Part shown: in pieces, positions 1-64,000 of the stretch
How positions within the stretch are numbered: position 1 is the stretch's first letter
Layout of the letters: every line of letters begins with the position of its first letter
From: a virus
Lineage: Duplodnaviria; Heunggongvirae; Uroviricota; Caudoviricetes
DNA length: 64,000 nucleotides
Reading direction: 5' to 3' (one strand)
Virus record (IMG/VR): IMGVR_UViG_2513237251_000004
Position numbers and translations under genes: made by a program
Notes under the pieces: generated by a model
Seen by the model: only the letters and a program-made list of their open reading frames with translations
The model's database searches: none
What the model was told of the DNA's origin: nothing

Positions 1-9312: not shown

Positions 9313-9477
9313 ATAGACCTCCTGATGAACTTTGGTGGTGTGGTAGGTGGGAGACCCATTTCGACCTGTTTCGGCCTACTTCAATTCGGCAATAGTCCCG
9401 CAGGCCTCGCCGCTTTACGTGCGACATATTCCCGTCCATGAACCCTTCACCACACCCCAAAGTTCACTTTGGTTATT

Positions 9478-9492
9478 GCGCTTTGTCAGCGC
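9478..9492 (-). promoter_or_regulatory. Candidate nutL boxB hairpin
   Basis: Minus-strand RNA GCGCU-GACAA-AGCGC, 5-bp stem with pentaloop, about 165 nt upstream of N; nearly identical hairpin downstream of cro. Confidence 0.4.
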
Positions 9493-9567
9493 CGTAGATT
9501 CATATTCGAATCGTTGTATATTCACCGCCCTGGTGAGTAATGCGTCCTGCTGACGACGATAATAATG

Positions 9568-9601
9568 AACCAATAGTTCGACATTATCAAGAACTATTGG
9601 T
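9568..9601. promoter_or_regulatory. Perfect 11-bp inverted repeat (possible OL operator or pL-region element)
   Basis: ACCAATAGTTC-(11 nt)-GAACTATTGGT between the stk-operon terminator and nutL. Confidence 0.3.
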
Positions 9602-9772
9602 ACGAATTTTGGTGATTTATTAACTCTACGAAGTATGATTCTGATATATAAGGAAATTTATTTTTGAAAATGTGGCTGATGAAGGTTATGCGGCAGGGAT
9701 CATAACTGCATGGTTTAGCGAGTTACATCAATAAATACAATTGGTTATGTTTTTTAGGTGGGCGAACGTGAG

Positions 9773-9800
9773 GCAAAGAAAACCCGGCGCTGAGGCCGGG
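9773..9800 (-). terminator. Rho-independent terminator ending the cI-stk operon (tIMM-like)
   Basis: CCCGGCCTCAGCGCCGGG hairpin followed by TTTTCTTTG on minus strand, about 170 nt past the stk stop. Confidence 0.55.
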
Positions 9801-9967
9801 CTAGATTTTAAAGTATTTATCTTTTAGAGATGTAGATGTAAAACTTTTCGCCTTTGAAAATTTTTTGTCATCAGAAGGGCTTATGAACTCATCTTTTTTG
9901 TAGGGAACCGCTAATGCTGCATCACGTCTGCGAGGCAGCTTGCTTACTTCCTCGCGCTTTTTCATGA

Positions 9968-11014
9968 TCAGTTATCCTTTAATAACCTATACAGTTTTGT
10001 AGGGGTACATCCTGAGGATATTGTTAAGTTCGTAGCACGCCTTTTCCGCCCATCATCGTATAAACGAAAACCAGTAGTAGACGAATTTTCTGCGTCAAAA
10101 ACTATAGACAGTATAGCGTCCCCAGACTTTTTTTGCCATTCGCATGTGCCGTTAGTTGGTTTCGTCATCTGTAGACGCCAGTCAAGAACGCCATCACTTA
10201 TAGCTGAGAGATCGTTTAGTACATCTAGTACGGATTGATATCTTTCATTTGGATCTACATGAATGCATTTGTTCACTATTGTTATTAATTTTTTATGTAT
10301 ATGGGGAGGATACTCTTTTAATGGATAGCAGCCATTAATTATCGACTCTCTGAGTTGTTCAATCGTGCTAAATGCAGATCTTTCTCTTTCAAAATTATCA
10401 TGTCCAACACACATTCTATATATGGTTAATCCTGCCTGATATATGTCATATGTGAAATTATAATCATTTGTTGATAAAGAAAAATATTCCGGTGGCACAT
10501 GAAAATGATATCCAAACTCAGGCGCAGCTCTCGATTCCTCATTGACTAACTGAGATAATCCAAAGTCAGATAGCATGGCCTCATTTCTGTTTGATATCAT
10601 AATGTTATTAGGTTTTATATCAAAATGCATAAGACCTTTTGAGTGTATATGATAAAGTCCACTTAAAAATTGAATGGAATACCGTATTATCTCCCTGCTT
10701 GTAAGATTATTTTTTTTCATTAATTGGTTTAGCGAACCATTATGATAAAATGGCATGGCTATATAGATATTGCTCTCACATTGAGCAGCATACTGAACTT
10801 GCACAATATTTGGATGTGCATGTTTATAGAGAAGCCTTGCTTCATTAAAGTAGTCGTCGTGGTTAGTGTTTTCTTTTTTTTCTATTTCTTTAATCACCAA
10901 GTCATGAGCTAGGTGTCTGTCATGAGCCAGATATACTTTTGAAAAACAACCCTGTTCTTCTAGATCACTAATCCATTCGAATTCTACATCAGCTCTTTTG
11001 TATGGAGTTAGCAT
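9968..11014 (-). CDS. stk: Eukaryotic-like Ser/Thr protein kinase Stk (phage exclusion)
   Basis: 348 aa with Hanks kinase motifs (VIKEI lysine, HFDIKPNN catalytic loop, SDFG); same position as 933W stk between N and cI. Confidence 0.85.
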   Translation of the reverse strand: MLTPYKRADVEFEWISDLEEQGCFSKVYLAHDRHLAHDLVIKEIEKKENTNHDDYFNEARLLYKHAHPNIVQVQYAAQCESNIYIAMPFYHNGSLNQLMKKNNLTSREIIRYSIQFLSGLYHIHSKGLMHFDIKPNNIMISNRNEAMLSDFGLSQLVNEESRAAPEFGYHFHVPPEYFSLSTNDYNFTYDIYQAGLTIYRMCVGHDNFERERSAFSTIEQLRESIINGCYPLKEYPPHIHKKLITIVNKCIHVDPNERYQSVLDVLNDLSAISDGVLDWRLQMTKPTNGTCEWQKKSGDAILSIVFDAENSSTTGFRLYDDGRKRRATNLTISSGCTPTKLYRLLKDN

Positions 11015-11469
11015 CCCCTTACCTCCGCAGATAGTGCAGCCAAAACAGCTTCATTTGTTTCAGTTGTAAAACCAGAATTATCGATTCCATTTATATTGCG
11101 GTGTGACTTCAATATTTCTTTATACTCGATCTCTGTTAGGTTCAATGATGATTTCATGCCAGATTTTCTAATAGTGTAATATTTTCTTACATCACTGCTT
11201 GAAAATGCTTCTTGAATAACAGCTTCTATATAAAGGCGGTCAATGCTAAGATTATCAGAGTTTGATTCAGTAACGCGTATGGCAGCTAATTCAACATTAT
11301 ATAAATTAAGAATGTCGAGGATGTTATTTCTCACATACTTTAATTTTTCTGGTGTGTCTAAGGTCGAAGGTATTTTAATAACATCAACACATTTGAGTGC
11401 AGACTCATTAGTGCAATATACAACAAAAGATGTAACTTTGGGCGCCGCTCTAACACCTAGTATTCTCAT
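11008..11469 (-). CDS. Hypothetical 153-aa protein translationally coupled to stk
   Basis: Stop overlaps stk start by 7 nt; AT-rich; N-terminus MRILGV... loosely reminiscent of RNase-H-fold starts but without a catalytic Asp; function unknown. Confidence 0.5.
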   Translation of the reverse strand: MRILGVRAAPKVTSFVVYCTNESALKCVDVIKIPSTLDTPEKLKYVRNNILDILNLYNVELAAIRVTESNSDNLSIDRLYIEAVIQEAFSSSDVRKYYTIRKSGMKSSLNLTEIEYKEILKSHRNINGIDNSGFTTETNEAVLAALSAEVRGC

Positions 11470-11520
11470 TTTTTATATCCTATTTTAGAATCAGGCCGCA
11501 TCTCTGCGACCATCCATCAT

Positions 11521-11535
11521 CCAAACGTCTCTTCA
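11521..11535. repeat. 15-bp direct repeat copy 1 (CCAAACGTCTCTTCA) immediately 3' of orf113
   Basis: Exact 15-mer repeated at 11892-11906. Confidence 0.7.
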
Positions 11536-11536
11536 C

Positions 11537-11878
11537 TCATCCGAAGAAGCAGCAATCCGGGTTAGCACGCACAAGCTCAAGCGCATCAGTCAGCGAAAGT
11601 TCAGTACTGTACTGATGCCATTTCATATCCTTCCGCATCCAATAGATTTTCCATCTATCCAGAGAACGTATGTACTTGATTCTTGCTGATGGCAGGATGT
11701 TTGTTTCACCTGGATTGCCCTGCCACACGGGGCGCTGTTCGCCGATATCTATCGTTTGGTCATTGATGCTATAAACAATATCCAGTTCATTGCGGATATG
11801 TTCAGGCGGCCTTATGCTTTCAATGAATTGGTGAACTTCTTTTTTTACTGCTTGATATTCAAGGTCATTGAACGCCAT
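11537..11878 (-). CDS. Hypothetical 113-aa protein between cI and orf153
   Basis: ORF with AAGGAGGA RBS; bracketed by the 15-bp direct repeats. Confidence 0.5.
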   Translation of the reverse strand: MAFNDLEYQAVKKEVHQFIESIRPPEHIRNELDIVYSINDQTIDIGEQRPVWQGNPGETNILPSARIKYIRSLDRWKIYWMRKDMKWHQYSTELSLTDALELVRANPDCCFFG

Positions 11879-11891
11879 CTATCCTCCTTAC

Positions 11892-11906
11892 CCAAACGTC
11901 TCTTCA
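11892..11906. repeat. 15-bp direct repeat copy 2 (CCAAACGTCTCTTCA) between cI stop and orf113 RBS
   Basis: Exact match to 11521-11535. Confidence 0.7.
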
Positions 11907-11938
11907 GGCCACTGGTTACCAGCTATGTGACGATGAAG

Positions 11939-12646
11939 TCACGAACTTTTCAGCCACTCCCTTGCCTCGATGTCATCCAGATGGCGAGATTGCTTCAGAA
12001 TACCAGCTACATACTCCACCTTTGCTACTTGATGATAAGGCAACGTTATAGGCCTGTGATCCTGGTTAATGCTTGTAAATTGGTATTCTCCATCTCTGTC
12101 ATAGCCAAGAACCTTAATCATGTTGTGTCCTTCAACGGTTCTGACAAACACCTCATCACCCGGGAATACTTTGGTGTTAGGCTCAATGAGTACATATTCT
12201 CCTGATTTTATTCTGGGCCACATGCTGTCTCCTTTCACACGAAGACCAAAGGCATCTGGATCATCGCTATAAATTTTGAGCCACCCATCGCGCTCTTCGG
12301 TCATCTCGATGGCACCATCAACACCAAGAATTGCCTCACCAACCACGCGCACTAACCCTTTTTTTAATTTGCCAACAAATGAAAGAGTATCTTCATCATT
12401 CGCTCCATTTAACGAAGTGCCGTGCTGAAGCCAAACAACATCAACGTTTAGAAATTTCGCAAGCGCATTCATTTTTTCCTGACGCGGTAAAGACTCAGCA
12501 TTAAACCATTTGCTAACGCCTTTGGACGAAAGAGAAAGGGCACGGGCTATAGCCATTCCCCTACCATGTTCATCAAGACCAGCTTCTTTACAGGCTTGCG
12601 CTAGCCGCTGGGCGAATTCTTTGCGCACTTTTTCATTCTGAACCAT
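11939..12646 (-). CDS. cI: CI repressor (HTH plus LexA-like S24 autopeptidase)
   Basis: 235 aa; N-terminal HTH region, C-terminal ...GDSMWP... Ser-protease region; divergent from cro. Confidence 0.8.
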   Translation of the reverse strand: MVQNEKVRKEFAQRLAQACKEAGLDEHGRGMAIARALSLSSKGVSKWFNAESLPRQEKMNALAKFLNVDVVWLQHGTSLNGANDEDTLSFVGKLKKGLVRVVGEAILGVDGAIEMTEERDGWLKIYSDDPDAFGLRVKGDSMWPRIKSGEYVLIEPNTKVFPGDEVFVRTVEGHNMIKVLGYDRDGEYQFTSINQDHRPITLPYHQVAKVEYVAGILKQSRHLDDIEAREWLKSS

Positions 12647-12724
12647 GAGTACGATACTAAAGCACTTGCAAAAACTTTCAGTTCAACCATAATACGTACT
12701 GAAAGTACGAAAAAGGATATTCCT
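12647..12724. promoter_or_regulatory. OR/pRM/pR divergent control region
   Basis: 78-bp cI-cro intergenic region containing palindrome CGTACT-GAA-AGTACG (12695-12709) and related ACTTTCAGT element. Confidence 0.5.
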
Positions 12725-12952
12725 ATGCAAAATCTTGATGAGCCGATTAAAGGTGTCGGCATCCCTGAAGTTGCGAAGGCTTGTGGAGTTAGCGAAAGGG
12801 CTGTCTATAAGTGGCTCAAAAACGGCTTCCTCCCTAAGACTGAGTTTTTTGGGAAAACTAAATACGCATCAAAAATCGAAGAGATTTCTGGTGGCAAATA
12901 TCAAGCAAGCGAAATGCTTGAAATAAGCAAAAAGAACCTTCTGGCTGCATAA
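12725..12952 (+). CDS. cro: Cro repressor
   Basis: 75 aa, HTH GIPEVAKACGVSERAVYKWLKNG; divergent from cI. Confidence 0.8.
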   Translation: MQNLDEPIKGVGIPEVAKACGVSERAVYKWLKNGFLPKTEFFGKTKYASKIEEISGGKYQASEMLEISKKNLLAA

Positions 12953-12959
12953 GTAACAC

Positions 12960-13005
12960 CGCTATTTTCACAATGGACATTCGTCCTACGTCGCTGACAA
13001 AGCGA
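12960..13005 (+). promoter_or_regulatory. Candidate nutR (boxA-like CGCTATTTTCA plus boxB hairpin UCGCU-GACAA-AGCGA)
   Basis: boxB at 12991-13005 shares CGCTGACAAAGCG with the hairpin upstream of N. Confidence 0.45.
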
Positions 13006-13090
13006 GTCCCAATATATCTGACCAACTAAGGCCATATGCGTTTCCACGCATACCTTTCAACTAACTATTCACTATTGGAAATCTTAAGAA

Positions 13091-13390
13091 ATGGAACAAA
13101 CAAGTTACAGCAAACTATCCCAGCGTGACGTTGATCGCGCAGAAACTGATTTACTCATCAACCTGTCAACGCTTACCCAGCGTGGTCTGGCAAAGATGAT
13201 TGGCTGTCATGAATCGAAGATAAGCAGAACGGACTGGAGGTTTATTGCTTCGGTCTTGTGTGCTTTCGGAATGGCATCAGACATCAGTCCGATTAGCAGG
13301 GCTTTTAAGTATGCGCTTGATGGACTCACCAATAAAAAACGCCCGGTGTGCAAGACCGAGCGTTCTGATCAAATACAAATGGAATTTTAA
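13091..13390 (+). CDS. cII: CII transcriptional activator
   Basis: C-terminus TNKKRPVCKTERSDQIQMEF closely parallels lambda CII. Confidence 0.75.
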   Translation: MEQTSYSKLSQRDVDRAETDLLINLSTLTQRGLAKMIGCHESKISRTDWRFIASVLCAFGMASDISPISRAFKYALDGLTNKKRPVCKTERSDQIQMEF

Positions 13391-13412
13391 CAACATCCAA
13401 CGAGGTAATTAT

Positions 13413-13556
13413 ATGCGAAAAACGCAGGAAAATAAACGCGTTAATCACCGAAAAGATGTGCTACGTGACCAGTTTTATCAGGGGGTTAATCCAGCAATAG
13501 CTGTGCCACTGAGAGAAATACTTAACAGGTACAAAACTTCGGAGAAGTCAAAATGA
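13413..13556 (+). CDS. Small basic hypothetical protein (47 aa)
   Basis: Internal ATG with GAGG RBS; longer track ORF overlaps cII in another frame. Confidence 0.3.
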   Translation: MRKTQENKRVNHRKDVLRDQFYQGVNPAIAVPLREILNRYKTSEKSK

Positions 13557-14329
13557 GCATGAATCTTATGGCTAAGGCCATGAATATAAAGGTTGGCAAC
13601 CCACTGAGAAAACTGGTTCTGATTAAACTTGCCGATAACGCCAATGATAATGGCGAATGCTGGCCTTCATATCAACATGTCGCTGACCAGTGTGAGGTGA
13701 GCAGATCGACAGTAAAAAGTCACATTAGGGCACTGGAAGAGATGGGGCTTTTGAAAAGGGAATTCAGAAGAAAAGGAGAGCTTAACCAGTCAAACGTTTT
13801 TTATCTGACGCTGGATAATGCACAACAAATCCAACCAGAATCAGGTGGGGCAGGAGCTGCCCGGGGTGGGGCAGGAGCTGCCCTAGGGGGTGGGGCAGGA
13901 GCTGCCCCCAGAACCTATCACTCTTTTGAACCAGTCAATGAACCTAAAAACATTATGTTCGAACATGTCCGAACAGAGTGTGAAAAAACTCCTGACCGTC
14001 ACGAAGAAACCGACAAGGCATTCGAGGAAATATTCTGGTGTGCAGGCATGCGGAAAGCCGGGAAGAAAAACGCAGCTTCAGCATTCAGAACACAGTTCAG
14101 GGAATGGCGTAAAACTACCAGGGGGACGGCAAGCGAGTTTGCCACGATGCTGGCAGAAGACATTGCGTGCAGGCTCGGTAAGCAGTTCGGGTTCGACAGG
14201 TTGTTACCATCGAGCTACCTGAACGGTCAACGCTGGAACGACGAGAAGCCAGAAACTATTCAACCACAATCCAAACCATCATCCGCAATCACCGTATCGA
14301 AAACTGGCTACGTGTTTTTCGACAGGTGA
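13553..14329 (+). CDS. Replication initiator, O-like (HTH N-domain with iterons inside the gene)
   Basis: N-terminal wHTH-like region; iteron array in mid-gene encodes GGAGAARGGAGAALGGGAGAA. Confidence 0.65.
   Translation: MSMNLMAKAMNIKVGNPLRKLVLIKLADNANDNGECWPSYQHVADQCEVSRSTVKSHIRALEEMGLLKREFRRKGELNQSNVFYLTLDNAQQIQPESGGAGAARGGAGAALGGGAGAAPRTYHSFEPVNEPKNIMFEHVRTECEKTPDRHEETDKAFEEIFWCAGMRKAGKKNAASAFRTQFREWRKTTRGTASEFATMLAEDIACRLGKQFGFDRLLPSSYLNGQRWNDEKPETIQPQSKPSSAITVSKTGYVFFDR
13844..13906. repeat. Origin iterons: three copies of GTGGGGCAGGAGCTGCC followed by an AT-rich stretch
   Basis: Copies begin at about 13845, 13866 and 13890. Confidence 0.6.
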
Positions 14330-14439
14330 ACCATGAAATCCAGAATCAAATCGTTACTTATCGCTGGCTATAACCATGGCTGGCTTAGTTCTGCATTCGT
14401 TGAGTTCTGGTTTAACCGTCTCGATCTGAGGTCAGCGTA

Positions 14440-17346
14440 ATGACTCCAAGTGAACTGAGCGACCTGCTTTGGGCGCAGGTTGACAGGGTGGCTCCGCACC
14501 TGTTGCCAAACGGCAAGAAAGAGGGGCATGAGTGGGTTGCCGGTAACGTCAACGGTGACAAGGGAAACAGCCTTAAGGTCAACATTAGCGGCAAGAAAAA
14601 ATGGGCTGATTTCGCTGAGGGAGACGGCGGTGACATGCTTGATTTGTGGATGGCATGTCGTGGAATTAACCTGCATCAGGCTATGCAGGAAGCGAAAGCA
14701 TTTCTCGGTATCAAGGATGACGATCACCATTTCGATGCCAAACGTGAGAAAAAATTCTCCAGACCTGACCGCAAGAAAATCGCCCGCTACGTTACCAGAA
14801 CAGAATCCCATCTTGAGTACCTGCAATCGCGTGGCATATCGCCAGAAATCGTAAAGCGCTACGAGGTTGTCAGCGGCAAGGTGTGGAATGGAGAGCGGGA
14901 ACTGGATGCTCTGGTGCTTCCGTACAAACGCGATGGTGAGTTGTTGCAGGTCAAGCGAATCAGCACTGAGCGCCCGGACGGGAAGAAAGTCATTATGGCA
15001 GAAGGTGATTGCGAACCTTGTCTGTTCGGATGGCAGGCTCTGGACGCTGGCGTGAGGGCGGTTGTACTTTGCGAAGGCGAAATTGATTGTATGAGCTATG
15101 CGCAATACGGCATCTCGGCGTTATCCGTGCCGTTTGGTGGCGGGAAAGGCGCTAAGCAGCAGTGGATTGAGTTTGAGTATCACAACCTCGACAGGTTTGA
15201 GGAAATATTCATCTCGATGGACGTTGATGATGTTGGTCGTGAAGCCGCAAGGGAAATCGCAAGCCGACTCGGTGAACATCGTTGCCGTCTTGTTACTCTG
15301 CCGTACAAAGACATCAACGAATGCCTGATGAACGGTGTTACCGAGGATGAAATCTGGCAGTACATCGGCACGGCATCCTATTTCGATCCTGAAGAACTCT
15401 ACAGTGCGCGAGAGTTTTACCAGGACACTATCAACGCTTTCTACGGCAAGAAGCAGTATCTGTTTAATCCACCGTGGGAATCTCTGGCAGATAAATTCCA
15501 GTTCCGTGAGGCCGAGTTGACGCTGGTCAATGGTGTGAACGGTCACGGAAAGGCATGCCCACTGAATGAGCCTATTCTTTTAGCTGATGGGACATGGACT
15601 ACTCACGGGGATGTAAAAATTGGCGATCAGGTGGCGTCAGTAGACGGCAATCCGTCAACTGTCACTGGGATATTCCCGCAGGGTGTTAGAGATGTTTACC
15701 GAGTCACATTTGAAGATGGTCGTTATGTTGATTGCGCAGGCGATCACCTATGGGAGGTCACTAGTCGTGGATTCACGAAAGGCGAGAAACGCCGCGTGAT
15801 TGACACCTTCGAGCTGAAGCGGTTGAGTGAAACGAAGAGGCACAAAAATGGCGTTAGGATTCCTGAAATAACTGGTGACTTTGGCGACCACTCAGAGCCA
15901 TTAGCATGGGTTATCGGCTCCCTTCTCGGGGATGGTAGTCTTAGCAATGGGAGCGTGAAGTTTTCAAACGTCGAGCCATACATGATCGAGCGTATGAAGG
16001 CTGAACTGCCTGATTACAACTTCTCTGGAGATGGTAAGGACTGGCTGATATCAACGGCGCGTGGTCAGGCAAATCCACTCATGGAGACCCTGCGAGGTTA
16101 TGGACTAATGGGGTGCACAGCAAAAAACAAATTCATCCCTCGTGTGTTTTTTTCCGCAAATAAATCAACGCGTATAGGCATGCTGTGTGGTCTGCTTGAA
16201 ACGGATGGGTATGTCGAGAAGGATGGAACGCTTGTTTTTTCCTCAGCAAGTGAAGAACTGCGCAATGGGGTTGTTCAACTGGTTAACTCACTCGGCGGGT
16301 CATGCCGGACGCGAGTTAAAACTGGCGTGACATACACATACAAGGACGATAAGCGGCATGGGATGGATTCATACGAGGCAAGAATCAGACTGACAAGAGA
16401 AATCAGGGAGGCCATCCGTTCACCACGACTCAATGGCAGATTAACTGCGCATCGATTCGAGGGCTGTGGGGTATTCGTCAGGAATGTTGAAAAAATCGGC
16501 AATGCAGAATGCTTGTGTATTATGGTCGATCACCCTCGCCACCTGTATGTAACCAGGGGATATGTGGCGACGCATAACACCGAGGTTGTCGGGCATATGG
16601 CACTTGAGGCAATGCGTCAGGGTGTGAAGACGTGCATCGCGTCACTTGAGCTGAAGCCTGGTATTCTCCTTAAGCGCCTTACCCGTCAGGCGACGTGCTG
16701 CAAGATGCCGCCAGTGCTGGAAATTGACTCTGCATTTAAATTTTATGACGAAAGACTTTGGGTGTTTGGCCTGACCGGAACGGCGAAAGCCGACAGGCTG
16801 ATCGAAATATTCGACTACGCTCGCCGCCGATACGGTATCCAGTTATTCATCATCGACAGCCTGATGAAATGTGGCATAGGCGACGATGACTATAACGGGC
16901 AGAAGGCGTTTGTTGACTCGATTTGCGACTTCAAAAACAAAACAAACTCCCACGTCATTCTCGTTACTCACTCGCGAAAAGGAGACAGCGAAGAAAAACC
17001 AACCGGGAAAATGGACGTAAAAGGCTCTGGAGCGATAACAGACCTGACAGACAACCTTTTCATCATCTGGCGTAACAAGGCTCGCGAGAGAGCGTTACAG
17101 AGAGTTCAGAGTGGTGAAAAGATGTCAGAGAAGGACGAACAGCTACTGGCATCTCCGGCATCTGTTTTGATGCTTGAAAAACAACGTAACGGCGAAGGTT
17201 GGGAAGGTGGTGTCCCGTTGTTCCTTGACGAGCAATCGCACCAGTTCCTGCAACTTGAATCAGGATCGCCATATAGCTACATCGCCAATATGCCGAAATC
17301 GGAATATGACGAGGCGTGGCGACAGGAAAACGTGACGGAGTATTAA
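14440..17346 (+). CDS. Primase-helicase (TOPRIM plus DnaB/SF4-type helicase) interrupted by an intein
   Basis: TOPRIM-like VVLCEGEIDCMSY ... ISMDVDDVG; helicase motifs LFIIDSL, VTHSRK, LEKQRNG; Walker A GVNGHGK split by the intein. Confidence 0.75.
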   Translation: MTPSELSDLLWAQVDRVAPHLLPNGKKEGHEWVAGNVNGDKGNSLKVNISGKKKWADFAEGDGGDMLDLWMACRGINLHQAMQEAKAFLGIKDDDHHFDAKREKKFSRPDRKKIARYVTRTESHLEYLQSRGISPEIVKRYEVVSGKVWNGERELDALVLPYKRDGELLQVKRISTERPDGKKVIMAEGDCEPCLFGWQALDAGVRAVVLCEGEIDCMSYAQYGISALSVPFGGGKGAKQQWIEFEYHNLDRFEEIFISMDVDDVGREAAREIASRLGEHRCRLVTLPYKDINECLMNGVTEDEIWQYIGTASYFDPEELYSAREFYQDTINAFYGKKQYLFNPPWESLADKFQFREAELTLVNGVNGHGKACPLNEPILLADGTWTTHGDVKIGDQVASVDGNPSTVTGIFPQGVRDVYRVTFEDGRYVDCAGDHLWEVTSRGFTKGEKRRVIDTFELKRLSETKRHKNGVRIPEITGDFGDHSEPLAWVIGSLLGDGSLSNGSVKFSNVEPYMIERMKAELPDYNFSGDGKDWLISTARGQANPLMETLRGYGLMGCTAKNKFIPRVFFSANKSTRIGMLCGLLETDGYVEKDGTLVFSSASEELRNGVVQLVNSLGGSCRTRVKTGVTYTYKDDKRHGMDSYEARIRLTREIREAIRSPRLNGRLTAHRFEGCGVFVRNVEKIGNAECLCIMVDHPRHLYVTRGYVATHNTEVVGHMALEAMRQGVKTCIASLELKPGILLKRLTRQATCCKMPPVLEIDSAFKFYDERLWVFGLTGTAKADRLIEIFDYARRRYGIQLFIIDSLMKCGIGDDDYNGQKAFVDSICDFKNKTNSHVILVTHSRKGDSEEKPTGKMDVKGSGAITDLTDNLFIIWRNKARERALQRVQSGEKMSEKDEQLLASPASVLMLEKQRNGEGWEGGVPLFLDEQSHQFLQLESGSPYSYIANMPKSEYDEAWRQENVTEY
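15556..16578 (+). other. LAGLIDADG-type intein (about 341 aa) within the helicase P-loop; N-terminal boundary uncertain by one codon
   Basis: Starts (A)CPLNEPILLADG..., two LAGLIDADG blocks (VIGSLLGDGSL, MLCGLLETDGYV), ends ...LYVTRGYVATHN followed by Thr. Confidence 0.6.
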
Positions 17347-17616
17347 ATGAATAAAAAACAATTAGCCATTCTCGAAAAGGCATGGGATGCACAAATATCA
17401 TACGCTTTGAAAGAACAGGCACTACCAATAATCCAGACCAAATCGAAAATAGCCAGGCAGTTATGCGATGGCGGATTCCTGAACGAAGTTGAGATTACGC
17501 GCCAGATGGTAACGTTCAAAGGGTATGAGATAAATCATCATGGTATAGCAGCGTATTGTTCCCATCTTCCTGATGACGTTGACATTGATGAAATGGAAGG
17601 GGAGATGAAGCAATGA
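17347..17616 (+). CDS. Hypothetical protein
   Basis: ORF immediately after helicase stop. Confidence 0.4.
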   Translation: MNKKQLAILEKAWDAQISYALKEQALPIIQTKSKIARQLCDGGFLNEVEITRQMVTFKGYEINHHGIAAYCSHLPDDVDIDEMEGEMKQ

Positions 17617-17701
17617 CCATCTACATCACTGAGCTTGTAACAGGCCTGCTGGTAATCGCAGGCCTTTTTATTTGGGGGAGAGGGATTGGAGGCTTTAAGA
17701 A

Positions 17702-17917
17702 ATGAGTACGATAGCTGAGCTTGTCAGGGCTAATTTTCGTGAAGAGTTGGTGCGTTGGTATCGGTATCGTTCATCGTCCAGTTTGCCGCTTGATGAGTTG
17801 TATGAGCATTCACCTGCCGCACGACGCTATCCGCGTGACCGTGTTCTTCGACGGTTGTTCAAACTCAACAATGAGTTTCAGCGCAACAGAATTATCCGGA
17901 GTCTGGATTTAAAGTGA
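17702..17917 (+). CDS. Hypothetical protein
   Basis: ORF in nin-region operon. Confidence 0.35.
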   Translation: MSTIAELVRANFREELVRWYRYRSSSSLPLDELYEHSPAARRYPRDRVLRRLFKLNNEFQRNRIIRSLDLK

Positions 17918-17927
17918 AGGAGTGAGC

Positions 17928-18164
17928 ATGAGCGACCTATCATTAACCCAGCCAAAGCTAAAAGAATGTCCGTTTTGCGGCGGTAATGCTCGTCTGTGGG
18001 TTGAGGCCGGAATAAATATTGATGTGTGGGGCTATGCAGAATGTGACCTCTGTGAAGCCAGGGGGGCATGGGCACCATCAGTTGCTGCGGCGGCTGAAAA
18101 ATGGAACCGGAGAGCAGGAGATGAAGCAAACCTTTCTGCTTCGCAACGAAGCAATCAGAAATAA
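17928..18164 (+). CDS. Lar/RalR-family restriction-alleviation-like protein
   Basis: KECPFCGG...C..C...EKWNRR pattern as in Rac RalR/Lar; ATG at 17928 has AAGGAG-type RBS. Confidence 0.5.
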   Translation: MSDLSLTQPKLKECPFCGGNARLWVEAGINIDVWGYAECDLCEARGAWAPSVAAAAEKWNRRAGDEANLSASQRSNQK

Positions 18165-29113: not shown

Positions 29114-29578
29114 ATGAACCGTGTTCTGTGTGTGGTGATTATTGTCCTGGCGGTTGGCTATGGTGCGCTGTGGCTGGCAACAAACCATTACCGTGACAAC
29201 GCGCTCACCTACAAAGCGCAGCGCGATAAAAAAGCCAGAGAGCTGGAACAGGCGAATGCCACCATTACTGACATGCAGGTGCGCCAGCGTGATGTTGCTG
29301 CGCTCGATGCAAAATACTCGAGGGAGTTAGCCGATGCGAGAGCTGAAAATGAAACTCTGCGTGCTGATGTTGCCGCTGGTCGTAAGCGCCTGCGGATCAA
29401 CGCCACCTGCTCCGGTACCGTGCGTGAAGCCACCGGCACCTCCGGCGTGGATAATGCAACCGGCCCCCGACTGGCAGACACCGCTGAACGGGATTATTTC
29501 ATCCTCAGAGAGAGGCTGATCACTATGCAAAAACAACTGGAAGGAACCCAGAAGTATATTAATGAGCAGTGCAGATAG
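29114..29578 (+). CDS. Rz: Rz (inner-membrane spanin)
   Basis: N-terminal TM, coiled-coil body, embedded Rz1 ORF. Confidence 0.8.
29334..29519 (+). CDS. Rz1: Rz1 (outer-membrane lipoprotein spanin), embedded in Rz in a different frame
   Basis: Lipobox LVVSAC and proline-rich mature region. Confidence 0.6.
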
Positions 29579-29609
29579 AGTTGCCCATATCGATGGGCAA
29601 CTCATGCAA

Positions 29610-29903
29610 TTATTGTGAGCAATACACCCGCGCTTCCAGCGGAGTATAAATGCCTAAAGTAATAAAACCGAGCAATCCATTTACGAATGTTTGCTGGGTT
29701 TCTGTTTTAACAACATTTTCTGTGCCGCCACAAATTTTGGCTGCATCGACAGTTTTCTTCTGCCCAATTCCAGAAACGAAGAAATGATGGGTGATGGTTT
29801 CCTTTGGTGCTACTGCTGTCTGTTTGTTTTGAACAGTAAACGTCTGTTGAGCACATCCTGTAATAAGCAGGGCCAGCGCAGTAGCGAGTAGCATTTTTTT
29901 CAT
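29610..29903 (-). CDS. bor: Bor lipoprotein (serum resistance)
   Basis: 97 aa nearly identical to lambda Bor (MKKMLLATALALLITGCAQQTFTVQNK...). Confidence 0.9.
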   Translation of the reverse strand: MKKMLLATALALLITGCAQQTFTVQNKQTAVAPKETITHHFFVSGIGQKKTVDAAKICGGTENVVKTETQQTFVNGLLGFITLGIYTPLEARVYCSQ

Positions 29904-30311
29904 GGTGTTATTCCCGATGCTTTTTGAAGTTCGCAGAATCGTATGTGTAGAAAATTAAACAAACCCTAAACAATGAGTTGAAATTTCATATTGTTAATAT
30001 TTATTAATGTATGTCAGGTGCGATGAATCGTCATTGTATTCCCGGATTAACTATGTCCACAGCCCTGACGGGGAACTTCTCTGCGGGAGTGTGCGGGGAT
30101 AATCAAAAACGATGCACACCGGGTTTTCTCATTTTTCACGAGATGGGAGCGATTTCCCGCGAAGCCGCCTGTCCGGTGCGGTGGTGGAAGAAACCGGATA
30201 AAACAACCGCATTGTGCAAATATCGATCAAATATGGTGCTGCTGTGTGAAATCTGAAAAATCACAGCGGTCATTATGCATCAGTTTTTAACACAGGACGT
30301 CAGAACGTGAC

Positions 30312-31118
30312 ATGGCAAAGCTGGACTGGAAAAAGCTGGAGCAGGCATTCCGACGCGAACATGCCGAAACGGGAATAACATTACTGGACTGGTGCCGGAA
30401 GAAAAAGATTAATTACAACACCGCCAGAACCCGTATAAAAATGGGCAAAATCGATCATGAAATTGATCATAAAACCGATCATGAAATCGATCATGACATC
30501 TCAGATGAAGAACCCTGCAATGACGCGGGTTCCGGCGATGAAAAATGTGCAAAAAACTCTGAAAAAAACTGCGCAAATTCGGCAGAAACGAAACGGATTC
30601 GTGGTTCCCGACTTTTACCACCTTCAAACGCTTTTTCTCAGCGAAACACCCACGCCGTAAGACACCGTGGATATGCGAAGTATCTTGAGGCAGATAACCT
30701 CATGGATGATGCGTCCGACATGGTGCTGTTCGATGAACTGGTGTTCACCCGGGCCCGCGCACTTTCAGTAACTAAGGCACTTAAAGGGATGTTCGCCGAC
30801 CTGGAAGAGGCAACTGACGTGGAAACCCGTGTTGCTCTTTACGACAAAATACTCAAAGCTGAACAGGCCCTTGACCGGAATATTGCCCGTATCGAGTCAA
30901 TTGAACGCTCATTGCTGACGCTGGACGTCCTGGCTGAGACAGCACCAAAACTTCGTGCTGACCGGGAAAGAATCAACGCCGCCAGAGATAAACTCAGAGC
31001 TGAAACCGATATTCTGACCAACCAGCGTCGGGGCGTTGTTACGCCTGTCAGTGACATCGTGTCATCGCTGCATGAAATGAGTAATTCGGGGAGACTGGAT
31101 GACATTCCGGAAGAATGA
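30312..31118 (+). CDS. Putative terminase small subunit (HTH N-domain)
   Basis: Position immediately upstream of, and overlapping, the large terminase; N-terminal HTH-like region. Confidence 0.45.
   Translation: MAKLDWKKLEQAFRREHAETGITLLDWCRKKKINYNTARTRIKMGKIDHEIDHKTDHEIDHDISDEEPCNDAGSGDEKCAKNSEKNCANSAETKRIRGSRLLPPSNAFSQRNTHAVRHRGYAKYLEADNLMDDASDMVLFDELVFTRARALSVTKALKGMFADLEEATDVETRVALYDKILKAEQALDRNIARIESIERSLLTLDVLAETAPKLRADRERINAARDKLRAETDILTNQRRGVVTPVSDIVSSLHEMSNSGRLDDIPEE
30450..30497 (+). repeat. 4 x 12-bp in-frame tandem repeat with one GATC per unit (encodes IDHE-IDHK-TDHE-IDHD)
   Basis: ATCGATCATGAA / ATTGATCATAAA / ACCGATCATGAA / ATCGATCATGAC. Confidence 0.7.
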
Positions 31119-32805
31119 ACCGCGATGTGATGAGCCGTCAGAAATGACCGAGGCTGAACAACGTCTGTTCATCATGACTAAACTGAGCAATCCCTGGTGG
31201 CGGCTCAATCATCTCTACAAAATACAGAACGAAAAAGGTGAACTGGTCACCTTCAGAATGCGACCGGCGCAGCGCCAGTTGTTCCGGAGCATGCACAATA
31301 AAAATATTATCCTGAAAGCGCGCCAGCTGGGATTTTCCACAGCCATTGATATTTATCTTCTCGACCAGGCATTATTCATTCCGCATCTCAAATGCGGGAT
31401 CGTCGCTCAGGATAAACAGGCTGCCAGTGAAATTTTCCGCACAAAAATTGCTGTACCGTTTGATCATCTCCCTGACTGGCTGAGAGCCTCATTCACCATC
31501 GTTGAACGTCGTAGCGGTGCCAGCGGTGGCTATATCCTGTTTGGTCACGGCTCGAGTATCCAGGTGGCAACCTCATTCCGTTCAGGTACGGTGCAGCGCC
31601 TGCATATCTCAGAGCACGGCAAAATTTGCGCGAAATATCCGGCTAAGGCGAAAGAACTGCGAACCGGTACGCTTAATGCCGTCTCTGATGAATGCATTAT
31701 TTTTGATGAGTCCACTGCTGAAGGCGTGGGTGGTGATTTTTACGAGATGAGTAACCGAGCACAGGAGATCACTGCATCAGGCTTATTGCTGACGGCACAG
31801 GATTATAAATTCCATTTTTACGCCTGGTGGCAGGATCCTAAATACAGCGCCAGAGTGCCGGAAAGCGGGCTGAAGCTGTCACGGGAAAAAATGACGTATT
31901 TTTCTGCGGTTGAGAAGGCAATGAACATCACGCTTACTGATGAACAGAAGCAGTGGTACATCAATAAGGAAACTGAACAGCGTGAGGAAATGAAGCAGGA
32001 GTTTCCCTCAACGCCACAGGAGGCGTTTCTGACGTCCGGACGACGTGTGTTCAGTGCCGAAAGTACGTTGCAGGCAGAATCATTCTGTTCGCCACCGATG
32101 ATTGTTTATGACATTGAACCTGTTACAGGAGCGAAGACTAAAGCTCAGTCTCTGCGTGAAGGAAATAAAAACGAGTTGCAGCGGACGCTGATGAATTATC
32201 TGCTGGTATGGGAACTGCCGGATCCGGATGAAGAGTATGTTTGTGGGGCAGATACTGCCGAAGGGCTGGAGCACGGAGACCGCTCATCGCTGGATGTTGT
32301 CAAACGCAGTAATGGCGAGCAGGTGGCTCACTGGTTCGGGCATCTCGATGCTGAACTTTTTGCTCATCTCATTTCGCAGGTCTGTCGTATGTATAACAAC
32401 GCGTTTGTGGGGCCGGAGCGTAATAATCACGGACATGCAGTTATCCTGAAACTCCGGGAACTCTATCCGACACGTTATATCTACAACGAACAGCATCTTG
32501 ACCAGGCATATGACGACGATACGCCCCGCCTTGGCTGGCTGACAACCCGTCAGAGCAAACCTGTTCTGACCGAAGGAATGAAAACGCTTCTGAATAATGG
32601 AATATCAGGGATCCGCTGGTCAGGCACATTATCGGAAATGAACACCTACGTTTATGACGCGAAAGGCTCCATGAATGCACAGGAAGGCTGCTTTGATGAT
32701 CAGCTCATGAGCTACATGATTGCCCAGGAGATGCGCGCCAGAATGCCGGTGAGGGTAAAACAGAAAACGGATAAACGCAGAACCACACACTGGATGGCTC
32801 ACTGA
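31099..32805 (+). CDS. Terminase large subunit
   Basis: 568 aa; ATPase-like N-terminal region and nuclease-like C-terminal region; precedes portal. Confidence 0.75.
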   Translation: MTFRKNEPRCDEPSEMTEAEQRLFIMTKLSNPWWRLNHLYKIQNEKGELVTFRMRPAQRQLFRSMHNKNIILKARQLGFSTAIDIYLLDQALFIPHLKCGIVAQDKQAASEIFRTKIAVPFDHLPDWLRASFTIVERRSGASGGYILFGHGSSIQVATSFRSGTVQRLHISEHGKICAKYPAKAKELRTGTLNAVSDECIIFDESTAEGVGGDFYEMSNRAQEITASGLLLTAQDYKFHFYAWWQDPKYSARVPESGLKLSREKMTYFSAVEKAMNITLTDEQKQWYINKETEQREEMKQEFPSTPQEAFLTSGRRVFSAESTLQAESFCSPPMIVYDIEPVTGAKTKAQSLREGNKNELQRTLMNYLLVWELPDPDEEYVCGADTAEGLEHGDRSSLDVVKRSNGEQVAHWFGHLDAELFAHLISQVCRMYNNAFVGPERNNHGHAVILKLRELYPTRYIYNEQHLDQAYDDDTPRLGWLTTRQSKPVLTEGMKTLLNNGISGIRWSGTLSEMNTYVYDAKGSMNAQEGCFDDQLMSYMIAQEMRARMPVRVKQKTDKRRTTHWMAH

Positions 32806-34949
32806 TGAAAAATGAAACTAACACCATGGCGACGAAAAACGACAATGGAGCCACGCCGCGTTTTTCTCAGCGCCAGTTACAGGCGCTTTGTTCTGATATT
32901 GACAGCCAGCCTAAATGGCGTGATGCCGCAAACAAGGCCTGTGCGTATTACGATGGCGATCAGTTGCCACCGGAAGTTCTTCAGGTACTGAAAGATCGCG
33001 GTCAGCCGATGACTATCCATAACCTCATCGCGCCTACCGTCGATGGCGTTCTGGGAATGGAGGCCAAAACACGGACTGATCTGGTGGTGATGTCAGACGA
33101 GCCAGATGATGAAACTGAAAAACTGGCTGAAGCTATTAATGCTGAATTTGCCGATGCATGCCGCCTTGGCAATATGAATAAAGCCCGCTCTGATGCCTAT
33201 GCGGAACAAATCAAGGCGGGCCTCAGTTGGGTGGAGGTCAGACGAAACAGCGATCCGTTCGGGCCTGAATTTAAGGTGTCTACTGTCAGCCGGAATGAGG
33301 TTTTCTGGGACTGGCTGAGCCGGGAGGCTGATTTAAGTGACTGCCGATGGCTGATGCGTCGCCGCTGGATGGATACCGATGAGGCAAAAGCTACATTCCC
33401 GGGAATGGCTCAGGTTATCGATTATGCCATTGATGACTGGCGTGGTTTTGTCGATACCACGGTTACTGAAGGCCAGCCCAGTCCGTTGATGAGTGCATGG
33501 GAAGAGTATCAGTCATGGGATCGACAGCAGAACGAATGGCTTCAGCGTGAACGCCGTCGTGTGCTGCTTCAGGTGGTTTATTACCGTACATTCGAGCGTC
33601 TTCCGGTGATTGAACTCAGTAATGGACGGGTGGTGGCCTTTGATAAAAATAATCTGATGCAGGCGGTAGCTGTGGCATCCGGGCGGGTTCAGGTGAAAGT
33701 CGGGCGGGTAAGCCGTATTCGTGAAGCCTGGTTTGTCGGGCCACACTTTATTGTGGATCGCCCCTGTAGTGCTCCGCAGGGGATGTTTCCGCTGGTTCCT
33801 TTCTGGGGATACCGAAAGGATAAAACCGGGGAGCCATACGGGCTAATTTCCCGCGCCATTCCGGCACAGGATGAGGTGAATTTTCGTCGTATCAAGCTGA
33901 CCTGGTTGCTTCAGGCCAAACGCGTGATTATGGACGAGGATGCCACCCAGTTGTCAGACAACGACCTGATGGAGCAGATCGAACGTCCGGATGGCATTAT
34001 TAAACTGAATCCGGTCCGAAAAAATCAGAAAAGTGTCGCAGATGTTTTTCGGGTTGAGCAGGATTTTCAGGTTGCCAGCCAGCAGTTTCAGGTCATGCAG
34101 GAATCGGAAAAACTTATCCAGGATACCATGGGAGTGTATTCCGCATTTCTCGGGCAGGATTCAGGTGCGACGTCAGGCGTGGCTATCAGTAACCTGGTGG
34201 AGCAGGGGGCCACAACCCTTGCGGAAATCAACGATAACTACCAGTTTGCCTGCCAGCAGGTGGGAAGACTGTTGCTGGCTTATCTTCTCGATGACCTGAA
34301 AAAACGCCGTAATCATGCAGTGGTGATTAATCGCGATGATCGCCAGCGTCGCCAGACCATTGTCCTCAATGCTGAAGGTGATAATGGTGAACTGACCAAT
34401 GATATTTCAAGGTTAAATACACATATTGCGCTGGCGCCTGTTCAGCAGACACCGGCGTTTAAGGCACAGCTTGCACAGAGAATGTCAGAGGTTATTCAGG
34501 GGCTGCCGCCTCAGGTGCAGGCTGTTGTGCTCGACCTGTGGGTTAATCTTCTGGATGTGCCGCAGAAACAGGAGTTTGTTGAGCGTATTCGTGCTGCGCT
34601 GGGGACGCCAAAATCACCGGATGAAATGACGCCGGAAGAACAGGAAGTAGCGGCACAACAACAGGCACTTCAGCAACAACAGGCAGAACTCCAGATGCGC
34701 GAGATGGCTGGCAGAGTGGCAAAACTGGAAGCTGACGCCGCCAGGGCACATGCAGCTGCACAACGGGATAATGCCAGTGCACAGCGGGAAGTCGCCCTGA
34801 CACAGGGGCAGCGTTATGTGGATGCGCTTAACCAGGCACATACGGCAGAAATCATTACCGGCGTACAGAATATGGAACAGGAGCAGGACGTTCTTCAGCA
34901 ACAGATGCTGTATACGTTACAACAGCGGATGAATGAAATGTCGCTCTGA
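32805..34949 (+). CDS. Portal protein
   Basis: 714 aa following terminase; Gln/Ala-rich C-terminus. Confidence 0.7.
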   Translation: MKNETNTMATKNDNGATPRFSQRQLQALCSDIDSQPKWRDAANKACAYYDGDQLPPEVLQVLKDRGQPMTIHNLIAPTVDGVLGMEAKTRTDLVVMSDEPDDETEKLAEAINAEFADACRLGNMNKARSDAYAEQIKAGLSWVEVRRNSDPFGPEFKVSTVSRNEVFWDWLSREADLSDCRWLMRRRWMDTDEAKATFPGMAQVIDYAIDDWRGFVDTTVTEGQPSPLMSAWEEYQSWDRQQNEWLQRERRRVLLQVVYYRTFERLPVIELSNGRVVAFDKNNLMQAVAVASGRVQVKVGRVSRIREAWFVGPHFIVDRPCSAPQGMFPLVPFWGYRKDKTGEPYGLISRAIPAQDEVNFRRIKLTWLLQAKRVIMDEDATQLSDNDLMEQIERPDGIIKLNPVRKNQKSVADVFRVEQDFQVASQQFQVMQESEKLIQDTMGVYSAFLGQDSGATSGVAISNLVEQGATTLAEINDNYQFACQQVGRLLLAYLLDDLKKRRNHAVVINRDDRQRRQTIVLNAEGDNGELTNDISRLNTHIALAPVQQTPAFKAQLAQRMSEVIQGLPPQVQAVVLDLWVNLLDVPQKQEFVERIRAALGTPKSPDEMTPEEQEVAAQQQALQQQQAELQMREMAGRVAKLEADAARAHAAAQRDNASAQREVALTQGQRYVDALNQAHTAEIITGVQNMEQEQDVLQQQMLYTLQQRMNEMSL

Positions 34950-34967
34950 AAACTCTGGCTTCAACTG

Positions 34968-34993
34968 AACCCCGTCATCGTACGGGGTTTTTT
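34968..34993 (+). terminator. Rho-independent terminator after portal gene
   Basis: ACCCCGT-CATCGTA-CGGGGT plus TTTTTT. Confidence 0.5.
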
Positions 34994-35106
34994 GTTTCCG
35001 GAGGTAAGCGTTCCGGGAGCGGTGCGCTTATTCGCGGGGGCAGCGATAAGCCTTATTTACTCAACCATTCGGATCTGTCCGATAAACAGACCATGCGGAG
35101 TTATTT

Positions 35107-36114
35107 ATGGATTTTGAATTTACGGGTGAAGAAACCCCGGAACAACTGGAAAAAATGCTGGAAGGACTTGGGGATGTGGATATTGACAGTCACGCACAGG
35201 ACGTCGTGACGGAAGATACCACGGAAAAACATGCGGATGAGGAAGCACAGACTCAGACGGGCGATAACAATGTGGCACCGACGCCGGATGCCAGTGTGGA
35301 GCAGACGCAGGACGTGAAGGAGCCGGAAGCGAAGGGGGTGCTCACCCGCGACGGTAAACACGTCATTCCCTATGAAGTCCTTGAGGCTGAACGTTCCGGT
35401 AAGCAACGGGCCGAACAGGAAGCCGCACTTCTTCGTGGGCAGATAGCTGAAGAAAAACGCAGGGTGGAACTGCTGACGTCTCAGATCCACCAGGCCGGTA
35501 TGAAGCCCACACCGTTACCGGAAAACGAAAAAATTTCTGATGAGCAGATTGCCCGTATCAGGGAGATGTATCCGGAAATTGGTGACGCGGTGGCTTCGCT
35601 CATCCGTAAAAATAACTATCTCCAGTCCCGTGTTCAGCAATCAGCACAGCAGGCAGAAGGTAATGGTGGTGAGGATTTATCACCGGTTCTTGATGCGATG
35701 AATGCCGTGCCGGTGCTGAAAACGTGGCAGGAGTCCGATCCAGATCGCTTCTCGGTTGCTGTATCCATCGACGGGAAGCTCCAGAATGACCCCGCATGGA
35801 AAGACAAAACGCTCACTGAACGTTTCGCTGAAGTGGCCCGTCGTACGCAGGTTGCTTTCGGTGAAGTCAGTGAGTCGTCTGCTGACAACAAGGCAGACAA
35901 AACGGATATCCGGAAAACGGCGGAAGAGAAAGTGAAGACCGCTGAACAGGAGCAGGCAGTACCTGCTTCCCCGTCAGATTTAGGCACCACGGCTTCCGTC
36001 GGAACCGGTGATAATTTTGAACGGTTACTTGGCGCTTCTCATTCAGAGGCAGAGGCGATTATGCGCGGTATGACGAATGCTGAAATAGACGCGCTTCTGG
36101 AGAAGCTCGGGTAA
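35107..36114 (+). CDS. Putative scaffolding protein
   Basis: Acidic, helical, immediately upstream of capsid gene. Confidence 0.45.
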   Translation: MDFEFTGEETPEQLEKMLEGLGDVDIDSHAQDVVTEDTTEKHADEEAQTQTGDNNVAPTPDASVEQTQDVKEPEAKGVLTRDGKHVIPYEVLEAERSGKQRAEQEAALLRGQIAEEKRRVELLTSQIHQAGMKPTPLPENEKISDEQIARIREMYPEIGDAVASLIRKNNYLQSRVQQSAQQAEGNGGEDLSPVLDAMNAVPVLKTWQESDPDRFSVAVSIDGKLQNDPAWKDKTLTERFAEVARRTQVAFGEVSESSADNKADKTDIRKTAEEKVKTAEQEQAVPASPSDLGTTASVGTGDNFERLLGASHSEAEAIMRGMTNAEIDALLEKLG

Positions 36115-36137
36115 CTTACTGAAGGAGAACTGAAGTA

Positions 36138-37352
36138 ATGACGACTGTAACATCAGCCCAGGCGAATAAGCTGTATCAGGTGGCGCTTTTTACCGCTGCC
36201 AACCGCAACCGCTCGATGGTAAATATCCTCACTGAACAGCAGGAAGCGCCAAAAGCGGTTTCGCCGGACAAGAAAAGCACGAAGCAGACCAGCGCGGGTG
36301 CGCCGGTTGTCCGTATCACAGACCTTAACAAACAGGCCGGTGATGAAGTGACCTTCAGCATCATGCACAAACTCTCAAAACGTCCGACGATGGGAGATGA
36401 GCGTGTTGAAGGTCGTGGTGAGGATCTCAGCCATGCTGACTTCTCCCTGAAAATCAATCAGGGACGTCACCTGGTGGATGCAGGCGGACGTATGAGTCAG
36501 CAGCGCACGAAGTTTAACCTGGCATCCTCAGCCAGAACGCTTCTGGGGACGTACTTTAATGACCTGCAGGACCAGTGTGCGATAGTGCATCTTGCTGGAG
36601 CTCGTGGTGATTTTGTTGCTGACGACACTATTCTGCCGACAGCGGAGCACCCTGAATTCAAAAAAATCATGATCAACGATGTACTGCCTCCGACACATGA
36701 CCGTCACTTTTTTGGCGGTGATGCGACAAGCTTTGAGCAGATTGAAGCGGCAGATATTTTTTCTATTGGCCTGGTGGACAATCTCTCCCTGTTCATTGAC
36801 GAAATGGCGCATCCGTTACAGCCGGTTCGTCTGTCCGGTGATGAACTTCACGGAGAAGATCCATATTACGTCCTGTACGTCACGCCGCGTCAGTGGAATG
36901 ACTGGTACACCTCGACGTCCGGTAAGGACTGGAACCAGATGATGGTTCGTGCCGTGAACCGTGCAAAAGGTTTTAATCATCCGCTGTTCAAAGGTGAATG
37001 TGCGATGTGGCGCAATATCCTGGTTCGTAAGTATGCGGGTATGCCGATCCGTTTCTATCAGGGGTCAAAGGTTCTGGTATCAGAGAATAACCTGACGGCA
37101 ACCACGAAAGAGGTCGCTGCTGCAACCAATATTGACCGCGCCATGTTACTGGGGGCTCAGGCGCTGGCAAATGCTTACGGTCAGAAGGCGGGCGGTCACT
37201 TCAACATGGTTGAGAAGAAAACGGATATGGATAACCGTACTGAGATAGCAATCAGCTGGATCAACGGTCTGAAAAAAATCCGTTTCCCCGAGAAGAGCGG
37301 CAAGATGCAGGATCACGGCGTGATTGCCGTTGATACAGCAGTGAAGCTCTGA
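36138..37352 (+). CDS. Major capsid protein
   Basis: 404 aa at the canonical position after scaffold; followed by strong terminator. Confidence 0.6.
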   Translation: MTTVTSAQANKLYQVALFTAANRNRSMVNILTEQQEAPKAVSPDKKSTKQTSAGAPVVRITDLNKQAGDEVTFSIMHKLSKRPTMGDERVEGRGEDLSHADFSLKINQGRHLVDAGGRMSQQRTKFNLASSARTLLGTYFNDLQDQCAIVHLAGARGDFVADDTILPTAEHPEFKKIMINDVLPPTHDRHFFGGDATSFEQIEAADIFSIGLVDNLSLFIDEMAHPLQPVRLSGDELHGEDPYYVLYVTPRQWNDWYTSTSGKDWNQMMVRAVNRAKGFNHPLFKGECAMWRNILVRKYAGMPIRFYQGSKVLVSENNLTATTKEVAAATNIDRAMLLGAQALANAYGQKAGGHFNMVEKKTDMDNRTEIAISWINGLKKIRFPEKSGKMQDHGVIAVDTAVKL

Positions 37353-37369
37353 TTTTTTCCTTTCCCTAT

Positions 37370-37392
37370 GCCGGGTTTTCGCCCGGCTTTTT
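37370..37392 (+). terminator. Rho-independent terminator after capsid gene
   Basis: GCCGGGTTTTCGCCCGGC plus TTTTT. Confidence 0.55.
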
Positions 37393-37407
37393 CAGGAGTC
37401 ATTAATT

Positions 37408-37797
37408 ATGGCAAAGACTATCCTTGCCCCGTCACTGAGTGAACGGGTCTATACGGGTACGCACGGTAATGAGTCGGTGGCAGAAGGCGTATTTACGGTG
37501 AATGCTGCGGAAGCGGACAGTGTTATTCATCTTCTCTCACTGCCAGTGGGCATCCGTATCAACTCACTCCAACTGGTTTCAACGGGTGGTCTGGGTACTG
37601 CAACCGTCAGCATTAAGTCCGGTGAGCATGCTCTCATCGATAACAGCGAAGCTGTTTCTGCAAAATTTGCCAGATATGTGCCAGTGGAGCCGTACACCAC
37701 ACAGCGTGACGGGGAGCTGGTTACTGTCACCATTAAGACTGCCGCTGCAACCGGCACCCTGAATGTTCTGCTGCGTTATACCGTGGTGGGATACTGA
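37408..37797 (+). CDS. Virion structural protein (possible head decoration)
   Basis: ORF with RBS; followed by hairpin terminator at about 37811-37833. Confidence 0.4.
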   Translation: MAKTILAPSLSERVYTGTHGNESVAEGVFTVNAAEADSVIHLLSLPVGIRINSLQLVSTGGLGTATVSIKSGEHALIDNSEAVSAKFARYVPVEPYTTQRDGELVTVTIKTAAATGTLNVLLRYTVVGY

Positions 37798-37846
37798 TTA
37801 AAACCTTCCGGCCCGCGTCATGCGGGCTTTTTATCCGGGGAATTAT

Positions 37847-38308
37847 ATGAGTGAGAAAATTGCCGTTGTCTATATCGGCCCAAAACCCGTGAAAAAGGAC
37901 ACCATTACCGGAAGTCGCACGCTGTTCCCACGTCTTGAGCCGGTGCATGTTGACAGCGCGATGGCCTGGCAACTGCTGGGGTTTCCGGATGTCTGGGTTC
38001 GTCATGAAGAGCTTGATGATGTTCTGAAAAAGCAACAACAGAATGAGCAGTTGCGGCAGGCACAGCAGGCGCAGGAAAGAGTGCTTGCTGCGCTGGCAGA
38101 AGCGGAGAACAGTTTTGTTGTTTCTGTTAACGGGCAGGAGGTGGATTTAAGTAAGCTCACCTCAGCACGGCTGGCGACGCTGTGTGAGGCAGAAGAGCTG
38201 GATATTCACAAAGACCCGAAAGAAACGGCTGAGGCATTCCGTATCCGGGTGCGTGAGGCATTTCGCCGTCGTGTTGCGGAGACTGAACAGCATGGCGGAA
38301 CTGAGTGA
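37847..38308 (+). CDS. Hypothetical structural protein
   Basis: Internal ATG at 37847 just after terminator. Confidence 0.4.
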   Translation: MSEKIAVVYIGPKPVKKDTITGSRTLFPRLEPVHVDSAMAWQLLGFPDVWVRHEELDDVLKKQQQNEQLRQAQQAQERVLAALAEAENSFVVSVNGQEVDLSKLTSARLATLCEAEELDIHKDPKETAEAFRIRVREAFRRRVAETEQHGGTE

Positions 38309-38855
38309 TTTTTTACCGTATGTCCGTCGTCATATCAGCGGTCCACTGAACATTATGATGACGGATGCTCTGTCAATGGCTGCCGTGGCATTCAGCCGCC
38401 AGTCGTTGGTGTGCCGTCGGGAGGTTACTGTTGTACCAGTAGCAGGAAAAGAAATCGTGCTTCCGTATGACAAAGATGATGAGGAGTGCGTTCATATCAT
38501 CCGTATCTCTGACGATAATCATGAGCTTTTTGTCGGTCGGGATGTGGATATCAGCTCCGGACGCTCCCTGCGATTTGCCTGTTCTCCCGGTGAGGTGAGC
38601 GTGCTTTATGCCGTCGCTCCGAAAGCCGGACGCAGCCAGATACCGGATGAACTCCTCACATGGCCTGAAGAAGTGGCTGCGGGGGCACTTGAGCGGTTGT
38701 TCATGCAGACTGGTGTTTCATGGTCAGATCCGTTACGCGCACAGTATTTTTCTGTGCAGTTTTCTGAGGGGATCCGTCGGGCATATCGTCATACACTGGC
38801 GACAAGCCCGTACTCTTCATACCGCAACCCTGTACGCAGGCAGAGGTTTTTCTGA
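38292..38855 (+). CDS. Hypothetical structural protein
   Basis: ATG at 38292 overlapping the previous stop. Confidence 0.4.
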   Translation: MAELSDFLPYVRRHISGPLNIMMTDALSMAAVAFSRQSLVCRREVTVVPVAGKEIVLPYDKDDEECVHIIRISDDNHELFVGRDVDISSGRSLRFACSPGEVSVLYAVAPKAGRSQIPDELLTWPEEVAAGALERLFMQTGVSWSDPLRAQYFSVQFSEGIRRAYRHTLATSPYSSYRNPVRRQRFF

Positions 38856-39505
38856 TGACGACGATTACAGAAATCATCGGACGTGTGAATACACAACTGG
38901 TTGACCCGATGATGGTTCGCTGGCCCCTGCAGGAATTGTGCGATTATTACAATGATGCTGTGAGGGCAGTGATTCTGGCGAGACCGGATGCTGGCGCAAG
39001 CCTGGAAACAATAAGTTGTGTTCCTGGCGCCCGTCAGGTTTTGCCCGATGGTGTAATACAACTTCTTGACGTGATATGCCTCAGTGACGGTAGTGCAGTC
39101 AGACCATTATCCCGGGAGGTGCTGGATGCGCAGTATCCTGAGTGGCCCACAATGAAGGGTATTCCTGAATGTTTTATCAGCAACGACCTGTCCCCGCGCG
39201 TATTCTGGCTGTTTCCTGCTCCTGACAAAGAGATAAGTATTGATGCAGTGGTAAGCCGGATACCGGAGGCAGTGTATGTTCTGACGCAGGACGATGATAC
39301 GCCAGTTCCACTGGAAGAGGCTTATGTTAACCCACTGGTGGAGTGGATGTTGTTTCGCGCTTTCAGTAAGGATGCTGCCGGTGGCGCAGAATCGGGGCTG
39401 GCTGCGCAGCATTATCAGAGTTTTGTTGAGCAACTTGGGATCAAACAGGGGGCAGACAGTGCATTGTATGCCCGTAAAAAAGTGTTTAACGGAGGTGGAG
39501 TGTGA
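38855..39505 (+). CDS. Hypothetical structural protein
   Basis: Overlapping start/stop with neighbours. Confidence 0.4.
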   Translation: MTTITEIIGRVNTQLVDPMMVRWPLQELCDYYNDAVRAVILARPDAGASLETISCVPGARQVLPDGVIQLLDVICLSDGSAVRPLSREVLDAQYPEWPTMKGIPECFISNDLSPRVFWLFPAPDKEISIDAVVSRIPEAVYVLTQDDDTPVPLEEAYVNPLVEWMLFRAFSKDAAGGAESGLAAQHYQSFVEQLGIKQGADSALYARKKVFNGGGV

Positions 39506-41439
39506 GTGTTGTTGTTTCGGGGACGCTGAAATCTCCTGATGGTGAGGCGATATCAGGAGCAAATATTACCCTGACGGCGCTGACAGTTTCACCGGATGCG
39601 CTCAGCGGCACCAGTGCGTCGGCAGTGACCCGTGAAGGTGGATATTACGGAATGACGATGGATCCGGGGGAGTATGCGGTTTCGGTGACGGTGAAAGGGA
39701 AGACTGCTGTCTACGGACGTGTGCGTATTGAGGGGACCGAAAGTACGGTGACGCTCAATATGCTGTTACGCCGCAGTCTTGTTGAGGTTAGCATACCCGG
39801 AGAACTGCTGACAGATTTCCGGCAGATACAGAATAATGTGGCTGATGACCTTGCCACTATTCGTCGCCTGAATGAAGACACGGCGACAAAAAACACTCAG
39901 GCCACACAGTCAAAAGAAAGTGCAGCAGCCAGTGCGAAGAGTGCATCTGACAGTGCAAAGACGGCAACCAGCAGGGCGGCTGAAGCCGGACAAAAAGCGA
40001 CTGATGCCACTGAGGCTGCGACCCGTGCAGTCACAGCAGCGGGGAATGCAGAGGAAAGCTCGACCCGTGCCGGAGAGTCTGAAAAAGCCGCCGGAGCTGA
40101 TGCAGAAAAAGCCAGACAGCATGCTGAAAAGGCCAGGCTGGCGCAGGAGAGCGCCGGAGAGATCCTTAAGCGGGCAGAGGCTGCCACTGTCAGTGCTGAA
40201 GAGGCCAGACGTATGGCTGAGAATGCACGGGGGCCCCGGGGGCCTCAGGGAGAAACTGGTCCGAAGGGGGATGTCGGTCCTAAAGGCGAAACAGGTCCAG
40301 TGGGCCCTCAAGGGCCCGCAGGGCCGAAAGGTGAGCGTGGTGACGTTGGTGCTCAGGGGGCTGTAGGGCCTGCTGGTCCGCGTGGTGAGAAGGGCGAACA
40401 GGGGGAGCGAGGACCGCAGGGAATACCAGGCCTGAAGGGGGATACCGGAGAGCGGGGGCCTAAAGGGGACCAGGGGGATATGGGGCCAAAAGGCGAGAAA
40501 GGTGATCCGGGAGGTCCTGCAGGCCCGCAAGGTCCTAAAGGCGAACGAGGAGAAGCCGGACCACAGGGACCGATGGGAGCACGAGGTGAGCGTGGGGAGA
40601 CTGGCCCCCGAGGTGAACCTGGTCCTGCAGGTCCGAGAGGCGAACGAGGAGAGACCGGACCTCAGGGACCTCGTGGAGAGCCAGGTCCGGCAGGCAGCGC
40701 TGCAAATGTGGCTGATGCAACGACGGCACAGAAGGGAATTGTGCAGTTAAGCAGCGCAACGGACAGTGATGATGAAACGAAGGCTGCCACCCCGAAAGCG
40801 GTGAAAGCGGCAATGGATGTGGCAAATGAAGCGAAAACAAAGGCAGAAGAGGCTGCAGCAGGAGGTGGTGTTCCCGGTCCGAAAGGAGATAAAGGGGACA
40901 CGGGGCCAGCAGGTCCGGCTGGGCCGAAGGGTGATAAGGGAGAGCGCGGTGACACCGGCCCTGTCGGGGCAACCGGCGAACGGGGACCGGCAGGTGATGC
41001 TGGTCCGGCAGGCCCGCAGGGGCCGAAAGGTGACAGGGGAGAGCGGGGAGAGACCGGTCTGACGGGAAATGCAGGTCCACAGGGTCCAAAGGGAGATACC
41101 GGTGCGGCAGGCCCGGCAGGCCCACAGGGACCGAAAGGAGAAACAGGTGCGGCAGGCCCGGTGGGGGCGACCGGACCTCAGGGGCCGAAGGGCGACCCGG
41201 GGGAGACGCAAATACGGTTCCGTCTGGGGCCGGGAAACATTATTGAGACAAACAGCCATGGCTGGTTCCCGGATACAGATGGCGCACTCATCACCGGACT
41301 GACCTTTCTTGACCCCAAAGATGCCACACGGGTTCAGGGTTTTTTTCAGCATTTGCAGGTCAGGTTTGGTGACGGGCCGTGGCAGGATGTCAAGGGGCTG
41401 GATGAAGTGGGCAGTGATACAGGCAGAACAGGAGAATGA
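39502..41439 (+). CDS. Tail fibre protein with collagen-like Gly-X-Y repeats
   Basis: Two long uninterrupted G-X-Y tracts ([23 protein letters not shown]...). Confidence 0.65.
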
Positions 41440-41440
41440 C

Positions 41441-41710
41441 ATGAATATTTTGAGAAAGCTTATGCAGAGTCTGTGCGGTTGCGGAAAGCATGATGACTGT
41501 GAAAACGGGCAGTCGCTTACAGCACAACTGCGACTGGGACCGGCAGACATTCTGGAGTCAGATGAGAATGGCATTATTCCGGAGCAGGACAGGGTAATCA
41601 CACAGGTGGTGATACTGGATGCAGATAAAAAGCAGATACAGTGTGTGGTAAGACCGCTGCAAATCCTGCGTGCTGACGGGACGTGGGAAAATATTGGCGG
41701 GATGAAATAG
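41441..41710 (+). CDS. Small hypothetical protein
   Basis: ATG at 41441 with AGGAG RBS; overlaps previous stop. Confidence 0.35.
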   Translation: MNILRKLMQSLCGCGKHDDCENGQSLTAQLRLGPADILESDENGIIPEQDRVITQVVILDADKKQIQCVVRPLQILRADGTWENIGGMK

Positions 41711-41728
41711 CCGACAGCTTCACAAAAA

Positions 41729-41751
41729 CCGGAGCCCGGCTCCGGTTTTTG
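41729..41751 (+). terminator. Rho-independent terminator
   Basis: CCGGAGCCCGGCTCCGG plus TTTTT. Confidence 0.5.
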
Positions 41752-41795
41752 TTGTCATGTATAGGGGGGGGTTATTAGAGAGTGAAGTAATAAAC

Positions 41796-42038
41796 ATGTT
41801 AATACGATGGAGTGAAGGATGCCGTGTAATTCTGGTTCAAGAGTTTTTTATGCCGGAAAATCGCAGGATTATTCTGGATAGTAAAGAATCCTGGTTAATA
41901 ATCTGTGATAGTCAGTTGGGCCATTTAATGCGCAGTATGTATCAGGGACGCCGTTTTATTCAGCTGAATCTGGAAAAATTGAAAGGGGTACATGATGTCG
42001 CCTTGCCAGTGAAATGGGAATTCACACGAAGACAGTGA
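41796..42038 (+). CDS. AT-rich hypothetical gene inserted between tail genes (start uncertain)
   Basis: ORF in a visibly AT-rich segment bounded by terminator-like hairpins. Confidence 0.35.
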   Translation: MLIRWSEGCRVILVQEFFMPENRRIILDSKESWLIICDSQLGHLMRSMYQGRRFIQLNLEKLKGVHDVALPVKWEFTRRQ

Positions 42039-42254
42039 ATAGCTTTCTGTATACGGGAATGGCGAAAAATGGACTGTATGGTGTGAGTGTGAAACATCTT
42101 GCGTGTGCGGAGTGATGCTTCTCGTTGCTACAGCGGCAATGATAATGCAGTGAAAAAAGGGGAGCAATATGCTCCCCCAAACCGAAAGAAAATTGCAATA
42201 ATCAATGAAGTTATTTAGTCATCATCAGAATGTCATGCAAGGCATTTTGTTTCA

Positions 42255-43958
42255 GTGATGCCGATCGCGATTTTAGCGAATTCCATCATAAATCCCCTGA
42301 TTTTTAAGCCTGAAGCAGTCAAAGGAATTTCTATGCCCTATATCGATATCACCACGATGCGTGGGATGATGCCGCGCGTTGTGACATCCATGCTGCCCGA
42401 GCATTCCGCTGTACTGGCGGAGGACTGCCATTTCCGGTTTGGTGTTATTACACCAGAACGTCAGATATCCGGGGTTGAGAAAACATTCACAATTAAGCCA
42501 AAAACAATTTTTCATTACCGTGACGATTTCTGGTTTGCATGGCCGGATGTGGTGGATGTGATCCGCAGTCCGATCGCTCAGGACCCCCACGGGCGTATTT
42601 ACTACACTGACGGGCGTTTTCCTAAAGTGACGGATGCGACTATTGCCACAAAAGGGGACGGGAATCACCCGACATCATCGTATCGTCTGGGGATCCCCGC
42701 GCCGACGACAGCTCCTGTCTGTACTGTTCAGCAGGGCGGTGATGTTTCTGACGATAACCCGAATGATGATGAAACCCGGTTTTATACGGAAACCTTTGTC
42801 TCAGATTATGGTGAAGAAGGTCCGCCAGGTCCGGCGTCTCTGGAGGTAACACTCCGTACTCCGGGAACTGCGGTACAACTGACGCTGGCTCCGGTGCCAT
42901 TGCAGAATGCCAGTATTAAACGTCGCCGGATTTATCGCTCTGCATCAGGTGGAGGGGAGGCGGATTTTTTACTTGTGGCTGAACTGGATGCATCCGTGCT
43001 CAGTTACACGGACAAAATACCGGCGAAAAACCTTGGGCCTTCCCTGGCGACATGGGATTACCTGCCGCCGCCAGAGAATATGACAGGCCTTTGCCTGATG
43101 GCTAACGGTATTGCCGCCGGGTTTGCCGGTAATGAAGTGATGTTTTCGGAAGCGTATCTGCCGTATGCATGGCCGGAAGTGAATCGTCACACGACGGCAG
43201 AAGATATTGTAGCTATCTGTCCGCTGGGAACGTCACTGGTGGTGGCGACAAAGGGGGAGCCTTATTTGTTCAGTGGGGTATCACCGTCCACAATTTCTGG
43301 TTCCAAAATCCCTTCAATGCAGGCGTGTCTGAGCAGGCGGAGTATGGTTGCGATGGAGGGTTTTGTGCTGTATGCAGGAACAAATGGCCTGGTGTCTGTT
43401 GATGCAAACGGTAATGTCGCGCTGGCGACGGAACAGATTGTTTCACCGGAACAGTGGCAGAGTCAGTTTAATCCGGCCTCCATTGTGGCTTATCCCTGGC
43501 GTGGTGAATACATTGCCTGTTACACGAAACCGGATGGTAAGCAGGATGTGTTTGTATTCAGTCCGGTGAACATGGATATCCGTTATCTCAGTACACCGTT
43601 TGACTGCGCATGGGTTGATCTCGCGAAAGATATGATGCGCGTGGTGACAGGAGACAAAATGTCAGTGCTTGCCGGGGGGGCTCTGCCCTCCACGATAAGG
43701 TGGCATTCAAAAATTTTTTCATTACCTGAAAGAACCTCTTTTTCCTGTATCAGGGTGAAATCTCCGGCGCCTGAGCGGGTGGGGATCACCATTATGGCTG
43801 ATGATGTTCCTGTGATTCATTTTGCGCCGGGTACGTTTAAGGGAAGTGTGGTGAGACTTCCGGCAGCAACCGGGCAAAACTGGCAGGTGATGGTATCCGG
43901 ATTCGGGCAGGTGGAACGAATAACCCTGAGTACATCAATGTCGGAGATGCCGGTATGA
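42255..43958 (+). CDS. Tail/virion structural protein
   Basis: 567-aa ORF in the tail module; start may be internal. Confidence 0.45.
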   Translation: MMPIAILANSIINPLIFKPEAVKGISMPYIDITTMRGMMPRVVTSMLPEHSAVLAEDCHFRFGVITPERQISGVEKTFTIKPKTIFHYRDDFWFAWPDVVDVIRSPIAQDPHGRIYYTDGRFPKVTDATIATKGDGNHPTSSYRLGIPAPTTAPVCTVQQGGDVSDDNPNDDETRFYTETFVSDYGEEGPPGPASLEVTLRTPGTAVQLTLAPVPLQNASIKRRRIYRSASGGGEADFLLVAELDASVLSYTDKIPAKNLGPSLATWDYLPPPENMTGLCLMANGIAAGFAGNEVMFSEAYLPYAWPEVNRHTTAEDIVAICPLGTSLVVATKGEPYLFSGVSPSTISGSKIPSMQACLSRRSMVAMEGFVLYAGTNGLVSVDANGNVALATEQIVSPEQWQSQFNPASIVAYPWRGEYIACYTKPDGKQDVFVFSPVNMDIRYLSTPFDCAWVDLAKDMMRVVTGDKMSVLAGGALPSTIRWHSKIFSLPERTSFSCIRVKSPAPERVGITIMADDVPVIHFAPGTFKGSVVRLPAATGQNWQVMVSGFGQVERITLSTSMSEMPV

Positions 43959-45223
43959 CCAGAAAACCGTGGCGTGCGGGGAAGGATTTATCCACTGTTG
44001 TGGAGAATATGGAAATTGGCACCGGGCAGCGTGGTGACGGACGTCACGCATTTGTGACCCGTGAGGAACTGGTTGGTCTTAAACTCGCCCGGCGTCGAAC
44101 ATCGGGTGGTGCCTCATATGCACTGAATCCGGGTATTGAGATTGACAGTACTTTAATGACTGTTGATTTTCCCACAAAACCGCTGAATTTTAAGGCGACC
44201 GGTGGATTTGGCTCGGTTCTTCTTGAATGGGATATGCCTAATTATCGCGGACATTCACTGACTGAAATCTGGCGGGGTACGGAGGATGACCTTGCTGATG
44301 CAGTGCTGGTTGCCACGACGCCGGGGCAGGTTTACGGCGATCCGGTTGACCCTGGCTGGTCGGGATTTTACTGGATACGTTTTGTTAACGCGGCAGGAGT
44401 GAAAGGTCCATGGAATGCTGAAAAAGGCACTCAGGCACAAACACAGATCGGCGTGAAGGCCATCATTGACCAGATCCGCGATGAGGCTGCAAAGTCGCCG
44501 GTTGTGTCCGAGCTGCGTAAAGAAATAAAAAACGCGCAGGGGCAGGCTGTAAAGGATGCTGCAATTAAGACAACCGAAGTTGTAGGGACTCTCAGGGAAG
44601 AAACGACAAGAACGATTGGTGGTATTGAAACCCGCATTAGCACACTGGATTCGTCAACCAGTGAATCGCTTAATGAGGTCGACAAGCGCATCACTAAATT
44701 GGATAAAGAAGGCGGTGAAGCTTTTCTTGCAATGTGGTCAAAAAAAGCGGGAGTTGATGGTATCACTGCGGGGATCGGGATTGTCGCCGGAAAAGACAGT
44801 GAAGGCAGGCCTGTAAGTCAGGTTGCAATTTCTGCGTCGCAGTTGTTTGTCTTTGACCCGAATAATCCGGATAACACAGCCTATCCGTTTGCGGTATCAG
44901 GTGGCAAGGTAGTGATCCCGAAAGCGATGATTTATGACGCGGTGATTGAAACACTGGTGTCGCGGAAGGTTGTGGCGGATGAGGTAAAAGCCGGGGTAAG
45001 TATCACTTCGCCAGTTATCCGGAGTGCCGTTATTCAGAACGGAAACTTTCAGGTTGATTCTCAGGGTAACCTGAATATTGGAGGCCTTTTCAGTGTTACG
45101 TCACAAGGGCAACTGACAATTCGTTACTCTAATCAGAATGTAGGACTGGTGATCCGCAATGATAAAATTGAGGTTTATGACCAGAATGGACGACTGGCTG
45201 TTCGCATAGGCAGATTACGCTGA
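43955..45223 (+). CDS. Tail/virion structural protein
   Basis: 422-aa ORF overlapping the previous stop. Confidence 0.45.
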   Translation: MTRKPWRAGKDLSTVVENMEIGTGQRGDGRHAFVTREELVGLKLARRRTSGGASYALNPGIEIDSTLMTVDFPTKPLNFKATGGFGSVLLEWDMPNYRGHSLTEIWRGTEDDLADAVLVATTPGQVYGDPVDPGWSGFYWIRFVNAAGVKGPWNAEKGTQAQTQIGVKAIIDQIRDEAAKSPVVSELRKEIKNAQGQAVKDAAIKTTEVVGTLREETTRTIGGIETRISTLDSSTSESLNEVDKRITKLDKEGGEAFLAMWSKKAGVDGITAGIGIVAGKDSEGRPVSQVAISASQLFVFDPNNPDNTAYPFAVSGGKVVIPKAMIYDAVIETLVSRKVVADEVKAGVSITSPVIRSAVIQNGNFQVDSQGNLNIGGLFSVTSQGQLTIRYSNQNVGLVIRNDKIEVYDQNGRLAVRIGRLR

Positions 45224-45237
45224 TCAGGAGGTGAGTA

Positions 45238-45516
45238 TTGGAATACGGTTTTGCCATTTATAACAGAAATAACGTTAATGTTACGGGCGTGCTGACTCCA
45301 GTATTTTTCCTGGACAGATTTACAGCGGAGTCTGGCTCAAAGACGTACACTAATAAACCCGACGGGAAATCATTGCAGGCTGTATGTTGTTTATTTCCCT
45401 GGAATAATGTATTTGCGGATCGGAAAGTACCGAAGATAACCATTAATGACAATACGGTGACGTGGTCGAATCTTGAGCAGGGTATGGGATCTTATATTTA
45501 TACATTCTGGGGATAA
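45238..45516 (+). CDS. Hypothetical protein sharing YG-x-x-[IM]-YN motif with the next ORF
   Basis: MEYGFAIYNRNNV... Confidence 0.4.
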   Translation: MEYGFAIYNRNNVNVTGVLTPVFFLDRFTAESGSKTYTNKPDGKSLQAVCCLFPWNNVFADRKVPKITINDNTVTWSNLEQGMGSYIYTFWG

Positions 45517-45521
45517 GTGTT

Positions 45522-46139
45522 ATGTACGGTTTGAGCATTATGAAGCCGGATGGCAGCGTATGGATAAGTCCAGGTTTTACGCCGCAGTGTCTGATCAACA
45601 AAGGCACCATACCGGCGACTGAAAAGTCTTTTTTTAAAACATCAATCCCGTCAGGCAAAAGTTGTTTTTTCTTTATCAGAACAGAGAAGAAGGCCGATGT
45701 CATGTACACGCATGAACAGATTGATGGATATCATGCACTAAGGCTTCATGTAATTGTCAGGGGAACGAACCCTGGTGTTACGACGGTTTATGCTTTCGCG
45801 AATATGGTTACTCCACCTTCTGAGTATGGTATCGCCATGTATAACCCGGACGGTGAGATGATTTATCATGGCGAAATGATGCTGCTTGACGCGAAGTTAA
45901 TACCTGTTGATATCAAATTTGAAAAGGACCTTGGATATCCATGCGCAATCATGCCTGCACTGGTCGGGTATTATAACTGGAAAAGAACTCCTTATGATCG
46001 ACCGATTTATACCACATCCACTGGTGCTACAGGAAATAAAATATATTCCTGTGAGCATTATTCCGGTGGTGCAACATGGGATATTCGAAAGCCGTATATA
46101 GATAAGGTCCTGGTTATTAATACATCAGTATATGATTAG
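45522..46139 (+). CDS. Hypothetical protein with two copies of the YG-x-x-[IM]-x-[NK]PDG motif
   Basis: MYGLSIMKPDGSVW... and ...EYGIAMYNPDGEMIY... Confidence 0.4.
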   Translation: MYGLSIMKPDGSVWISPGFTPQCLINKGTIPATEKSFFKTSIPSGKSCFFFIRTEKKADVMYTHEQIDGYHALRLHVIVRGTNPGVTTVYAFANMVTPPSEYGIAMYNPDGEMIYHGEMMLLDAKLIPVDIKFEKDLGYPCAIMPALVGYYNWKRTPYDRPIYTTSTGATGNKIYSCEHYSGGATWDIRKPYIDKVLVINTSVYD

Positions 46140-46229
46140 TTGAAGCGAGTCTTTAATATTCATTTAAAATGTCTAAAAAGATGTATTATTAAAAAGTTTA
46201 GCGTGTTATCTGAATACAGGATATCTTAA

Positions 46230-46964
46230 ATGAAGAGTATAGCAACACTGGTTGTGTGTGCAATCTCCGGGATTGCCTGTGTAAATTTATCTGCACATGC
46301 AGCAGAAGGAGAGCATACAATTTCTCTGGGGTATGCGCACTTTCAGTTTCCGGGACTGAAGGATTTTGTAAAGGATGCGACTGCTCATAACAGGGAGACT
46401 TTCAGTCATTTCGTCAACAGAAACTACTTTTCTTCATTGGGCGAATATACAGATGGTCGGGTCAGTGGATATGAAGGCAAGGATAAAAATCCACAGGGCA
46501 TTAATATCAGGTATCGCTACGAGATAACGGATGATTTTGGCGTTATCACCTCTTTTACATGGACGCGTTCTCTCACTAACTCACAGACATTTATTGATGT
46601 GCAGTCAGCCGATCATACCAGGAAGATTAAGAATCCGGCAGCTTCTGCCAGAACGGATATCAGGGCGAATTACTGGAGTCTGTTAGCGGGGCCTTCATGG
46701 CGGGTTAATCAGTACATGAGTTTATATGCGATGGCAGGGATGGGCGTTGCTAAAGTTAGCGCTGACCTGAAAATTAAGGACAATATTAACAGTAGTGGCG
46801 GATTTTCTGAAAGCAACAGCACGAAAAAAACCTCCCTTGCGTGGGCTGCAGGTGCACAGTTTAACCTGAATGAGAGTGTTACACTGGATGTGGCTTACGA
46901 AGGTTCCGGCTCTGGCGACTGGCGCACGAGTGGCGTTACTGCTGGCATTGGCCTGAAATTCTGA
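46230..46964 (+). CDS. lom: Ail/Lom-family outer-membrane beta-barrel protein
   Basis: Signal peptide, alternating beta-strand pattern, C-terminal ...GIGLKF. Confidence 0.7.
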   Translation: MKSIATLVVCAISGIACVNLSAHAAEGEHTISLGYAHFQFPGLKDFVKDATAHNRETFSHFVNRNYFSSLGEYTDGRVSGYEGKDKNPQGINIRYRYEITDDFGVITSFTWTRSLTNSQTFIDVQSADHTRKIKNPAASARTDIRANYWSLLAGPSWRVNQYMSLYAMAGMGVAKVSADLKIKDNINSSGGFSESNSTKKTSLAWAAGAQFNLNESVTLDVAYEGSGSGDWRTSGVTAGIGLKF

Positions 46965-46988
46965 CCTGTATCCGGTAACCGTTTACTA

Positions 46989-47012
46989 CCCGCTGTGATG
47001 GCGGGTTTTTTA
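46989..47012 (+). terminator. Rho-independent terminator after lom
   Basis: CCCGCTGTGATGGCGGG plus TTTTTTATT. Confidence 0.6.
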
Positions 47013-47196
47013 TTGCCCGTACAGGGCAAAAACCGTAAATTATGCGTGGGTGCCTTTCGGCTGATGGCTGGAGGGTGAACCTGAAGGCCTGATGTGGAAA
47101 GGCCCCGAGTCAACTTAACGTTAACCCGAGGCCCTAACACTTCGTACCTTAAGCAAGTAGAAGGTTAGCGCCTCTCTGTAAAAGGAGTCAAGCGCT

Positions 47197-47337
47197 ATGT
47201 CGCAAAAATCGCTTATCACCGTCACAATTTGCATGACGGTTATCTTCACCATCTGGATGTTGCACGGTTCACTGTGTGAGTTCCGGCTGAATTTGTGGGG
47301 AGCGGAGTTTGCGGCGTTCTTACAGTGTAAGCAGTAG
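47197..47337 (+). CDS. Hok/Gef-like type I toxin candidate (46 aa), absent from ORF track
   Basis: AAGGAG RBS 8 nt upstream; MSQKSLITVTICMTVIFTIWMLHGSLCEFRLNLWGAEFAAFLQCKQ: TM helix then SLCE[FI]R ... E[FV]AAF as in Hok. Confidence 0.45.
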   Translation: MSQKSLITVTICMTVIFTIWMLHGSLCEFRLNLWGAEFAAFLQCKQ

Positions 47338-47417
47338 GAAAACCGCGACGGGGACGAGAGTCCCCGTCAACTGGTTGCTGAGGTTCAGCCGATATGGCAC
47401 CCGTTTCAGGTGAGAGA

Positions 47418-47795
47418 ATGAACGATAAAATTCTCTGGTATATGCAGCGTGTTGTGAGAAATTCCCGCAACCCTGAATTTATGAATGAAGTTAAAGACGC
47501 CTGCCTTAAAAAGCAGGCGTTTTGTTTTGAGGCACCTGATGGCTTTTTGGTGCTGCGTTCTGTGCTCAGTGCTGATGGTATCCCTTATGTTCTGGTGTTG
47601 CTGGGCGTGTGTACGGGGAGTAACAGCGTTGAGCGTTACCTGCCGGAGGTGAAGACATTAACCCATCTGGCTGGCGGACGCTGGGCTGAGTTCCATACGG
47701 CAAGGCGGGGATTTATCCGGCTGGGAAAACGACTGGGCTTTGAGCGAATGCCGGATGATGAGGATGGCTTCATGGTGTTCAGGATAGCGGTCTGA
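47418..47795 (+). CDS. Hypothetical protein
   Basis: ORF from internal ATG at 47418. Confidence 0.35.
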   Translation: MNDKILWYMQRVVRNSRNPEFMNEVKDACLKKQAFCFEAPDGFLVLRSVLSADGIPYVLVLLGVCTGSNSVERYLPEVKTLTHLAGGRWAEFHTARRGFIRLGKRLGFERMPDDEDGFMVFRIAV

Positions 47796-47888
47796 CTGCT
47801 ACAGTTTTCATCATTGTGTTTAAACCAACATTGTAATTCACATTCTGACCCTGCTCCGGCAGGGTTTTTTGTTATCCAGGGGGCCATT

Positions 47889-48545
47889 ATGGGTGGAAGT
47901 AAAGGCGGTGGTGATACCAAAGTAAAACCAACAGCAGCGCAAATAGCACAGGAAGAAGTGGCCTGGAAAGGGTGGCAGGATTACAAAAATATCCTCCGCC
48001 CGGCTGAAGATAACTTCATGGAAAAGGTCGATGACCTGAACAGTGAGCAGCAGTACGACAATATTGCTGGCACCACAAATCTGGGGTATCAGAAACAGTT
48101 TGGCGAAGCACGGAAGGAGCTTGCGGGTAATCTTGCTCAGTCCGGCGTTGACCCATCCAGTGGTCGTTTTAATGCGGTAATGAATGCGAACCAGAGTGAC
48201 CAGGTAACCGGGCAGATTGACACAACCACACGGGGGCAGGTATCGCAGGCAGATAAGTATGTTGCCGGGCTACAGGATGTTGCTGCTCTCGGTTCTGGTC
48301 AGAAGGCGGATGCGTTACAGAGTTTTAACTCTCTGGCAGACAGCAGTCTGGCAAAAGCTAAATCGGATGCACAGGCGGCGTTTACGAAACAGCAGGGGCG
48401 AGCCTCTCTTGTTGGCGCTGGTCTGGGTGCGGCAGGTGCATATGCGATGCATAAGGCTGGCGGTAGCGGAGGAAGTGGCGGTGCTAAAACACCTGGCACC
48501 GGCGCTAATGCCATTCAGCATCAGGCTCAGAACTGGAGACTGTAA
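47889..48545 (+). CDS. Gly-rich internal virion protein
   Basis: ATG at 47889 with AGGGGG RBS. Confidence 0.45.
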   Translation: MGGSKGGGDTKVKPTAAQIAQEEVAWKGWQDYKNILRPAEDNFMEKVDDLNSEQQYDNIAGTTNLGYQKQFGEARKELAGNLAQSGVDPSSGRFNAVMNANQSDQVTGQIDTTTRGQVSQADKYVAGLQDVAALGSGQKADALQSFNSLADSSLAKAKSDAQAAFTKQQGRASLVGAGLGAAGAYAMHKAGGSGGSGGAKTPGTGANAIQHQAQNWRL

Positions 48546-48547
48546 TT

Positions 48548-48994
48548 ATGGAGTATGGCAAATACGAAACTCTCGCAAGGGCTGGTTATTCAGGAGCAGA
48601 CCGCCCACAGGGTGACTGGCAGACGTCAGCAGCGCTGACACGCCAACAATACGACGACTGGCGAACCAGATATTTGCCCCGCGTGGCAAGGCTGGCTGAC
48701 CTTGGGGAGAACAACAGTCTGATGAATGCACAGCTTGCACGGGTGGGAGGCCTTGCCACTTCCAGTCTCCGTACAGCGCAGATGGCGCAGGATAACCAGA
48801 TGGCGAGATACGGGGTAAACCGCCCGGATAATCCCGACAGTAATACGCTGGGGTTACGTAATGCCCTGGCAATTGCTGGCGCGAAAAATGGTATCCGTGA
48901 AGCCGAACAGGATCGCCAGATGAATATTCTGACGGGGGCTTCTGCACCGGCAAGACAGAAACTGAGTGTTGGCGGCCAACTGGTGGCAGCGTAA
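48548..48994 (+). CDS. Internal virion protein
   Basis: ORF packed against neighbours. Confidence 0.45.
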   Translation: MEYGKYETLARAGYSGADRPQGDWQTSAALTRQQYDDWRTRYLPRVARLADLGENNSLMNAQLARVGGLATSSLRTAQMAQDNQMARYGVNRPDNPDSNTLGLRNALAIAGAKNGIREAEQDRQMNILTGASAPARQKLSVGGQLVAA

Positions 48995-49003
48995 GGGGGC
49001 AAT

Positions 49004-49255
49004 ATGGGATACGGTTTACTGGATATTGCAAATCAGTCGCGGCGTGAGGCATTACAGGGAATAAGTGACGCAGACAGACGACGTGAAGAAATTGAGGCTG
49101 CGAACAAACAGATGGCGGCGCAACAGAAAGCGCAGAACAAGCAGAATATCGGTACGGGCATTGGTACGGGGGCGGCTATTGGCGCATCCGTTGGTGGTCC
49201 TGTTGGTGCTGTTGCTGGAGCAGTAATTGGCGGCATTGCTGGTTCTTTGTTTTAA
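49004..49255 (+). CDS. Small virion protein with Gly/Ala-rich hydrophobic C-terminus
   Basis: ...GTGIGTGAAIGASVGGPVGAVAGAVIGGIAGSLF. Confidence 0.4.
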   Translation: MGYGLLDIANQSRREALQGISDADRRREEIEAANKQMAAQQKAQNKQNIGTGIGTGAAIGASVGGPVGAVAGAVIGGIAGSLF

Positions 49256-49265
49256 GGAGTGGTGA

Positions 49266-50531
49266 ATGAGCGGATTTGCACAGGGGTTACTTGCCGGATT
49301 CAGCACCGTTGACCAGGCAATGACCCGTCGTAAGGAGCTTGGTCTGCGTGAAGCACAGCTTGCCCGGCAACAGAAAAATAACGAGCGCGATTTTGAGTTT
49401 GCGCAGTCTCAGTTTGAACATAATAAAAACGTTGATCAGCGGAACTTTGATTACAGAGCCAAAGTTGACGACCGTAATTATGCACTGAAGGAGAGGGAGT
49501 TTAACGCTAACCAGAATTACCGGAATGCGTCACTGGGTATGGAGCAGCAGCGACTCCAGTTGCAGAAATACAACCAGCGACGGCTTGAGTATAACGATAT
49601 GATTGCCCATAGCCAGCCACTAATGGAAGCGCTTGGAAAAGCAATTGAGGCTGGCGATCAGGAGGCTGCAACGCGTCTGTTCGGGCAGCTGCCAAAGGGA
49701 CATCCATTAATTCTTATGTCAAACGAAGGCTATGCAGCGAAAGCGGGTCAGGCCGTGATCAACCTGCAAAAAATCTTTGGTGATAAGCCGGACATGGCGA
49801 TCGATTCGCTGAATACCCCGGAAAATCTCGATGTGCTTTCCGGCGTGTTTGCCCCGGAACTACAACAGCGTATTGGCATGCCTGATTCAACCGGGGACAA
49901 AACGATAAAAGAGGCCAGGATTGGCAGTATCGTACCAGCGCAGCAGGAAGGGTACGTACTTATTGGCCTTGATCTCACATACAGCGATGGCTCCACCGCG
50001 CATAAACCTGTAACAGAATACGGCAGTGCGCACCCTGATGATCAAACCGTGCTGGCGATACCCGTTGATAAGGCTATCGCTCAGGTCAGGGATCGCAGCA
50101 AATTTGCAGAGATATCGAAAAATTATGGTTATTTTATGCCGAAGCAGCAGGGACTTTCTCTGAAAGAGCTTCAGAAGGGGGCCAGCAACGTAGCGGCGGA
50201 CGCGATCAAGAATGGCGGTAATGCTCAGGCTGCGGTGGATGAATATTATGCTGCGACTGGTTCACAACCGCATCAACAGAAAATTCAGCAACAAAAACTT
50301 CAGCAACAGGTTATCAACTGGGCGGGAGATGATCCTGACAAGCTGTCATTTGCCAGAAATGTAGCGGCCCGTCAGCCTGAAATGCTGGAACCTCAGAATC
50401 AGAAATTGCTGGAGAACGGGTATGCGAATTTTCTCCGTATTCAAAAGGCCAGGGGGGAACAGGCCAGAGATGAAAGTGCTTCATCTGCATCTCAGTTTAT
50501 CCGTGGACTGAAACAGAATTACGCCCAGTAA
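49266..50531 (+). CDS. Internal virion protein
   Basis: 421-aa ORF followed by terminator. Confidence 0.45.
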   Translation: MSGFAQGLLAGFSTVDQAMTRRKELGLREAQLARQQKNNERDFEFAQSQFEHNKNVDQRNFDYRAKVDDRNYALKEREFNANQNYRNASLGMEQQRLQLQKYNQRRLEYNDMIAHSQPLMEALGKAIEAGDQEAATRLFGQLPKGHPLILMSNEGYAAKAGQAVINLQKIFGDKPDMAIDSLNTPENLDVLSGVFAPELQQRIGMPDSTGDKTIKEARIGSIVPAQQEGYVLIGLDLTYSDGSTAHKPVTEYGSAHPDDQTVLAIPVDKAIAQVRDRSKFAEISKNYGYFMPKQQGLSLKELQKGASNVAADAIKNGGNAQAAVDEYYAATGSQPHQQKIQQQKLQQQVINWAGDDPDKLSFARNVAARQPEMLEPQNQKLLENGYANFLRIQKARGEQARDESASSASQFIRGLKQNYAQ

Positions 50532-50564
50532 TTCACGATATTCCATTAATACCATTTCCTGATG

Positions 50565-50589
50565 CCCGGCCATTGTGCCGGGTTTTTTT
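50565..50589 (+). terminator. Rho-independent terminator preceding the giant gene
   Basis: CCCGGCCATTGTGCCGGG plus TTTTTTT. Confidence 0.55.
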
Positions 50590-50600
50590 ATGGAGTCTGT

Positions 50601-53600
50601 ATGGCCTATTCAGAGGAACAGCGTCCTGAGGCGCAACTCGGTAACCAGAATCGTAACAGCCTGAACATTCAGCAACCCGGCGAAACTGACAGCTATGAAG
50701 CATTTTTCTCTGATCCGAATCGCTGGAAGGATAACAGTACGTCGTTCAGCCTGGGCGATGTATTGCCAACAATGGGTAAAGGTTTCGCCCAGTCCGTCCG
50801 GGGAACAGGGGAAATGGCCCGTGGACTCGGTGATGCGATGATTCAGAGCCCGGTAAAAACAGGGGCGCGTATTTTAAATGAGTTCAGCCGTATGGGGCTG
50901 CCGGGTGTCGCAACTGTGCAGGATATTTTTGCCGGTGGCAGCAGGGGGGCTGATGAGGTCATCGATACCCTGCCTGATGGCAAAAACGCGGTTACTGATA
51001 TTGTCGGTAAAGGTCTGAAGGCAACCGGTAAGGCTGTCAGTGATGGTGCCAAAGCCACTGATGAATGGCTGACCGGTAAGATGTCGCCGGGTGCAGTTCG
51101 TGCGCTGAATACGCCGATGACCGAAGGCTATAATGATTCTGCGGTCTGGGTGGCGAAGGGTGTAAACCTGATTGGTGCGCTTGTACCTGATATGGTTGCT
51201 GGCGGTGTGGCTAGAAAGGTGGGTGATGTCACACTGCGAAAAATGCTGACCGCCGGGCTGGAGAAAAAATACATCGCGGCAGGGATGCAGCCGGAAAGAG
51301 CCACGGCACTGGCAGCAGAAGCTGTCGATAAAAAAATGCCGGATTTATTCCAGGCGGGCCTGATCACCCATTCCACTGTAAGTGCACAGGGGCAGAGTGC
51401 AATGGCGGCAGCAGATGCTGTTCTTAATGCTGATTACTCTGAGCTGGCGCAGTCACCGAAATTTCAGCAGACGTTTTTGTCCATTGACGCCGACCCGCAG
51501 CACGCACAGCTTACTGATCGCCAGAAAATGGATCTGGCAAAAGAGCGTGTTGCCGATGAGGTGCGCGCGCAGCTGGCAACCGATCCTGAATTGCTGGCTG
51601 TGAATGCCATGGCGGCAAAACTGGGTGACGCACAACTGTTTAATCTGGTGACACGAGGCACAGCGAAGACCGTTAAAAGCGGCATTGTCAGAAATGCCAC
51701 GGAACAGGGGGCGATTAATGCGGCGCAGGGCGGCTATTCACGCTATCAGGAAAACACGGCATTGCGTGAGACCGCCGGAATGGGTGTGTCACCGTGGGAG
51801 GGCGTGGCTGACGCAACGATCGAAGGTGCAGCCTTTGGTGCTGCGATGGGGGCTCCATTCGGTGCGGTTGCCGGATATCGTGGCAGACGTCAGGCCGCAG
51901 AAGAAACCGCCATGCGTGATGCTGAAACCGTGCAGCAGGACGACGCAGCCCCGCAACCAGAATCTGTTGATCCGGTGGCGCAGCAGCGTGAATCCATGCA
52001 GGGCATGAATCGCGAGCAGCTTCTGGAGCAGTATGCTGATGCGGATATGGCAACAGAGGGTGACGCATCCGCAGCTCATCGCCGGGAAGCTGCCAGCCAG
52101 TTGTTGAATGAACTGGACGAACAGACGAAGCGACAGGCTGTGATGAATGAGCTGAAGGCGAAGCCGCGTTCTGAACTGCTTGAGGAATACCGCAGACTCA
52201 GCCAGAAAGAGGGGCGCACCGAGACTGAAGAACAACAGTTTCAGGCAATACGAGAAGTCATTCGCCCACAACAGGAAGTGACGCCGGAAGCACAGTCACA
52301 GCCTGAAAATGCGGAGGATGGTAACGGGAGCATTTACCCGACGGTGCGGTTCCGGGACCCGAATGAAGTCCGCATTGAAATTAACGGGAATGGTGCGTCC
52401 AGACCAGCGGAACGCATTGAGAAGGTGCGCCCGGACAACCGTTATTTCACGGATGAGAAAAGCGCCATGGGGAGTGATGTTTTCCGTAATGCCGCCGCCA
52501 CCGGCCTGAAACCGTCCGTAGTGAAGAAAGGCGAGAATCAGTATGCCGTTGAAATGGATAATCCTGCGTTCTCTGAAGATGTGGCAACGGAAACCATTAA
52601 CACCCTGGCTGACGGAGAGCGTATTGCTGATGCTGACCCGATGGAGCAGCCCGCGTTCATGCGTGACCCGCGATTCCGTGGTTTCACGGGGGATGATACG
52701 GAGGTACAGGCCCGCCTTGCCCGTGGCAACGCGCCGACGGCAGAGGAGCTTGTACGTTCACAGATGGCTGAAGGTGATGCCGGTCCGACAGCACAGGAGT
52801 TAACTGAGCGTCCACGCCTGCCCGCTCCCGGCGATATTCATCCCGGACAGGGATATCCGTTACCGGGAGAAGTGGCGCGTACGCCGGATGAAAATCAGGC
52901 CGGACGTGGTGGTCGTTTTACCACAACCGGTGAGGTTAAGGGCCAGAGTTTCCAGAAAGGACAAGCTCCGGCACCGGAAAACGCCGCTGGTCGCCAGGGG
53001 GAAACACTCGAGGGTGACATGGTTCGTCGTGGTCTGCCGTCACCGGATGCGCAGAACGCGACAGCACCGGTACGTGAAGGGCTACCGGCTCCTGACATTG
53101 CGCGTAATGTTCGTATGCCTCAGCCTGAATCACTTCCCCGCACTGTACGGGACTCACTGCCTGAGCTTGCACAGCAGGCAGAAGTACGCCGACAGGCCGG
53201 AGGAAATCGTGACATCCCGCAGCCTGAGACAATCGCACCTGAATCTGAAACAACTGTCTCTACTGACAGGGAAGCTACCGTGCGCGGAGGTGAAGTCAGG
53301 GGCAAAAAAATTGAAGACTTTGGTGAAGAAATTAAGGGCGCGGCAAAACACCGTTATGCACAGCTTGCTGAAACACTGGGTAAAACGCTGGAAGACAGGG
53401 ATTATGCCACGCAGCCGCTGAGCAAACTGTTCCCGAAACCGGACTACGCAAAACTGGCGAACGAAGGTGCTGATGCTGATACCCTGGCAATGATAGCGCT
53501 GTATCGTAGCGATATTCCGGCGAAGACGAAACACAATACGGCAGGCTGGGGGGAGAGCATAAAAAAAGTACGACACAGTGTATCGGAAATGCTGAACGGA

Positions 53601-56600
53601 ACGGTCAGCGCGAAACGCCTCGCAGAATGGATGGAAGGCAGAATGCCCTCCCGTTACGCGGATACCTGGCAACTGTTACGCACTCTGCCACCCTCACAGA
53701 TGGACAGGGCTTCTGCTTATCGGGTGGTATCGGGTGTGTATCAGGCGGCAGGAGGGAAGCGTTACGATCCGCCACAGAAACTTTATTCACTGCGCAATAA
53801 GGACAATAAGGGGAGTAACCTCTTTTTCTCGGAAAGCAGGGATGAATTACTGGCAAAGGCGAAAGTCTGGTTTGCAGAGCAGGAGGAAAAATCACAGGCG
53901 AAAGGTGATGAAAAAACAGCACCGTCACCGGATGACAAAATCCGCTTTGACGTTTACCGGAATACCCGCAGTGGCGATATTTTTATCGCTTACGGTAAAA
54001 ACAAAATGCGGGTGAGAGGTGGCTTTAAGTCAGCCAGTGATGCGCGTAAGTACATTGATTCACATCGTGATGAGCTTGTTCGTCATGTGAAGGAGATGCG
54101 GGAGATTTCGCGTGAGGAGCAGCGCAACGCCACCAACCGCGACCGTACCGGACCAGAACGCCGCAAGGGGAATGTTTCACCGGAGCAGTTCAGTGATGCG
54201 TTTGGTTTCCGTGGTGTGCAGTTTGGTAACTACGTGGAAGGTCCGCGTCGTCAGGCTGATTTGAACCGGGCTTATGACTCGCTGCATGACCTTGCGGAAG
54301 TACTGAATGTACCGACAAAAGCGCTTTCCCTGAACGGTCGTCTTGGCCTGGCATTTGGTGCCCGTGGTAAGGGTAAGGCGGCGGCACACTATGAGTCAGG
54401 TGAGGTGGCAATCAACCTGACAAAAGGTAACGGACCGGGTGCGCTGGCGCACGAATGGTTCCATTCTCTGGATAATTATTTTGGTCGTTATGACGTTTCC
54501 AATGACGGGAAAATTACGTCAGGTGGCGACTTTATGACGGAAGCACAGCGTGTCAGGCGCATATTTAAAGACGGCAGGTATGTTGATGCTGAATATCCGG
54601 TACGTCAGGAGGTTTACGACGCTTTTAAAGGTGTGATTCAGGCCATTAAAAACAGTGACATGCCGCGTCGTTCAGCGCTTCTCGATAAGGTGCGCTCAAA
54701 ACCGTACTGGTCAACGGATGTTGAAATGGCGGCACGTGCCTTTGAGCGTTATGTTCAGGATAAGGCGCGTATGGCTGGCGTGGAGAATGATTATCTGGTC
54801 AATATCCGTAAGGCACCTGAGCACAACACAGATAACACCTACGCTTATCCGACGAATGCGGAACTGGATGGCGGTATTCGTGAGGCATTCGATCACCTGT
54901 TCCGCACCCTGAAAACCCGTGAGACGGACAAGGGCGTTGCGTTTTATTCCCGTAAGGGCGTTACCCGCACACCTGAAGGTAATCTCATTTCGGATGTTAA
55001 CCGTAGTGCGGAAGCCAAAGGCAGCCCGGTCCCGCAGGTTGAAGCGGTTGCCCGTGGCGTGATGAGCGGCATTAAGGACAGTGACCTGAAGGTCCGTGTG
55101 GTGAAGTCACAGAAAGAGGCTGAAGCGCTGGCGGGTGAATTGTTCGATGGTTACGGCAGGGTGCACGCATTCTATCGTCCGGATAAACGAGAAATTGTCC
55201 TGGTGGCGGATAACATCCCTGACGGGCGGACCGTTCGCGAGAAGCTGCGTCACGAGATCATTCACCATGCCATGGAGCATGTTGTCACACCAGCGGAATA
55301 TCAGACGATTATCAAAACCGTGCTGAAAACCCGCGACAGTGATAACGTCACCATCCGTGAAGCCTGGCGTAAGGTTGATGCTTCCTATGGTAAGGAATCA
55401 CCGGAAGTACAGGCGGGTGAATTTCTGGCACATATGGCGGAGAAACAGCCGAATAAATTCGTGGCGGCATGGGAGCGTGTTGTTGCCCTGGTCAAAGGGG
55501 TACTGCGTCGTACGGGGTTACTGAAGCCGACGGAACTGAACGATATCAGACTTGTTCGCGAGACCATCCGTACGTTAGGCCAGCGTGTGCGGGAAGGTTA
55601 CACGCCGCGTGAGGATGGCGCGGGCGCATCGTTTCAGTACTCCCGTAGTGGTAAACGTGATCCGTTCAAAGTGCCGGAAGGTGAGGGCGAGCGTTATCGT
55701 GATGACCTTGCCAGAATGATGAAATCTCTGCGCACCACAGATTTAACGGTAAACATCGGGCGTACGCCGCCGGTATTGCGTCACCTTGGTGCACCGGATT
55801 TGCCGCTGGTTATTTCCCGCGATACTGTGCGGAAGGCCACCAATGGTGTGAAACATGTGGTGCCGATGGATGTTATCGAGAGACTACCGGAACTGATGCA
55901 CGATCCGGATGCAATTTACCGCTCAGCGACAGAAAGAAATGCGGTTGTGATGCTGCTTGATGCCGTGGATAAAAATGGTGATCCGGTGGTGTCAGCGGTA
56001 CACATGAAGGCTGTCCGGTCGCGTCTGGAAATCAACAAGGTAGCTTCTGTTTACGGTACAGAAAATGGAAAAAAACTGAAGAGTATGGAAATGACCGGGT
56101 TAACGTTGTACCGGAGAGAAAAATTAAGCCGCGATAACCTTCTGCACAGAGGGCTCCAATTGCCCAAAGGGGAACATTCTTATCGCGGCTCTGCGGATAA
56201 AATACTCTATCCTGAAGATATTCGCAAGGGGCCGTATTACTCCCGTACCAGCAGTCTGACACCGGAAGAGACAATTGCATCGCGTTTTGTGCGCCAGATG
56301 CAGGATAAATTCCAGGTGCTGAAAGCTGTTCAGGAGAATATCCGTAAAACTGGCGGCAAAGTGGACGACAGTAACAACGCTTATATGGCGGAAGAACTCT
56401 TCCACGGGAAGGCGGAAAACGACCTGAACGTGATGAAGGAGCGCTACGTTCAGCCACTGGCTAAATTACTGGCGGACTACAAAATTGCGCAGGCCGATCT
56501 GGATGAGTACCTCTACGCCCGTCACGCGCCGGAACGTAACGCGCATATCGCGAAAATCAACCCGAAAATGCCGGACGGCGGTTCGGGGATGACCAACGCG

Positions 56601-58982
56601 GAAGCGGCGGAAATCATGCAGCGTGTACGTAACAGTGGCAAACAGGCACAGTATGACCGTCTGGCAGGGATTATTGACGATATGCTGGCCCGTCGCCGTG
56701 AGCTTATCCGTGAGGCCGGACTTGAAGAGAACGGTGTGGTGGATGCCTGGCAGAACGCCTACCGTTACTACGTTCCCCTGAAAGGTCAGGATGTTGACGG
56801 TGTGGTGTCACTGCCCCGTACAGGTAAGGGCTTCACCATCGGCGGACGTGAAAGCAGGCAGGCCATGGGGCGTGCATCCCGGGCACAGTCTCCGTCCACT
56901 CAGGCGATACAGGACCTGAGCGAATCGCTGATCCGCCATCGCAAAAACGAAGTGGGTAACGCCTTCCTGAAACTGGTGCAGGATAATCCCGACAAGGATT
57001 ACTGGCAGGTATTCACCGATGACAGACCGGATACCATGCGGACGATTGCAGAGCGCAAGGACCAGGAAACTGGTGAAACCATTCGCGAAGTTGTCGAACG
57101 CCCTGTACCGATGGCAATGATGGCAGACCGGTACTTCACCACCAAAAAGAACGGCAAAACGTACTACATCAAACTCCATGATCCGCGCCTGATGCGTGCG
57201 ATGAAGAGTATGGGACCGGAAACCAGCAATGCCTTTGTTCGTACGCTGGGGAAAGTTAACCGCTTCCTGGCAACGGTGAACACGTCGTATAACCCGGAAT
57301 TCCTGGTCAGTAACTTCATCCGTGACGTGCAGACGGCGGTGATGAACCTGAAGGCGGAGCAGGGAAGGAGCGACGGTAAACTGAAAGGGCTGGATAACTT
57401 ATCCGCCCTGGCTGTGGTGAAAGACAGCCGTTCTGCCATGTCAGCCGTATACGCCAGTCTGCGTGGTAAAACCCTCACGGGAAAAGGTGCACAGTGGCAG
57501 AAGGTGTGGAAAGAGTTTGTTGAGGACGGAGGGAAAACCGGCTGGTTTAACATGGGTGACCTTGAAGGCCAGCAGAAGGAAATGGATCGCCTTGTCTCAC
57601 TGGCGAAGGGGGGATGGAAAGGCCAGAGTATCGGTGCATGGAATTCGTTCCTTAACCTTGTCGAGGATGCCAACGGTGCGGTTGAAAACGCTCTGCGTCT
57701 TTCTGCCTATAAGCACGCCCGTGATGCCGGTTTGTCACGCCAGCAGGCGGCGTCTCTTGCCAAAAACATGACGGTGAACTTTAACCGTCGTGGTGAGCAG
57801 GGGGCGCTGATGAATTCGCTGTACATGTTCGCCAACGCCAGCATTCAGGGAACGGCAAATCTGGTGAGAACGCTCGGACATCTTAATGGTGAGGGACCTT
57901 TACTGGAGCGCCTTCGCTGGAAGAATCTGAATGTTCCGCAGAAAATCGCGCTTGCCGCTGTGGGAGCAGGTTATCTGCTTGGCTCGCTTAACCGCAGCGT
58001 GGCGGGTGAGGATGATGACGGGGTTAACTGGTATGACAAGGTGCCGTCTCATGTGAAAGAGCGTAACCTCGTCATTATGAAATCGGTGTTCGGGGGCAAG
58101 GCCGGAGAGTACTGGAGTATTCCTCTGCCTTACGGGTACAACGTTTTCTTCCTGCTCGGGCATACTGCTGAAGGTGTGGCGGCGGGTGACCTGACGGCGT
58201 CCCGTGCTGCCGGTAATGTTGTTGGTGGTGTGCTTGGTGCATTCAGCCCGATTGGCAGTGAGACGTCGGAAACACTGTCCGGGGCATTGCTGAAAAATGC
58301 AGCGCCGACCATTCTGCGTCCGTTTGCGAACCTTGCCATGAATGAAAACTTCATGGGGGCGCAGATTTACCAGGAGAACATGCCGTTTGGTACACCAAAA
58401 CCTGACAGCCAGCTGGGAAGACGTTCAACGCCAGAAGCGTACAAGGCGTTTGCATCCTGGCTGAATGCGTTCTCAGGTGGCAGCCAGTACCGTCCCGGCG
58501 CGGTGGATATCACACCGGAATCGCTGAAATTCTGGATTGACTATATCTCCGGAGGGACAGGGCGCTTCATTTCCAAAACCACGGATGCGGCGGTGAAATC
58601 GCTGAATGGTATTGATATACCGGAACAGCAGGTGCCCTTCCTGGGGAAAATTTCGGGGGAGGTGATGCCGTATGCAGACCAGCAGAAGATGTACGACCGG
58701 ATGACAGAGATTGCGCAGTATCACGCAGAGCTGAAGAGTCTGACCGGTGCAGAAAGAACGGCGTTCATTGACGAGAACAACGGAAAATTGTCGATGAACG
58801 GGCTTATGCAGGATACCCGGAAGAGACTGAAGGATTTGCGTAAACAGCGTGATGCCATTTACGCCGACAGTACTCTCAGTCTGGCGCAACAGTCGGCGAT
58901 GGTGAAATCGGTAGAGCGGGATATGAAAATTGCCGTGGATCGGTTTAACCGCGAGTACAACAAAAAAGTGGGAGTGGATTAA
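50601..58982 (+). CDS. Giant virion-associated protein (2793 aa) with internal HExxH zincin-like motif
   Basis: ATG at 50601 after terminator with GGAG RBS; uninterrupted frame of 8.4 kb; GALAHEWFHSLDNYFG near residue 1290. Confidence 0.65.
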   Translation: MAYSEEQRPEAQLGNQNRNSLNIQQPGETDSYEAFFSDPNRWKDNSTSFSLGDVLPTMGKGFAQSVRGTGEMARGLGDAMIQSPVKTGARILNEFSRMGLPGVATVQDIFAGGSRGADEVIDTLPDGKNAVTDIVGKGLKATGKAVSDGAKATDEWLTGKMSPGAVRALNTPMTEGYNDSAVWVAKGVNLIGALVPDMVAGGVARKVGDVTLRKMLTAGLEKKYIAAGMQPERATALAAEAVDKKMPDLFQAGLITHSTVSAQGQSAMAAADAVLNADYSELAQSPKFQQTFLSIDADPQHAQLTDRQKMDLAKERVADEVRAQLATDPELLAVNAMAAKLGDAQLFNLVTRGTAKTVKSGIVRNATEQGAINAAQGGYSRYQENTALRETAGMGVSPWEGVADATIEGAAFGAAMGAPFGAVAGYRGRRQAAEETAMRDAETVQQDDAAPQPESVDPVAQQRESMQGMNREQLLEQYADADMATEGDASAAHRREAASQLLNELDEQTKRQAVMNELKAKPRSELLEEYRRLSQKEGRTETEEQQFQAIREVIRPQQEVTPEAQSQPENAEDGNGSIYPTVRFRDPNEVRIEINGNGASRPAERIEKVRPDNRYFTDEKSAMGSDVFRNAAATGLKPSVVKKGENQYAVEMDNPAFSEDVATETINTLADGERIADADPMEQPAFMRDPRFRGFTGDDTEVQARLARGNAPTAEELVRSQMAEGDAGPTAQELTERPRLPAPGDIHPGQGYPLPGEVARTPDENQAGRGGRFTTTGEVKGQSFQKGQAPAPENAAGRQGETLEGDMVRRGLPSPDAQNATAPVREGLPAPDIARNVRMPQPESLPRTVRDSLPELAQQAEVRRQAGGNRDIPQPETIAPESETTVSTDREATVRGGEVRGKKIEDFGEEIKGAAKHRYAQLAETLGKTLEDRDYATQPLSKLFPKPDYAKLANEGADADTLAMIALYRSDIPAKTKHNTAGWGESIKKVRHSVSEMLNGTVSAKRLAEWMEGRMPSRYADTWQLLRTLPPSQMDRASAYRVVSGVYQAAGGKRYDPPQKLYSLRNKDNKGSNLFFSESRDELLAKAKVWFAEQEEKSQAKGDEKTAPSPDDKIRFDVYRNTRSGDIFIAYGKNKMRVRGGFKSASDARKYIDSHRDELVRHVKEMREISREEQRNATNRDRTGPERRKGNVSPEQFSDAFGFRGVQFGNYVEGPRRQADLNRAYDSLHDLAEVLNVPTKALSLNGRLGLAFGARGKGKAAAHYESGEVAINLTKGNGPGALAHEWFHSLDNYFGRYDVSNDGKITSGGDFMTEAQRVRRIFKDGRYVDAEYPVRQEVYDAFKGVIQAIKNSDMPRRSALLDKVRSKPYWSTDVEMAARAFERYVQDKARMAGVENDYLVNIRKAPEHNTDNTYAYPTNAELDGGIREAFDHLFRTLKTRETDKGVAFYSRKGVTRTPEGNLISDVNRSAEAKGSPVPQVEAVARGVMSGIKDSDLKVRVVKSQKEAEALAGELFDGYGRVHAFYRPDKREIVLVADNIPDGRTVREKLRHEIIHHAMEHVVTPAEYQTIIKTVLKTRDSDNVTIREAWRKVDASYGKESPEVQAGEFLAHMAEKQPNKFVAAWERVVALVKGVLRRTGLLKPTELNDIRLVRETIRTLGQRVREGYTPREDGAGASFQYSRSGKRDPFKVPEGEGERYRDDLARMMKSLRTTDLTVNIGRTPPVLRHLGAPDLPLVISRDTVRKATNGVKHVVPMDVIERLPELMHDPDAIYRSATERNAVVMLLDAVDKNGDPVVSAVHMKAVRSRLEINKVASVYGTENGKKLKSMEMTGLTLYRREKLSRDNLLHRGLQLPKGEHSYRGSADKILYPEDIRKGPYYSRTSSLTPEETIASRFVRQMQDKFQVLKAVQENIRKTGGKVDDSNNAYMAEELFHGKAENDLNVMKERYVQPLAKLLADYKIAQADLDEYLYARHAPERNAHIAKINPKMPDGGSGMTNAEAAEIMQRVRNSGKQAQYDRLAGIIDDMLARRRELIREAGLEENGVVDAWQNAYRYYVPLKGQDVDGVVSLPRTGKGFTIGGRESRQAMGRASRAQSPSTQAIQDLSESLIRHRKNEVGNAFLKLVQDNPDKDYWQVFTDDRPDTMRTIAERKDQETGETIREVVERPVPMAMMADRYFTTKKNGKTYYIKLHDPRLMRAMKSMGPETSNAFVRTLGKVNRFLATVNTSYNPEFLVSNFIRDVQTAVMNLKAEQGRSDGKLKGLDNLSALAVVKDSRSAMSAVYASLRGKTLTGKGAQWQKVWKEFVEDGGKTGWFNMGDLEGQQKEMDRLVSLAKGGWKGQSIGAWNSFLNLVEDANGAVENALRLSAYKHARDAGLSRQQAASLAKNMTVNFNRRGEQGALMNSLYMFANASIQGTANLVRTLGHLNGEGPLLERLRWKNLNVPQKIALAAVGAGYLLGSLNRSVAGEDDDGVNWYDKVPSHVKERNLVIMKSVFGGKAGEYWSIPLPYGYNVFFLLGHTAEGVAAGDLTASRAAGNVVGGVLGAFSPIGSETSETLSGALLKNAAPTILRPFANLAMNENFMGAQIYQENMPFGTPKPDSQLGRRSTPEAYKAFASWLNAFSGGSQYRPGAVDITPESLKFWIDYISGGTGRFISKTTDAAVKSLNGIDIPEQQVPFLGKISGEVMPYADQQKMYDRMTEIAQYHAELKSLTGAERTAFIDENNGKLSMNGLMQDTRKRLKDLRKQRDAIYADSTLSLAQQSAMVKSVERDMKIAVDRFNREYNKKVGVD

Positions 58983-59488
58983 CAGAAATGGCCCCGTACG
59001 GAAGTGCGGGGCTGATTAAGAAATAAACACTCATTGACCTGTAATAACCGGAGCTATTAACATATAGTCAGAAGAGCATTTCATGTGATACAGAGAGCCG
59101 ATTTATGTTTAATGAAGAAAAAGTTGCGCAAATGGCAGCGTATTTGCTGAAAAAGCATGGCGGATCTATGCGTTTCATTAAGCTGAAGCAGCAACGGTAA
59201 TGGCGAATAGCATTTATGAGCAAAATAATCTTGATATGTTATTAGGCGATCTGATGTAACCGGGATGATGTTCACCCCTTATCGCCGGGGAACAATACCG
59301 GCAATCAGAATTGCGGATGGAACTATTCAGGCCCACGATGATATCGATGAGGAGTTTTTTCAGCCAGTATTGGATGGCTTTCTTATATCCAAATATACGC
59401 CATTTGACATCCTCCACGCCCTGAAGGACGGGGTTTTACAGCGCACCGGATAAGATTCGGTGTTTTGTTGAAAAATACTGTGATAACA

Positions 59489-59515
59489 AACAGAAAACCC
59501 GTCAGTAAGACGGGC
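59489..59515 (-). terminator. Rho-independent terminator after BOF gene (minus strand)
   Basis: CCCGTCTTACTGACGGG hairpin followed by TTTTCTGTTT on minus strand. Confidence 0.55.
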
Positions 59516-59532
59516 TTAGCAAGCTGGGACGG

Positions 59533-59877
59533 TTACTTTAATAATTTCAGTGCCTTTACATCCACTTCAACACTGCTCAGGTCTTTATCAATTTCACCCT
59601 CAATTCTTACTTTGTCTTTCGGAGAAACATTCTGACCGGCCCATATGCTGTCATCGATATCCGTGACAATTGTCCCGCTATTGTCACGAAACTCATAACG
59701 TTCATCACCCACTTTTTTAACGATGCTCCCTTCAAGGATAACCCATGCATCATCCTTCAGTTCTTTTGCCTGCGCTACTGTTGAACGCTCTGCTTCAGGC
59801 CCTTGGAAACCGCCCTGCTGTGCAAAAGCGCCAAAAGACACACCAGAAATAAGTGCTGCAATCAATACCTTTTTCAT
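59533..59877 (-). CDS. BOF-family periplasmic OB-fold protein (YgiW/YdeI-like)
   Basis: Signal peptide plus ...DDAWVILEGSIVKKVGDERYEFRDNSGTIVTDID... resembling YgiW. Confidence 0.7.
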   Translation of the reverse strand: MKKVLIAALISGVSFGAFAQQGGFQGPEAERSTVAQAKELKDDAWVILEGSIVKKVGDERYEFRDNSGTIVTDIDDSIWAGQNVSPKDKVRIEGEIDKDLSSVEVDVKALKLLK

Positions 59878-59996
59878 TCATAGTCCTCTTTCAGAGATGA
59901 ACATTCAAACAGCATTTTCAGTATGGTAAAGCGCGGGTGCGTTGAGGATGCCTGACACATCAGAGGTGGCGGGAGATTACTCCCCCGCTTGGTCTC

Positions 59997-60152
59997 TTAC
60001 TTCTCAGATTCGTAGTCTACGAAGACAGCGACCTCCGTCTGACCGGTTCGGATTCGCACCTCGCAGAGGTCTTTCCTCGTTACCAGTGCCGTCACTATGA
60101 CGGTTAAACAGATGACGATCAGGGCGATTAACATCGCCTTTTGCTGCTTCAT
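59997..60152 (-). CDS. hok: Hok-family type I toxin
   Basis: MKQQKAMLIALIVICLTVIVTALVTRKDLCEVRIRTGQTEVAVF... from ATG at 60152 with AAGGAG RBS; near-identical to HokC/Gef. Confidence 0.8.
   Translation of the reverse strand: MKQQKAMLIALIVICLTVIVTALVTRKDLCEVRIRTGQTEVAVFVDYESEK

Positions 60153-64000: not shown

Follow-up and report, generated by a model that had tools for sequence, protein, structure and literature searches.

Which of the genes that follow the repressor gene of this prophage work together, and which are only neighbors? The earlier note on the window, the whole stretch of 64,000 nucleotides analyzed here, had combined the cI-linked genes orf113, orf153, and stk into a single multi-component exclusion system, while since 2011 authors have cited the kinase Stk as the textbook example of a single-protein abortive-infection kinase of prophages. 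We conclude, with a probability of about 0.7, that the block consists of two independent cassettes and that the products of a three-gene Stk module act together in defense; the individual roles of the kinase partners lie outside this figure. The kinase is known, and what is new are its obligate partner genes and the three-gene module, which are not described in the literature that we found. If the kinase never occurs without orf153 and orf54, the question of how Stk is activated becomes directly testable, and the one-gene label "PD-T4-6" given by defense-annotation tools is incomplete for this locus.

The repressor operon and its cassette junction

Positions 9700-12700 of the window are 100% identical to the phages 933W (AF125520/NC_000924), phi24B, and Stx2 phage I. 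The stretch is the 933W/phi24B immunity region, in which a window coordinate equals the 933W coordinate minus 136 (Table 1). The ORF list gives cI, orf113, orf153, and stk head-to-tail on the minus strand, as the earlier note had described, and the series ends at a predicted terminator, an 8-bp GC-rich stem with a U-run that coincides with tM as annotated in 933W; between cI and 9802 the minus strand showed no terminator-like site. Gene order, the pM and tM annotations of 933W, and the uninterrupted course between them agree with a location in the repressor (pRM) operon as known from RexAB-type exclusion, and cotranscription of cI and stk is stated in PMC3564112, which cites Tyler 2004; the proposed assignment to the rexAB slot is thereby supported. 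AP004402 places "operators/pRM" within orf153, which we take for an annotation artefact. Likewise correct were the 7-nt overlap of orf153 and stk, which lies at 11008-11014 (ATGCTAA on the coding strand), and the AT-richness of these two genes, with a GC content of 32-37% versus 43-46% in orf113 and cI. A 54-codon ORF between stk and the terminator, which starts 2 nt after the stk stop codon and ends at the terminator, had been overlooked; this orf54 corresponds to 933W gp21 and phrog_4063.

Table 1. Features of the repressor operon in window coordinates.
Feature	Position	Strand	Basis
pM/pRM maintenance promoter (putative), drives the operon	12654..12681	-	transferred from NC_000924 12790-12817 minus 136; region 100% identical
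cI repressor, HTH_3 + Peptidase_S24	11939..12646	-	ORF, Pfam, 933W annotation
cI-proximal copy of the junction 15-mer, coding-strand sequence TGAAGAGACGTTTGG	11892..11906	.	exact repeat
orf113, DUF3024, PADLOC candidate PDC-S43; single-gene independent cassette with its own strong RBS	11537..11878	-	Pfam, PADLOC, context
distal copy of the junction 15-mer; the Stk module is bounded here on its 5' side	11521..11535	.	exact repeat; homology to L071 begins here
leader hairpin, 7 bp, upstream of orf153	11494..11511	-	predicted, window and L071
orf153, stand-alone RuvC-fold protein, Arg/Lys aligned to the first two catalytic acids of RuvC; obligate upstream Stk partner	11008..11469	-	
stk, Hanks-type protein kinase; its C-terminal alpha+beta domain of ~85 aa is conserved	9968..11014	-	
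orf54, conserved as the third gene in the Stk module; product small and basic	9801..9965	-	position, motifs, dN/dS
intrinsic terminator tM; the Stk module is bounded here on its 3' side	9781..9802	-	predicted; annotated tM in 933W

The 15-mer CCAAACGTCTCTTCA occurs exactly at both positions listed in Table 1, as a direct repeat that brackets orf113, just as the earlier note had seen. When the whole window was shuffled 200 times (Markov-1), only 2% of the shuffles contained an exact direct repeat of at least 15 nt within 1 kb, and the remaining repeats of such length and spacing in the window are ori iterons and repeats in structural genes; a chance repeat was rejected on account of the shuffles and the recurrence of the sequence at junctions. 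In BP-4795, a single copy is located where the homology to the window stops and a HigB/HigA cassette starts, and the cargo at exactly this junction, PD-Lambda-2A/B-like HigB/HigA genes and a gene for a PD-T4-9C-like protein, shows that the slot is a hotspot for defense cargo. In other phages, an NYN-domain gene or a HigB/HigA cassette resembling PD-Lambda-2 occupies the junction downstream of cI, and in the viral locus L082 a single copy with 1 mismatch is found 54 nt upstream of orf153. Downstream of cI, the bracketing 15-mers identify a cassette junction that recurs and at which the homology between phages breaks. The repeat is purely direct, an inverted-repeat partner being absent from its vicinity, and no integrase gene is adjacent in the operon; with neither an attC-like inverted repeat nor an integrase, an integron-type cassette was dismissed for orf113. 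Recombination between phages at short homologies, the origin that had been proposed for the orf113 cassette, fits the pattern, and the junction is a concrete handle on how lambdoid/Stx phages swap lysogen-expressed defense cargo behind the repressor gene.

The orf113 product matches DUF3024 (PF11225; E 1.2e-30, 106.5 bits, cut-off 24.9) along residues 4-113 of 113 and the PADLOC model PDC-S43 along residues 1-113 (E 4.4e-41). Our literature search on DUF3024 yielded no paper mentioning it, PDC-S43 appears in the literature as a listed prediction, and the best match of a PDB search was a chance-level hit to AvrPto (E 0.07). In all 39 Stx-type phage records with stk, orf113 lies directly upstream, and a DUF3024 gene also precedes orf153 in Proteus-type relatives, which would agree with a joint orf113-orf153-Stk system. 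However, 38 of the 39 orf153-anchored genome loci lack orf113, as does an Stk module that is 97% identical and lies behind a different repressor, the gene is frequently present where stk is not, most of the orf113 region is present in 134 records of the phage database versus 41 with stk, other genes (gp19-1717-like, ParA-like, NYN, or other) follow orf113 in 40 of 70 viral loci, and its GC content differs from that of orf153-stk by about 10 points. Absence from, or lack of linkage to, most stk loci is the very pattern that the earlier note had set against its own proposal, and orf113 displays it while orf153 does not. The distribution largely refutes the joint system, which we consider very improbable, and orf113 is an independent cassette and no component of the kinase system. 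The description as a multi-component block thus stands for orf153 and fails for orf113, and the description of both partners as uncharacterized is true only in part, as databases label orf113 as DUF3024/PDC-S43 and give orf153 the name "RuvC-like Holliday junction resolvase" (RefSeq, PHROGs).

Genes that accompany the kinase

With an orf153 profile, 39 loci were obtained from species-representative genomes of about five phyla (Gamma-, Beta-, and Alphaproteobacteria, Bacteroidota, Clostridia, Acidobacteriota), and a full-length Stk homologue of ~345 aa abuts downstream in each of them (39/39), its start lying -8 to +10 nt from the orf153 stop; start/stop overlaps of 1, 4, or 8 nt are conserved across phyla. 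In the reverse direction, with an Stk profile, orf153 was immediately upstream in 77/77 evaluable IMG/VR loci, after three loci cut by contig ends or truncated had been set aside. In the phage database, full-length Stk is found in 41 records, which are the 39 of Stx type and the Bacillus phages SPbetaL6 and SPbetaL7, orf153 is found in 41 records of the same make-up, and no record type with orf153 is among the 25 matches to the kinase domain only. The pairwise identities of orf153 and Stk correlate with a Pearson coefficient of 0.90 across 72 non-redundant loci, and orf153 is under strong purifying selection (dN/dS 0.05-0.11). The two-way co-occurrence, together with the conserved overlaps, bears out the idea that orf153 is a partner of the kinase.

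The third gene of the module was recognized by its position: a basic ORF of 50-71 aa follows stk in 117 of 119 loci (37/39 genome loci, 80/80 viral loci). The orf54 homologues share motifs, of which one short Arg-centered motif is near-invariant, and have a median pI of 10.1. Equivalents were called independently in Pseudomonas (61 aa), Elizabethkingia (53 aa), and the Bacillus phage SPbetaL7 (60 aa), whereby homology across phyla means position and short motif, as the sequence similarity is not statistically significant. The dN/dS of orf54 is 0.2-0.4 in most measurable pairs and reaches up to 0.61.

The borders of the module can be recognized in relatives. In L071, which has a different repressor and no orf113, the homology to the window starts at the 15-mer and ends just after the terminator, and in L071, L082, L086, and L090 the terminator hairpin is conserved and the homology ends just behind it. 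The predicted leader hairpin has differing stems in the window (GGUCGCA/UGCGGCC) and in L071 (GGCUGCA/UGCAGCC), with z-scores of -2.75 and -3.65, respectively. Neighbors of the module include S24/HTH repressors, integrases, type I/IIG and LlaJI restriction-modification genes, Abi_2, OLD/Gabija-like ATPases, and ArdA; the module also occurs in defense islands of Pseudomonas, Acinetobacter, Elizabethkingia, and others, and about 4% of the complete genomes of E. coli carry it, for the most part Shiga-toxin strains. Literature searches combining RuvC-like with kinase and PD-T4-6 with RuvC gave no description of the three-gene module, the lone joint match being irrelevant, and the Stk literature covered here treats Stk as a single protein and mentions neither partner genes nor the spread of the module.

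How the three proteins may act together

Stk possesses all motifs of a Hanks-type kinase, namely the VAIK Lys, the alphaC Glu, the HxDxKxxN loop, DFG, APE, and the C-lobe Asp and Arg, and a comparison of 20 diverse family members showed no variation at K42, E58, H130/D132/K134/N137, D150-F-G152, P175-E176, D190, or R258. Tyr169 in the activation segment is near-invariant; the match to Pfam Pkinase has an E-value of 2.2e-46 (158.8 bits, cut-off 31.7). The DxKPxN loop is a Ser/Thr-type pattern, and tyrosine phosphorylation by Stk has been reported. PD-T4-6 models of PADLOC match residues ~20-276 (best E 1e-37) and leave the C-terminal domain unmatched, and they also match housekeeping PASTA kinases. 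The similarity of Stk to PD-T4-6 is thus one of the kinase domain, with two co-conserved flanking genes, rather than one of full length and single-gene architecture. The trigger of Stk is said to be gp41 of HK97. Based only on the gene order in NC_002167, gp41 would be an Erf-like annealing protein, and a literature search on HK97 gp41 and Erf returned no description of the three-gene module. PMC3681748 and PMC3564112, citing Friedman 2011 and Tyler 2004, describe Stk as an abortive-infection kinase that is almost inactive in uninfected lysogens until HK97 infects.

For orf153, a fold comparison indicates an RNase-H-like RuvC fold at 12-17% identity to RuvC. At the sequence level, its links to known families are weak, and only the fold comparison is informative: the Pfam RuvC model (PF02075) gave 14.2 bits, under the cut-off of 22.2 (E 0.042), the NCBIfam RuvC model gave an E-value of 0.098, hhalign against RuvC gave an E-value of 0.038 at a reported probability of 1.4%, a PDB profile search returned nothing meaningful, and PADLOC models did not match. 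The family comprises 442 representatives at 50% identity, and those listed are all stand-alone proteins of ~150-175 aa that are never fused. R7 aligns with D7 and R65 with E66 of RuvC, as judged from weak alignments and matching secondary-structure order rather than a coordinate superposition, and of 121 representatives, 120 have R7 and all 121 have Arg or Lys at position 65. From the RuvC acidic tetrad (D7, E66, D138/H, and D141 in E. coli), the weak alignment retains only E140 at the position of D141. The Arg/Lys residues at the positions of two catalytic acids argue against a canonical resolvase activity; E68, E82, E87, and E140 are invariant, and orf153 may have an unconventional active site formed by such acids. 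A working phage resolvase was rejected, as the aligned catalytic acids appear to be replaced and the gene is always linked to the kinase.

It could be argued that Stk acts alone, as a single-gene kinase of the PD-T4-6 type, and that orf153 and orf54 are linked passengers, with orf153, for example, being a Holliday-junction resolvase, as the database names and the treatment of Stk as a one-gene system imply. Plasmid-borne stk may, reportedly, suffice for exclusion of HK97, in which case orf153 and orf54 would modulate rather than enable the kinase. Yet the perfect two-way co-occurrence over roughly five phyla, the conserved coupling, the correlated divergence, and the purifying selection on orf153 are not expected of passengers, the substituted RuvC positions and the sub-threshold Pfam score speak against a resolvase, and many loci are chromosomal defense islands and not phages in need of one. 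Passengers are, for these reasons, quite improbable. A toxin-antitoxin-like arrangement, in which the kinase is a toxin that is restrained by direct binding of orf153 and/or orf54 until infection lifts the brake, would agree with the small upstream gene that overlaps the kinase start across phyla, with the reported near-inactivity of Stk in uninfected lysogens, with the toxin-antitoxin-derived defense system in the same slot of BP-4795, and with the Arg-centered linear motif of orf54, which could serve as a pseudosubstrate. Toxicity of stk alone is, however, an assumption of this model, the strictly conserved charged residues in the former active-site cleft of orf153 suggest ligand binding over simple masking, and the locus lacks a DNA-binding autoregulator such as type II systems typically have; we deem this arrangement unlikely.

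According to our preferred reading of two independent cassettes, two lysogen-expressed accessory cassettes would lie one behind the other in a hotspot of cassette exchange that follows the prophage repressor gene, where different lambdoid phages would have recombined different cargo at the 15-bp junction. The first cassette would be orf113 alone, a DUF3024 defense candidate bracketed by that junction, and the second would be self-contained, extending from the 15-mer over the leader hairpin, orf153, stk, and orf54 to the terminator, and its three proteins would jointly constitute the Stk abortive-infection system. In the lysogen, the observed overlaps suggest a translational coupling that may fix the ratio of the three proteins, and Stk would be held essentially inactive, as the literature reports. 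A sensitive phage such as HK97 would turn Stk on, whereupon cell proteins would be phosphorylated and the infection aborted, as reported for Stk. How orf153 and orf54 act we infer: the RuvC fold and the Arg/Lys alignment point to orf153 as a non-cleaving regulatory or sensor subunit whose ligand may be branched DNA or a phage recombination protein, the binding being coupled to the kinase, and the fast-evolving basic peptide orf54 may be a kinase-bound regulator or (pseudo)substrate. A sensor or activator role of orf153 is the one to which we tend, at somewhat less than even odds; an antitoxin-like inhibitor is a less probable candidate, and the rest falls to other roles. More specifically, orf153 might sense branched recombination or replication DNA or the phage single-strand-annealing protein that generates such DNA, and thereby release or activate Stk, with orf54 as a pseudosubstrate brake. 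We regard this tripartite sensor-kinase as speculative and rather doubtful; if true, a resolvase-derived, structure-specific DNA sensor would be wired to eukaryotic-like phosphorylation, an arrangement that would be conserved among Enterobacteria, Bacteroidota, Clostridia, and Bacillus phages.

Relation to known defense systems

PD-T4-6 (Vassallo 2022) and the staphylococcal Stk2 (Depardieu 2016), both reportedly single-gene Ser/Thr-kinase defenses, likewise use a Hanks-type kinase domain for abortive defense, but the likeness is limited to this domain; the Stk family possesses a C-terminal domain of its own and is accompanied by two fixed partner genes. The architecture alone would also be compatible with HipBA and HipBST, the latter being a tripartite kinase toxin-antitoxin system, in which a kinase effector is combined with small overlapping partner genes; HipA and HipT, however, belong to another kinase family, and the Stk locus has no HTH partner. 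Nuclease-dead RuvC domains are exemplified by Cas12k, and orf153 differs from RuvC resolvases in always being paired with a kinase. RexAB reportedly consists of a sensor and a membrane protein and includes no kinase. The stk locus shares the slot of lambda RexAB between cI and the leftward operon, but no RexA or RexB homologue was found there: Rex models are not among the PADLOC matches listed for the four proteins (for Stk, the best 25 of 35 families), and Pfam, PHROGs, and NCBIfam gave no Rex family match. What the systems have in common is described in PMC3564112 as repressor-cotranscribed abortive infection against heterologous phages. The PD-Lambda-2/CmdTAC-type and lambdoid "moron" cassettes contain different cargo, and they bear on orf113 and the 15-mer, not on the mechanism of the kinase. 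The KKP module of Pf prophages, a prophage multi-gene Ser/Thr-kinase module with reported anti-phage function, has, as described in PMC11341870, two kinases and a phosphatase, and neither a RuvC-fold nor a small basic protein. The closest relation is to Stk of 933W itself (Friedman et al., 2011, Mol Microbiol 82:567; Tyler et al., 2004), which is the same gene at 100% identity; the literature covered presents it as a single-protein system, whereas here it has two obligate partners and is part of a widely distributed three-gene module.

The immunity region and its gene inventory

Window positions 9700–12700 are 100% identical to the immunity region of the Shiga-toxin phage 933W, of phi24B, of Stx2 phage I and of dozens of further Stx phages, and the 933W record lists on the minus strand, in this order, pM, cI, ST933Wp24, ST933Wp23, stk, ST933Wp21 and tM. 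Our ORF calls bear out the gene coordinates of the earlier note, which had also correctly described the 7-nt overlap of orf153 and stk (ATGCTAA on the coding strand), the two exact copies of a 15-mer, the terminator (a hairpin with a U-run) and the AT-richness of orf153 and stk (GC 32–37% vs 43–46% in cI and orf113), but its inventory had overlooked a 54-codon ORF, orf54, 2 nt past the stk stop. As only 2% of 200 whole-window shuffles contained any exact direct repeat of at least 15 nt within 1 kb, a chance origin of the 15-mer is unlikely. Within the orf153 coding sequence, the AP004402 record of Stx2 phage I labels a 'putative maintenance promoter' together with three 'putative operators'; these labels are probably artefacts of annotation, as the genuine pM and OR are upstream of cI.

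Despite the identical immunity region, the replication module, comprising a 258-aa O-like protein and a helicase gene, is unlike the lambda-type O/P of 933W. Within the O-like gene, tandem 21–24 nt repeats (GGTGGGGCAGGAGCT...) code for a GGAGAA-rich protein stretch and are probably ori iterons; 933W O has annotated iterons at the corresponding site. The 968-aa primase/DnaB-like helicase ORF appears, from its motifs (...GKACPLNEP..., LLGDGSL, LLETDGYV, ...VATHNT...), to contain an intein with LAGLIDADG-type motifs. Near the window end, a 42-nt exact direct repeat recurs at 31-nt spacing, as overlapping tandem copies.

Features in the window (933W coordinate − 136 = window coordinate)
Feature	Window position (strand)	Annotation or counterpart
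cI	11939–12646 (−)	
15-mer, cI-proximal copy	11892–11906	
orf113	11537–11878 (−)	ST933Wp24, DUF3024 protein
15-mer, distal copy	11521–11535	
Leader hairpin	11494–11511 (−)	L071 2503–2522
orf153	11008–11469 (−)	ST933Wp23, 'RuvC-like Holliday junction resolvase'
Promoter/operator labels	11143–11223	AP004402 43025–43105
stk	9968–11014 (−)	
orf54	9801–9965 (−)	ST933Wp21, 54-aa hypothetical protein
Terminator hairpin and U-run	9781–9802	tM, end of minus-strand operon
O-like gene	13553–14329 (+)	
Tandem repeats	13844–13907 (+)	
Primase/helicase ORF	14440–17346 (+)	
Direct repeat	63266–63338 (+)	

A kinase with two co-inherited neighbours

A profile of orf153 homologues, scanned against one genome per species, gave 39 loci in Enterobacterales, Vibrionales, Alteromonadales, Acinetobacter, Xanthomonadales, Pasteurellales, Beta- and Alphaproteobacteria, Bacteroidota, Clostridia and one acidobacterial MAG, and in all 39 a Stk homologue of ~345 aa lies directly downstream (one split by an apparent frameshift, one cut by a contig end) and matches over the whole protein, C-terminal domain included. 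The kinase start ranges from 8 nt inside orf153 to 10 nt past its stop, with ATGnnTAA, ATGA and TAATG as recurring junctions. In the reverse scan of IMG/VR with a Stk profile, an orf153 homologue stands immediately upstream in 77 of 80 loci, the other three being cut by a contig end or truncated. Full-length Stk occurs in 41 curated phage records (39 Stx-type phages and the Bacillus phages SPbetaL6 and SPbetaL7) and orf153 in 41 of the same make-up, while 25 additional kinase matches in the phage collection cover the kinase domain only, in record types that have no orf153 matches. The pairwise identities of the two proteins are correlated (Pearson 0.90 over 72 non-redundant loci; mean 43% for both), and orf153 is under strong purifying selection (dN/dS 0.05–0.11). 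An exhaustive profile search yielded 442 family representatives, and all among the 150 listed are stand-alone proteins of ~150–175 aa, with no fusions. The pairing in both directions and the conserved start/stop junctions identify orf153 as a partner of the kinase, as the earlier note had proposed.

The overlooked gene belongs to the same unit: within a few nucleotides of the end of stk, an ORF of 50–71 aa starts at 37/39 genome and 80/80 viral loci. Its products are all basic (median pI 10.1), start with MK-, contain around residues 12–20 a hydrophobic-[S/T/P/K]-R motif whose Arg is near-invariant, and end in an aromatic-hydrophobic motif; enterobacterial versions are recognisably homologous to orf54 down to 56–57% Stk identity. 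With dN/dS of ~0.2–0.4 in most measurable pairs (maximum 0.61), orf54 is under purifying selection, yet evolves faster than orf153 and stk. Independent gene calls in public records give 152 + 344 + 61 aa in Pseudomonas, 155 + 349 + 53 aa in Elizabethkingia and, all annotated as hypothetical, 167 + 350 + 60 aa in Bacillus phage SPbetaL7 (OQ921347, 53.0–54.8 kb), whose 167-aa RuvC-fold protein conserves R7, R65 and E68; the SPbeta-like phages SPbetaL6 and SPbetaL7 both carry all three genes. The kinase gene and its two neighbours are inherited together, lie translationally juxtaposed and make up a mobile unit that has its own terminator. Of 5,426 complete E. coli genomes, 225 contain this module and 227 contain orf113. 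Neighbours enriched at the 39 genome loci are HTH and S24 repressors, integrases, N-type antiterminators, restriction-modification genes of types I and IIG, OLD/Gabija-like ATPases and AbiEii-like proteins, and single loci adjoin a LlaJI restriction system with ArdA, or Abi_2 with a PRTase-type gene and an integrase.

The Stk family retains every catalytic motif of Hanks kinases without variation (catalytic loop HFDIKPNN), and W279 and W293 are likewise invariant in a conserved extra domain at residues ~262–348. The PADLOC PD-T4-6 and MADS mad6 models match the kinase domain only, and the PD-T4-6 label is generic, because its models also match housekeeping PASTA kinases elsewhere. The comparison sequences L079, L080, L083, L085, L014 and H199 (E. 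coli UTAK-2) carry copies of stk broken up by frameshifts or by an inserted IS3-family element, which suggests that natural isolates occasionally inactivate the kinase.

Cassette junctions behind cI

The 15-mer recurs at breaks in homology between phages. In BP-4795 (AJ556162, 9.1–10.1 kb), a repressor sharing the C-terminal half of 933W cI is followed by one 15-mer and, directly after it, unrelated sequence; phage Stx2_EH0505 (Stx2a) has cI, a 15-mer variant, orf113, the 15-mer and an NYN-domain gene; phage 1717 has a different repressor, then the 15-mer and a diverged orf113; and contig L082, which lacks orf113, has one copy only, mismatched at one position, 54 nt upstream of orf153. Homology of the window to contigs with a different repressor starts exactly at the distal 15-mer and stops just past the terminator hairpin, and two copies are found in 60 of 70 orf113 loci, regardless of the downstream gene. 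On these comparisons, the 15-mer is a recurrent junction at which each cassette begins, which supports the short-homology insertion suggested earlier. An integron-like repeat was rejected, since there is neither an inverted repeat nor an integrase.

The position behind cI serves as a hotspot for defence cargo. In BP-4795 it is occupied by a three-gene cassette: a HigB-like and an Xre/HigA-like gene, whose products match the validated A/B components of PD-Lambda-2, and a gene for a 134-aa protein that matches component C of PD-T4-9; the record annotates all three only as hypothetical proteins ORF20–22.

The same comparisons set orf113 apart. It encodes a full-length DUF3024 protein matching PADLOC PDC-S43, an untested single-gene candidate on which a full-text literature search found no discussion. 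Of the 39 genome loci, a single one, in a Proteus prophage, has a DUF3024 gene along with the module. In a group of viral contigs, orf153-stk-orf54 (97% Stk identity) directly follows another S24-type repressor, with no orf113, and most of the orf113 region occurs in 134 phage records vs 41 for stk. In 70 viral loci, the gene after the orf113 homologue is orf153 (28), phage-1717 gp19-like (18), a ParA-like ATPase as in Salmonella ST160 (7), an NYN-domain gene (1), another gene (14) or unknown at a contig end (2). The earlier proposal of orf113 as a component of the kinase system therefore fails, and its distribution indicates that it is not a partner of the kinase.

The orf153 leader, from the distal 15-mer to the ribosome-binding site, includes a 7-bp hairpin (z-score −2.75), retained with different stem bases (GGUCGCA/UGCGGCC vs GGCUGCA/UGCAGCC) in the 97%-related module of L071 (z-score −3.65), a contig without orf113. 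As a processing, stability or attenuation element, the hairpin could set how strongly the kinase module is expressed relative to cI.

Proposed working and known systems

The AlphaFold2 model of orf153, built on a 32-sequence alignment, is confident (pLDDT 91.6, pTM 0.86), and the sequence match to RuvC is weak, with 14.2 bits against a Pfam family threshold of 22.2, and a hhalign E of 0.038 at a reported probability of 1.4%. From these weak alignments and the matching strand/helix order, R7 falls at the RuvC catalytic D7 and R65 at E66. Among 121 representatives, G5, R47, R78, E82 and E87 are invariant, R7 is found in 120 and E68 in 119, while position 65 is always R or K and position 140, which matches D141, always E or D. 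Judged by these residues, it is very unlikely that orf153 is a two-metal RuvC nuclease of the canonical kind, yet it would keep a strongly constrained charged cleft.

Published accounts state that stk is cotranscribed with cI (PMC3564112, citing Tyler 2004), that Stk is little active in uninfected lysogens, and that HK97 infection activates it and is thereby aborted (PMC3681748, PMC3564112, citing Friedman 2011). We propose that the three products would act as one system, in which the RuvC-fold protein would be a regulatory subunit of the kinase and the small basic protein a bound regulator or (pseudo)substrate. Our preferred reading, at about 40%, is that orf153 senses a nucleic-acid structure or a phage protein; that it instead restrains the kinase in an antitoxin-like manner seems to us somewhat less likely. 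Should cloned stk alone exclude HK97, the partners would modulate rather than enable the kinase.

We take the HK97 trigger of Stk to be gp41. The HK97 gene order (NC_002167, 24175–24780: Gp40, erf, a two-start 'recombinase' gene, and kil as Gp43) suggests that gp41 may be an Erf-like single-strand-annealing protein, a numbering for which our literature search found no confirmation; if so, a recombination protein would be linked to the resolvase-fold partner of the kinase.

Earlier work had already established the kinase, where it lies and the exclusion phenotype it confers, and orf153 and orf113 already bore fold- or domain-level labels. As far as our full-text literature search shows, the obligate three-gene architecture and its cross-phyla spread, the apparent loss of the RuvC catalytic acids in orf153, the status of orf113 as a separate cassette of its own, and the 15-bp junction that defines a cargo hotspot appear to be new.

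Follow-up and report, generated by a model that had tools for sequence, protein, structure and literature searches.

Class 3 inteins are defined by the WCT triplet, formed by a Trp at position B:12, a Cys at F:4 and a Thr at G:5 (PMC3196547, PMC5050341), and the role of Cys F:4 has been defined (PMC3196547, PMC6195587). The prototype of the class, according to the account of Tori et al. 2010 given in PMC3196547, is the DnaB intein of mycobacteriophage Bethlehem. In the mycobacterial DnaB inteins, the residue that follows the intein (+1) is a splice nucleophile too (PMC6195587), and one of them, Msm DnaBi1, is reversibly shut off by oxidation and by zinc through the catalytic Cys (PMC6195587, PMC7360933). 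Escherichia coli has been regarded as intein-free in the intein field (Kelley et al.). The existence of an intein in gene P is not in itself new: it was reported for phage 24B by Smith et al. 2012 (BMC Genomics 13:311, PMC3430580), who found a HintN domain between the TOPRIM and GP4d helicase domains.

Here we have analysed this gene in a 64,000-nt stretch of DNA from a tailed phage (hereafter the window), an Stx2 (Shiga toxin) phage. The InBase entry 'EP-Min27 Primase' presumably corresponds to the same gene P intein. Searches of the literature found no full-text mention of 'EP-Min27' and no mention of 'EH2086', and the combination of 'class 3 intein' with 'Escherichia coli O157' returned one paper, on jumbo phage CBB.

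Results

The interrupted gene encodes a primase-helicase

The precursor gene lies at 14440..17346 on the plus strand and encodes 968 aa, intein included. Its DNA is 100% identical to that of the corresponding genes of Stx2a_F403, F451, vB_EcoP_24B and phiXuzhou21; it is thus gene P of phage 24B, whose product serves the beta subtype of Stx2a phages as replication protein. The N-extein (residues 1-371, 14440..15552, plus strand), which aligns with T7 gp4, comprises the Toprim primase (Pfam Toprim_2 at residues 209-296, E=3e-12) and the start of the SF4 helicase, and it ends in GVNGHGK (15532-15552, plus strand). The C-extein (16579..17346, plus strand) begins with a Thr (Thr+1, 16579-16581) that, judging from the sequence, completes the Walker A motif and is at the same time the predicted splice nucleophile. 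Further downstream on the same strand are the Walker B motif LFIIDSL (16843-16863), aligned with VIILDHI of T7 gp4, and, within the DnaB_C match, a KQRNG motif (17176-17199), which we take to be the arginine finger by motif analogy to T7 gp4 Arg522 only. Both motifs had been noticed in the preliminary description of this DNA, which also proposed that removal of the insert restores a GVNGHGK-T P-loop. This proposal holds: the spliced sequence aligns with T7 gp4 (5IKN) without a break across the junction (E=3e-23), GHGK|T matching GMGK|S, and the AAA_25 and DnaB_C matches become contiguous once the intein is removed, DnaB_C extending to residue 594 of the spliced protein. The best solved relatives of the latter are T7 gp4 and Twinkle. 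Overall, the spliced protein has the layout of an SF4 primase-helicase: a Toprim domain precedes a RecA-type domain that contains Walker A, Walker B and, by motif analogy, an arginine finger. In RefSeq, such genes are named only 'toprim domain-containing protein' or, alternatively, separate DnaB N- and C-terminal domain proteins are listed under the region.

Intein-free alleles place the insert between Lys and Thr of the Walker A motif

The preliminary description had claimed a LAGLIDADG intein in the Walker A P-loop, a contiguous insert of about 341 aa starting at 15556 and ending in YVATHN. In-frame translation of 15556-16578 indeed gave CPLNEPILLADG...YVATHN, 341 aa long and followed by Thr. 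The description had also flagged that the intein could begin at either Ala or Cys, and had asked for an alignment with intein-free homologues, which settled the matter. The alleles of Sf101, EH2086 and epsilon34 show an exact gap of 1026 nt at the intein, and those of Sf101, mEp043 and the Stx2a phage EH2086 read GVNGHGK|TEVVGH, which gives exact borders K|A...N|T. DNA identity between the intein-free alleles and the window allele is 98.4-98.7%; the insertion is therefore precise, in frame and absent from very close homologues. Thus, the insert itself was correctly recognized but starts one codon earlier, at nt 15553, and the intein comprises 342 aa, Ala372 to Asn713 of the precursor (15553..16578, plus strand; numbered 1-342 hereafter). 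A compositional anomaly of the insert was also sought and none was found, the GC content being 0.48-0.51 both inside and outside. Two minus-strand ORFs lie antisense within the intein, at 15744-15983 and 16275-16502, and are assumed to be incidental.

A start at Cys373 (nt 15556) would make the element a class 1 intein, initiating splicing by an N-S acyl shift at Cys373 and yielding GVNGHGKA-TEVV. Cys373 is a competent nucleophile, and the sequence from this residue on, with its hydrophobic stretch and 'ADG', looks like a class 1 block A. Nevertheless, Lys and Thr are directly adjacent in intein-free alleles, with no Ala in between, and removing only the 341 aa from Cys leaves GVNGHGKAT, a product without the Walker A Ser/Thr after Lys and hence without a Walker A motif, so that the insert has to begin at Ala372. 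The register of the intein family, described next, is also at odds with this start, and we consider a class 1 intein extremely improbable.

The residue signature is that of class 3 inteins

A word-indexed protein search retrieved only 6 matches, and the family is described here from an exhaustive search of cluster representatives, in which the intein segment matched 2951 representatives at E<=1e-30. Together with the matches to solved inteins (E down to 5e-10), this number indicates that the resemblance is not due to chance. Among solved structures, the best sequence matches were DnaB P-loop inteins of class 3 (6RIX, 6RIY and 6BS8), which are in register with the window intein from residue 1. 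We aligned the query with 130 relatives taken from the cluster representatives (131 sequences), almost all of them inserted at P-loop GK|T/S sites.

In block A (ACPLNEPILLADG, 15553..15591, plus strand), the first residue pairs with A1 of 6BS8. Of the 131 sequences, 100 have Ala at position 1, a residue that provides no nucleophile. At position 2, 101 sequences have Gln and 24 have Leu, and only the query carries Cys there, while position 3 is Pro in 105 and position 4 is Leu in 99. Pro3 and Leu4 fit this consensus only if the intein starts at Ala1, a numbering that also brings His65 and Trp67 to the same positions as in Msm DnaBi1. These two residues, B:10 and B:12 respectively, are invariant (131/131) within block B (GDHLWEV, 15739..15759, plus strand). 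The sequence AGDH at this block, in contrast to DxxH in Msm DnaBi1, is a point against a class 3 intein, although this position varies across the family. Block F (ECLCIMVDHPRHLYV, 16507..16551, plus strand) contains an invariant Cys (131/131), Cys322 (F:4, 16516-16518, plus strand), matched in 6BS8 and 6RIX by the catalytic Cys of VRCVEVD; it is predicted to initiate splicing as the nucleophile and to form the branch point. Block G (GYVATHN, 16558..16578, plus strand) closes the intein with Thr340 (G:5; 129/131), His341 (130/131) and Asn342 (131/131). Outside the borders, the +1 residue is Thr in 120 sequences and Ser in 10, position -1 is Lys in 120 and position -2 is Gly in 119.

Results therefore showed a HINT fold with blocks A, B, F and G, a C-terminal His-Asn pair and Thr at +1, as in inteins in general, and, in addition, the features particular to class 3: a first residue without a Ser, Thr or Cys nucleophile (Ala372), His at B:10 (His65) and the complete WCT triplet (Trp67, Cys322 and Thr340, conserved in 131, 131 and 129 of the 131 sequences). 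By sequence matching, the nearest solved relatives belong to class 3 and this signature is invariant or nearly so in the 130 nearest representatives. Since residue 1 is Ala, the element very probably belongs to class 3 and not to the Cys1 inteins of class 1, with Cys322 as the expected nucleophile. The full WCT signature is a further argument against the class 1 start, which we reject on the intein-free alleles and the family register.

A LAGLIDADG endonuclease is nested in the HINT domain

The homing-endonuclease domain spans roughly residues 85-302 of the intein (15805..16458, plus strand; Pfam LAGLIDADG_3 and Hom_end). The two LAGLIDADG-type blocks that had been described before were located in it: motif 1, LAWVIGSLLGDGS (residues 117-129, with Asp127; 15901-15939, plus strand), and motif 2, IGMLCGLLETDGYV (residues 208-221, with Asp218; 16174-16215, plus strand). 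An AlphaFold2 model of the intein (pLDDT 96.1, pTM 0.93) contains two helices, 118-127 and 204-218, that each terminate at a LAGLIDADG Asp. Foldseek comparison of this model gave PI-SceI and other bifunctional LAGLIDADG inteins (TliVMA, PI-PfuI) as top matches (TMq 0.73 to PI-SceI, E=9e-17) and also retrieved 6BS8 and 6RIX (TMt 0.74-0.79), I-DmoI and I-OnuI; by phmmer, the endonuclease part matches PI-SceI with an E value of about 1e-6. Motifs, model and Foldseek matches agree in presenting the alpha-beta-beta-alpha-beta-beta-alpha fold of a LAGLIDADG protein and its two helices, with a catalytic acidic residue at the end of each.

These features suggest that the endonuclease is probably intact. 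The alternative is that the intein splices while its endonuclease is inactive, its patchy occurrence resulting from vertical descent, lambdoid recombination and occasional precise loss. Many intein endonucleases are degenerate, and 18 of the 131 aligned sequences have Asn in place of the first LAGLIDADG Asp. However, Asp127 (kept in 110/131) and Asp218 (kept in 130/131) are both present in the window intein, the domain is modelled at high confidence, and the codon changes that separate this intein from the phiKp_30 copy are mostly silent (17 synonymous, 7 non-synonymous). The comparison with phiKp_30 also has a side that favours inactivity, since the divergence of the intein (26/1026 differences) runs parallel to that of the exteins (26/1881), as in vertical descent. 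We regard an inactive endonuclease as unlikely, though with an appreciable chance of being correct, and the distribution of the intein bears on it further.

The intein is patchily distributed and has moved recently

Among 5426 complete E. coli genomes, 78 contain an intein of the window type; these are a subset of the approximately 289 that carry the host gene. A second, related intein, which interrupts a P22-gp12-type helicase, occurs in a further 24 E. coli genomes. Of the 5426 complete genomes, about 2% (78 + 24) thus contain a class 3 P-loop intein in a prophage helicase, and the prophages concerned include Stx2a phages of O157:H7, O111:H8 and O121:H19. None of the five intein-containing alleles that we examined has an interrupted reading frame.

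Comparison with the allele of O111:H8 strain TW05614 revealed an identical intein (0/1026 differences) flanked by exteins with 16/1113 and 8/768 differences (Poisson P about 2e-6). The presence of the same intein in extein backgrounds 1.3% apart indicates recent movement. The TW05614 N-extein equals that of the intein-free EH2086 except for a base adjacent to the junction, and the N-side crossover lies <40 bp from the intein border; if breakpoints were random along the 1113-nt N-extein, only about 4% would lie as near. Recombination was centred on the intein, a pattern that argues against an inactive endonuclease. Lambdoid genomes are highly mosaic, though, and ordinary mosaic exchange could have produced the same pattern instead of endonuclease-initiated homing.

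With regard to precise loss, no intein-free allele with the intein-type flanks AAG|ACC, its expected footprint, was present among the matches listed, the best full-length ones being 98.3% identical with two mismatches. Essentially no genome seemed to combine intein-containing and intein-free alleles (78 and 209, respectively, of the 289 genomes), a result that is uninformative given that about 3 such genomes would be expected by chance.

Discussion

A probable bifunctional class 3 intein in the P-loop

With the borders, residue signature, fold, family and distribution described above, 15553-16578 is very probably a bifunctional class 3 intein, consisting of a HINT domain and a nested LAGLIDADG endonuclease, between the Lys and the Thr of the Walker A motif. 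Beyond this, we infer the course of splicing, an active endonuclease and a need for splicing in phage replication. In the 968-aa precursor, the ATP site could not form. Cys322 (F:4) would attack the Lys371-Ala372 peptide bond to give a thioester branch, the N-extein would be transferred to the side chain of Thr714 (+1), cyclisation of Asn342 would release an intein of roughly 38 kDa, and an O-to-N shift would leave a 626-aa helicase with an intact GVNGHGKT P-loop. The free intein or the precursor would then probably cut intein-free alleles of the gene in co-resident lambdoid phages, and repair of the cut would copy the intein into them (homing).

Could the insert rather be a decayed relic that no longer splices, or an integral domain, with a protein that works unspliced or is dead and replaced by a host counterpart? 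Non-splicing class 3 relics do exist, such as Arsp-FB24 Arth_1007, in which both Cys F:4 and His B:10 are missing (PMC3196547). In the window intein, on the contrary, all catalytic positions are intact, and the open frame of the five alleles examined likewise speaks against decay. Alleles that are 98% identical do without the insert, which disagrees with an integral domain, and an unspliced ATPase is implausible because the insert splits the Walker A motif. Finally, phages with this gene do propagate. Phage 24B is one of them (Smith et al. 2012, PMC3430580) and, as its P gene is identical to that of the window, a working helicase must be produced. We therefore hold a relic or an integral domain to be very improbable, and a splicing intein to be the better account of the insert.

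Possible consequences for Stx2a phages

Splicing might be slow or conditional, responding to redox state or metals, and so gate the replication of beta-subtype Stx2a phages and the release of Shiga toxin; we give this idea a small chance only. Cys2, unique among the 131 aligned sequences, adjoins the scissile bond, and a Cys320-x-Cys322 pair is found at the predicted nucleophile. A redox trap of the Msm type, a Cys48-Cys118 disulfide, was considered and rejected, as it is not conserved: the redox-disulfide Cys48 of Msm DnaBi1 corresponds to Val48 in the window intein. What remains is a speculative redox role for Cys2, Cys320 and Cys322. Ogura et al. 2015 described that Stx2 titres follow the type of replication protein, the intein going unmentioned; the two beta phages with the gene reached 6,400-12,800, and phages of the gamma subtype 25,600-80,000. 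Beta-type Stx2a phages without the intein occur in nature (EH2086 and EH2085), and such natural pairs with and without the intein make a link between splicing, phage replication and Shiga toxin output testable.

Contrary to the view of E. coli as intein-free, about one in fifty of its complete genomes carries an intein in a prophage helicase. The generic labels and split DnaB-domain listings of RefSeq make the element invisible in annotation. A native class 3 intein of E. coli with an endonuclease also offers material for mechanistic and engineering work.

Comparison with known inteins

PI-SceI (yeast VMA1), TliVMA and PI-PfuI share with the window intein a HINT domain split by a LAGLIDADG endonuclease. 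However, these are class 1 inteins (Cys1) of another host protein, larger, with an extra DNA-recognition region and only about 16% sequence identity. Much closer is the intein of the P22-gp12-type helicase (Stx2a phages LC487996.1 and the LC616xxx series), 339 aa long and 50% identical, which has the same GK|TE P-loop site, Ala1 and ECLCIMV...THN blocks, although its host consists of DnaB N- and C-terminal domains without primase and belongs to a different helicase family.

The mycobacterial DnaB mini-inteins, Msm DnaBi1 (6BS8), Mch DnaB-1 (6RIX, 6RIY) and Mle DnaB, have Ala1, His65, Trp67, Cys F:4 and a C-terminal THN in common with the window intein, and they are likewise placed between the Walker A Lys and the Ser/Thr of an SF4 replicative helicase. 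They differ in having no endonuclease, in their +1 residue, Ser instead of Thr, and in their host, a cellular DnaB and not a phage gp4-like primase-helicase. The Bethlehem intein, going by the features described for it in the source cited above, is phage-borne too, has the WCT motif and uses Cys F:4 as obligate nucleophile, but belongs to an actinobacteriophage lineage.

The nearest system is phage 24B itself. Its authors placed the intein at residues 372-702, compared with 372-713 in our analysis, and gave no class, nucleophile, endonuclease status or distribution. Beyond that report, the present analysis fixes the intein borders, assigns a class, maps how the element is distributed and describes a second intein, related to the first, from other Stx2a phages.

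A 342-codon insert interrupts the primase-helicase gene

The preliminary description of this DNA had placed a LAGLIDADG intein at 15556-16578, inside the 968-aa primase-helicase ORF (14440-17346, + strand). The exact translation of this interval is CPLNEPILLADG...YVATHN, 341 aa, with GVNGHGKA before and TEVVGH after it, and Pfam analysis of the ORF located LAGLIDADG_3, Hom_end and Hom_end_hint within the insert, Toprim_2 at residues 209-296 and a mere fragment of an AAA domain downstream of the insert. Thus, the insert is real and had been correctly placed. Compared with phage records by megablast, the gene gave eight matches at least 99% identical over the full gene length (Stx2a_F403, two Stx2a_F451 records, vB_EcoP_24B gene P, phiXuzhou21, two Min27 records and Stx2_16002), one full-length match of 98.4% (Klebsiella phage phiKp_30) and 30 records matching in two pieces that cover ∼65% of the query (1881 of 2907 nt). 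The gene of phage Sf101, Stx2a phage EH2086 and Salmonella phage epsilon34 is an uninterrupted 626-codon sequence reading ...GVNGHGK/TEVVGH... (the slash marks the junction). Therefore, the missing piece comprises exactly 1026 nt, that is, 342 codons, from Ala372 to Asn713 (nt 15553-16578), and its alignment cannot slide because the borders carry Lys rather than Asn and Ala rather than Thr. The clean insertion proposed earlier was thus recovered against intein-free homologues with a length of 342 instead of 341 aa, and the one-residue ambiguity about its start falls to the Ala at nt 15553.

The intein is annotated in none of the GenBank/RefSeq records of the gene at 14440-17346, whose RefSeq name is 'toprim domain-containing protein'. 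The Min27 record has two CDS, P and ORF31, in place of the one gene; with 2909 nt versus 2907 nt, its match points to a frameshift or an error in sequencing. The InBase entry 'EP-Min27 Primase' is presumably the intein of this same gene.

Removal of the intein restores the P-loop of a T7 gp4-like helicase

When the 342 residues were removed, the protein aligned straight over the junction to the T7 gp4 primase-helicase (5IKN, E = 3e-23; 6N7I) and to Twinkle, with LTLVNGVNGHGKTEVVGH lying opposite VIMVTSGSGMGKSTFVRQ of T7 gp4. In the intein-less sequence LFIIDSL was also paired by phmmer with the Walker B motif VIILDHI of T7 gp4, and the Pfam matches AAA_25 (357-507) and DnaB_C (355-594 of 626) became contiguous. 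Both the junction and the Walker B pairing agree with the earlier proposal that removal of the insert restores the P-loop next to Walker B. The arginine finger proposed at KQRNG falls within the DnaB_C match, although the phmmer alignment to T7 gp4 ends short of it; by motif analogy, we take it to be the counterpart of T7 gp4 Arg522. The alignment of the spliced sequence thus locates the insertion between two Walker A residues, the invariant Lys and the Mg-binding Thr, a position known in the literature as the 'classic' P-loop intein site (PMC5050341) or DnaB site b (PMC6195587). A precursor with such a split P-loop would be expected to lack ATPase activity; unspliced P-loop-inserted DnaBi1 is assumed to be inactive, and inactivity has been demonstrated for the RadA intein (PMC6195587).

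The intein has the sequence features of class 3

When 1.84 billion cluster representatives were searched exhaustively with HMMER, 16,992 relatives of the intein were retrieved at E ≤ 1e-3, 2,951 of them at E ≤ 1e-30. Most of the best 150 were ∼800-aa proteins in which the intein directly follows ...RPxMGK of a DnaB helicase, the remaining hosts being PhoH-like or multi-intein proteins. In a 131-sequence alignment of the query and 130 full-length relatives, His65 (B:10), Trp67 (B:12), Cys322 (F:4) and Asn342 (G:7) were invariant (131/131 each), and Thr340 (G:5) was found in 129. At the borders, Lys at -1 and Gly at -2 were kept in 120 and 119 sequences, respectively, while +1, Thr in the window, was Thr in 120 and Ser in 10. 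Position 1, here Ala, was Ala in 100 sequences, Glu in 14, Pro in 5 and Cys in 3; Pro3 and Leu4 were shared by 105 and 99. Position 2 was Gln in 101 and Leu in 24, with Cys present in the query alone.

Class 3 comprises inteins that lack a nucleophile at position 1 and have Trp-Cys-Thr at B:12, F:4 and G:5, and Cys F:4 attacks their N-terminal junction to form a class-specific branched intermediate (PMC3196547; PMC5050341). All the sequence features of class 3 are present in the window's intein, its key residues being Ala1, His65, Trp67, Cys322, Thr340, His341, Asn342 and Thr+1, and Cys322 is the predicted initiating nucleophile. The Cys at 15556-15558, previously considered as a possible Cys1, is instead an unusual residue at position 2, as indicated by the intein-free alleles and the family register. 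This Cys2 adjoins the scissile bond, and Cys320-Leu-Cys322 (16510-16518) forms a CxC pair around the predicted nucleophile; together they could act as a redox or metal switch.

The modelled fold is that of a bifunctional intein

The AlphaFold2 model of the intein (46-sequence alignment) reached a mean pLDDT of 96.1 and a pTM of 0.93. Foldseek against the PDB placed the bifunctional inteins PI-SceI (E = 9e-17, TMq 0.73), TliVMA and PI-PfuI at the top, followed by the class 3 mini-inteins 6BS8 and 6RIX (TMt 0.74-0.79), and the middle part of the model matched free LAGLIDADG enzymes, I-DmoI and I-OnuI among them. The two LAGLIDADG helices of the model (118-127 and 204-218) terminate at Asp127 and Asp218, kept in 110 and 130 of the 131 family sequences. 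The Pfam domains, the bifunctional matches and both helices with their Asp residues uphold the original LAGLIDADG assignment, and endonuclease activity of the intein is likely, judging from sequence and model. Codon comparison with the phiKp_30 copy revealed 17 synonymous and 7 non-synonymous changes, small numbers that are compatible with purifying selection.

Alleles with and without the intein form a mosaic compatible with homing

The intein DNA was present in 78 of 5,426 complete E. coli genomes, at least 99% identical and within the primase-helicase gene in every case. The junction region of the gene occurred in 289 of these genomes and was uninterrupted in 209-210; therefore, about one quarter of the alleles carry the intein. 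Five intein-containing and three intein-free alleles were compared. The intein of the E. coli O111:H8 TW05614 allele (L007, 1388-4294) showed 0/1026 differences from that of the window, while the exteins differed at 16/1113 (N-extein) and 8/768 (C-extein) positions; the extein rate predicts ∼13 differences in the intein (Poisson P ∼2e-6). The O111 N-extein differs from intein-free EH2086 only at the wobble base at -1, beside the junction, which locates the crossover on this side between -40 and -1. Within the C-extein, markers are window-like up to ∼+252 and of EH2086 type thereafter, and four private substitutions lie between +114 and +136, suggesting error-prone repair or the contribution of a third parent.

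In the four E. coli alleles with the intein that were examined, the insert is flanked by AAG/.../ACC (15550-15552 and 16579-16581 in the window) and phiKp_30 by AAA/.../ACC, whereas the three intein-free alleles read directly are AAA/ACG; an AAG/ACC junction probe met two mismatches in each of its best full-length matches among the genomes. These wobble differences may be a minimal footprint of co-conversion or may help to determine where the endonuclease acts. Together with the O111 mosaic, they form the pattern expected of homing with short co-conversion tracts, although ordinary lambdoid recombination could also lie behind a mosaic around the intein. For homing, a plausible endonuclease target is the ∼50 bp at the insertion site (15535-15552 plus 16579-16610), identical in the intein-free alleles of E. 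coli and of Salmonella epsilon34, while the whole C-extein is only ∼80% identical. Homing would require lytic-growth expression with an intein-free allele present in the same cell, and both alleles could plausibly coexist in poly-lysogenic E. coli.

A related intein occupies another helicase of Stx2a phages

A second, class-3-type intein of 339 aa, 50% identical to that of the window, was found in the Stx2a phage record LC487996.1 (3001-4017; helicase CDS 2398-4791). It starts with AMALSEG, ends with ECLCIMVSH...IVTHN/TELAL and occupies the same GK/T P-loop site in a P22-gp12-type DnaB-like helicase, of another family than the window's; therefore, the lineage has moved between two helicase families of lambdoid phages. 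It is carried by ∼49 Stx2a phage records, LC487996.1 among them, and by 24 of the 5426 complete E. coli genomes, including those of O157:H7 and O121:H19, and intein-free counterparts of its helicase exist in P22, HK544 and Stx2c phages. Two PGAP features, a DnaB N-terminal and a DnaB C-terminal domain protein, are listed in this region.

Phage setting and comparison with known systems

The window is a short-tailed Stx2a prophage. Three tRNA genes (anticodons CAT, TCG and TCT; 22684-22935) lie just upstream of stx2A (RIP domain, 23026-23985) and, together with a eukaryote-like Ser/Thr kinase (9968-11014, - strand) and a 2806-aa polyvalent protein with LPD1, LPD5, LPD38 and MuF_C domains (50562-58982), are typical for 933W/24B-type Stx2a phages; a NanS-type esterase is also encoded. 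In the early region, the primase-helicase ORF follows cII (13091-13390) and a gene for a helix-turn-helix initiator (13553-14329). Within the initiator gene, a tandem repeat (13844-13907, period ∼24 bp, 2.9 copies) encodes a Gly/Ala-rich stretch, and its copy number seems different in phiKp_30; it may, like the iterons within lambda O, be a replication origin.

The core finding, an intein in gene P, has already been published by Smith et al. (PMC3430580). The element is of a textbook kind, in a medically notable phage. Phage 24B has a P gene identical to that of the window and multiply infects host cells (Smith et al. 2012, PMC3430580); from this we infer that the intein must splice in E. coli. 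Stx2a phage subtypes are set by the replication proteins and correlate with Stx2 titre, and the beta subtype (VT2-F403, VT2-F451), which carries the window's primase-helicase gene, is among the lower Stx2 producers; the intein is unmentioned there (Ogura et al. 2015, PMC4645166). Inteins have been described as apparently absent from E. coli and Salmonella (Kelley et al. 2016, PMC5050341), and the phage-subtype and intein literatures (PMC4645166, PMC5050341) are so far unconnected. Speculatively, splicing could act as a gate on the replication and the toxin output of beta-type Stx2a phages, of which natural pairs with and without the intein exist.

Overall, the earlier interpretation is supported with two amendments, a start at Ala1 (nt 15553) and a predicted class 3 chemistry with Cys322 as nucleophile. 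The best PDB matches of the intein by phmmer are class 3 mini-inteins inserted in the DnaB P-loop, 6RIX and 6RIY of M. chimaera and 6BS8 (DnaBi1) of M. smegmatis, which align in register from the first residues (HLW/HQW, CLCIMVD/VRCVEVD, ATHN/PTHN), and in M. smegmatis DnaBi1 His65 and Trp67 bear the same numbers as in the window's intein.

Follow-up and report, generated by a model that had tools for sequence, protein, structure and literature searches.

A predicted hok/sok-type cassette beside lom in Stx phages, and its antisense RNA known as EcOnc53, sRNA108 and the 24B_1 precursor

Organisation of the lom-adjacent locus

In the window (the whole 64,000-nucleotide stretch of phage DNA that was analysed), the outer-membrane protein gene lom is followed by a self-contained cassette of about 390 nt, spanning 47013 to 47402, in which most components of a type I hok/sok toxin-antitoxin (TA) locus can be recognised. 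The toxin gene, its transcript and the flanking genes are arranged as follows:

46230-46964, plus strand: lom, coding for an Ail/Lom outer-membrane protein (Pfam Ail_Lom, 113 bits); upstream neighbour, outside the module
46988-47006, plus strand: intrinsic terminator-like hairpin of lom, followed by a T-run
47013-47041, plus strand: inferred hok promoter, with -35 TTGCCC (47013-47018), a 17-nt spacer and -10 TAAATT (47036-47041)
47048-47402, plus strand: inferred body of the hok mRNA, reaching from its 5' end through the fbi element
47197-47337, plus strand: hok-family toxin ORF of 46 aa, MSQKSLITVTICMTVIFTIWMLHGSLCEFRLNLWGAEFAAFLQCKQ
47418-47795, plus strand: downstream phage gene, homologue of ECs_1237 / vb_24B_43, outside the module

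A consensus promoter scan of 46900-47500 flagged no promoter, missing both the hok promoter and the antisense promoter described below because each falls short of its 4-of-6 rule for the -10 box; both promoter calls rest instead on conservation. Among 51 distinct related loci, the set used for promoter and ORF counts, the hok -35 box reads TTGCC[CG] in 43 and the -10 box TA[AG]ATT in 46, and the two are 17 nt apart in all but one (50/51), with a divergent spacer sequence that exists in 16 versions. The putative first nucleotide of the mRNA, G47048, lies 6 nt past the -10 box; its counterpart in Sakai NC_002695.2 is at about 1292470. A search for an intrinsic terminator downstream of fbi found none in the Stx-phage context, and the inferred mRNA body is taken only that far. 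The gene that follows has an annotated start at 47394 that would overlap fbi; the PHROG 610 profile starts at residue 9, which corresponds to the ATG at 47418. Equating this gene with the morphogenesis gene ECs1232 (Mondal 2016) was considered and rejected, as in the Sakai annotation it is ECs_1237.

The same cassette is found in two unrelated phage backbones, after lom in short-tailed Stx phages and after ogr in P2-like prophages. Homology between the two groups is limited to the stretch from the -35 box to fbi, with conservation ending right past 47402, and the cassette is free of insertion sequence (IS) or frameshift disruption. These boundaries suggest a mobile 'moron' that has been inserted between lom and the phage gene that follows. 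A profile scan of genomes, which returned mostly HokD/RelF-like genes because HokW had been included in the query alignment, was left out of the analysis.

A Hok-family toxin gene

The first-pass annotation of this DNA had proposed a 46-codon Hok/Gef-like ORF with a strong ribosome binding site (RBS) behind the lom terminator. The hairpin and T-run of that terminator are present, and the RBS reads AAGGAG at 47182-47187, 9 nt upstream of the hok ATG. The motif resemblance, for which a profile search had been suggested, is above chance, since the ORF matches both Pfam PF01848 HOK_GEF (33.2 bits, gathering score 22; E 4e-8), with residues 8-44 aligned to positions 6-42 of the 42-position profile, and PHROG 251 over its full length (85.8 bits). 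Hydrophobicity, on which the topology is based, predicts an N-terminal transmembrane helix followed by a periplasmic tail with Cys27 and Cys44; in alignments with HokW and HokA the tail carries the conserved cysteine of the L-C-E motif and E-x-A-x-F.

The further suggestion that this protein represents a lineage distinct from the hok gene near 60 kb is borne out, as it shares only 37% identity over 35 residues with the product of that gene, HokW. Its closest named relative is HokA of E. coli K-12 (45% identity over 47 residues). It is nevertheless ruled out as a HokA equivalog, scoring 38.4 bits against the NF007290 cut-off of 89; this is its best NCBIfam match, and it falls below the cut-offs of both the HokA and the Hok-family models. 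PADLOC returned no match for the 46-aa Hok or for HokW.

Variable sites within the Stx-type copies of the ORF comprise nine synonymous and no nonsynonymous changes, dN/dS between Stx-type and P2-type copies is 0.24-0.56, and the frame is intact in 51/51 of the distinct related loci that could be translated. Judged by this pattern of substitution, the peptide is under purifying selection. On sequence grounds, then, the ORF is a genuine Hok-family membrane-toxin gene, with toxicity predicted from the family.

The family call itself is not new, because in more than a thousand E. coli genomes the RefSeq PGAP pipeline has annotated the ORF as "Hok/Gef family protein"; PV189404 also annotates it, as 'MokW-like host killing'. 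The first-pass description of the gene as unannotated therefore holds for Sakai (NC_002695.2) and Phi24B (HM208303) and fails for PGAP RefSeq genomes and PV189404. The listings for 933W (AF125520) and VT2-Sakai show one hypothetical protein besides lom under the match, with no Hok-family label.

Structure of the hok mRNA

The transcript contains the following elements, all on the plus strand:

47048-47064, plus strand: tac-like 5' element, pairing with fbi in full-length RNA or with 47097-47106 in 3'-truncated RNA
47094-47168, plus strand: putative GTG leader ORF of 24 codons, in the mok-like frame
47128-47174, plus strand: Sok-target hairpin of the 3'-truncated mRNA, with apical loop CUUAAGCAA at 47148-47156
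47167-47196, plus strand: RBS-sequestering hairpin, in which CUCU (47174-47177) pairs with GGAG (47184-47187), closed by AGCGC/GCGCU
47346-47369, plus strand: conserved hairpin just 3' of the hok stop, 100% paired, with compensatory changes in 4/9 pairs
47371-47402, plus strand: 3' regulatory stretch, comprising a dcb-like box (47371-47384) that pairs with the Sok-target region, and fbi, which pairs with the 5' end

The hairpin-rich leader expected of a hok-type mRNA is indeed present. The 363 nt from 47048 to 47410 fold at -155.4 kcal/mol, compared with -119.3 +/- 5.4 for shuffled sequences (z = -6.7), with the 5' and 3' ends brought together. The Rfam sok model (RF01794), which represents the sense-strand leader of hok mRNA, matches 47048-47210 on the plus strand over the full model length at 35.6 bits (E 2e-6 in a local 601-nt search), with its position 1 on 47048, yet this is below the gathering score of 59; a scan of the whole window at the gathering threshold reports sok solely at 60147-60321.

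Structure comparisons covered 47 sequence variants, found in Stx podophages and in P2-like prophages. The predicted clamp between the two ends consists of GGGUGCC/GGCACCC and UCGGCUGA/UCAGCCGA, fbi being made up of 47385-47392 plus GGCACCC at 47396-47402. Over the variants pairing is maintained in 90.6% of the clamp cells, compared with 24-47% in controls with a slid partner; helix 1 is 98.8% paired, and in helix 2 double changes occur in 6/8 pairs. For the whole mRNA structure the figure is 90.8%, with 24 covarying pairs and about 36-44% in slid controls, so that structures including fbi, the dcb-like box and the anti-Shine-Dalgarno (anti-SD) sequence are kept with compensatory changes. The alternative 5' hairpin is recovered by RNAalifold with four compensatory pairs.

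The alternative fold is a thermodynamic prediction, obtained as the minimum free energy structure of the 3'-truncated RNA 47048-47369. In full-length RNA, 47146-47160 is instead predicted to pair with 47371-47384. The predicted probability that the Sok-target loop is unpaired rises from 0.23 in full-length to 0.75 in truncated RNA, a rise seen in 46/47 variants; when the RBS is considered as well, the predicted switch in accessibility is found in 46-47 of the 47. The Shine-Dalgarno sequence has an unpaired probability of 0.01 in full-length RNA, and even truncation is predicted to leave the RBS mostly closed, with a mean unpaired probability of 0.09 (0.31 for the window copy).

In plasmid R1, coupled translation of hok requires the mok frame, and it is this frame that Sok targets directly. 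The window copy has no mok frame overlapping hok, and the only candidate is the 24-codon GTG ORF, which stops at the base of the anti-SD hairpin, 28 nt short of the hok ATG. In about 17/47 relatives the mok-like frame extends over 61-87 open codons, overlapping hok; it ends early in the others, and in some Stx-type variants is even shorter than 24 codons. The cassette may be a natural hok variant that works without mok, which would make it useful for studying the evolution of RNA switches.

The antisense RNA is EcOnc53/sRNA108/24B_1

Three features lie on the opposite strand of the leader:

47089-47155, minus strand, ends approximate: Sok-like antisense RNA (EcOnc53 / sRNA108 / '24B_1 precursor')
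47104-47123, minus strand: the 20-nt 'microRNA-size' 24B_1, UAACGUUAAGUUGACUCGGG, an exact match to the published sequence (PMC4426718)
47162-47191, minus strand: antisense (sok-type) promoter, with -35 TTGACT (47186-47191) and -10 TAACCT (47162-47167)

An antisense regulator had been anticipated at about 47100-47200, and the sequence offers both a conserved promoter and a terminator hairpin for one. The -10 box is invariant in 36 of the 37 leader variants used for antisense promoter counts, and the promoter spacer diverges. The RNA has a single-stranded 5' tail, to which the Sok-target loop CUUAAGCAA is complementary at the antisense 5' end, followed by a 14-bp terminator hairpin at 47102-47134, and folds at -32.5 kcal/mol (z = -5.3). 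This hairpin contains three G-U pairs when read on the minus strand, which would be A-C mismatches on the plus strand, and it is kept in P2-type loci despite different sequences in the upper stem.

An RNA from this strand is already in the literature, detected by Hfq-CRAC, dRNA-seq and Term-seq, under the names EcOnc53, sRNA108 and 24B_1 (Tree 2014; Gruber & Sperandio 2015; Nejman-Falenczyk 2015, 2023). It is 67 nt long by dRNA-seq/Term-seq and binds Hfq with a Kd of 25 nM, and after coordinate calibration the published Hfq-CRAC peak maps to about 47092-47151 on the minus strand. The probe used in the 2014 work corresponds to 47154-47189, a stretch upstream of the predicted antisense start. 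The antisense promoter boxes are identical to those of the published 'p24B_1' (PMC4426718). With strand, promoter boxes and 20-mer all shared, the antisense RNA of the hok cassette is the same molecule as EcOnc53/sRNA108/the 24B_1 precursor. The published accounts treat it as an orphan Hfq-binding sRNA or as the precursor of a trans-acting microRNA; the words hok and sok do not occur in the papers examined, and no open-access literature linking it to hok/sok was found.

The 20-mer, represented by 2223 identical reads 80 min after induction (PMC4426718), comprises the loop of the Sok-like terminator hairpin together with its 3' arm. It is most simply explained as a stable fragment of that hairpin, and has been judged a likely degradation product by Sy & Tree. 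An RNase III cut within the hairpin is an unlikely origin because the ends of the 20-mer are not opposite one another in the stem, being 9 bp apart; cleavage of the hok/Sok duplex or stalling of an exonuclease are possible ones.

The published genetic constructs also bear on hok. The 189-nt deletion in the Delta24B_1 mutant corresponds to 46997-47185 and removes the 3' arm of the lom terminator together with the hok promoter, all of the leader and the greater part of the RBS, while the complementing plasmid, by its primers, carries 46885-47450 and with it the whole cassette including the Hok ORF. Since both deletion and plasmid involve hok, the published phenotypes are not assignable to the RNA alone. 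The hok start codon itself lies outside the antisense RNA.

A proposed mechanism

Collectively these features make it highly probable that 47013-47402 is a complete hok/sok-type type I TA cassette, mobile and separate from hokW-sokW, and probably functional, its function being predicted. Its weak promoter would give rise to a stable hok mRNA of about 355 nt or more. In the full-length RNA the 5' end (GGGUGCC...UCGGCUGA) would be clamped to fbi, the Sok-target boxed by the downstream sequence and the RBS held in a local hairpin, and because of the clamp, the paired Sok-target and the buried RBS this RNA would be neither translated nor bound by antisense RNA. For this step the fold is predicted and its conservation and covariation are observed, and the behaviour is extrapolated from the R1 hok paradigm of the Gerdes laboratory. 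Slow 3' trimming would then remove fbi and allow the 5' end to form its own hairpin with 47097-47106; in the trimmed RNA a long hairpin is predicted on thermodynamic grounds, in 46/47 homologues, to present the loop CUUAAGCAA, with the RBS partly freed.

The antisense step takes the RNA and its Hfq binding from the literature and extends them to an inferred action on hok. A short-lived RNA of about 60-67 nt, transcribed from TTGACT/TAACCT, would meet the loop with its 5' tail and form a duplex, which would let the anti-SD re-close the RBS and would probably trigger cleavage by RNase III. Should the antisense supply fail, the 46-aa Hok would be made and inserted into the inner membrane, where, as expected from its family, it would collapse the membrane potential and ATP.

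Alternative explanations

Many chromosomal hok loci are inactive, and the most durable alternative, though an improbable one, is that the same has happened here: truncation of the mok frame and closure of the RBS would have ended translation of hok in Stx phages, the antisense RNA having been kept as an Hfq-dependent trans-acting sRNA. All five chromosomal hok loci of K-12 are regarded as inactivated, and the 24-codon mok-like frame of the window copy, its further shortening in some Stx-type variants, the largely closed RBS predicted above and the binding of the antisense RNA to Hfq all accord with such decay. Against it stand the absence of any nonsynonymous site alongside the nine synonymous ones in Stx-type ORFs, a frame that is intact in every translated copy of a cassette with neither IS nor frameshift, and the retention, with compensatory changes, of non-coding elements relevant only to translational control (fbi, the dcb-like box and the anti-SD).

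Marginally less probable still is the published view, in which a dedicated microRNA-like gene makes an 80-nt hairpin precursor that is processed to the 20-nt 24B_1, the small ORF being irrelevant, and 24B_1 acts in trans through limited complementarity on d_ant and sdhB, favouring lysogeny and lowering ATP. The 20-mer and its promoter match the published sequences exactly, and this account can point to the 2223 identical 20-nt reads at 80 min after induction, to the effects of deletion and trans-complementation on lysogenisation, survival and the timing of induction, to a weak gel-shift of the 20-mer with the sdhB 5' UTR (<10% bound) and to an ATP drop in plasmid- or prophage-carrying cells. 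However, the 'precursor' has the architecture of a Sok RNA and runs exactly antisense to a conserved hok leader; the 20-mer, as loop plus 3' arm of a terminator hairpin, is a typical decay remnant, with which Sy & Tree concur; the 46997-47185 deletion and the 46885-47450 plasmid are both confounded with hok; the Hok peptide is under purifying selection; and a drop in ATP would be expected of a leaky toxin of the Hok type. That the ORF arose by chance in a structured intergenic spacer or terminator region can practically be dismissed: it is very short and had no Hok-family label in the original 933W, Sakai and Phi24B annotations, but its Pfam and PHROG matches, synonymous-only variation and occurrence in two unrelated phage backbones refute the idea.

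Implications for Stx phage biology

The phenotypes ascribed to 24B_1 are increased lysogeny, improved survival of the infected cells, induction that proceeds more slowly, a lower cellular ATP level and changes in TCA metabolites. A tentative reading, which we would put at somewhat under even odds, is that EcOnc53/sRNA108/24B_1 serves as the Sok-type antitoxin in a second hok/sok module that has gone unrecognised, that these phenotypes stem largely from perturbed or over-dosed Hok, and that a HokA-like cassette moves as a unit between Stx phages and P2-like prophages. Loss of membrane potential and ATP could then alter the ATP-dependent turnover of CII and CI. Promoter, leader and antitoxin of hok are all missing from the 24B_1 deletion mutant, and the 'overproducer' plasmid bears the toxin gene. 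A Hok-type peptide is an obvious candidate cause of the reported ATP drop.

Stx2 phages are the key elements of EHEC virulence, and the amount of toxin released depends on their balance between lysis and lysogeny. If the cassette is active, phages of the Sp5/933W type carry two hok/sok systems, of which hokW-sokW is already known to speed phage release, and a decade of work on the '24B_1 microRNA' needs re-reading. The orphan Hfq-bound sRNA EcOnc53 would also gain a cognate target.

Comparison with known hok/sok systems

The window contains a second, experimentally proven locus of this family:

59997-60321, minus strand: hokW-sokW of prophage Sp5 (Takada et al. 2021, PMC8621323)
59997-60152, minus strand: hokW, inside an ORF at 59997-60209 (minus strand) of 70 aa with an in-frame upstream extension

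It was considered whether the lom-adjacent cassette might be the published hokW-sokW, and this was rejected because the primers in PMC8621323 (ATGAAGCAGCAAAAGGCGATG) and the 51-aa length of HokW (MKQQKAM...) fit the locus near 60 kb. The two loci share prophage, family and the cores of tac (GGGUGC) and fbi (GCACCC), have similar antisense terminator hairpins and correspond element by element; sokW is partly Hfq-dependent, in keeping with the Hfq-bound antisense RNA here. Their Sok-target regions are unrelated, so that cross-talk is unlikely.

HokA of E. coli K-12 (b4455; NF007290) shares the motifs W-M-x-x-x-SLCE and AAFL-x-CK with the 46-aa Hok. It is 50 aa long, and hokA is a chromosomal gene with IS150 adjoining.

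The hok/sok system (parB) of plasmid R1 (Pfam PF01848, Rfam RF01794) resembles the cassette in encoding a membrane toxin of about 50 aa with an LCE...E-x-AAF tail, and in its long structured mRNA, the 5' end of which pairs with a 3' fbi and takes up an alternative hairpin, here predicted, once the 3' end is trimmed. Both have an antisense RNA of about 65 nt that is transcribed from a convergent promoter within the leader and meets the loop of the target hairpin with its 5' tail. The antisense -10 box is TATCCT in R1 and TAACCT, at the homologous position, in the cassette. Unlike R1, the window copy has no mok frame overlapping hok, its antisense RNA covers only the GTG/ATG start at its own 3' edge, and in the model an anti-SD switch would act directly on the hok RBS to control it. 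The cassette also differs in a leader too divergent to reach the Rfam gathering score and in lacking a terminator after fbi, and it is carried by phages rather than by a plasmid.

A hok gene downstream of lom

A Stx2 prophage of the 933W/Sp5 type makes up the window; 933W, VT2-Sakai and a large number of Stx2a phages match it over 46960-47400 at 100% identity. The features at the toxin gene are:

46230-46964: lom (Pfam Ail_Lom)
46988-47006: terminator-like hairpin with T-run, 3' of lom
47182-47187: ribosome binding site (RBS) AAGGAG of the Hok ORF
47197-47337 (+): Hok ORF, 46 codons, after the lom hairpin

The first-pass annotation had placed a 46-codon ORF with an RBS past the lom terminator, and this is borne out. 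Its proposed Hok/Gef resemblance was put to profile searches, in which the product, MSQKSLITVTICMTVIFTIWMLHGSLCEFRLNLWGAEFAAFLQCKQ, scores 33.2 bits against Pfam HOK_GEF (E 4e-8; gathering score 22) and 85.8 bits against PHROG 251 ('MokW-like host killing'), and the observation is therefore confirmed. The peptide falls under the cut-offs of the NCBIfam HokA model (38.4 vs 89) and of an NCBIfam Hok-family subfamily model (22.7 vs 73).

The description of the ORF as unannotated holds for the Sakai reference NC_002695.2 and for Phi24B HM208303, neither of which has a CDS there, but not for PGAP-annotated RefSeq genomes, where it is named 'Hok/Gef family protein'; the family call is already known, in RefSeq. 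The 933W and VT2-Sakai listings have, besides lom, a single named feature under the match, one hypothetical protein. Of 5426 complete E. coli genomes, 1674 contain a related sequence.

The six distinct Stx-type ORF sequences vary at nine synonymous and no nonsynonymous sites, dN/dS against copies from P2-like prophages is 0.24-0.56, and each of the 51 distinct related loci with a translatable sequence keeps the ORF intact. These patterns argue for selection on the Hok protein, although toxicity is not thereby proven. In the comparison with P2-type copies, the C-terminal half is under tighter constraint than the transmembrane half.

A self-contained cassette in two phage contexts

Relatives drawn from E. 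coli genomes, GTDB genomes and IMG/VR fall into two contexts. In short-tailed Stx phages the cassette lies 3' of lom and all copies encode one identical protein; in P2-like prophages it lies directly 3' of ogr, at the prophage end, and the protein is 70-78% identical. DNA similarity between the contexts extends from the sense -35 box (47013) to just past GGCACCC (47402) and the flanks are unrelated, a pattern that marks the hok cassette as a self-contained unit on sequence comparison. The sense promoter, missed by a simple consensus scan, has the pattern TTGCC[CG], 17 nt, TA[AG]ATT, 6 nt, start G. The -35 box is kept in 43 of 51 loci, the -10 box in 46 and the 17-nt spacing in 50, with 16 versions of the spacer sequence.

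The P2-like prophages with the cassette straight after ogr, at their very end, include L003, L004 and L040-L102 (IMG/VR). Dozens of IMG/VR provirus contigs stop exactly 3 nt past the hok ORF match, and these ends look like provirus boundaries trimmed at the last gene call. Loci L006, L007 and L009 are enterobacterial hok cassettes whose contigs have the labels Xanthomonas pisi, Planococcaceae MAG and Vagococcus sp., probably through contamination or mis-binning; the Xanthomonas pisi-labelled contig is 857 nt long and 100% identical to the window, and L007 has a masked N run across the leader.

The sense RNA and its predicted switch

The Rfam sok model matches 47048-47210 (+) over its full length, with 35.6 bits (local E 2e-6), short of its gathering score of 59. 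The hairpin-rich, hok-type leader that had been anticipated is supported by folding: RNA 47048-47410 reaches -155.4 kcal/mol, where shuffled sequences give -119.3 +/- 5.4 (z = -6.7). In the predicted fold of 47048-47402, GGGUGCC (47048-54) pairs with GGCACCC (47396-47402) and UCGGCUGA (47057-64) with UCAGCCGA (47385-92), which together form a predicted tac/fbi clamp, the pairing of 5' and 3' elements that is a defining feature of hok mRNAs. The same fold pairs 47146-47160 with 47371-47384, the RBS GGAG (47184-87) with CUCU (47174-77) within an AGCGC/GCGCU stem, and the hok AUG with 47308-47317. No intrinsic terminator was found after fbi in the Stx context.

Across 47 distinct variants, 90.6% of clamp cells are paired, against 24-47% with the 3' partner slid; helix 1 is 98.8% paired and helix 2 has two-sided changes in six of its eight pairs. 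For the whole fold the figure is 90.8%, against about 40% in slid controls. Derivation of the fold from one of the sequences favours it on this paired-cell measure, for clamp and whole fold alike; the 24 covarying pairs, which include helix 47146-60/47371-84 and the post-stop-codon hairpin, are less affected.

RNAalifold prefers a helix of GGGUGCCUUUC (47048-58) and GAAAGGCCCC (47097-106) that includes four compensatory pairs, and this 5' hairpin is also predicted to form on removal of the 3' 33 nt. In the shortened RNA, 47128-47174 is predicted to refold as one long stem-loop. The 9 nt of its loop, CUUAAGCAA (47148-56), complement the antisense RNA's 5' end. By partition function, the unpaired probability of the loop is 0.23 in full-length and 0.75 in truncated RNA (46/47 variants), while RBS accessibility over the 47 variants shifts from 0.01 to 0.09 (0.31 in the window) and returns to 0.01 in 47/47 with the antisense-complementary stretch blocked. 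These shifts suggest that an anti-Shine-Dalgarno (anti-SD) switch controls the hok RBS, and in these models the sense RNA would behave like a hok mRNA.

The next gene, a homologue of ECs_1237 and vb_24B_43, has its annotated ATG at 47394, overlapping fbi. Since the PHROG 610 profile starts at residue 9, the ATG at 47418, after GGTGAGAG, is the likelier start, and the annotated one is probably eight codons too long.

The antisense RNA is 24B_1/EcOnc53/sRNA108

The antisense gene and the published features that map to it are:

47186-47191 (-): antisense -35 TTGACT, 18 nt from the -10
47162-47167 (-): antisense -10 TAACCT, invariant in 36/37 leader variants
~47155 to 47089 (-): predicted antisense transcript (fold -32.5 kcal/mol, z = -5.3)
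47104-47123 (-): 24B_1 20-mer, exact match
47162-47191 (-): p24B_1 promoter boxes, coinciding with the sok-type promoter
46997-47185: published 189-nt deletion
46885-47450: pUC18_24B1 insert (566 bp, from its primers)

The predicted RNA has a single-stranded 5' tail of about 20 nt and a 14-bp terminator hairpin (47134-47102) with three G-U pairs, whose plus-strand equivalents are A-C mismatches. In P2-type loci the upper stem differs in sequence and complementarity is kept. Variability in the cassette peaks just downstream of the antisense start, which would fit diversification of antisense specificity. At 47138-47147 Phi24B (L002 1024-1033) departs from the window by three substitutions and the loss of 1 nt (ACACTTCGTA vs ACCATCATA). 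These changes fall on the predicted Sok-target hairpin, in its stem, and within the stretch complementary to the antisense 5' tail, the most variable segment over all relatives.

24B_1 was described as a 20-nt 'microRNA-size' RNA, TAACGTTAAGTTGACTCGGG, from the lom-vb_24B_43 interval of Phi24B, with a proposed promoter (-35 TTGACT, -10 CGCTAACCT) and a precursor put at 80 nt (Nejman-Falenczyk et al. 2015, PMC4426718). Within the antisense terminator hairpin, the 20-mer makes up the loop and the 3' arm. Sy & Tree (PMC7873438) equated 24B_1 with EcOnc53 (Hfq-CRAC) and sRNA108, gave a length of 67 nt from dRNA-seq and Term-seq, and regarded the 20-mer as a likely degradation product, with the mechanism unclear. 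The precursor binds Hfq with a Kd of 25 nM, and cells with the 24B_1 plasmid or prophage have less ATP (PMC10732415).

The 189-nt deletion takes out the lom terminator's 3' arm along with the hok promoter, the entire leader and most of the RBS, and it also removes the antisense -10 box and RNA; the Hok ORF stays. The pUC18_24B1 insert, called 'the 189-nt region' in the 2023 follow-up (PMC10732415), contains the entire cassette, Hok ORF included; Sy & Tree (PMC7873438) likewise read it as a 566-nt construct.

An Hfq peak is listed at 1292386-1292438 (-) in old Sakai coordinates (Tree et al. supplementary table). Calibrated with AsxR (shift +128 to +135) and the window offset at lom (1245422), it falls at ~47092-47151 (-), over the predicted hairpin and 3' tail; this peak, the conserved -10 box and the retained terminator hairpin support the short antisense regulator expected over the leader. 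The EcOnc53 northern probe maps to 47154-47189, the antisense promoter, upstream of the predicted start, and a probe placed there rather than on the RNA body may explain the entry 'Not detected' (Tree et al. 2014 supplementary table). A later review table still gives 'Northern probing' as confirmation.

Neither 24B_1 paper (PMC4426718, PMC10732415) uses the words hok, sok or toxin-antitoxin, and hok and sok are missing also from reviews and from Tree 2014 with supplements; the only one of the open-access papers searched to have '24B_1' together with 'sok' treats them as unrelated items. As far as the open literature was searched, the link to hok/sok had not previously been made, and through it the published phenotypes can be re-read in a simple way that is open to test. 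That the Hok peptide is toxic and is neutralised by the antisense RNA is what we infer.

Other features of the window

Other RNAs in the window, all above the Rfam gathering score, are:

7763-7821 (-): lambda cIII thermoregulator
19294-19491 (+): C4 antisense RNA with a1/b1 targets, isrK
22684-22932: three tRNAs
24341-24545 (+): STnc100, abutting AsxR
24547-24599 (-): AsxR
62944-63032 (-): sRNA-Xcc1

The offset to Sakai Sp5 (NC_002695.2) is 1244082 at AsxR and 1245422 at lom, so Sakai has about 1340 bp more between them (window ~24600-46200), roughly what an IS element would add. The window comes from a close relative of Sakai Sp5, not from Sp5 itself.

Comparison with hokW-sokW and R1

Sp5 already has a working type I toxin-antitoxin pair, hokW-sokW, which speeds phage release (Takada et al., PMC8621323). 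The lom-proximal ORF is not hokW: published HokW has 51 aa and its cloning primer starts ATGAAGCAGCAAAAGGCGATG, which identify it as the minus-strand ORF near 60 kb. The Discussion of Takada et al. (PMC8621323) makes no mention of a second hok in Sp5. The features of the hokW locus are:

59997-60152 (-): hokW ORF, 51 aa, published primer
60147-60321 (-): Rfam sok match, strong (113.5 bits)
59997-60209 (-): 70-aa in-frame mokW-hokW ORF
59997-60321 (-): whole hokW-sokW locus, characterised by experiment

Here the match to Rfam RF01794 ('sok antitoxin') lies on the hok ORF's own strand and ends at the hok AUG; the family as built thus models the hok mRNA leader, not the antisense RNA.

The suggested divergence of the two toxins holds, with 37% identity over 35 residues, and the region downstream of the antisense start is wholly different at hokW. 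The nearest named protein is K-12 HokA (45% identity). The earlier Hok-like toxin interpretation is thus supported and the finding is real: the locus is a new, uncharacterised hok/sok member, HokA-like and moving between phage backbones.

The sole leader ORF in the window has 24 codons from a GTG (47094-47168) and stops at the base of the anti-SD hairpin, with 28 nt left before the hok ATG; a ribosome that terminates there, at 47166-68, could unwind the anti-SD stem. The frame has 61-87 codons and runs over hok in about 17 of 47 relatives, and in others it stops far earlier; coupling through so inconsistent a frame is a possibility only. Whereas hok/sok of plasmid R1 has a mok frame overlapping hok, the lom-proximal locus apparently does without one.

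Follow-up and report, generated by a model that had tools for sequence, protein, structure and literature searches.

What does a phage do with a protein of 2793 amino acids, and is the HExxH motif inside it a working part or an accident? The question is raised by one gene in the window, which here means the whole stretch of 64,000 nucleotides that was analysed. If the motif belongs to a peptidase, the next question is what that peptidase would cut: the host, the cell wall, or the chain in which it sits.

The giant gene and its family

The first-pass annotation had described one uninterrupted ORF, and this is borne out: the + strand is open from 50562 to 58982, and translation from the ATG at 50601 gives 2793 aa. 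The RefSeq start is the first ATG of the frame, at 50562, from which the ORF would be 2806 aa long. The ATG at 50601 is the better start, since it has GGAG 5 nt upstream, while the ATG at 50562 overlaps a terminator-like hairpin. This hairpin separates the giant gene from an upstream gene of 421 aa, whose stop is at 50531. It had also been noticed at first pass and is indeed present by reading of the sequence, consensus scan and RNA folding: a stem-loop GCCCGGC-CATTGT-GCCGGGT at 50564-50583, with 7 pairs of which 6 are G-C, is followed by seven T and appears in the MFE structure as well as in the centroid. Its form suggests that it acts as a terminator, and by analogy with established lambdoid late-operon biology, Q-modified polymerase would read through it. 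The gene is the last of the 933W + strand late cluster, after the tail-fibre genes, takes up ~14% of the phage genome, and lies in a late region of positive GC skew. The antisense ORFs that overlap it reach 172 aa, and an old GenBank record (AP004402) has 19 small 'hypothetical proteins' annotated beneath the DNA match to it. The antisense ORFs had been called spurious at first pass; published virion mass spectrometry of phi24B gp47 supports the long + strand frame.

At the DNA level the gene is 100% identical to 933W L0134 and ~100% identical to VT2-Sakai (Sp5), where the counterpart is ORF80 (ECs1242); 186 Stx-phage records match it at 90% DNA identity or more, and phrog_616 matches the protein end to end. 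Judged by its sequence, the product is an already catalogued phage "polyvalent protein" of the 933W-type Shiga-toxin phages. It carries LPD5, LPD1, MuF_C and LPD38 far above the Pfam cut-offs together with two predicted zincin domains, and it is encoded among the late/virion genes of a phage. A catalogued protein and a predicted domain have in this sense been rediscovered, both being known at family level from the CLCA_X proteins of Lenart 2013 (PLoS One) and the MPTases of Iyer 2017 (J Bacteriol; PMC5512222).

Several relatives have been studied. The phi24B genome is 98.6% identical to the giant protein over the last 643 aa, and phi24B gp47 agrees with the 933W protein in size and Pfam domains. 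A preprint on phi24B reports that gp47 is abundant in purified virions by mass spectrometry and absent from the cryo-EM map, and proposes that it is an ejection protein. Sp5 ORF80, 2,793 aa, is essential and complementable; its deletion leads to DNA-filled heads without tails, and a tail-assembly role was assigned to it (Mondal 2016). Another giant protein, JC1 gp69, was likewise identified in virions by MS; the JC1 paper describes portal, capsid and head-closure proteins homologous to those of 933W.

Table 1. Position of the giant gene, its upstream signals and the modules of its product
Feature	Residues	Nucleotides	Strand	Basis or remark
Intrinsic-terminator-like hairpin with T7		50564..50589	+	Sequence, consensus scan, RNA fold
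Shine-Dalgarno GGAG		50592..50595	+	5 nt before ATG 50601; read from sequence
Giant gene	2793 aa + stop	50601..58982	+	Same as 933W L0134 / ST933Wp72
N-terminal conserved module	~150-480	51048..52040	+	Common to up to 48 of 125 giant homologues
Variable E/Q/P/A-rich low-complexity linker	~481-900	52041..53300	+	Composition
LPD5	1051-1200	53751..54200	+	Pfam PF18799, E 6.5e-45
Predicted zincin domain 1 (MPTase-1, CLCA_X-like)	1182-1440	54144..54920	+	Key residues H1263, HEWFH, D1291, E1375
Junction motif 1, VAFYSR, after TDKG turn	1446-1451	54936..54953	+	Alignment; boundary peak at aa 1461
Predicted zincin-like domain 2 (MPTase-2)	~1470-1670	55008..55610	+	HEIIHH, E1607; outside any Pfam family
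Junction motif 2, FQYSR	1678-1682	55632..55646	+	Strongest boundary peak in protein, aa 1674-1675
MuF_C	1750-1839	55848..56117	+	Pfam PF18819, E 1.3e-17, 64.2 bits vs cut-off 27.6
Junction motif 3, PYYSR	1878-1882	56232..56246	+	Boundary peak at aa 1876
C-terminal ~900-aa module	1898-2793	56292..58979	+	phrog, Pfam and tblastn matches
LPD38	2476-2681	58026..58643	+	Pfam, E 7.8e-48

Predicted peptidase domains and their neighbours

The HExxH reported near residue 1290 is present: GALAHEWFHSLDNYFG is found in the giant protein, with HEWFH at residues 1284-1288 (nt 54450-54464). HExxH arises by chance in many proteins (Lenart 2013), and coincidence within a protein of purely structural function has to be considered. 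From the protein's own composition 0.035 matches are expected, against two found, at 1284 and 1551. Residues H1284, E1285, H1288, D1291, H1263 and E1375 are conserved at 96-100% in 73 homologues, and both motifs with their downstream Glu are near-invariant in distant homologues. The first-pass annotation would have given up its claim had the motif not been conserved and had only structural folds been found; instead the site is near-invariant and domain 1 models as a zincin. The conservation of both sites and the model of domain 1 refute a chance origin, to which we give practically no weight. The HExxH at 1284 is part of a real, conserved domain that sequence and model predict to be a zinc protease.

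In the model, domain 1 has the zincin (gluzincin) fold, with the HExxH helix after a three-stranded sheet and the third ligand on a later helix, and it carries an 87-residue insert from HExxH to the conserved Glu. The closest solved folds are MtfA, lethal factor, PPEP (Pro-Pro endopeptidases) and thermolysin. Sequence searches of PDB chains with the whole protein and with profiles A1 and A2 gave nothing usable. Among families, NCBIfam NF041907 (CLCA_X) matches residues 1182-1437 (model positions 3-245 of 250, 149.8 bits, E 9.1e-44). Because the curated cut-off, 260, is higher than this score and was set for stand-alone proteins of ~250 aa, domain 1 is a domain-level relative and not a member of the stand-alone CLCA_X subfamily. 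HEWFHSLD has the HExxH followed by Asp that is typical of CLCA_X (consensus HExxHxxxD in Lenart 2013), and D1291 is conserved in 96% of the 73 homologues. Iyer 2017 describes a phage-type MPTase in which a His ends strand 2 and an Asp stands three residues past HExxH, and domain 1 fits this description as well as the family of Lenart. The catalytic set is likely to consist of H1284, E1285 and H1288 plus H1263, with D1291 or E1375 (nt 54723-54725) as third ligand. The Pfam domain LPD1, residues 1361-1440, covers the C-terminal part of domain 1 and appears to be the C-terminal half of this first zincin, not a separate domain.

A second HExxH/HExxxH domain was missed by the first-pass annotation, which saw only the first. 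This domain lies 180 residues further along the chain, and its HEIIHH at 1551-1556 (nt 55251-55268) and E1607 (nt 55419-55421) do not vary across 143 distant giant homologues. Of all the modules it is the one most commonly shared by the giant homologues, which number in the hundreds, and it is consistent with the HEXXXH set of Iyer 2017. For this type the motif and the downstream Glu are seen, and Foldseek of the model of domain 2 against the PDB found nothing at E<=0.001, the best match being MATCAP (E 0.056). Six segments searched separately with Pfam (E up to 5) yielded hints below threshold only, among them Peptidase_M76 (E 0.2) across the second HExxH. Since hhalign of the profiles of zincin 1 and zincin 2 shows no relationship, the two are not a duplication, and domain 2 is a second predicted zincin-like domain, unrelated to the first, that is new here.

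The remaining modules are of several kinds. In the N-terminal module, phrog_37568 matches aa 170-439, and there is a glycine-zipper-like stretch at 406-433, with Gly-zipper matches below the Pfam threshold. No strong membrane-spanning segment was found by hydropathy, the best stretch being 181-199 with a mean of 1.38. The linker that follows is shared by only 1-14 of 125 homologues. LPD5, which was modelled together with MPTase-1 (AF2), is possibly enzymatic, and MuF_C has a PBECR RNase-like fold and is not a peptidase (both Iyer 2017); a KATNGVKH stretch just before MuF_C recurs in homologues. The C-terminal module is matched by phrog_14770, phrog_10691 and phrog_10089, each with its own C-terminal end, and tblastn places it in phages of Vibrio, Ralstonia, Burkholderia (the BcepIL02 'DarB-like' protein), Bacteroides and Bacillus. 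Pfam shows no lysozyme or transglycosylase domain in the giant protein. It is also worth noting that this 305 kDa chain has zero cysteine, as have 105 of 128 giant homologues, and that the N4 virion RNA polymerase likewise has none. Such almost complete cysteine avoidance across the sequences of the giant-protein family is new here, and is compatible with proteins that have to unfold and cross the envelope.

A conserved motif at the module junctions

In the alignments, a conserved [FY]-S-[RK] motif flanks MPTase-2 and marks module junctions, which is also new here. At motif 1 the aligned columns hold [FY] in 86%, S in 80% and [RKQ] in 76% of 128 sequences. Under a strict pattern, 42 of 127 homologues have an upstream motif at a constant -91 relative to the motif His, against 2.4% expected, and a downstream [FY]S[RKQ] lies at +120..+140 from the same His in 73 of 134 (7.9% expected). 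Further along, DIRKxxx[LY]YSR recurs downstream of MuF_C in homologues. When homology blocks were compared among homologues by BLASTP, 27% of the motif sites, MPTase-2 surroundings aside, were at block boundaries, compared to 5.4% at random (Mann-Whitney p ~1e-6). Cassettes are swapped at the motifs, and in E. coli variants one such cassette begins at motif 2. Where the MPTase-2 domain is stand-alone or N-terminal, the motif is absent or degenerate. No junction or cleavage motif is mentioned in the main text of Iyer 2017.

From this distribution we infer that [FY]-S-[RK] may be a self-processing site. It could also be a structural domain cap and not a substrate, because the first AF2 model ends in a small hairpin whose second strand is 1447-1449. 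Another substrate, the capsid decoration protein NanS-p (24752-26689), was considered for virion-packed zincins. The phi24B preprint finds it cleaved near residue 57; it was dropped since there is no [FY]S[RK] there and the preprint describes the cleavage as self-processing.

Possible roles and known systems

Taken together, we think it somewhat probable that the giant protein is a polyvalent modular protein which is packed in the capsid, leaves with the DNA, and is cut by peptidase at its junctions. Both zincins would probably help to process or arm the protein cargo inside the phage head. The protein would be produced late from the Q-antiterminated operon and then encapsidated, and one or both of the predicted peptidases would cut the chain at 1446-1451, 1678-1682 and 1878-1882, either inside the head or once in the cell. 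Freed in this way from the ~900-aa C-terminal module, the cargo would consist of an N-terminal part with LPD5 and MPTase-1, MPTase-2 itself, and the MuF_C RNase-like module. The C-terminal module, which is also found in the giant proteins of phages of Burkholderia, Ralstonia and Vibrio, is probably there for incorporation or ejection. Most likely the giant protein would exit the capsid along with the DNA. A stronger form, in which it is a true polyprotein whose HExxxH zincin (aa ~1470-1670) excises itself at [FY]-S-[RK], the junctions being the seams for cassette swaps, we hold only tentatively. Counting against processing, the MPTase-bearing N4 vRNAP is packaged unprocessed (Iyer 2017). Whether gp47 migrates as a single band or as more than one is not stated in the text of the phi24B preprint.

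The chain may instead stay intact as in N4, with the zincins acting as effectors that cut host proteins, for example those of defence or of the envelope, much as anthrax lethal factor does. The closest folds to domain 1, lethal factor and the Pro-Pro endopeptidases, do cleave other proteins, such a role is listed as possible by Iyer 2017, and ArdC and TraC1 are, like N4 vRNAP, transferred unprocessed according to the same survey. An intact effector leaves unexplained why [FY]-S-[RK] brackets MPTase-2 at fixed distances, why it marks junctions and why it is lost from stand-alone forms; we consider such an effector rather unlikely. Host-effector and self-processing roles are not mutually exclusive. 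A different target, peptidoglycan, was proposed in the phi24B preprint, where the peptidase digests the wall and so opens a trans-periplasmic conduit. The lack of a lysozyme or transglycosylase domain speaks for this proposal in that a wall-breaching activity must then sit elsewhere, but the preprint places the peptidase in MuF-C, and in the classification of Iyer 2017 this is an RNase-like PBECR fold. The zincin domains, for their part, resemble protein endopeptidases and aminopeptidases (MtfA, lethal factor, PPEP, thermolysin), and the giant protein has no strong transmembrane segment. Cell-wall peptidases are usually of the M15/M23/LAS or NlpC/P60 type and not HExxH gluzincins, and a wall-digesting role seems improbable.

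Lower still we place the reading of Mondal 2016, a tail-assembly factor or an ATPase in morphogenesis that is not cargo, which we find very improbable. It draws on the Sp5 ORF80 deletion, whose DNA-filled heads are not bound by tail-fibre antibody, and on a COG1483 AAA+ match cited in that study. No Walker A motif ([AG]xxxxGK[ST]) occurs anywhere in the protein, however, and no ATPase family is found by Pfam or NCBIfam; mature virions contain the phi24B protein in abundance, and the family carries the signature of polyvalent proteins. A head-internal protein sited at the portal could also be required for tail attachment. The tail-less phenotype of the Sp5 deletion is that of a structural or assembly role, and the cargo model alone does not account for it.

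The Shiga toxin genes of EHEC are carried by 933W-type phages, in which an essential gene is given this large a share of the genome. Its two intact predicted zincin sites give direct experimental handles, and two labels in the published record, AAA+ ATPase and 'MuF-C metallopeptidase', are corrected. Should the motif turn out to be a site of processing, it would account for the release of differently targeted modules from polyvalent proteins, a step that was only postulated in the 2017 survey (Iyer 2017). Hundreds of giant proteins, from phages that infect many different hosts, would then be covered, and the polyprotein reading, if true, would provide both a defined code and a rule by which polyvalent proteins are built and diversified.

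Among known systems, picornavirus 3C and retroviral protease are examples of a protease module that has its recognition motif on either side of it within a multi-module chain. This is an analogy only; the viral polyprotein proteases are of another catalytic class than the 933W zincins and have no homology to them. The N4 virion RNA polymerase (gp50, 3500 aa) is likewise a giant, cysteine-free protein of a short-tailed phage, it is head-packed and injected, and an MPTase is present in it (Iyer 2017). Unlike the N4 enzyme, which is reported to be packaged without processing, the 933W protein has no RNA polymerase module. Homology to gp50 was rejected, as phmmer and four profiles, including both zincin domains, gave nothing significant, and the resemblance is one of functional analogy only. 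Among Bcep22-like and Ralstonia podophages, the giant virion proteins Bcep22 gp75, JC1 gp69 and the BcepIL02 'DarB-like' protein share the C-terminal module, about aa 2150-2680 including LPD38. The helicase and methylase/methyltransferase modules of P1 DarB-like proteins are absent from the 933W protein (Pfam, NCBIfam), and of phrog_10089 only the C-terminal end matches. Because there is no helicase or methylase domain (Pfam), 'DarB-like antirestriction' is an unfit name for the 933W protein. To the gluzincins anthrax lethal factor, MtfA and Pro-Pro endopeptidase the sequence identity is only 11-14%, and the giant protein has no sequence-level match to any solved structure in the PDB. CLCA_X (Lenart 2013; NF041907) shares the HExxH and the Asp, whereas the 933W domain is embedded in a 2793-aa chain; the family is found mostly on phages and plasmids, often within very long proteins (Lenart 2013), and its members are predicted metalloproteases. 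The polyvalent proteins of Iyer 2017 are, like the 933W protein, giant and late-encoded, with LPD5, LPD1, MuF_C and LPD38 and MPTase 'hub' domains. The main text of that survey does not mention 933W or the Stx phages. The 933W protein appears to hold both of its MPTase variants, the strand-2 His/Asp type and the HEXXXH type, and such proteins are predicted by the survey to be delivered together with the DNA and to be processed by their own MPTase.

The giant gene and its setting

In an ORF scan of the window, the giant gene lies in a single open frame on the plus strand (table). In RefSeq, the 933W gene starts at ATG 50562, giving 2806 aa, and overlaps the terminator-like hairpin upstream. Since ATG 50601 is preceded by GGAG at a distance of five bases, while the RefSeq start overlaps the hairpin, ATG 50601 is the better choice. 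The uninterrupted ORF of the first-pass annotation thus holds with a supported start, and its 2793 residues equal the length reported for ORF80 of Sp5; for gp47, the giant protein of phi24B, the two lengths given in a 2026 preprint differ, 2811 aa and '>3,000'. Over its 8382 bases the gene matches phage 933W (L0134 / ST933Wp72) at 100% identity and VT2-Sakai (Sp5) at about 100%, and 186 Stx-phage records reach at least 90%; in essence, the window corresponds to the 933W prophage. The many overlapping small ORFs had been regarded as spurious, and this is supported: one old GenBank record, AP004402.1, carries 19 small 'hypothetical proteins' within the matching stretch.

The gene closes the rightward late cluster, with tail-fibre, lom and bor-like genes upstream. 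As had been noted, a putative terminator lies ahead of it: by sequence, consensus scan and RNA fold, the hairpin followed by seven T is a good consensus intrinsic terminator. More terminator-like hairpins are found in the late cluster around the lom/bor-like moron genes. Lambdoid late operons are transcribed by a Q-modified, terminator-resistant polymerase, so the earlier suggestion of Q-dependent read-through to the giant gene is a reasonable one. Just 3' of the giant gene, the 933W record annotates two loci on the opposite strand, a toxin-antisense RNA locus of the hok/sok type and a gene for a YgiW-like OB-fold protein.

Features of the giant gene, its product and neighbouring loci
Feature	Window position	Residues	Strand	Source or remark
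NanS-p esterase gene	24752-26689	645 aa		
Terminator-like hairpin	46988-47006		+	late cluster
Terminator-like hairpin	47847-47866		+	late cluster
Sp5 ORF79 / ST933Wp71	49266-50531	421 aa		
Open frame	50562-58982		+	ORF scan
Terminator-like hairpin	50564-50583			
GGAG	50592-50595			
Giant gene	50601-58982	2793 aa	+	
N-terminal module		about 150-480		block map
Variable E/Q/P-rich linker		about 480-900		block map
LPD5-zincin-1 block				block map
LPD5		1051-1200		Pfam
HEWFH (zincin 1)		1284-1288		
LPD1		1361-1440		Pfam
[FY]-Y-S-R site 1	54936-54953 (motif region)	1448-1451	+	
Zincin 2				block map
HEIIHH (zincin 2)	55251-55268	1551-1556		
E1607 (zincin 2)	55419-55421	1607		
[FY]-Y-S-R site 2	55632-55646 (motif region)	1679-1682	+	
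MuF_C		1750-1839		Pfam; block map
[FY]-Y-S-R site 3	56232-56246 (motif region)	1879-1882	+	
C-terminal region, LPD38 at its end				block map
LPD38		2476-2681		Pfam
hokW/mokW/sokW	~59997-60271		opposite	933W record, 58460-58734

The RefSeq product name is already 'LPD5 domain-containing protein', and LPD5, LPD1, MuF_C and LPD38 are families that Iyer et al. (2017) defined for 'polyvalent proteins'. One PHROGs family spans the whole protein, and the protein's C-terminal ~900 residues are also matched by further giant phage proteins at their C-terminal ends, among them the 'DarB-like antirestriction' family. It is almost certainly the polyvalent virion protein of Stx phages.

Two zincin-like domains

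The peptide GALAHEWFHSLDNYFG, with the HExxH proposed earlier as a metallopeptidase site, is present in the protein. There are two HExxH motifs (residues 1284 and 1551) against 0.035 expected from the protein's own composition; the first-pass annotation picked out the former and missed the latter. With residues 1181-1445 as query, 403 homologues are found, and in a set of 73 with full coverage and <70% identity, H1284, E1285, H1288, D1291, H1263 and E1375 are 96-100% conserved. The NCBIfam model CLCA_X aligns nearly end to end with residues 1182-1437 (E 9e-44), with a score under a cut-off that was set for stand-alone proteins. Lenart et al. (2013) describe CLCA_X as a predicted metalloprotease family that occurs mainly on phages and plasmids and whose signature is HExxH plus an Asp. 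In the phage-type MPTase of Iyer et al. a conserved His ends strand 2 and an Asp lies three residues past HExxH, and this first domain (zincin 1) has the same pattern. An AlphaFold model of residues 1041-1450 (mean pLDDT 87.6, from 61 sequences) predicts a helix and three strands, followed by the HExxH helix and, further on, a helix on which the invariant E1375 lies. On this evidence, the Pfam region 'LPD1' looks like the C-terminal half of zincin 1 rather than an independent domain. Conservation, the CLCA_X match and the model together argue against a region of purely structural folds with an unconserved HExxH, and zincin 1 is very likely a genuine zincin.

The second domain (zincin 2) was searched with residues 1441-1750, exhaustively, against 1.8 billion representatives, giving 423 matches at E<=0.001, mostly proteins of 1000-6000 residues. 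H1551, E1552, H1555 and E1607 are invariant at 99-100% in 143 homologues of about 25-45% identity. The motif is HExxxH in 142 of 149 raw homologue sequences, in agreement with the HEXXXH set mentioned by Iyer et al.; HEIIHH of 933W satisfies both spacings. The model of residues 1461-1690 (pLDDT 82.5) likewise begins with a helix and strands, after which come the helix with the motif and, further on, one bearing the Glu. Foldseek gave no significant match with this model, Pfam has no family over the domain, and no relationship to zincin 1 could be detected. Its assignment as a zincin is probable rather than secure.

A conserved motif at module junctions

When 125 giant homologues are placed on the 933W protein, the blocks listed in the table emerge, zincin 2 being common to all of them because it served as the query. 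Other cargo joined to zincin 2 in homologues includes an SNF2-type helicase, inorganic pyrophosphatase and LPD39. The three [FY]-Y-S-R sites fall where homology blocks meet, at the three strongest boundaries of the protein (1461, 1674-1675 and 1876). Upstream, 42 of 127 homologues have the strict form [FYLMIV][FY]S[RKQ] at a constant offset of -91 relative to the first His of zincin 2, whereas the remaining sequence of these proteins predicts 2.4%. A 128-sequence alignment shows [FY] in 86%, S in 80% and [RKQ] in 76% at the motif columns, with variable neighbours. Downstream, 73 of 134 homologues have [FY]S[RKQ] between +120 and +140 (7.9% expected). Far from zincin 2 as well, motif sites are enriched at block boundaries: 27% fall there, and of randomly chosen sites 5.4% (Mann-Whitney p about 1e-6).

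Whole-cassette differences between close relatives also fall at these motifs. In Salmonella-type homologues (P0145, P0130), an extra module, named phosphoribosyltransferase by NCBI, lies directly after TDKGVAFYSR in one protein, and in E. coli variants (P0127, P0141) the stretch from QYSR to YYSR holds a different MuF_C cassette, the sequence on either side being near-identical. The simplest reading, which we put forward tentatively and at somewhat less than an even chance, is that the motifs are cleavage sites, where the giant chain would be cut by its built-in peptidase or peptidases. Stand-alone or N-terminal versions of zincin 2 start with Met just past the position of the upstream motif, and at the downstream position their motif is reduced to a degenerate QF[PHQR]. 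Alternatively, the motif could be a structural strand capping each module, and in the AlphaFold model residues 1447-1449 are placed within a small hairpin that ends the zincin 1 model. Iyer et al. (2017) do not mention the motif in their main text, and a literature search found no experimental work on processing of these giant proteins. According to the phi24B preprint, the capsid decoration protein NanS-p is cleaved near residue 57; there is no [FY]S[RK] motif near this residue, and so no obvious link to the virion-packed zincins.

Proposed role in the virion and comparison with known proteins

The Sp5 gene for a 2,793-aa protein (ORF80, ECs1242) was knocked out by Mondal et al. (2016). DNA was still packaged into DNase-resistant heads, the particles bound no tail-fibre antibody and lost infectivity, and the defect could be complemented in trans. 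The authors concluded that ORF80 acts in tail assembly and raised the idea of an AAA+ ATPase, which finds no support in the sequence: a Walker A motif is lacking, and neither Pfam nor NCBIfam gives an ATPase family match. They found the upstream ORF79 essential as well and assigned it to tail assembly. Only the terminator hairpin separates the two genes, and their products may work together. In the phi24B preprint, gp47, with the same domains, is abundant in purified virions by mass spectrometry, cannot be seen in images from cryo-EM or negative staining, and is proposed to be an encapsidated ejection protein; the phi24B genome is 98.6% identical to the last 643 residues of the giant protein. 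The preprint's assignment of the metallopeptidase to 'MuF-C' looks like a mislabel, since Iyer et al. (2017) class MuF-C as an RNase-like PBECR fold.

Giant proteins from phages of Vibrio, Ralstonia and Burkholderia (Bcep22-type) also contain the C-terminal module, and Bacteroides and Bacillus phages give weaker matches. The JC1 paper reports that the giant protein of this Bcep22-like phage is detected in virions by MS, and that the JC1 portal, capsid and head-closure proteins have homology to 933W. We infer that the module serves incorporation or ejection in this particle type, which would also account for the Sp5 deletion phenotype.

The giant protein has no cysteine in 2793 residues, and 105 of 128 giant homologues are cysteine-free (median 0%). 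In TerL, portal and NanS-p from this phage, cysteine makes up 0.8-1.4%. Another protein without any is the 3500-residue N4 virion RNA polymerase (gp50, L002:9524-20026), the classic injected giant protein. Such avoidance would fit unfolding, passage through a narrow channel and crossing of the oxidising periplasm. The 421-aa product of ORF79 is cysteine-free too, as are those of the 335-, 422- and 645-aa late ORFs.

The first-pass observation was correct and its interpretation is supported, and as stated it is a rediscovery, since publications and annotation already cover the protein, its family and the predicted peptidase. The present analysis adds a further conserved domain of zincin-like type, assigns LPD1 to zincin 1, corrects two published annotations (AAA+ ATPase and 'MuF-C' metallopeptidase), and describes cysteine avoidance across the giant-protein family as well as a conserved motif at the junctions, which suggests that the protein may process itself, by a mechanism open to testing.
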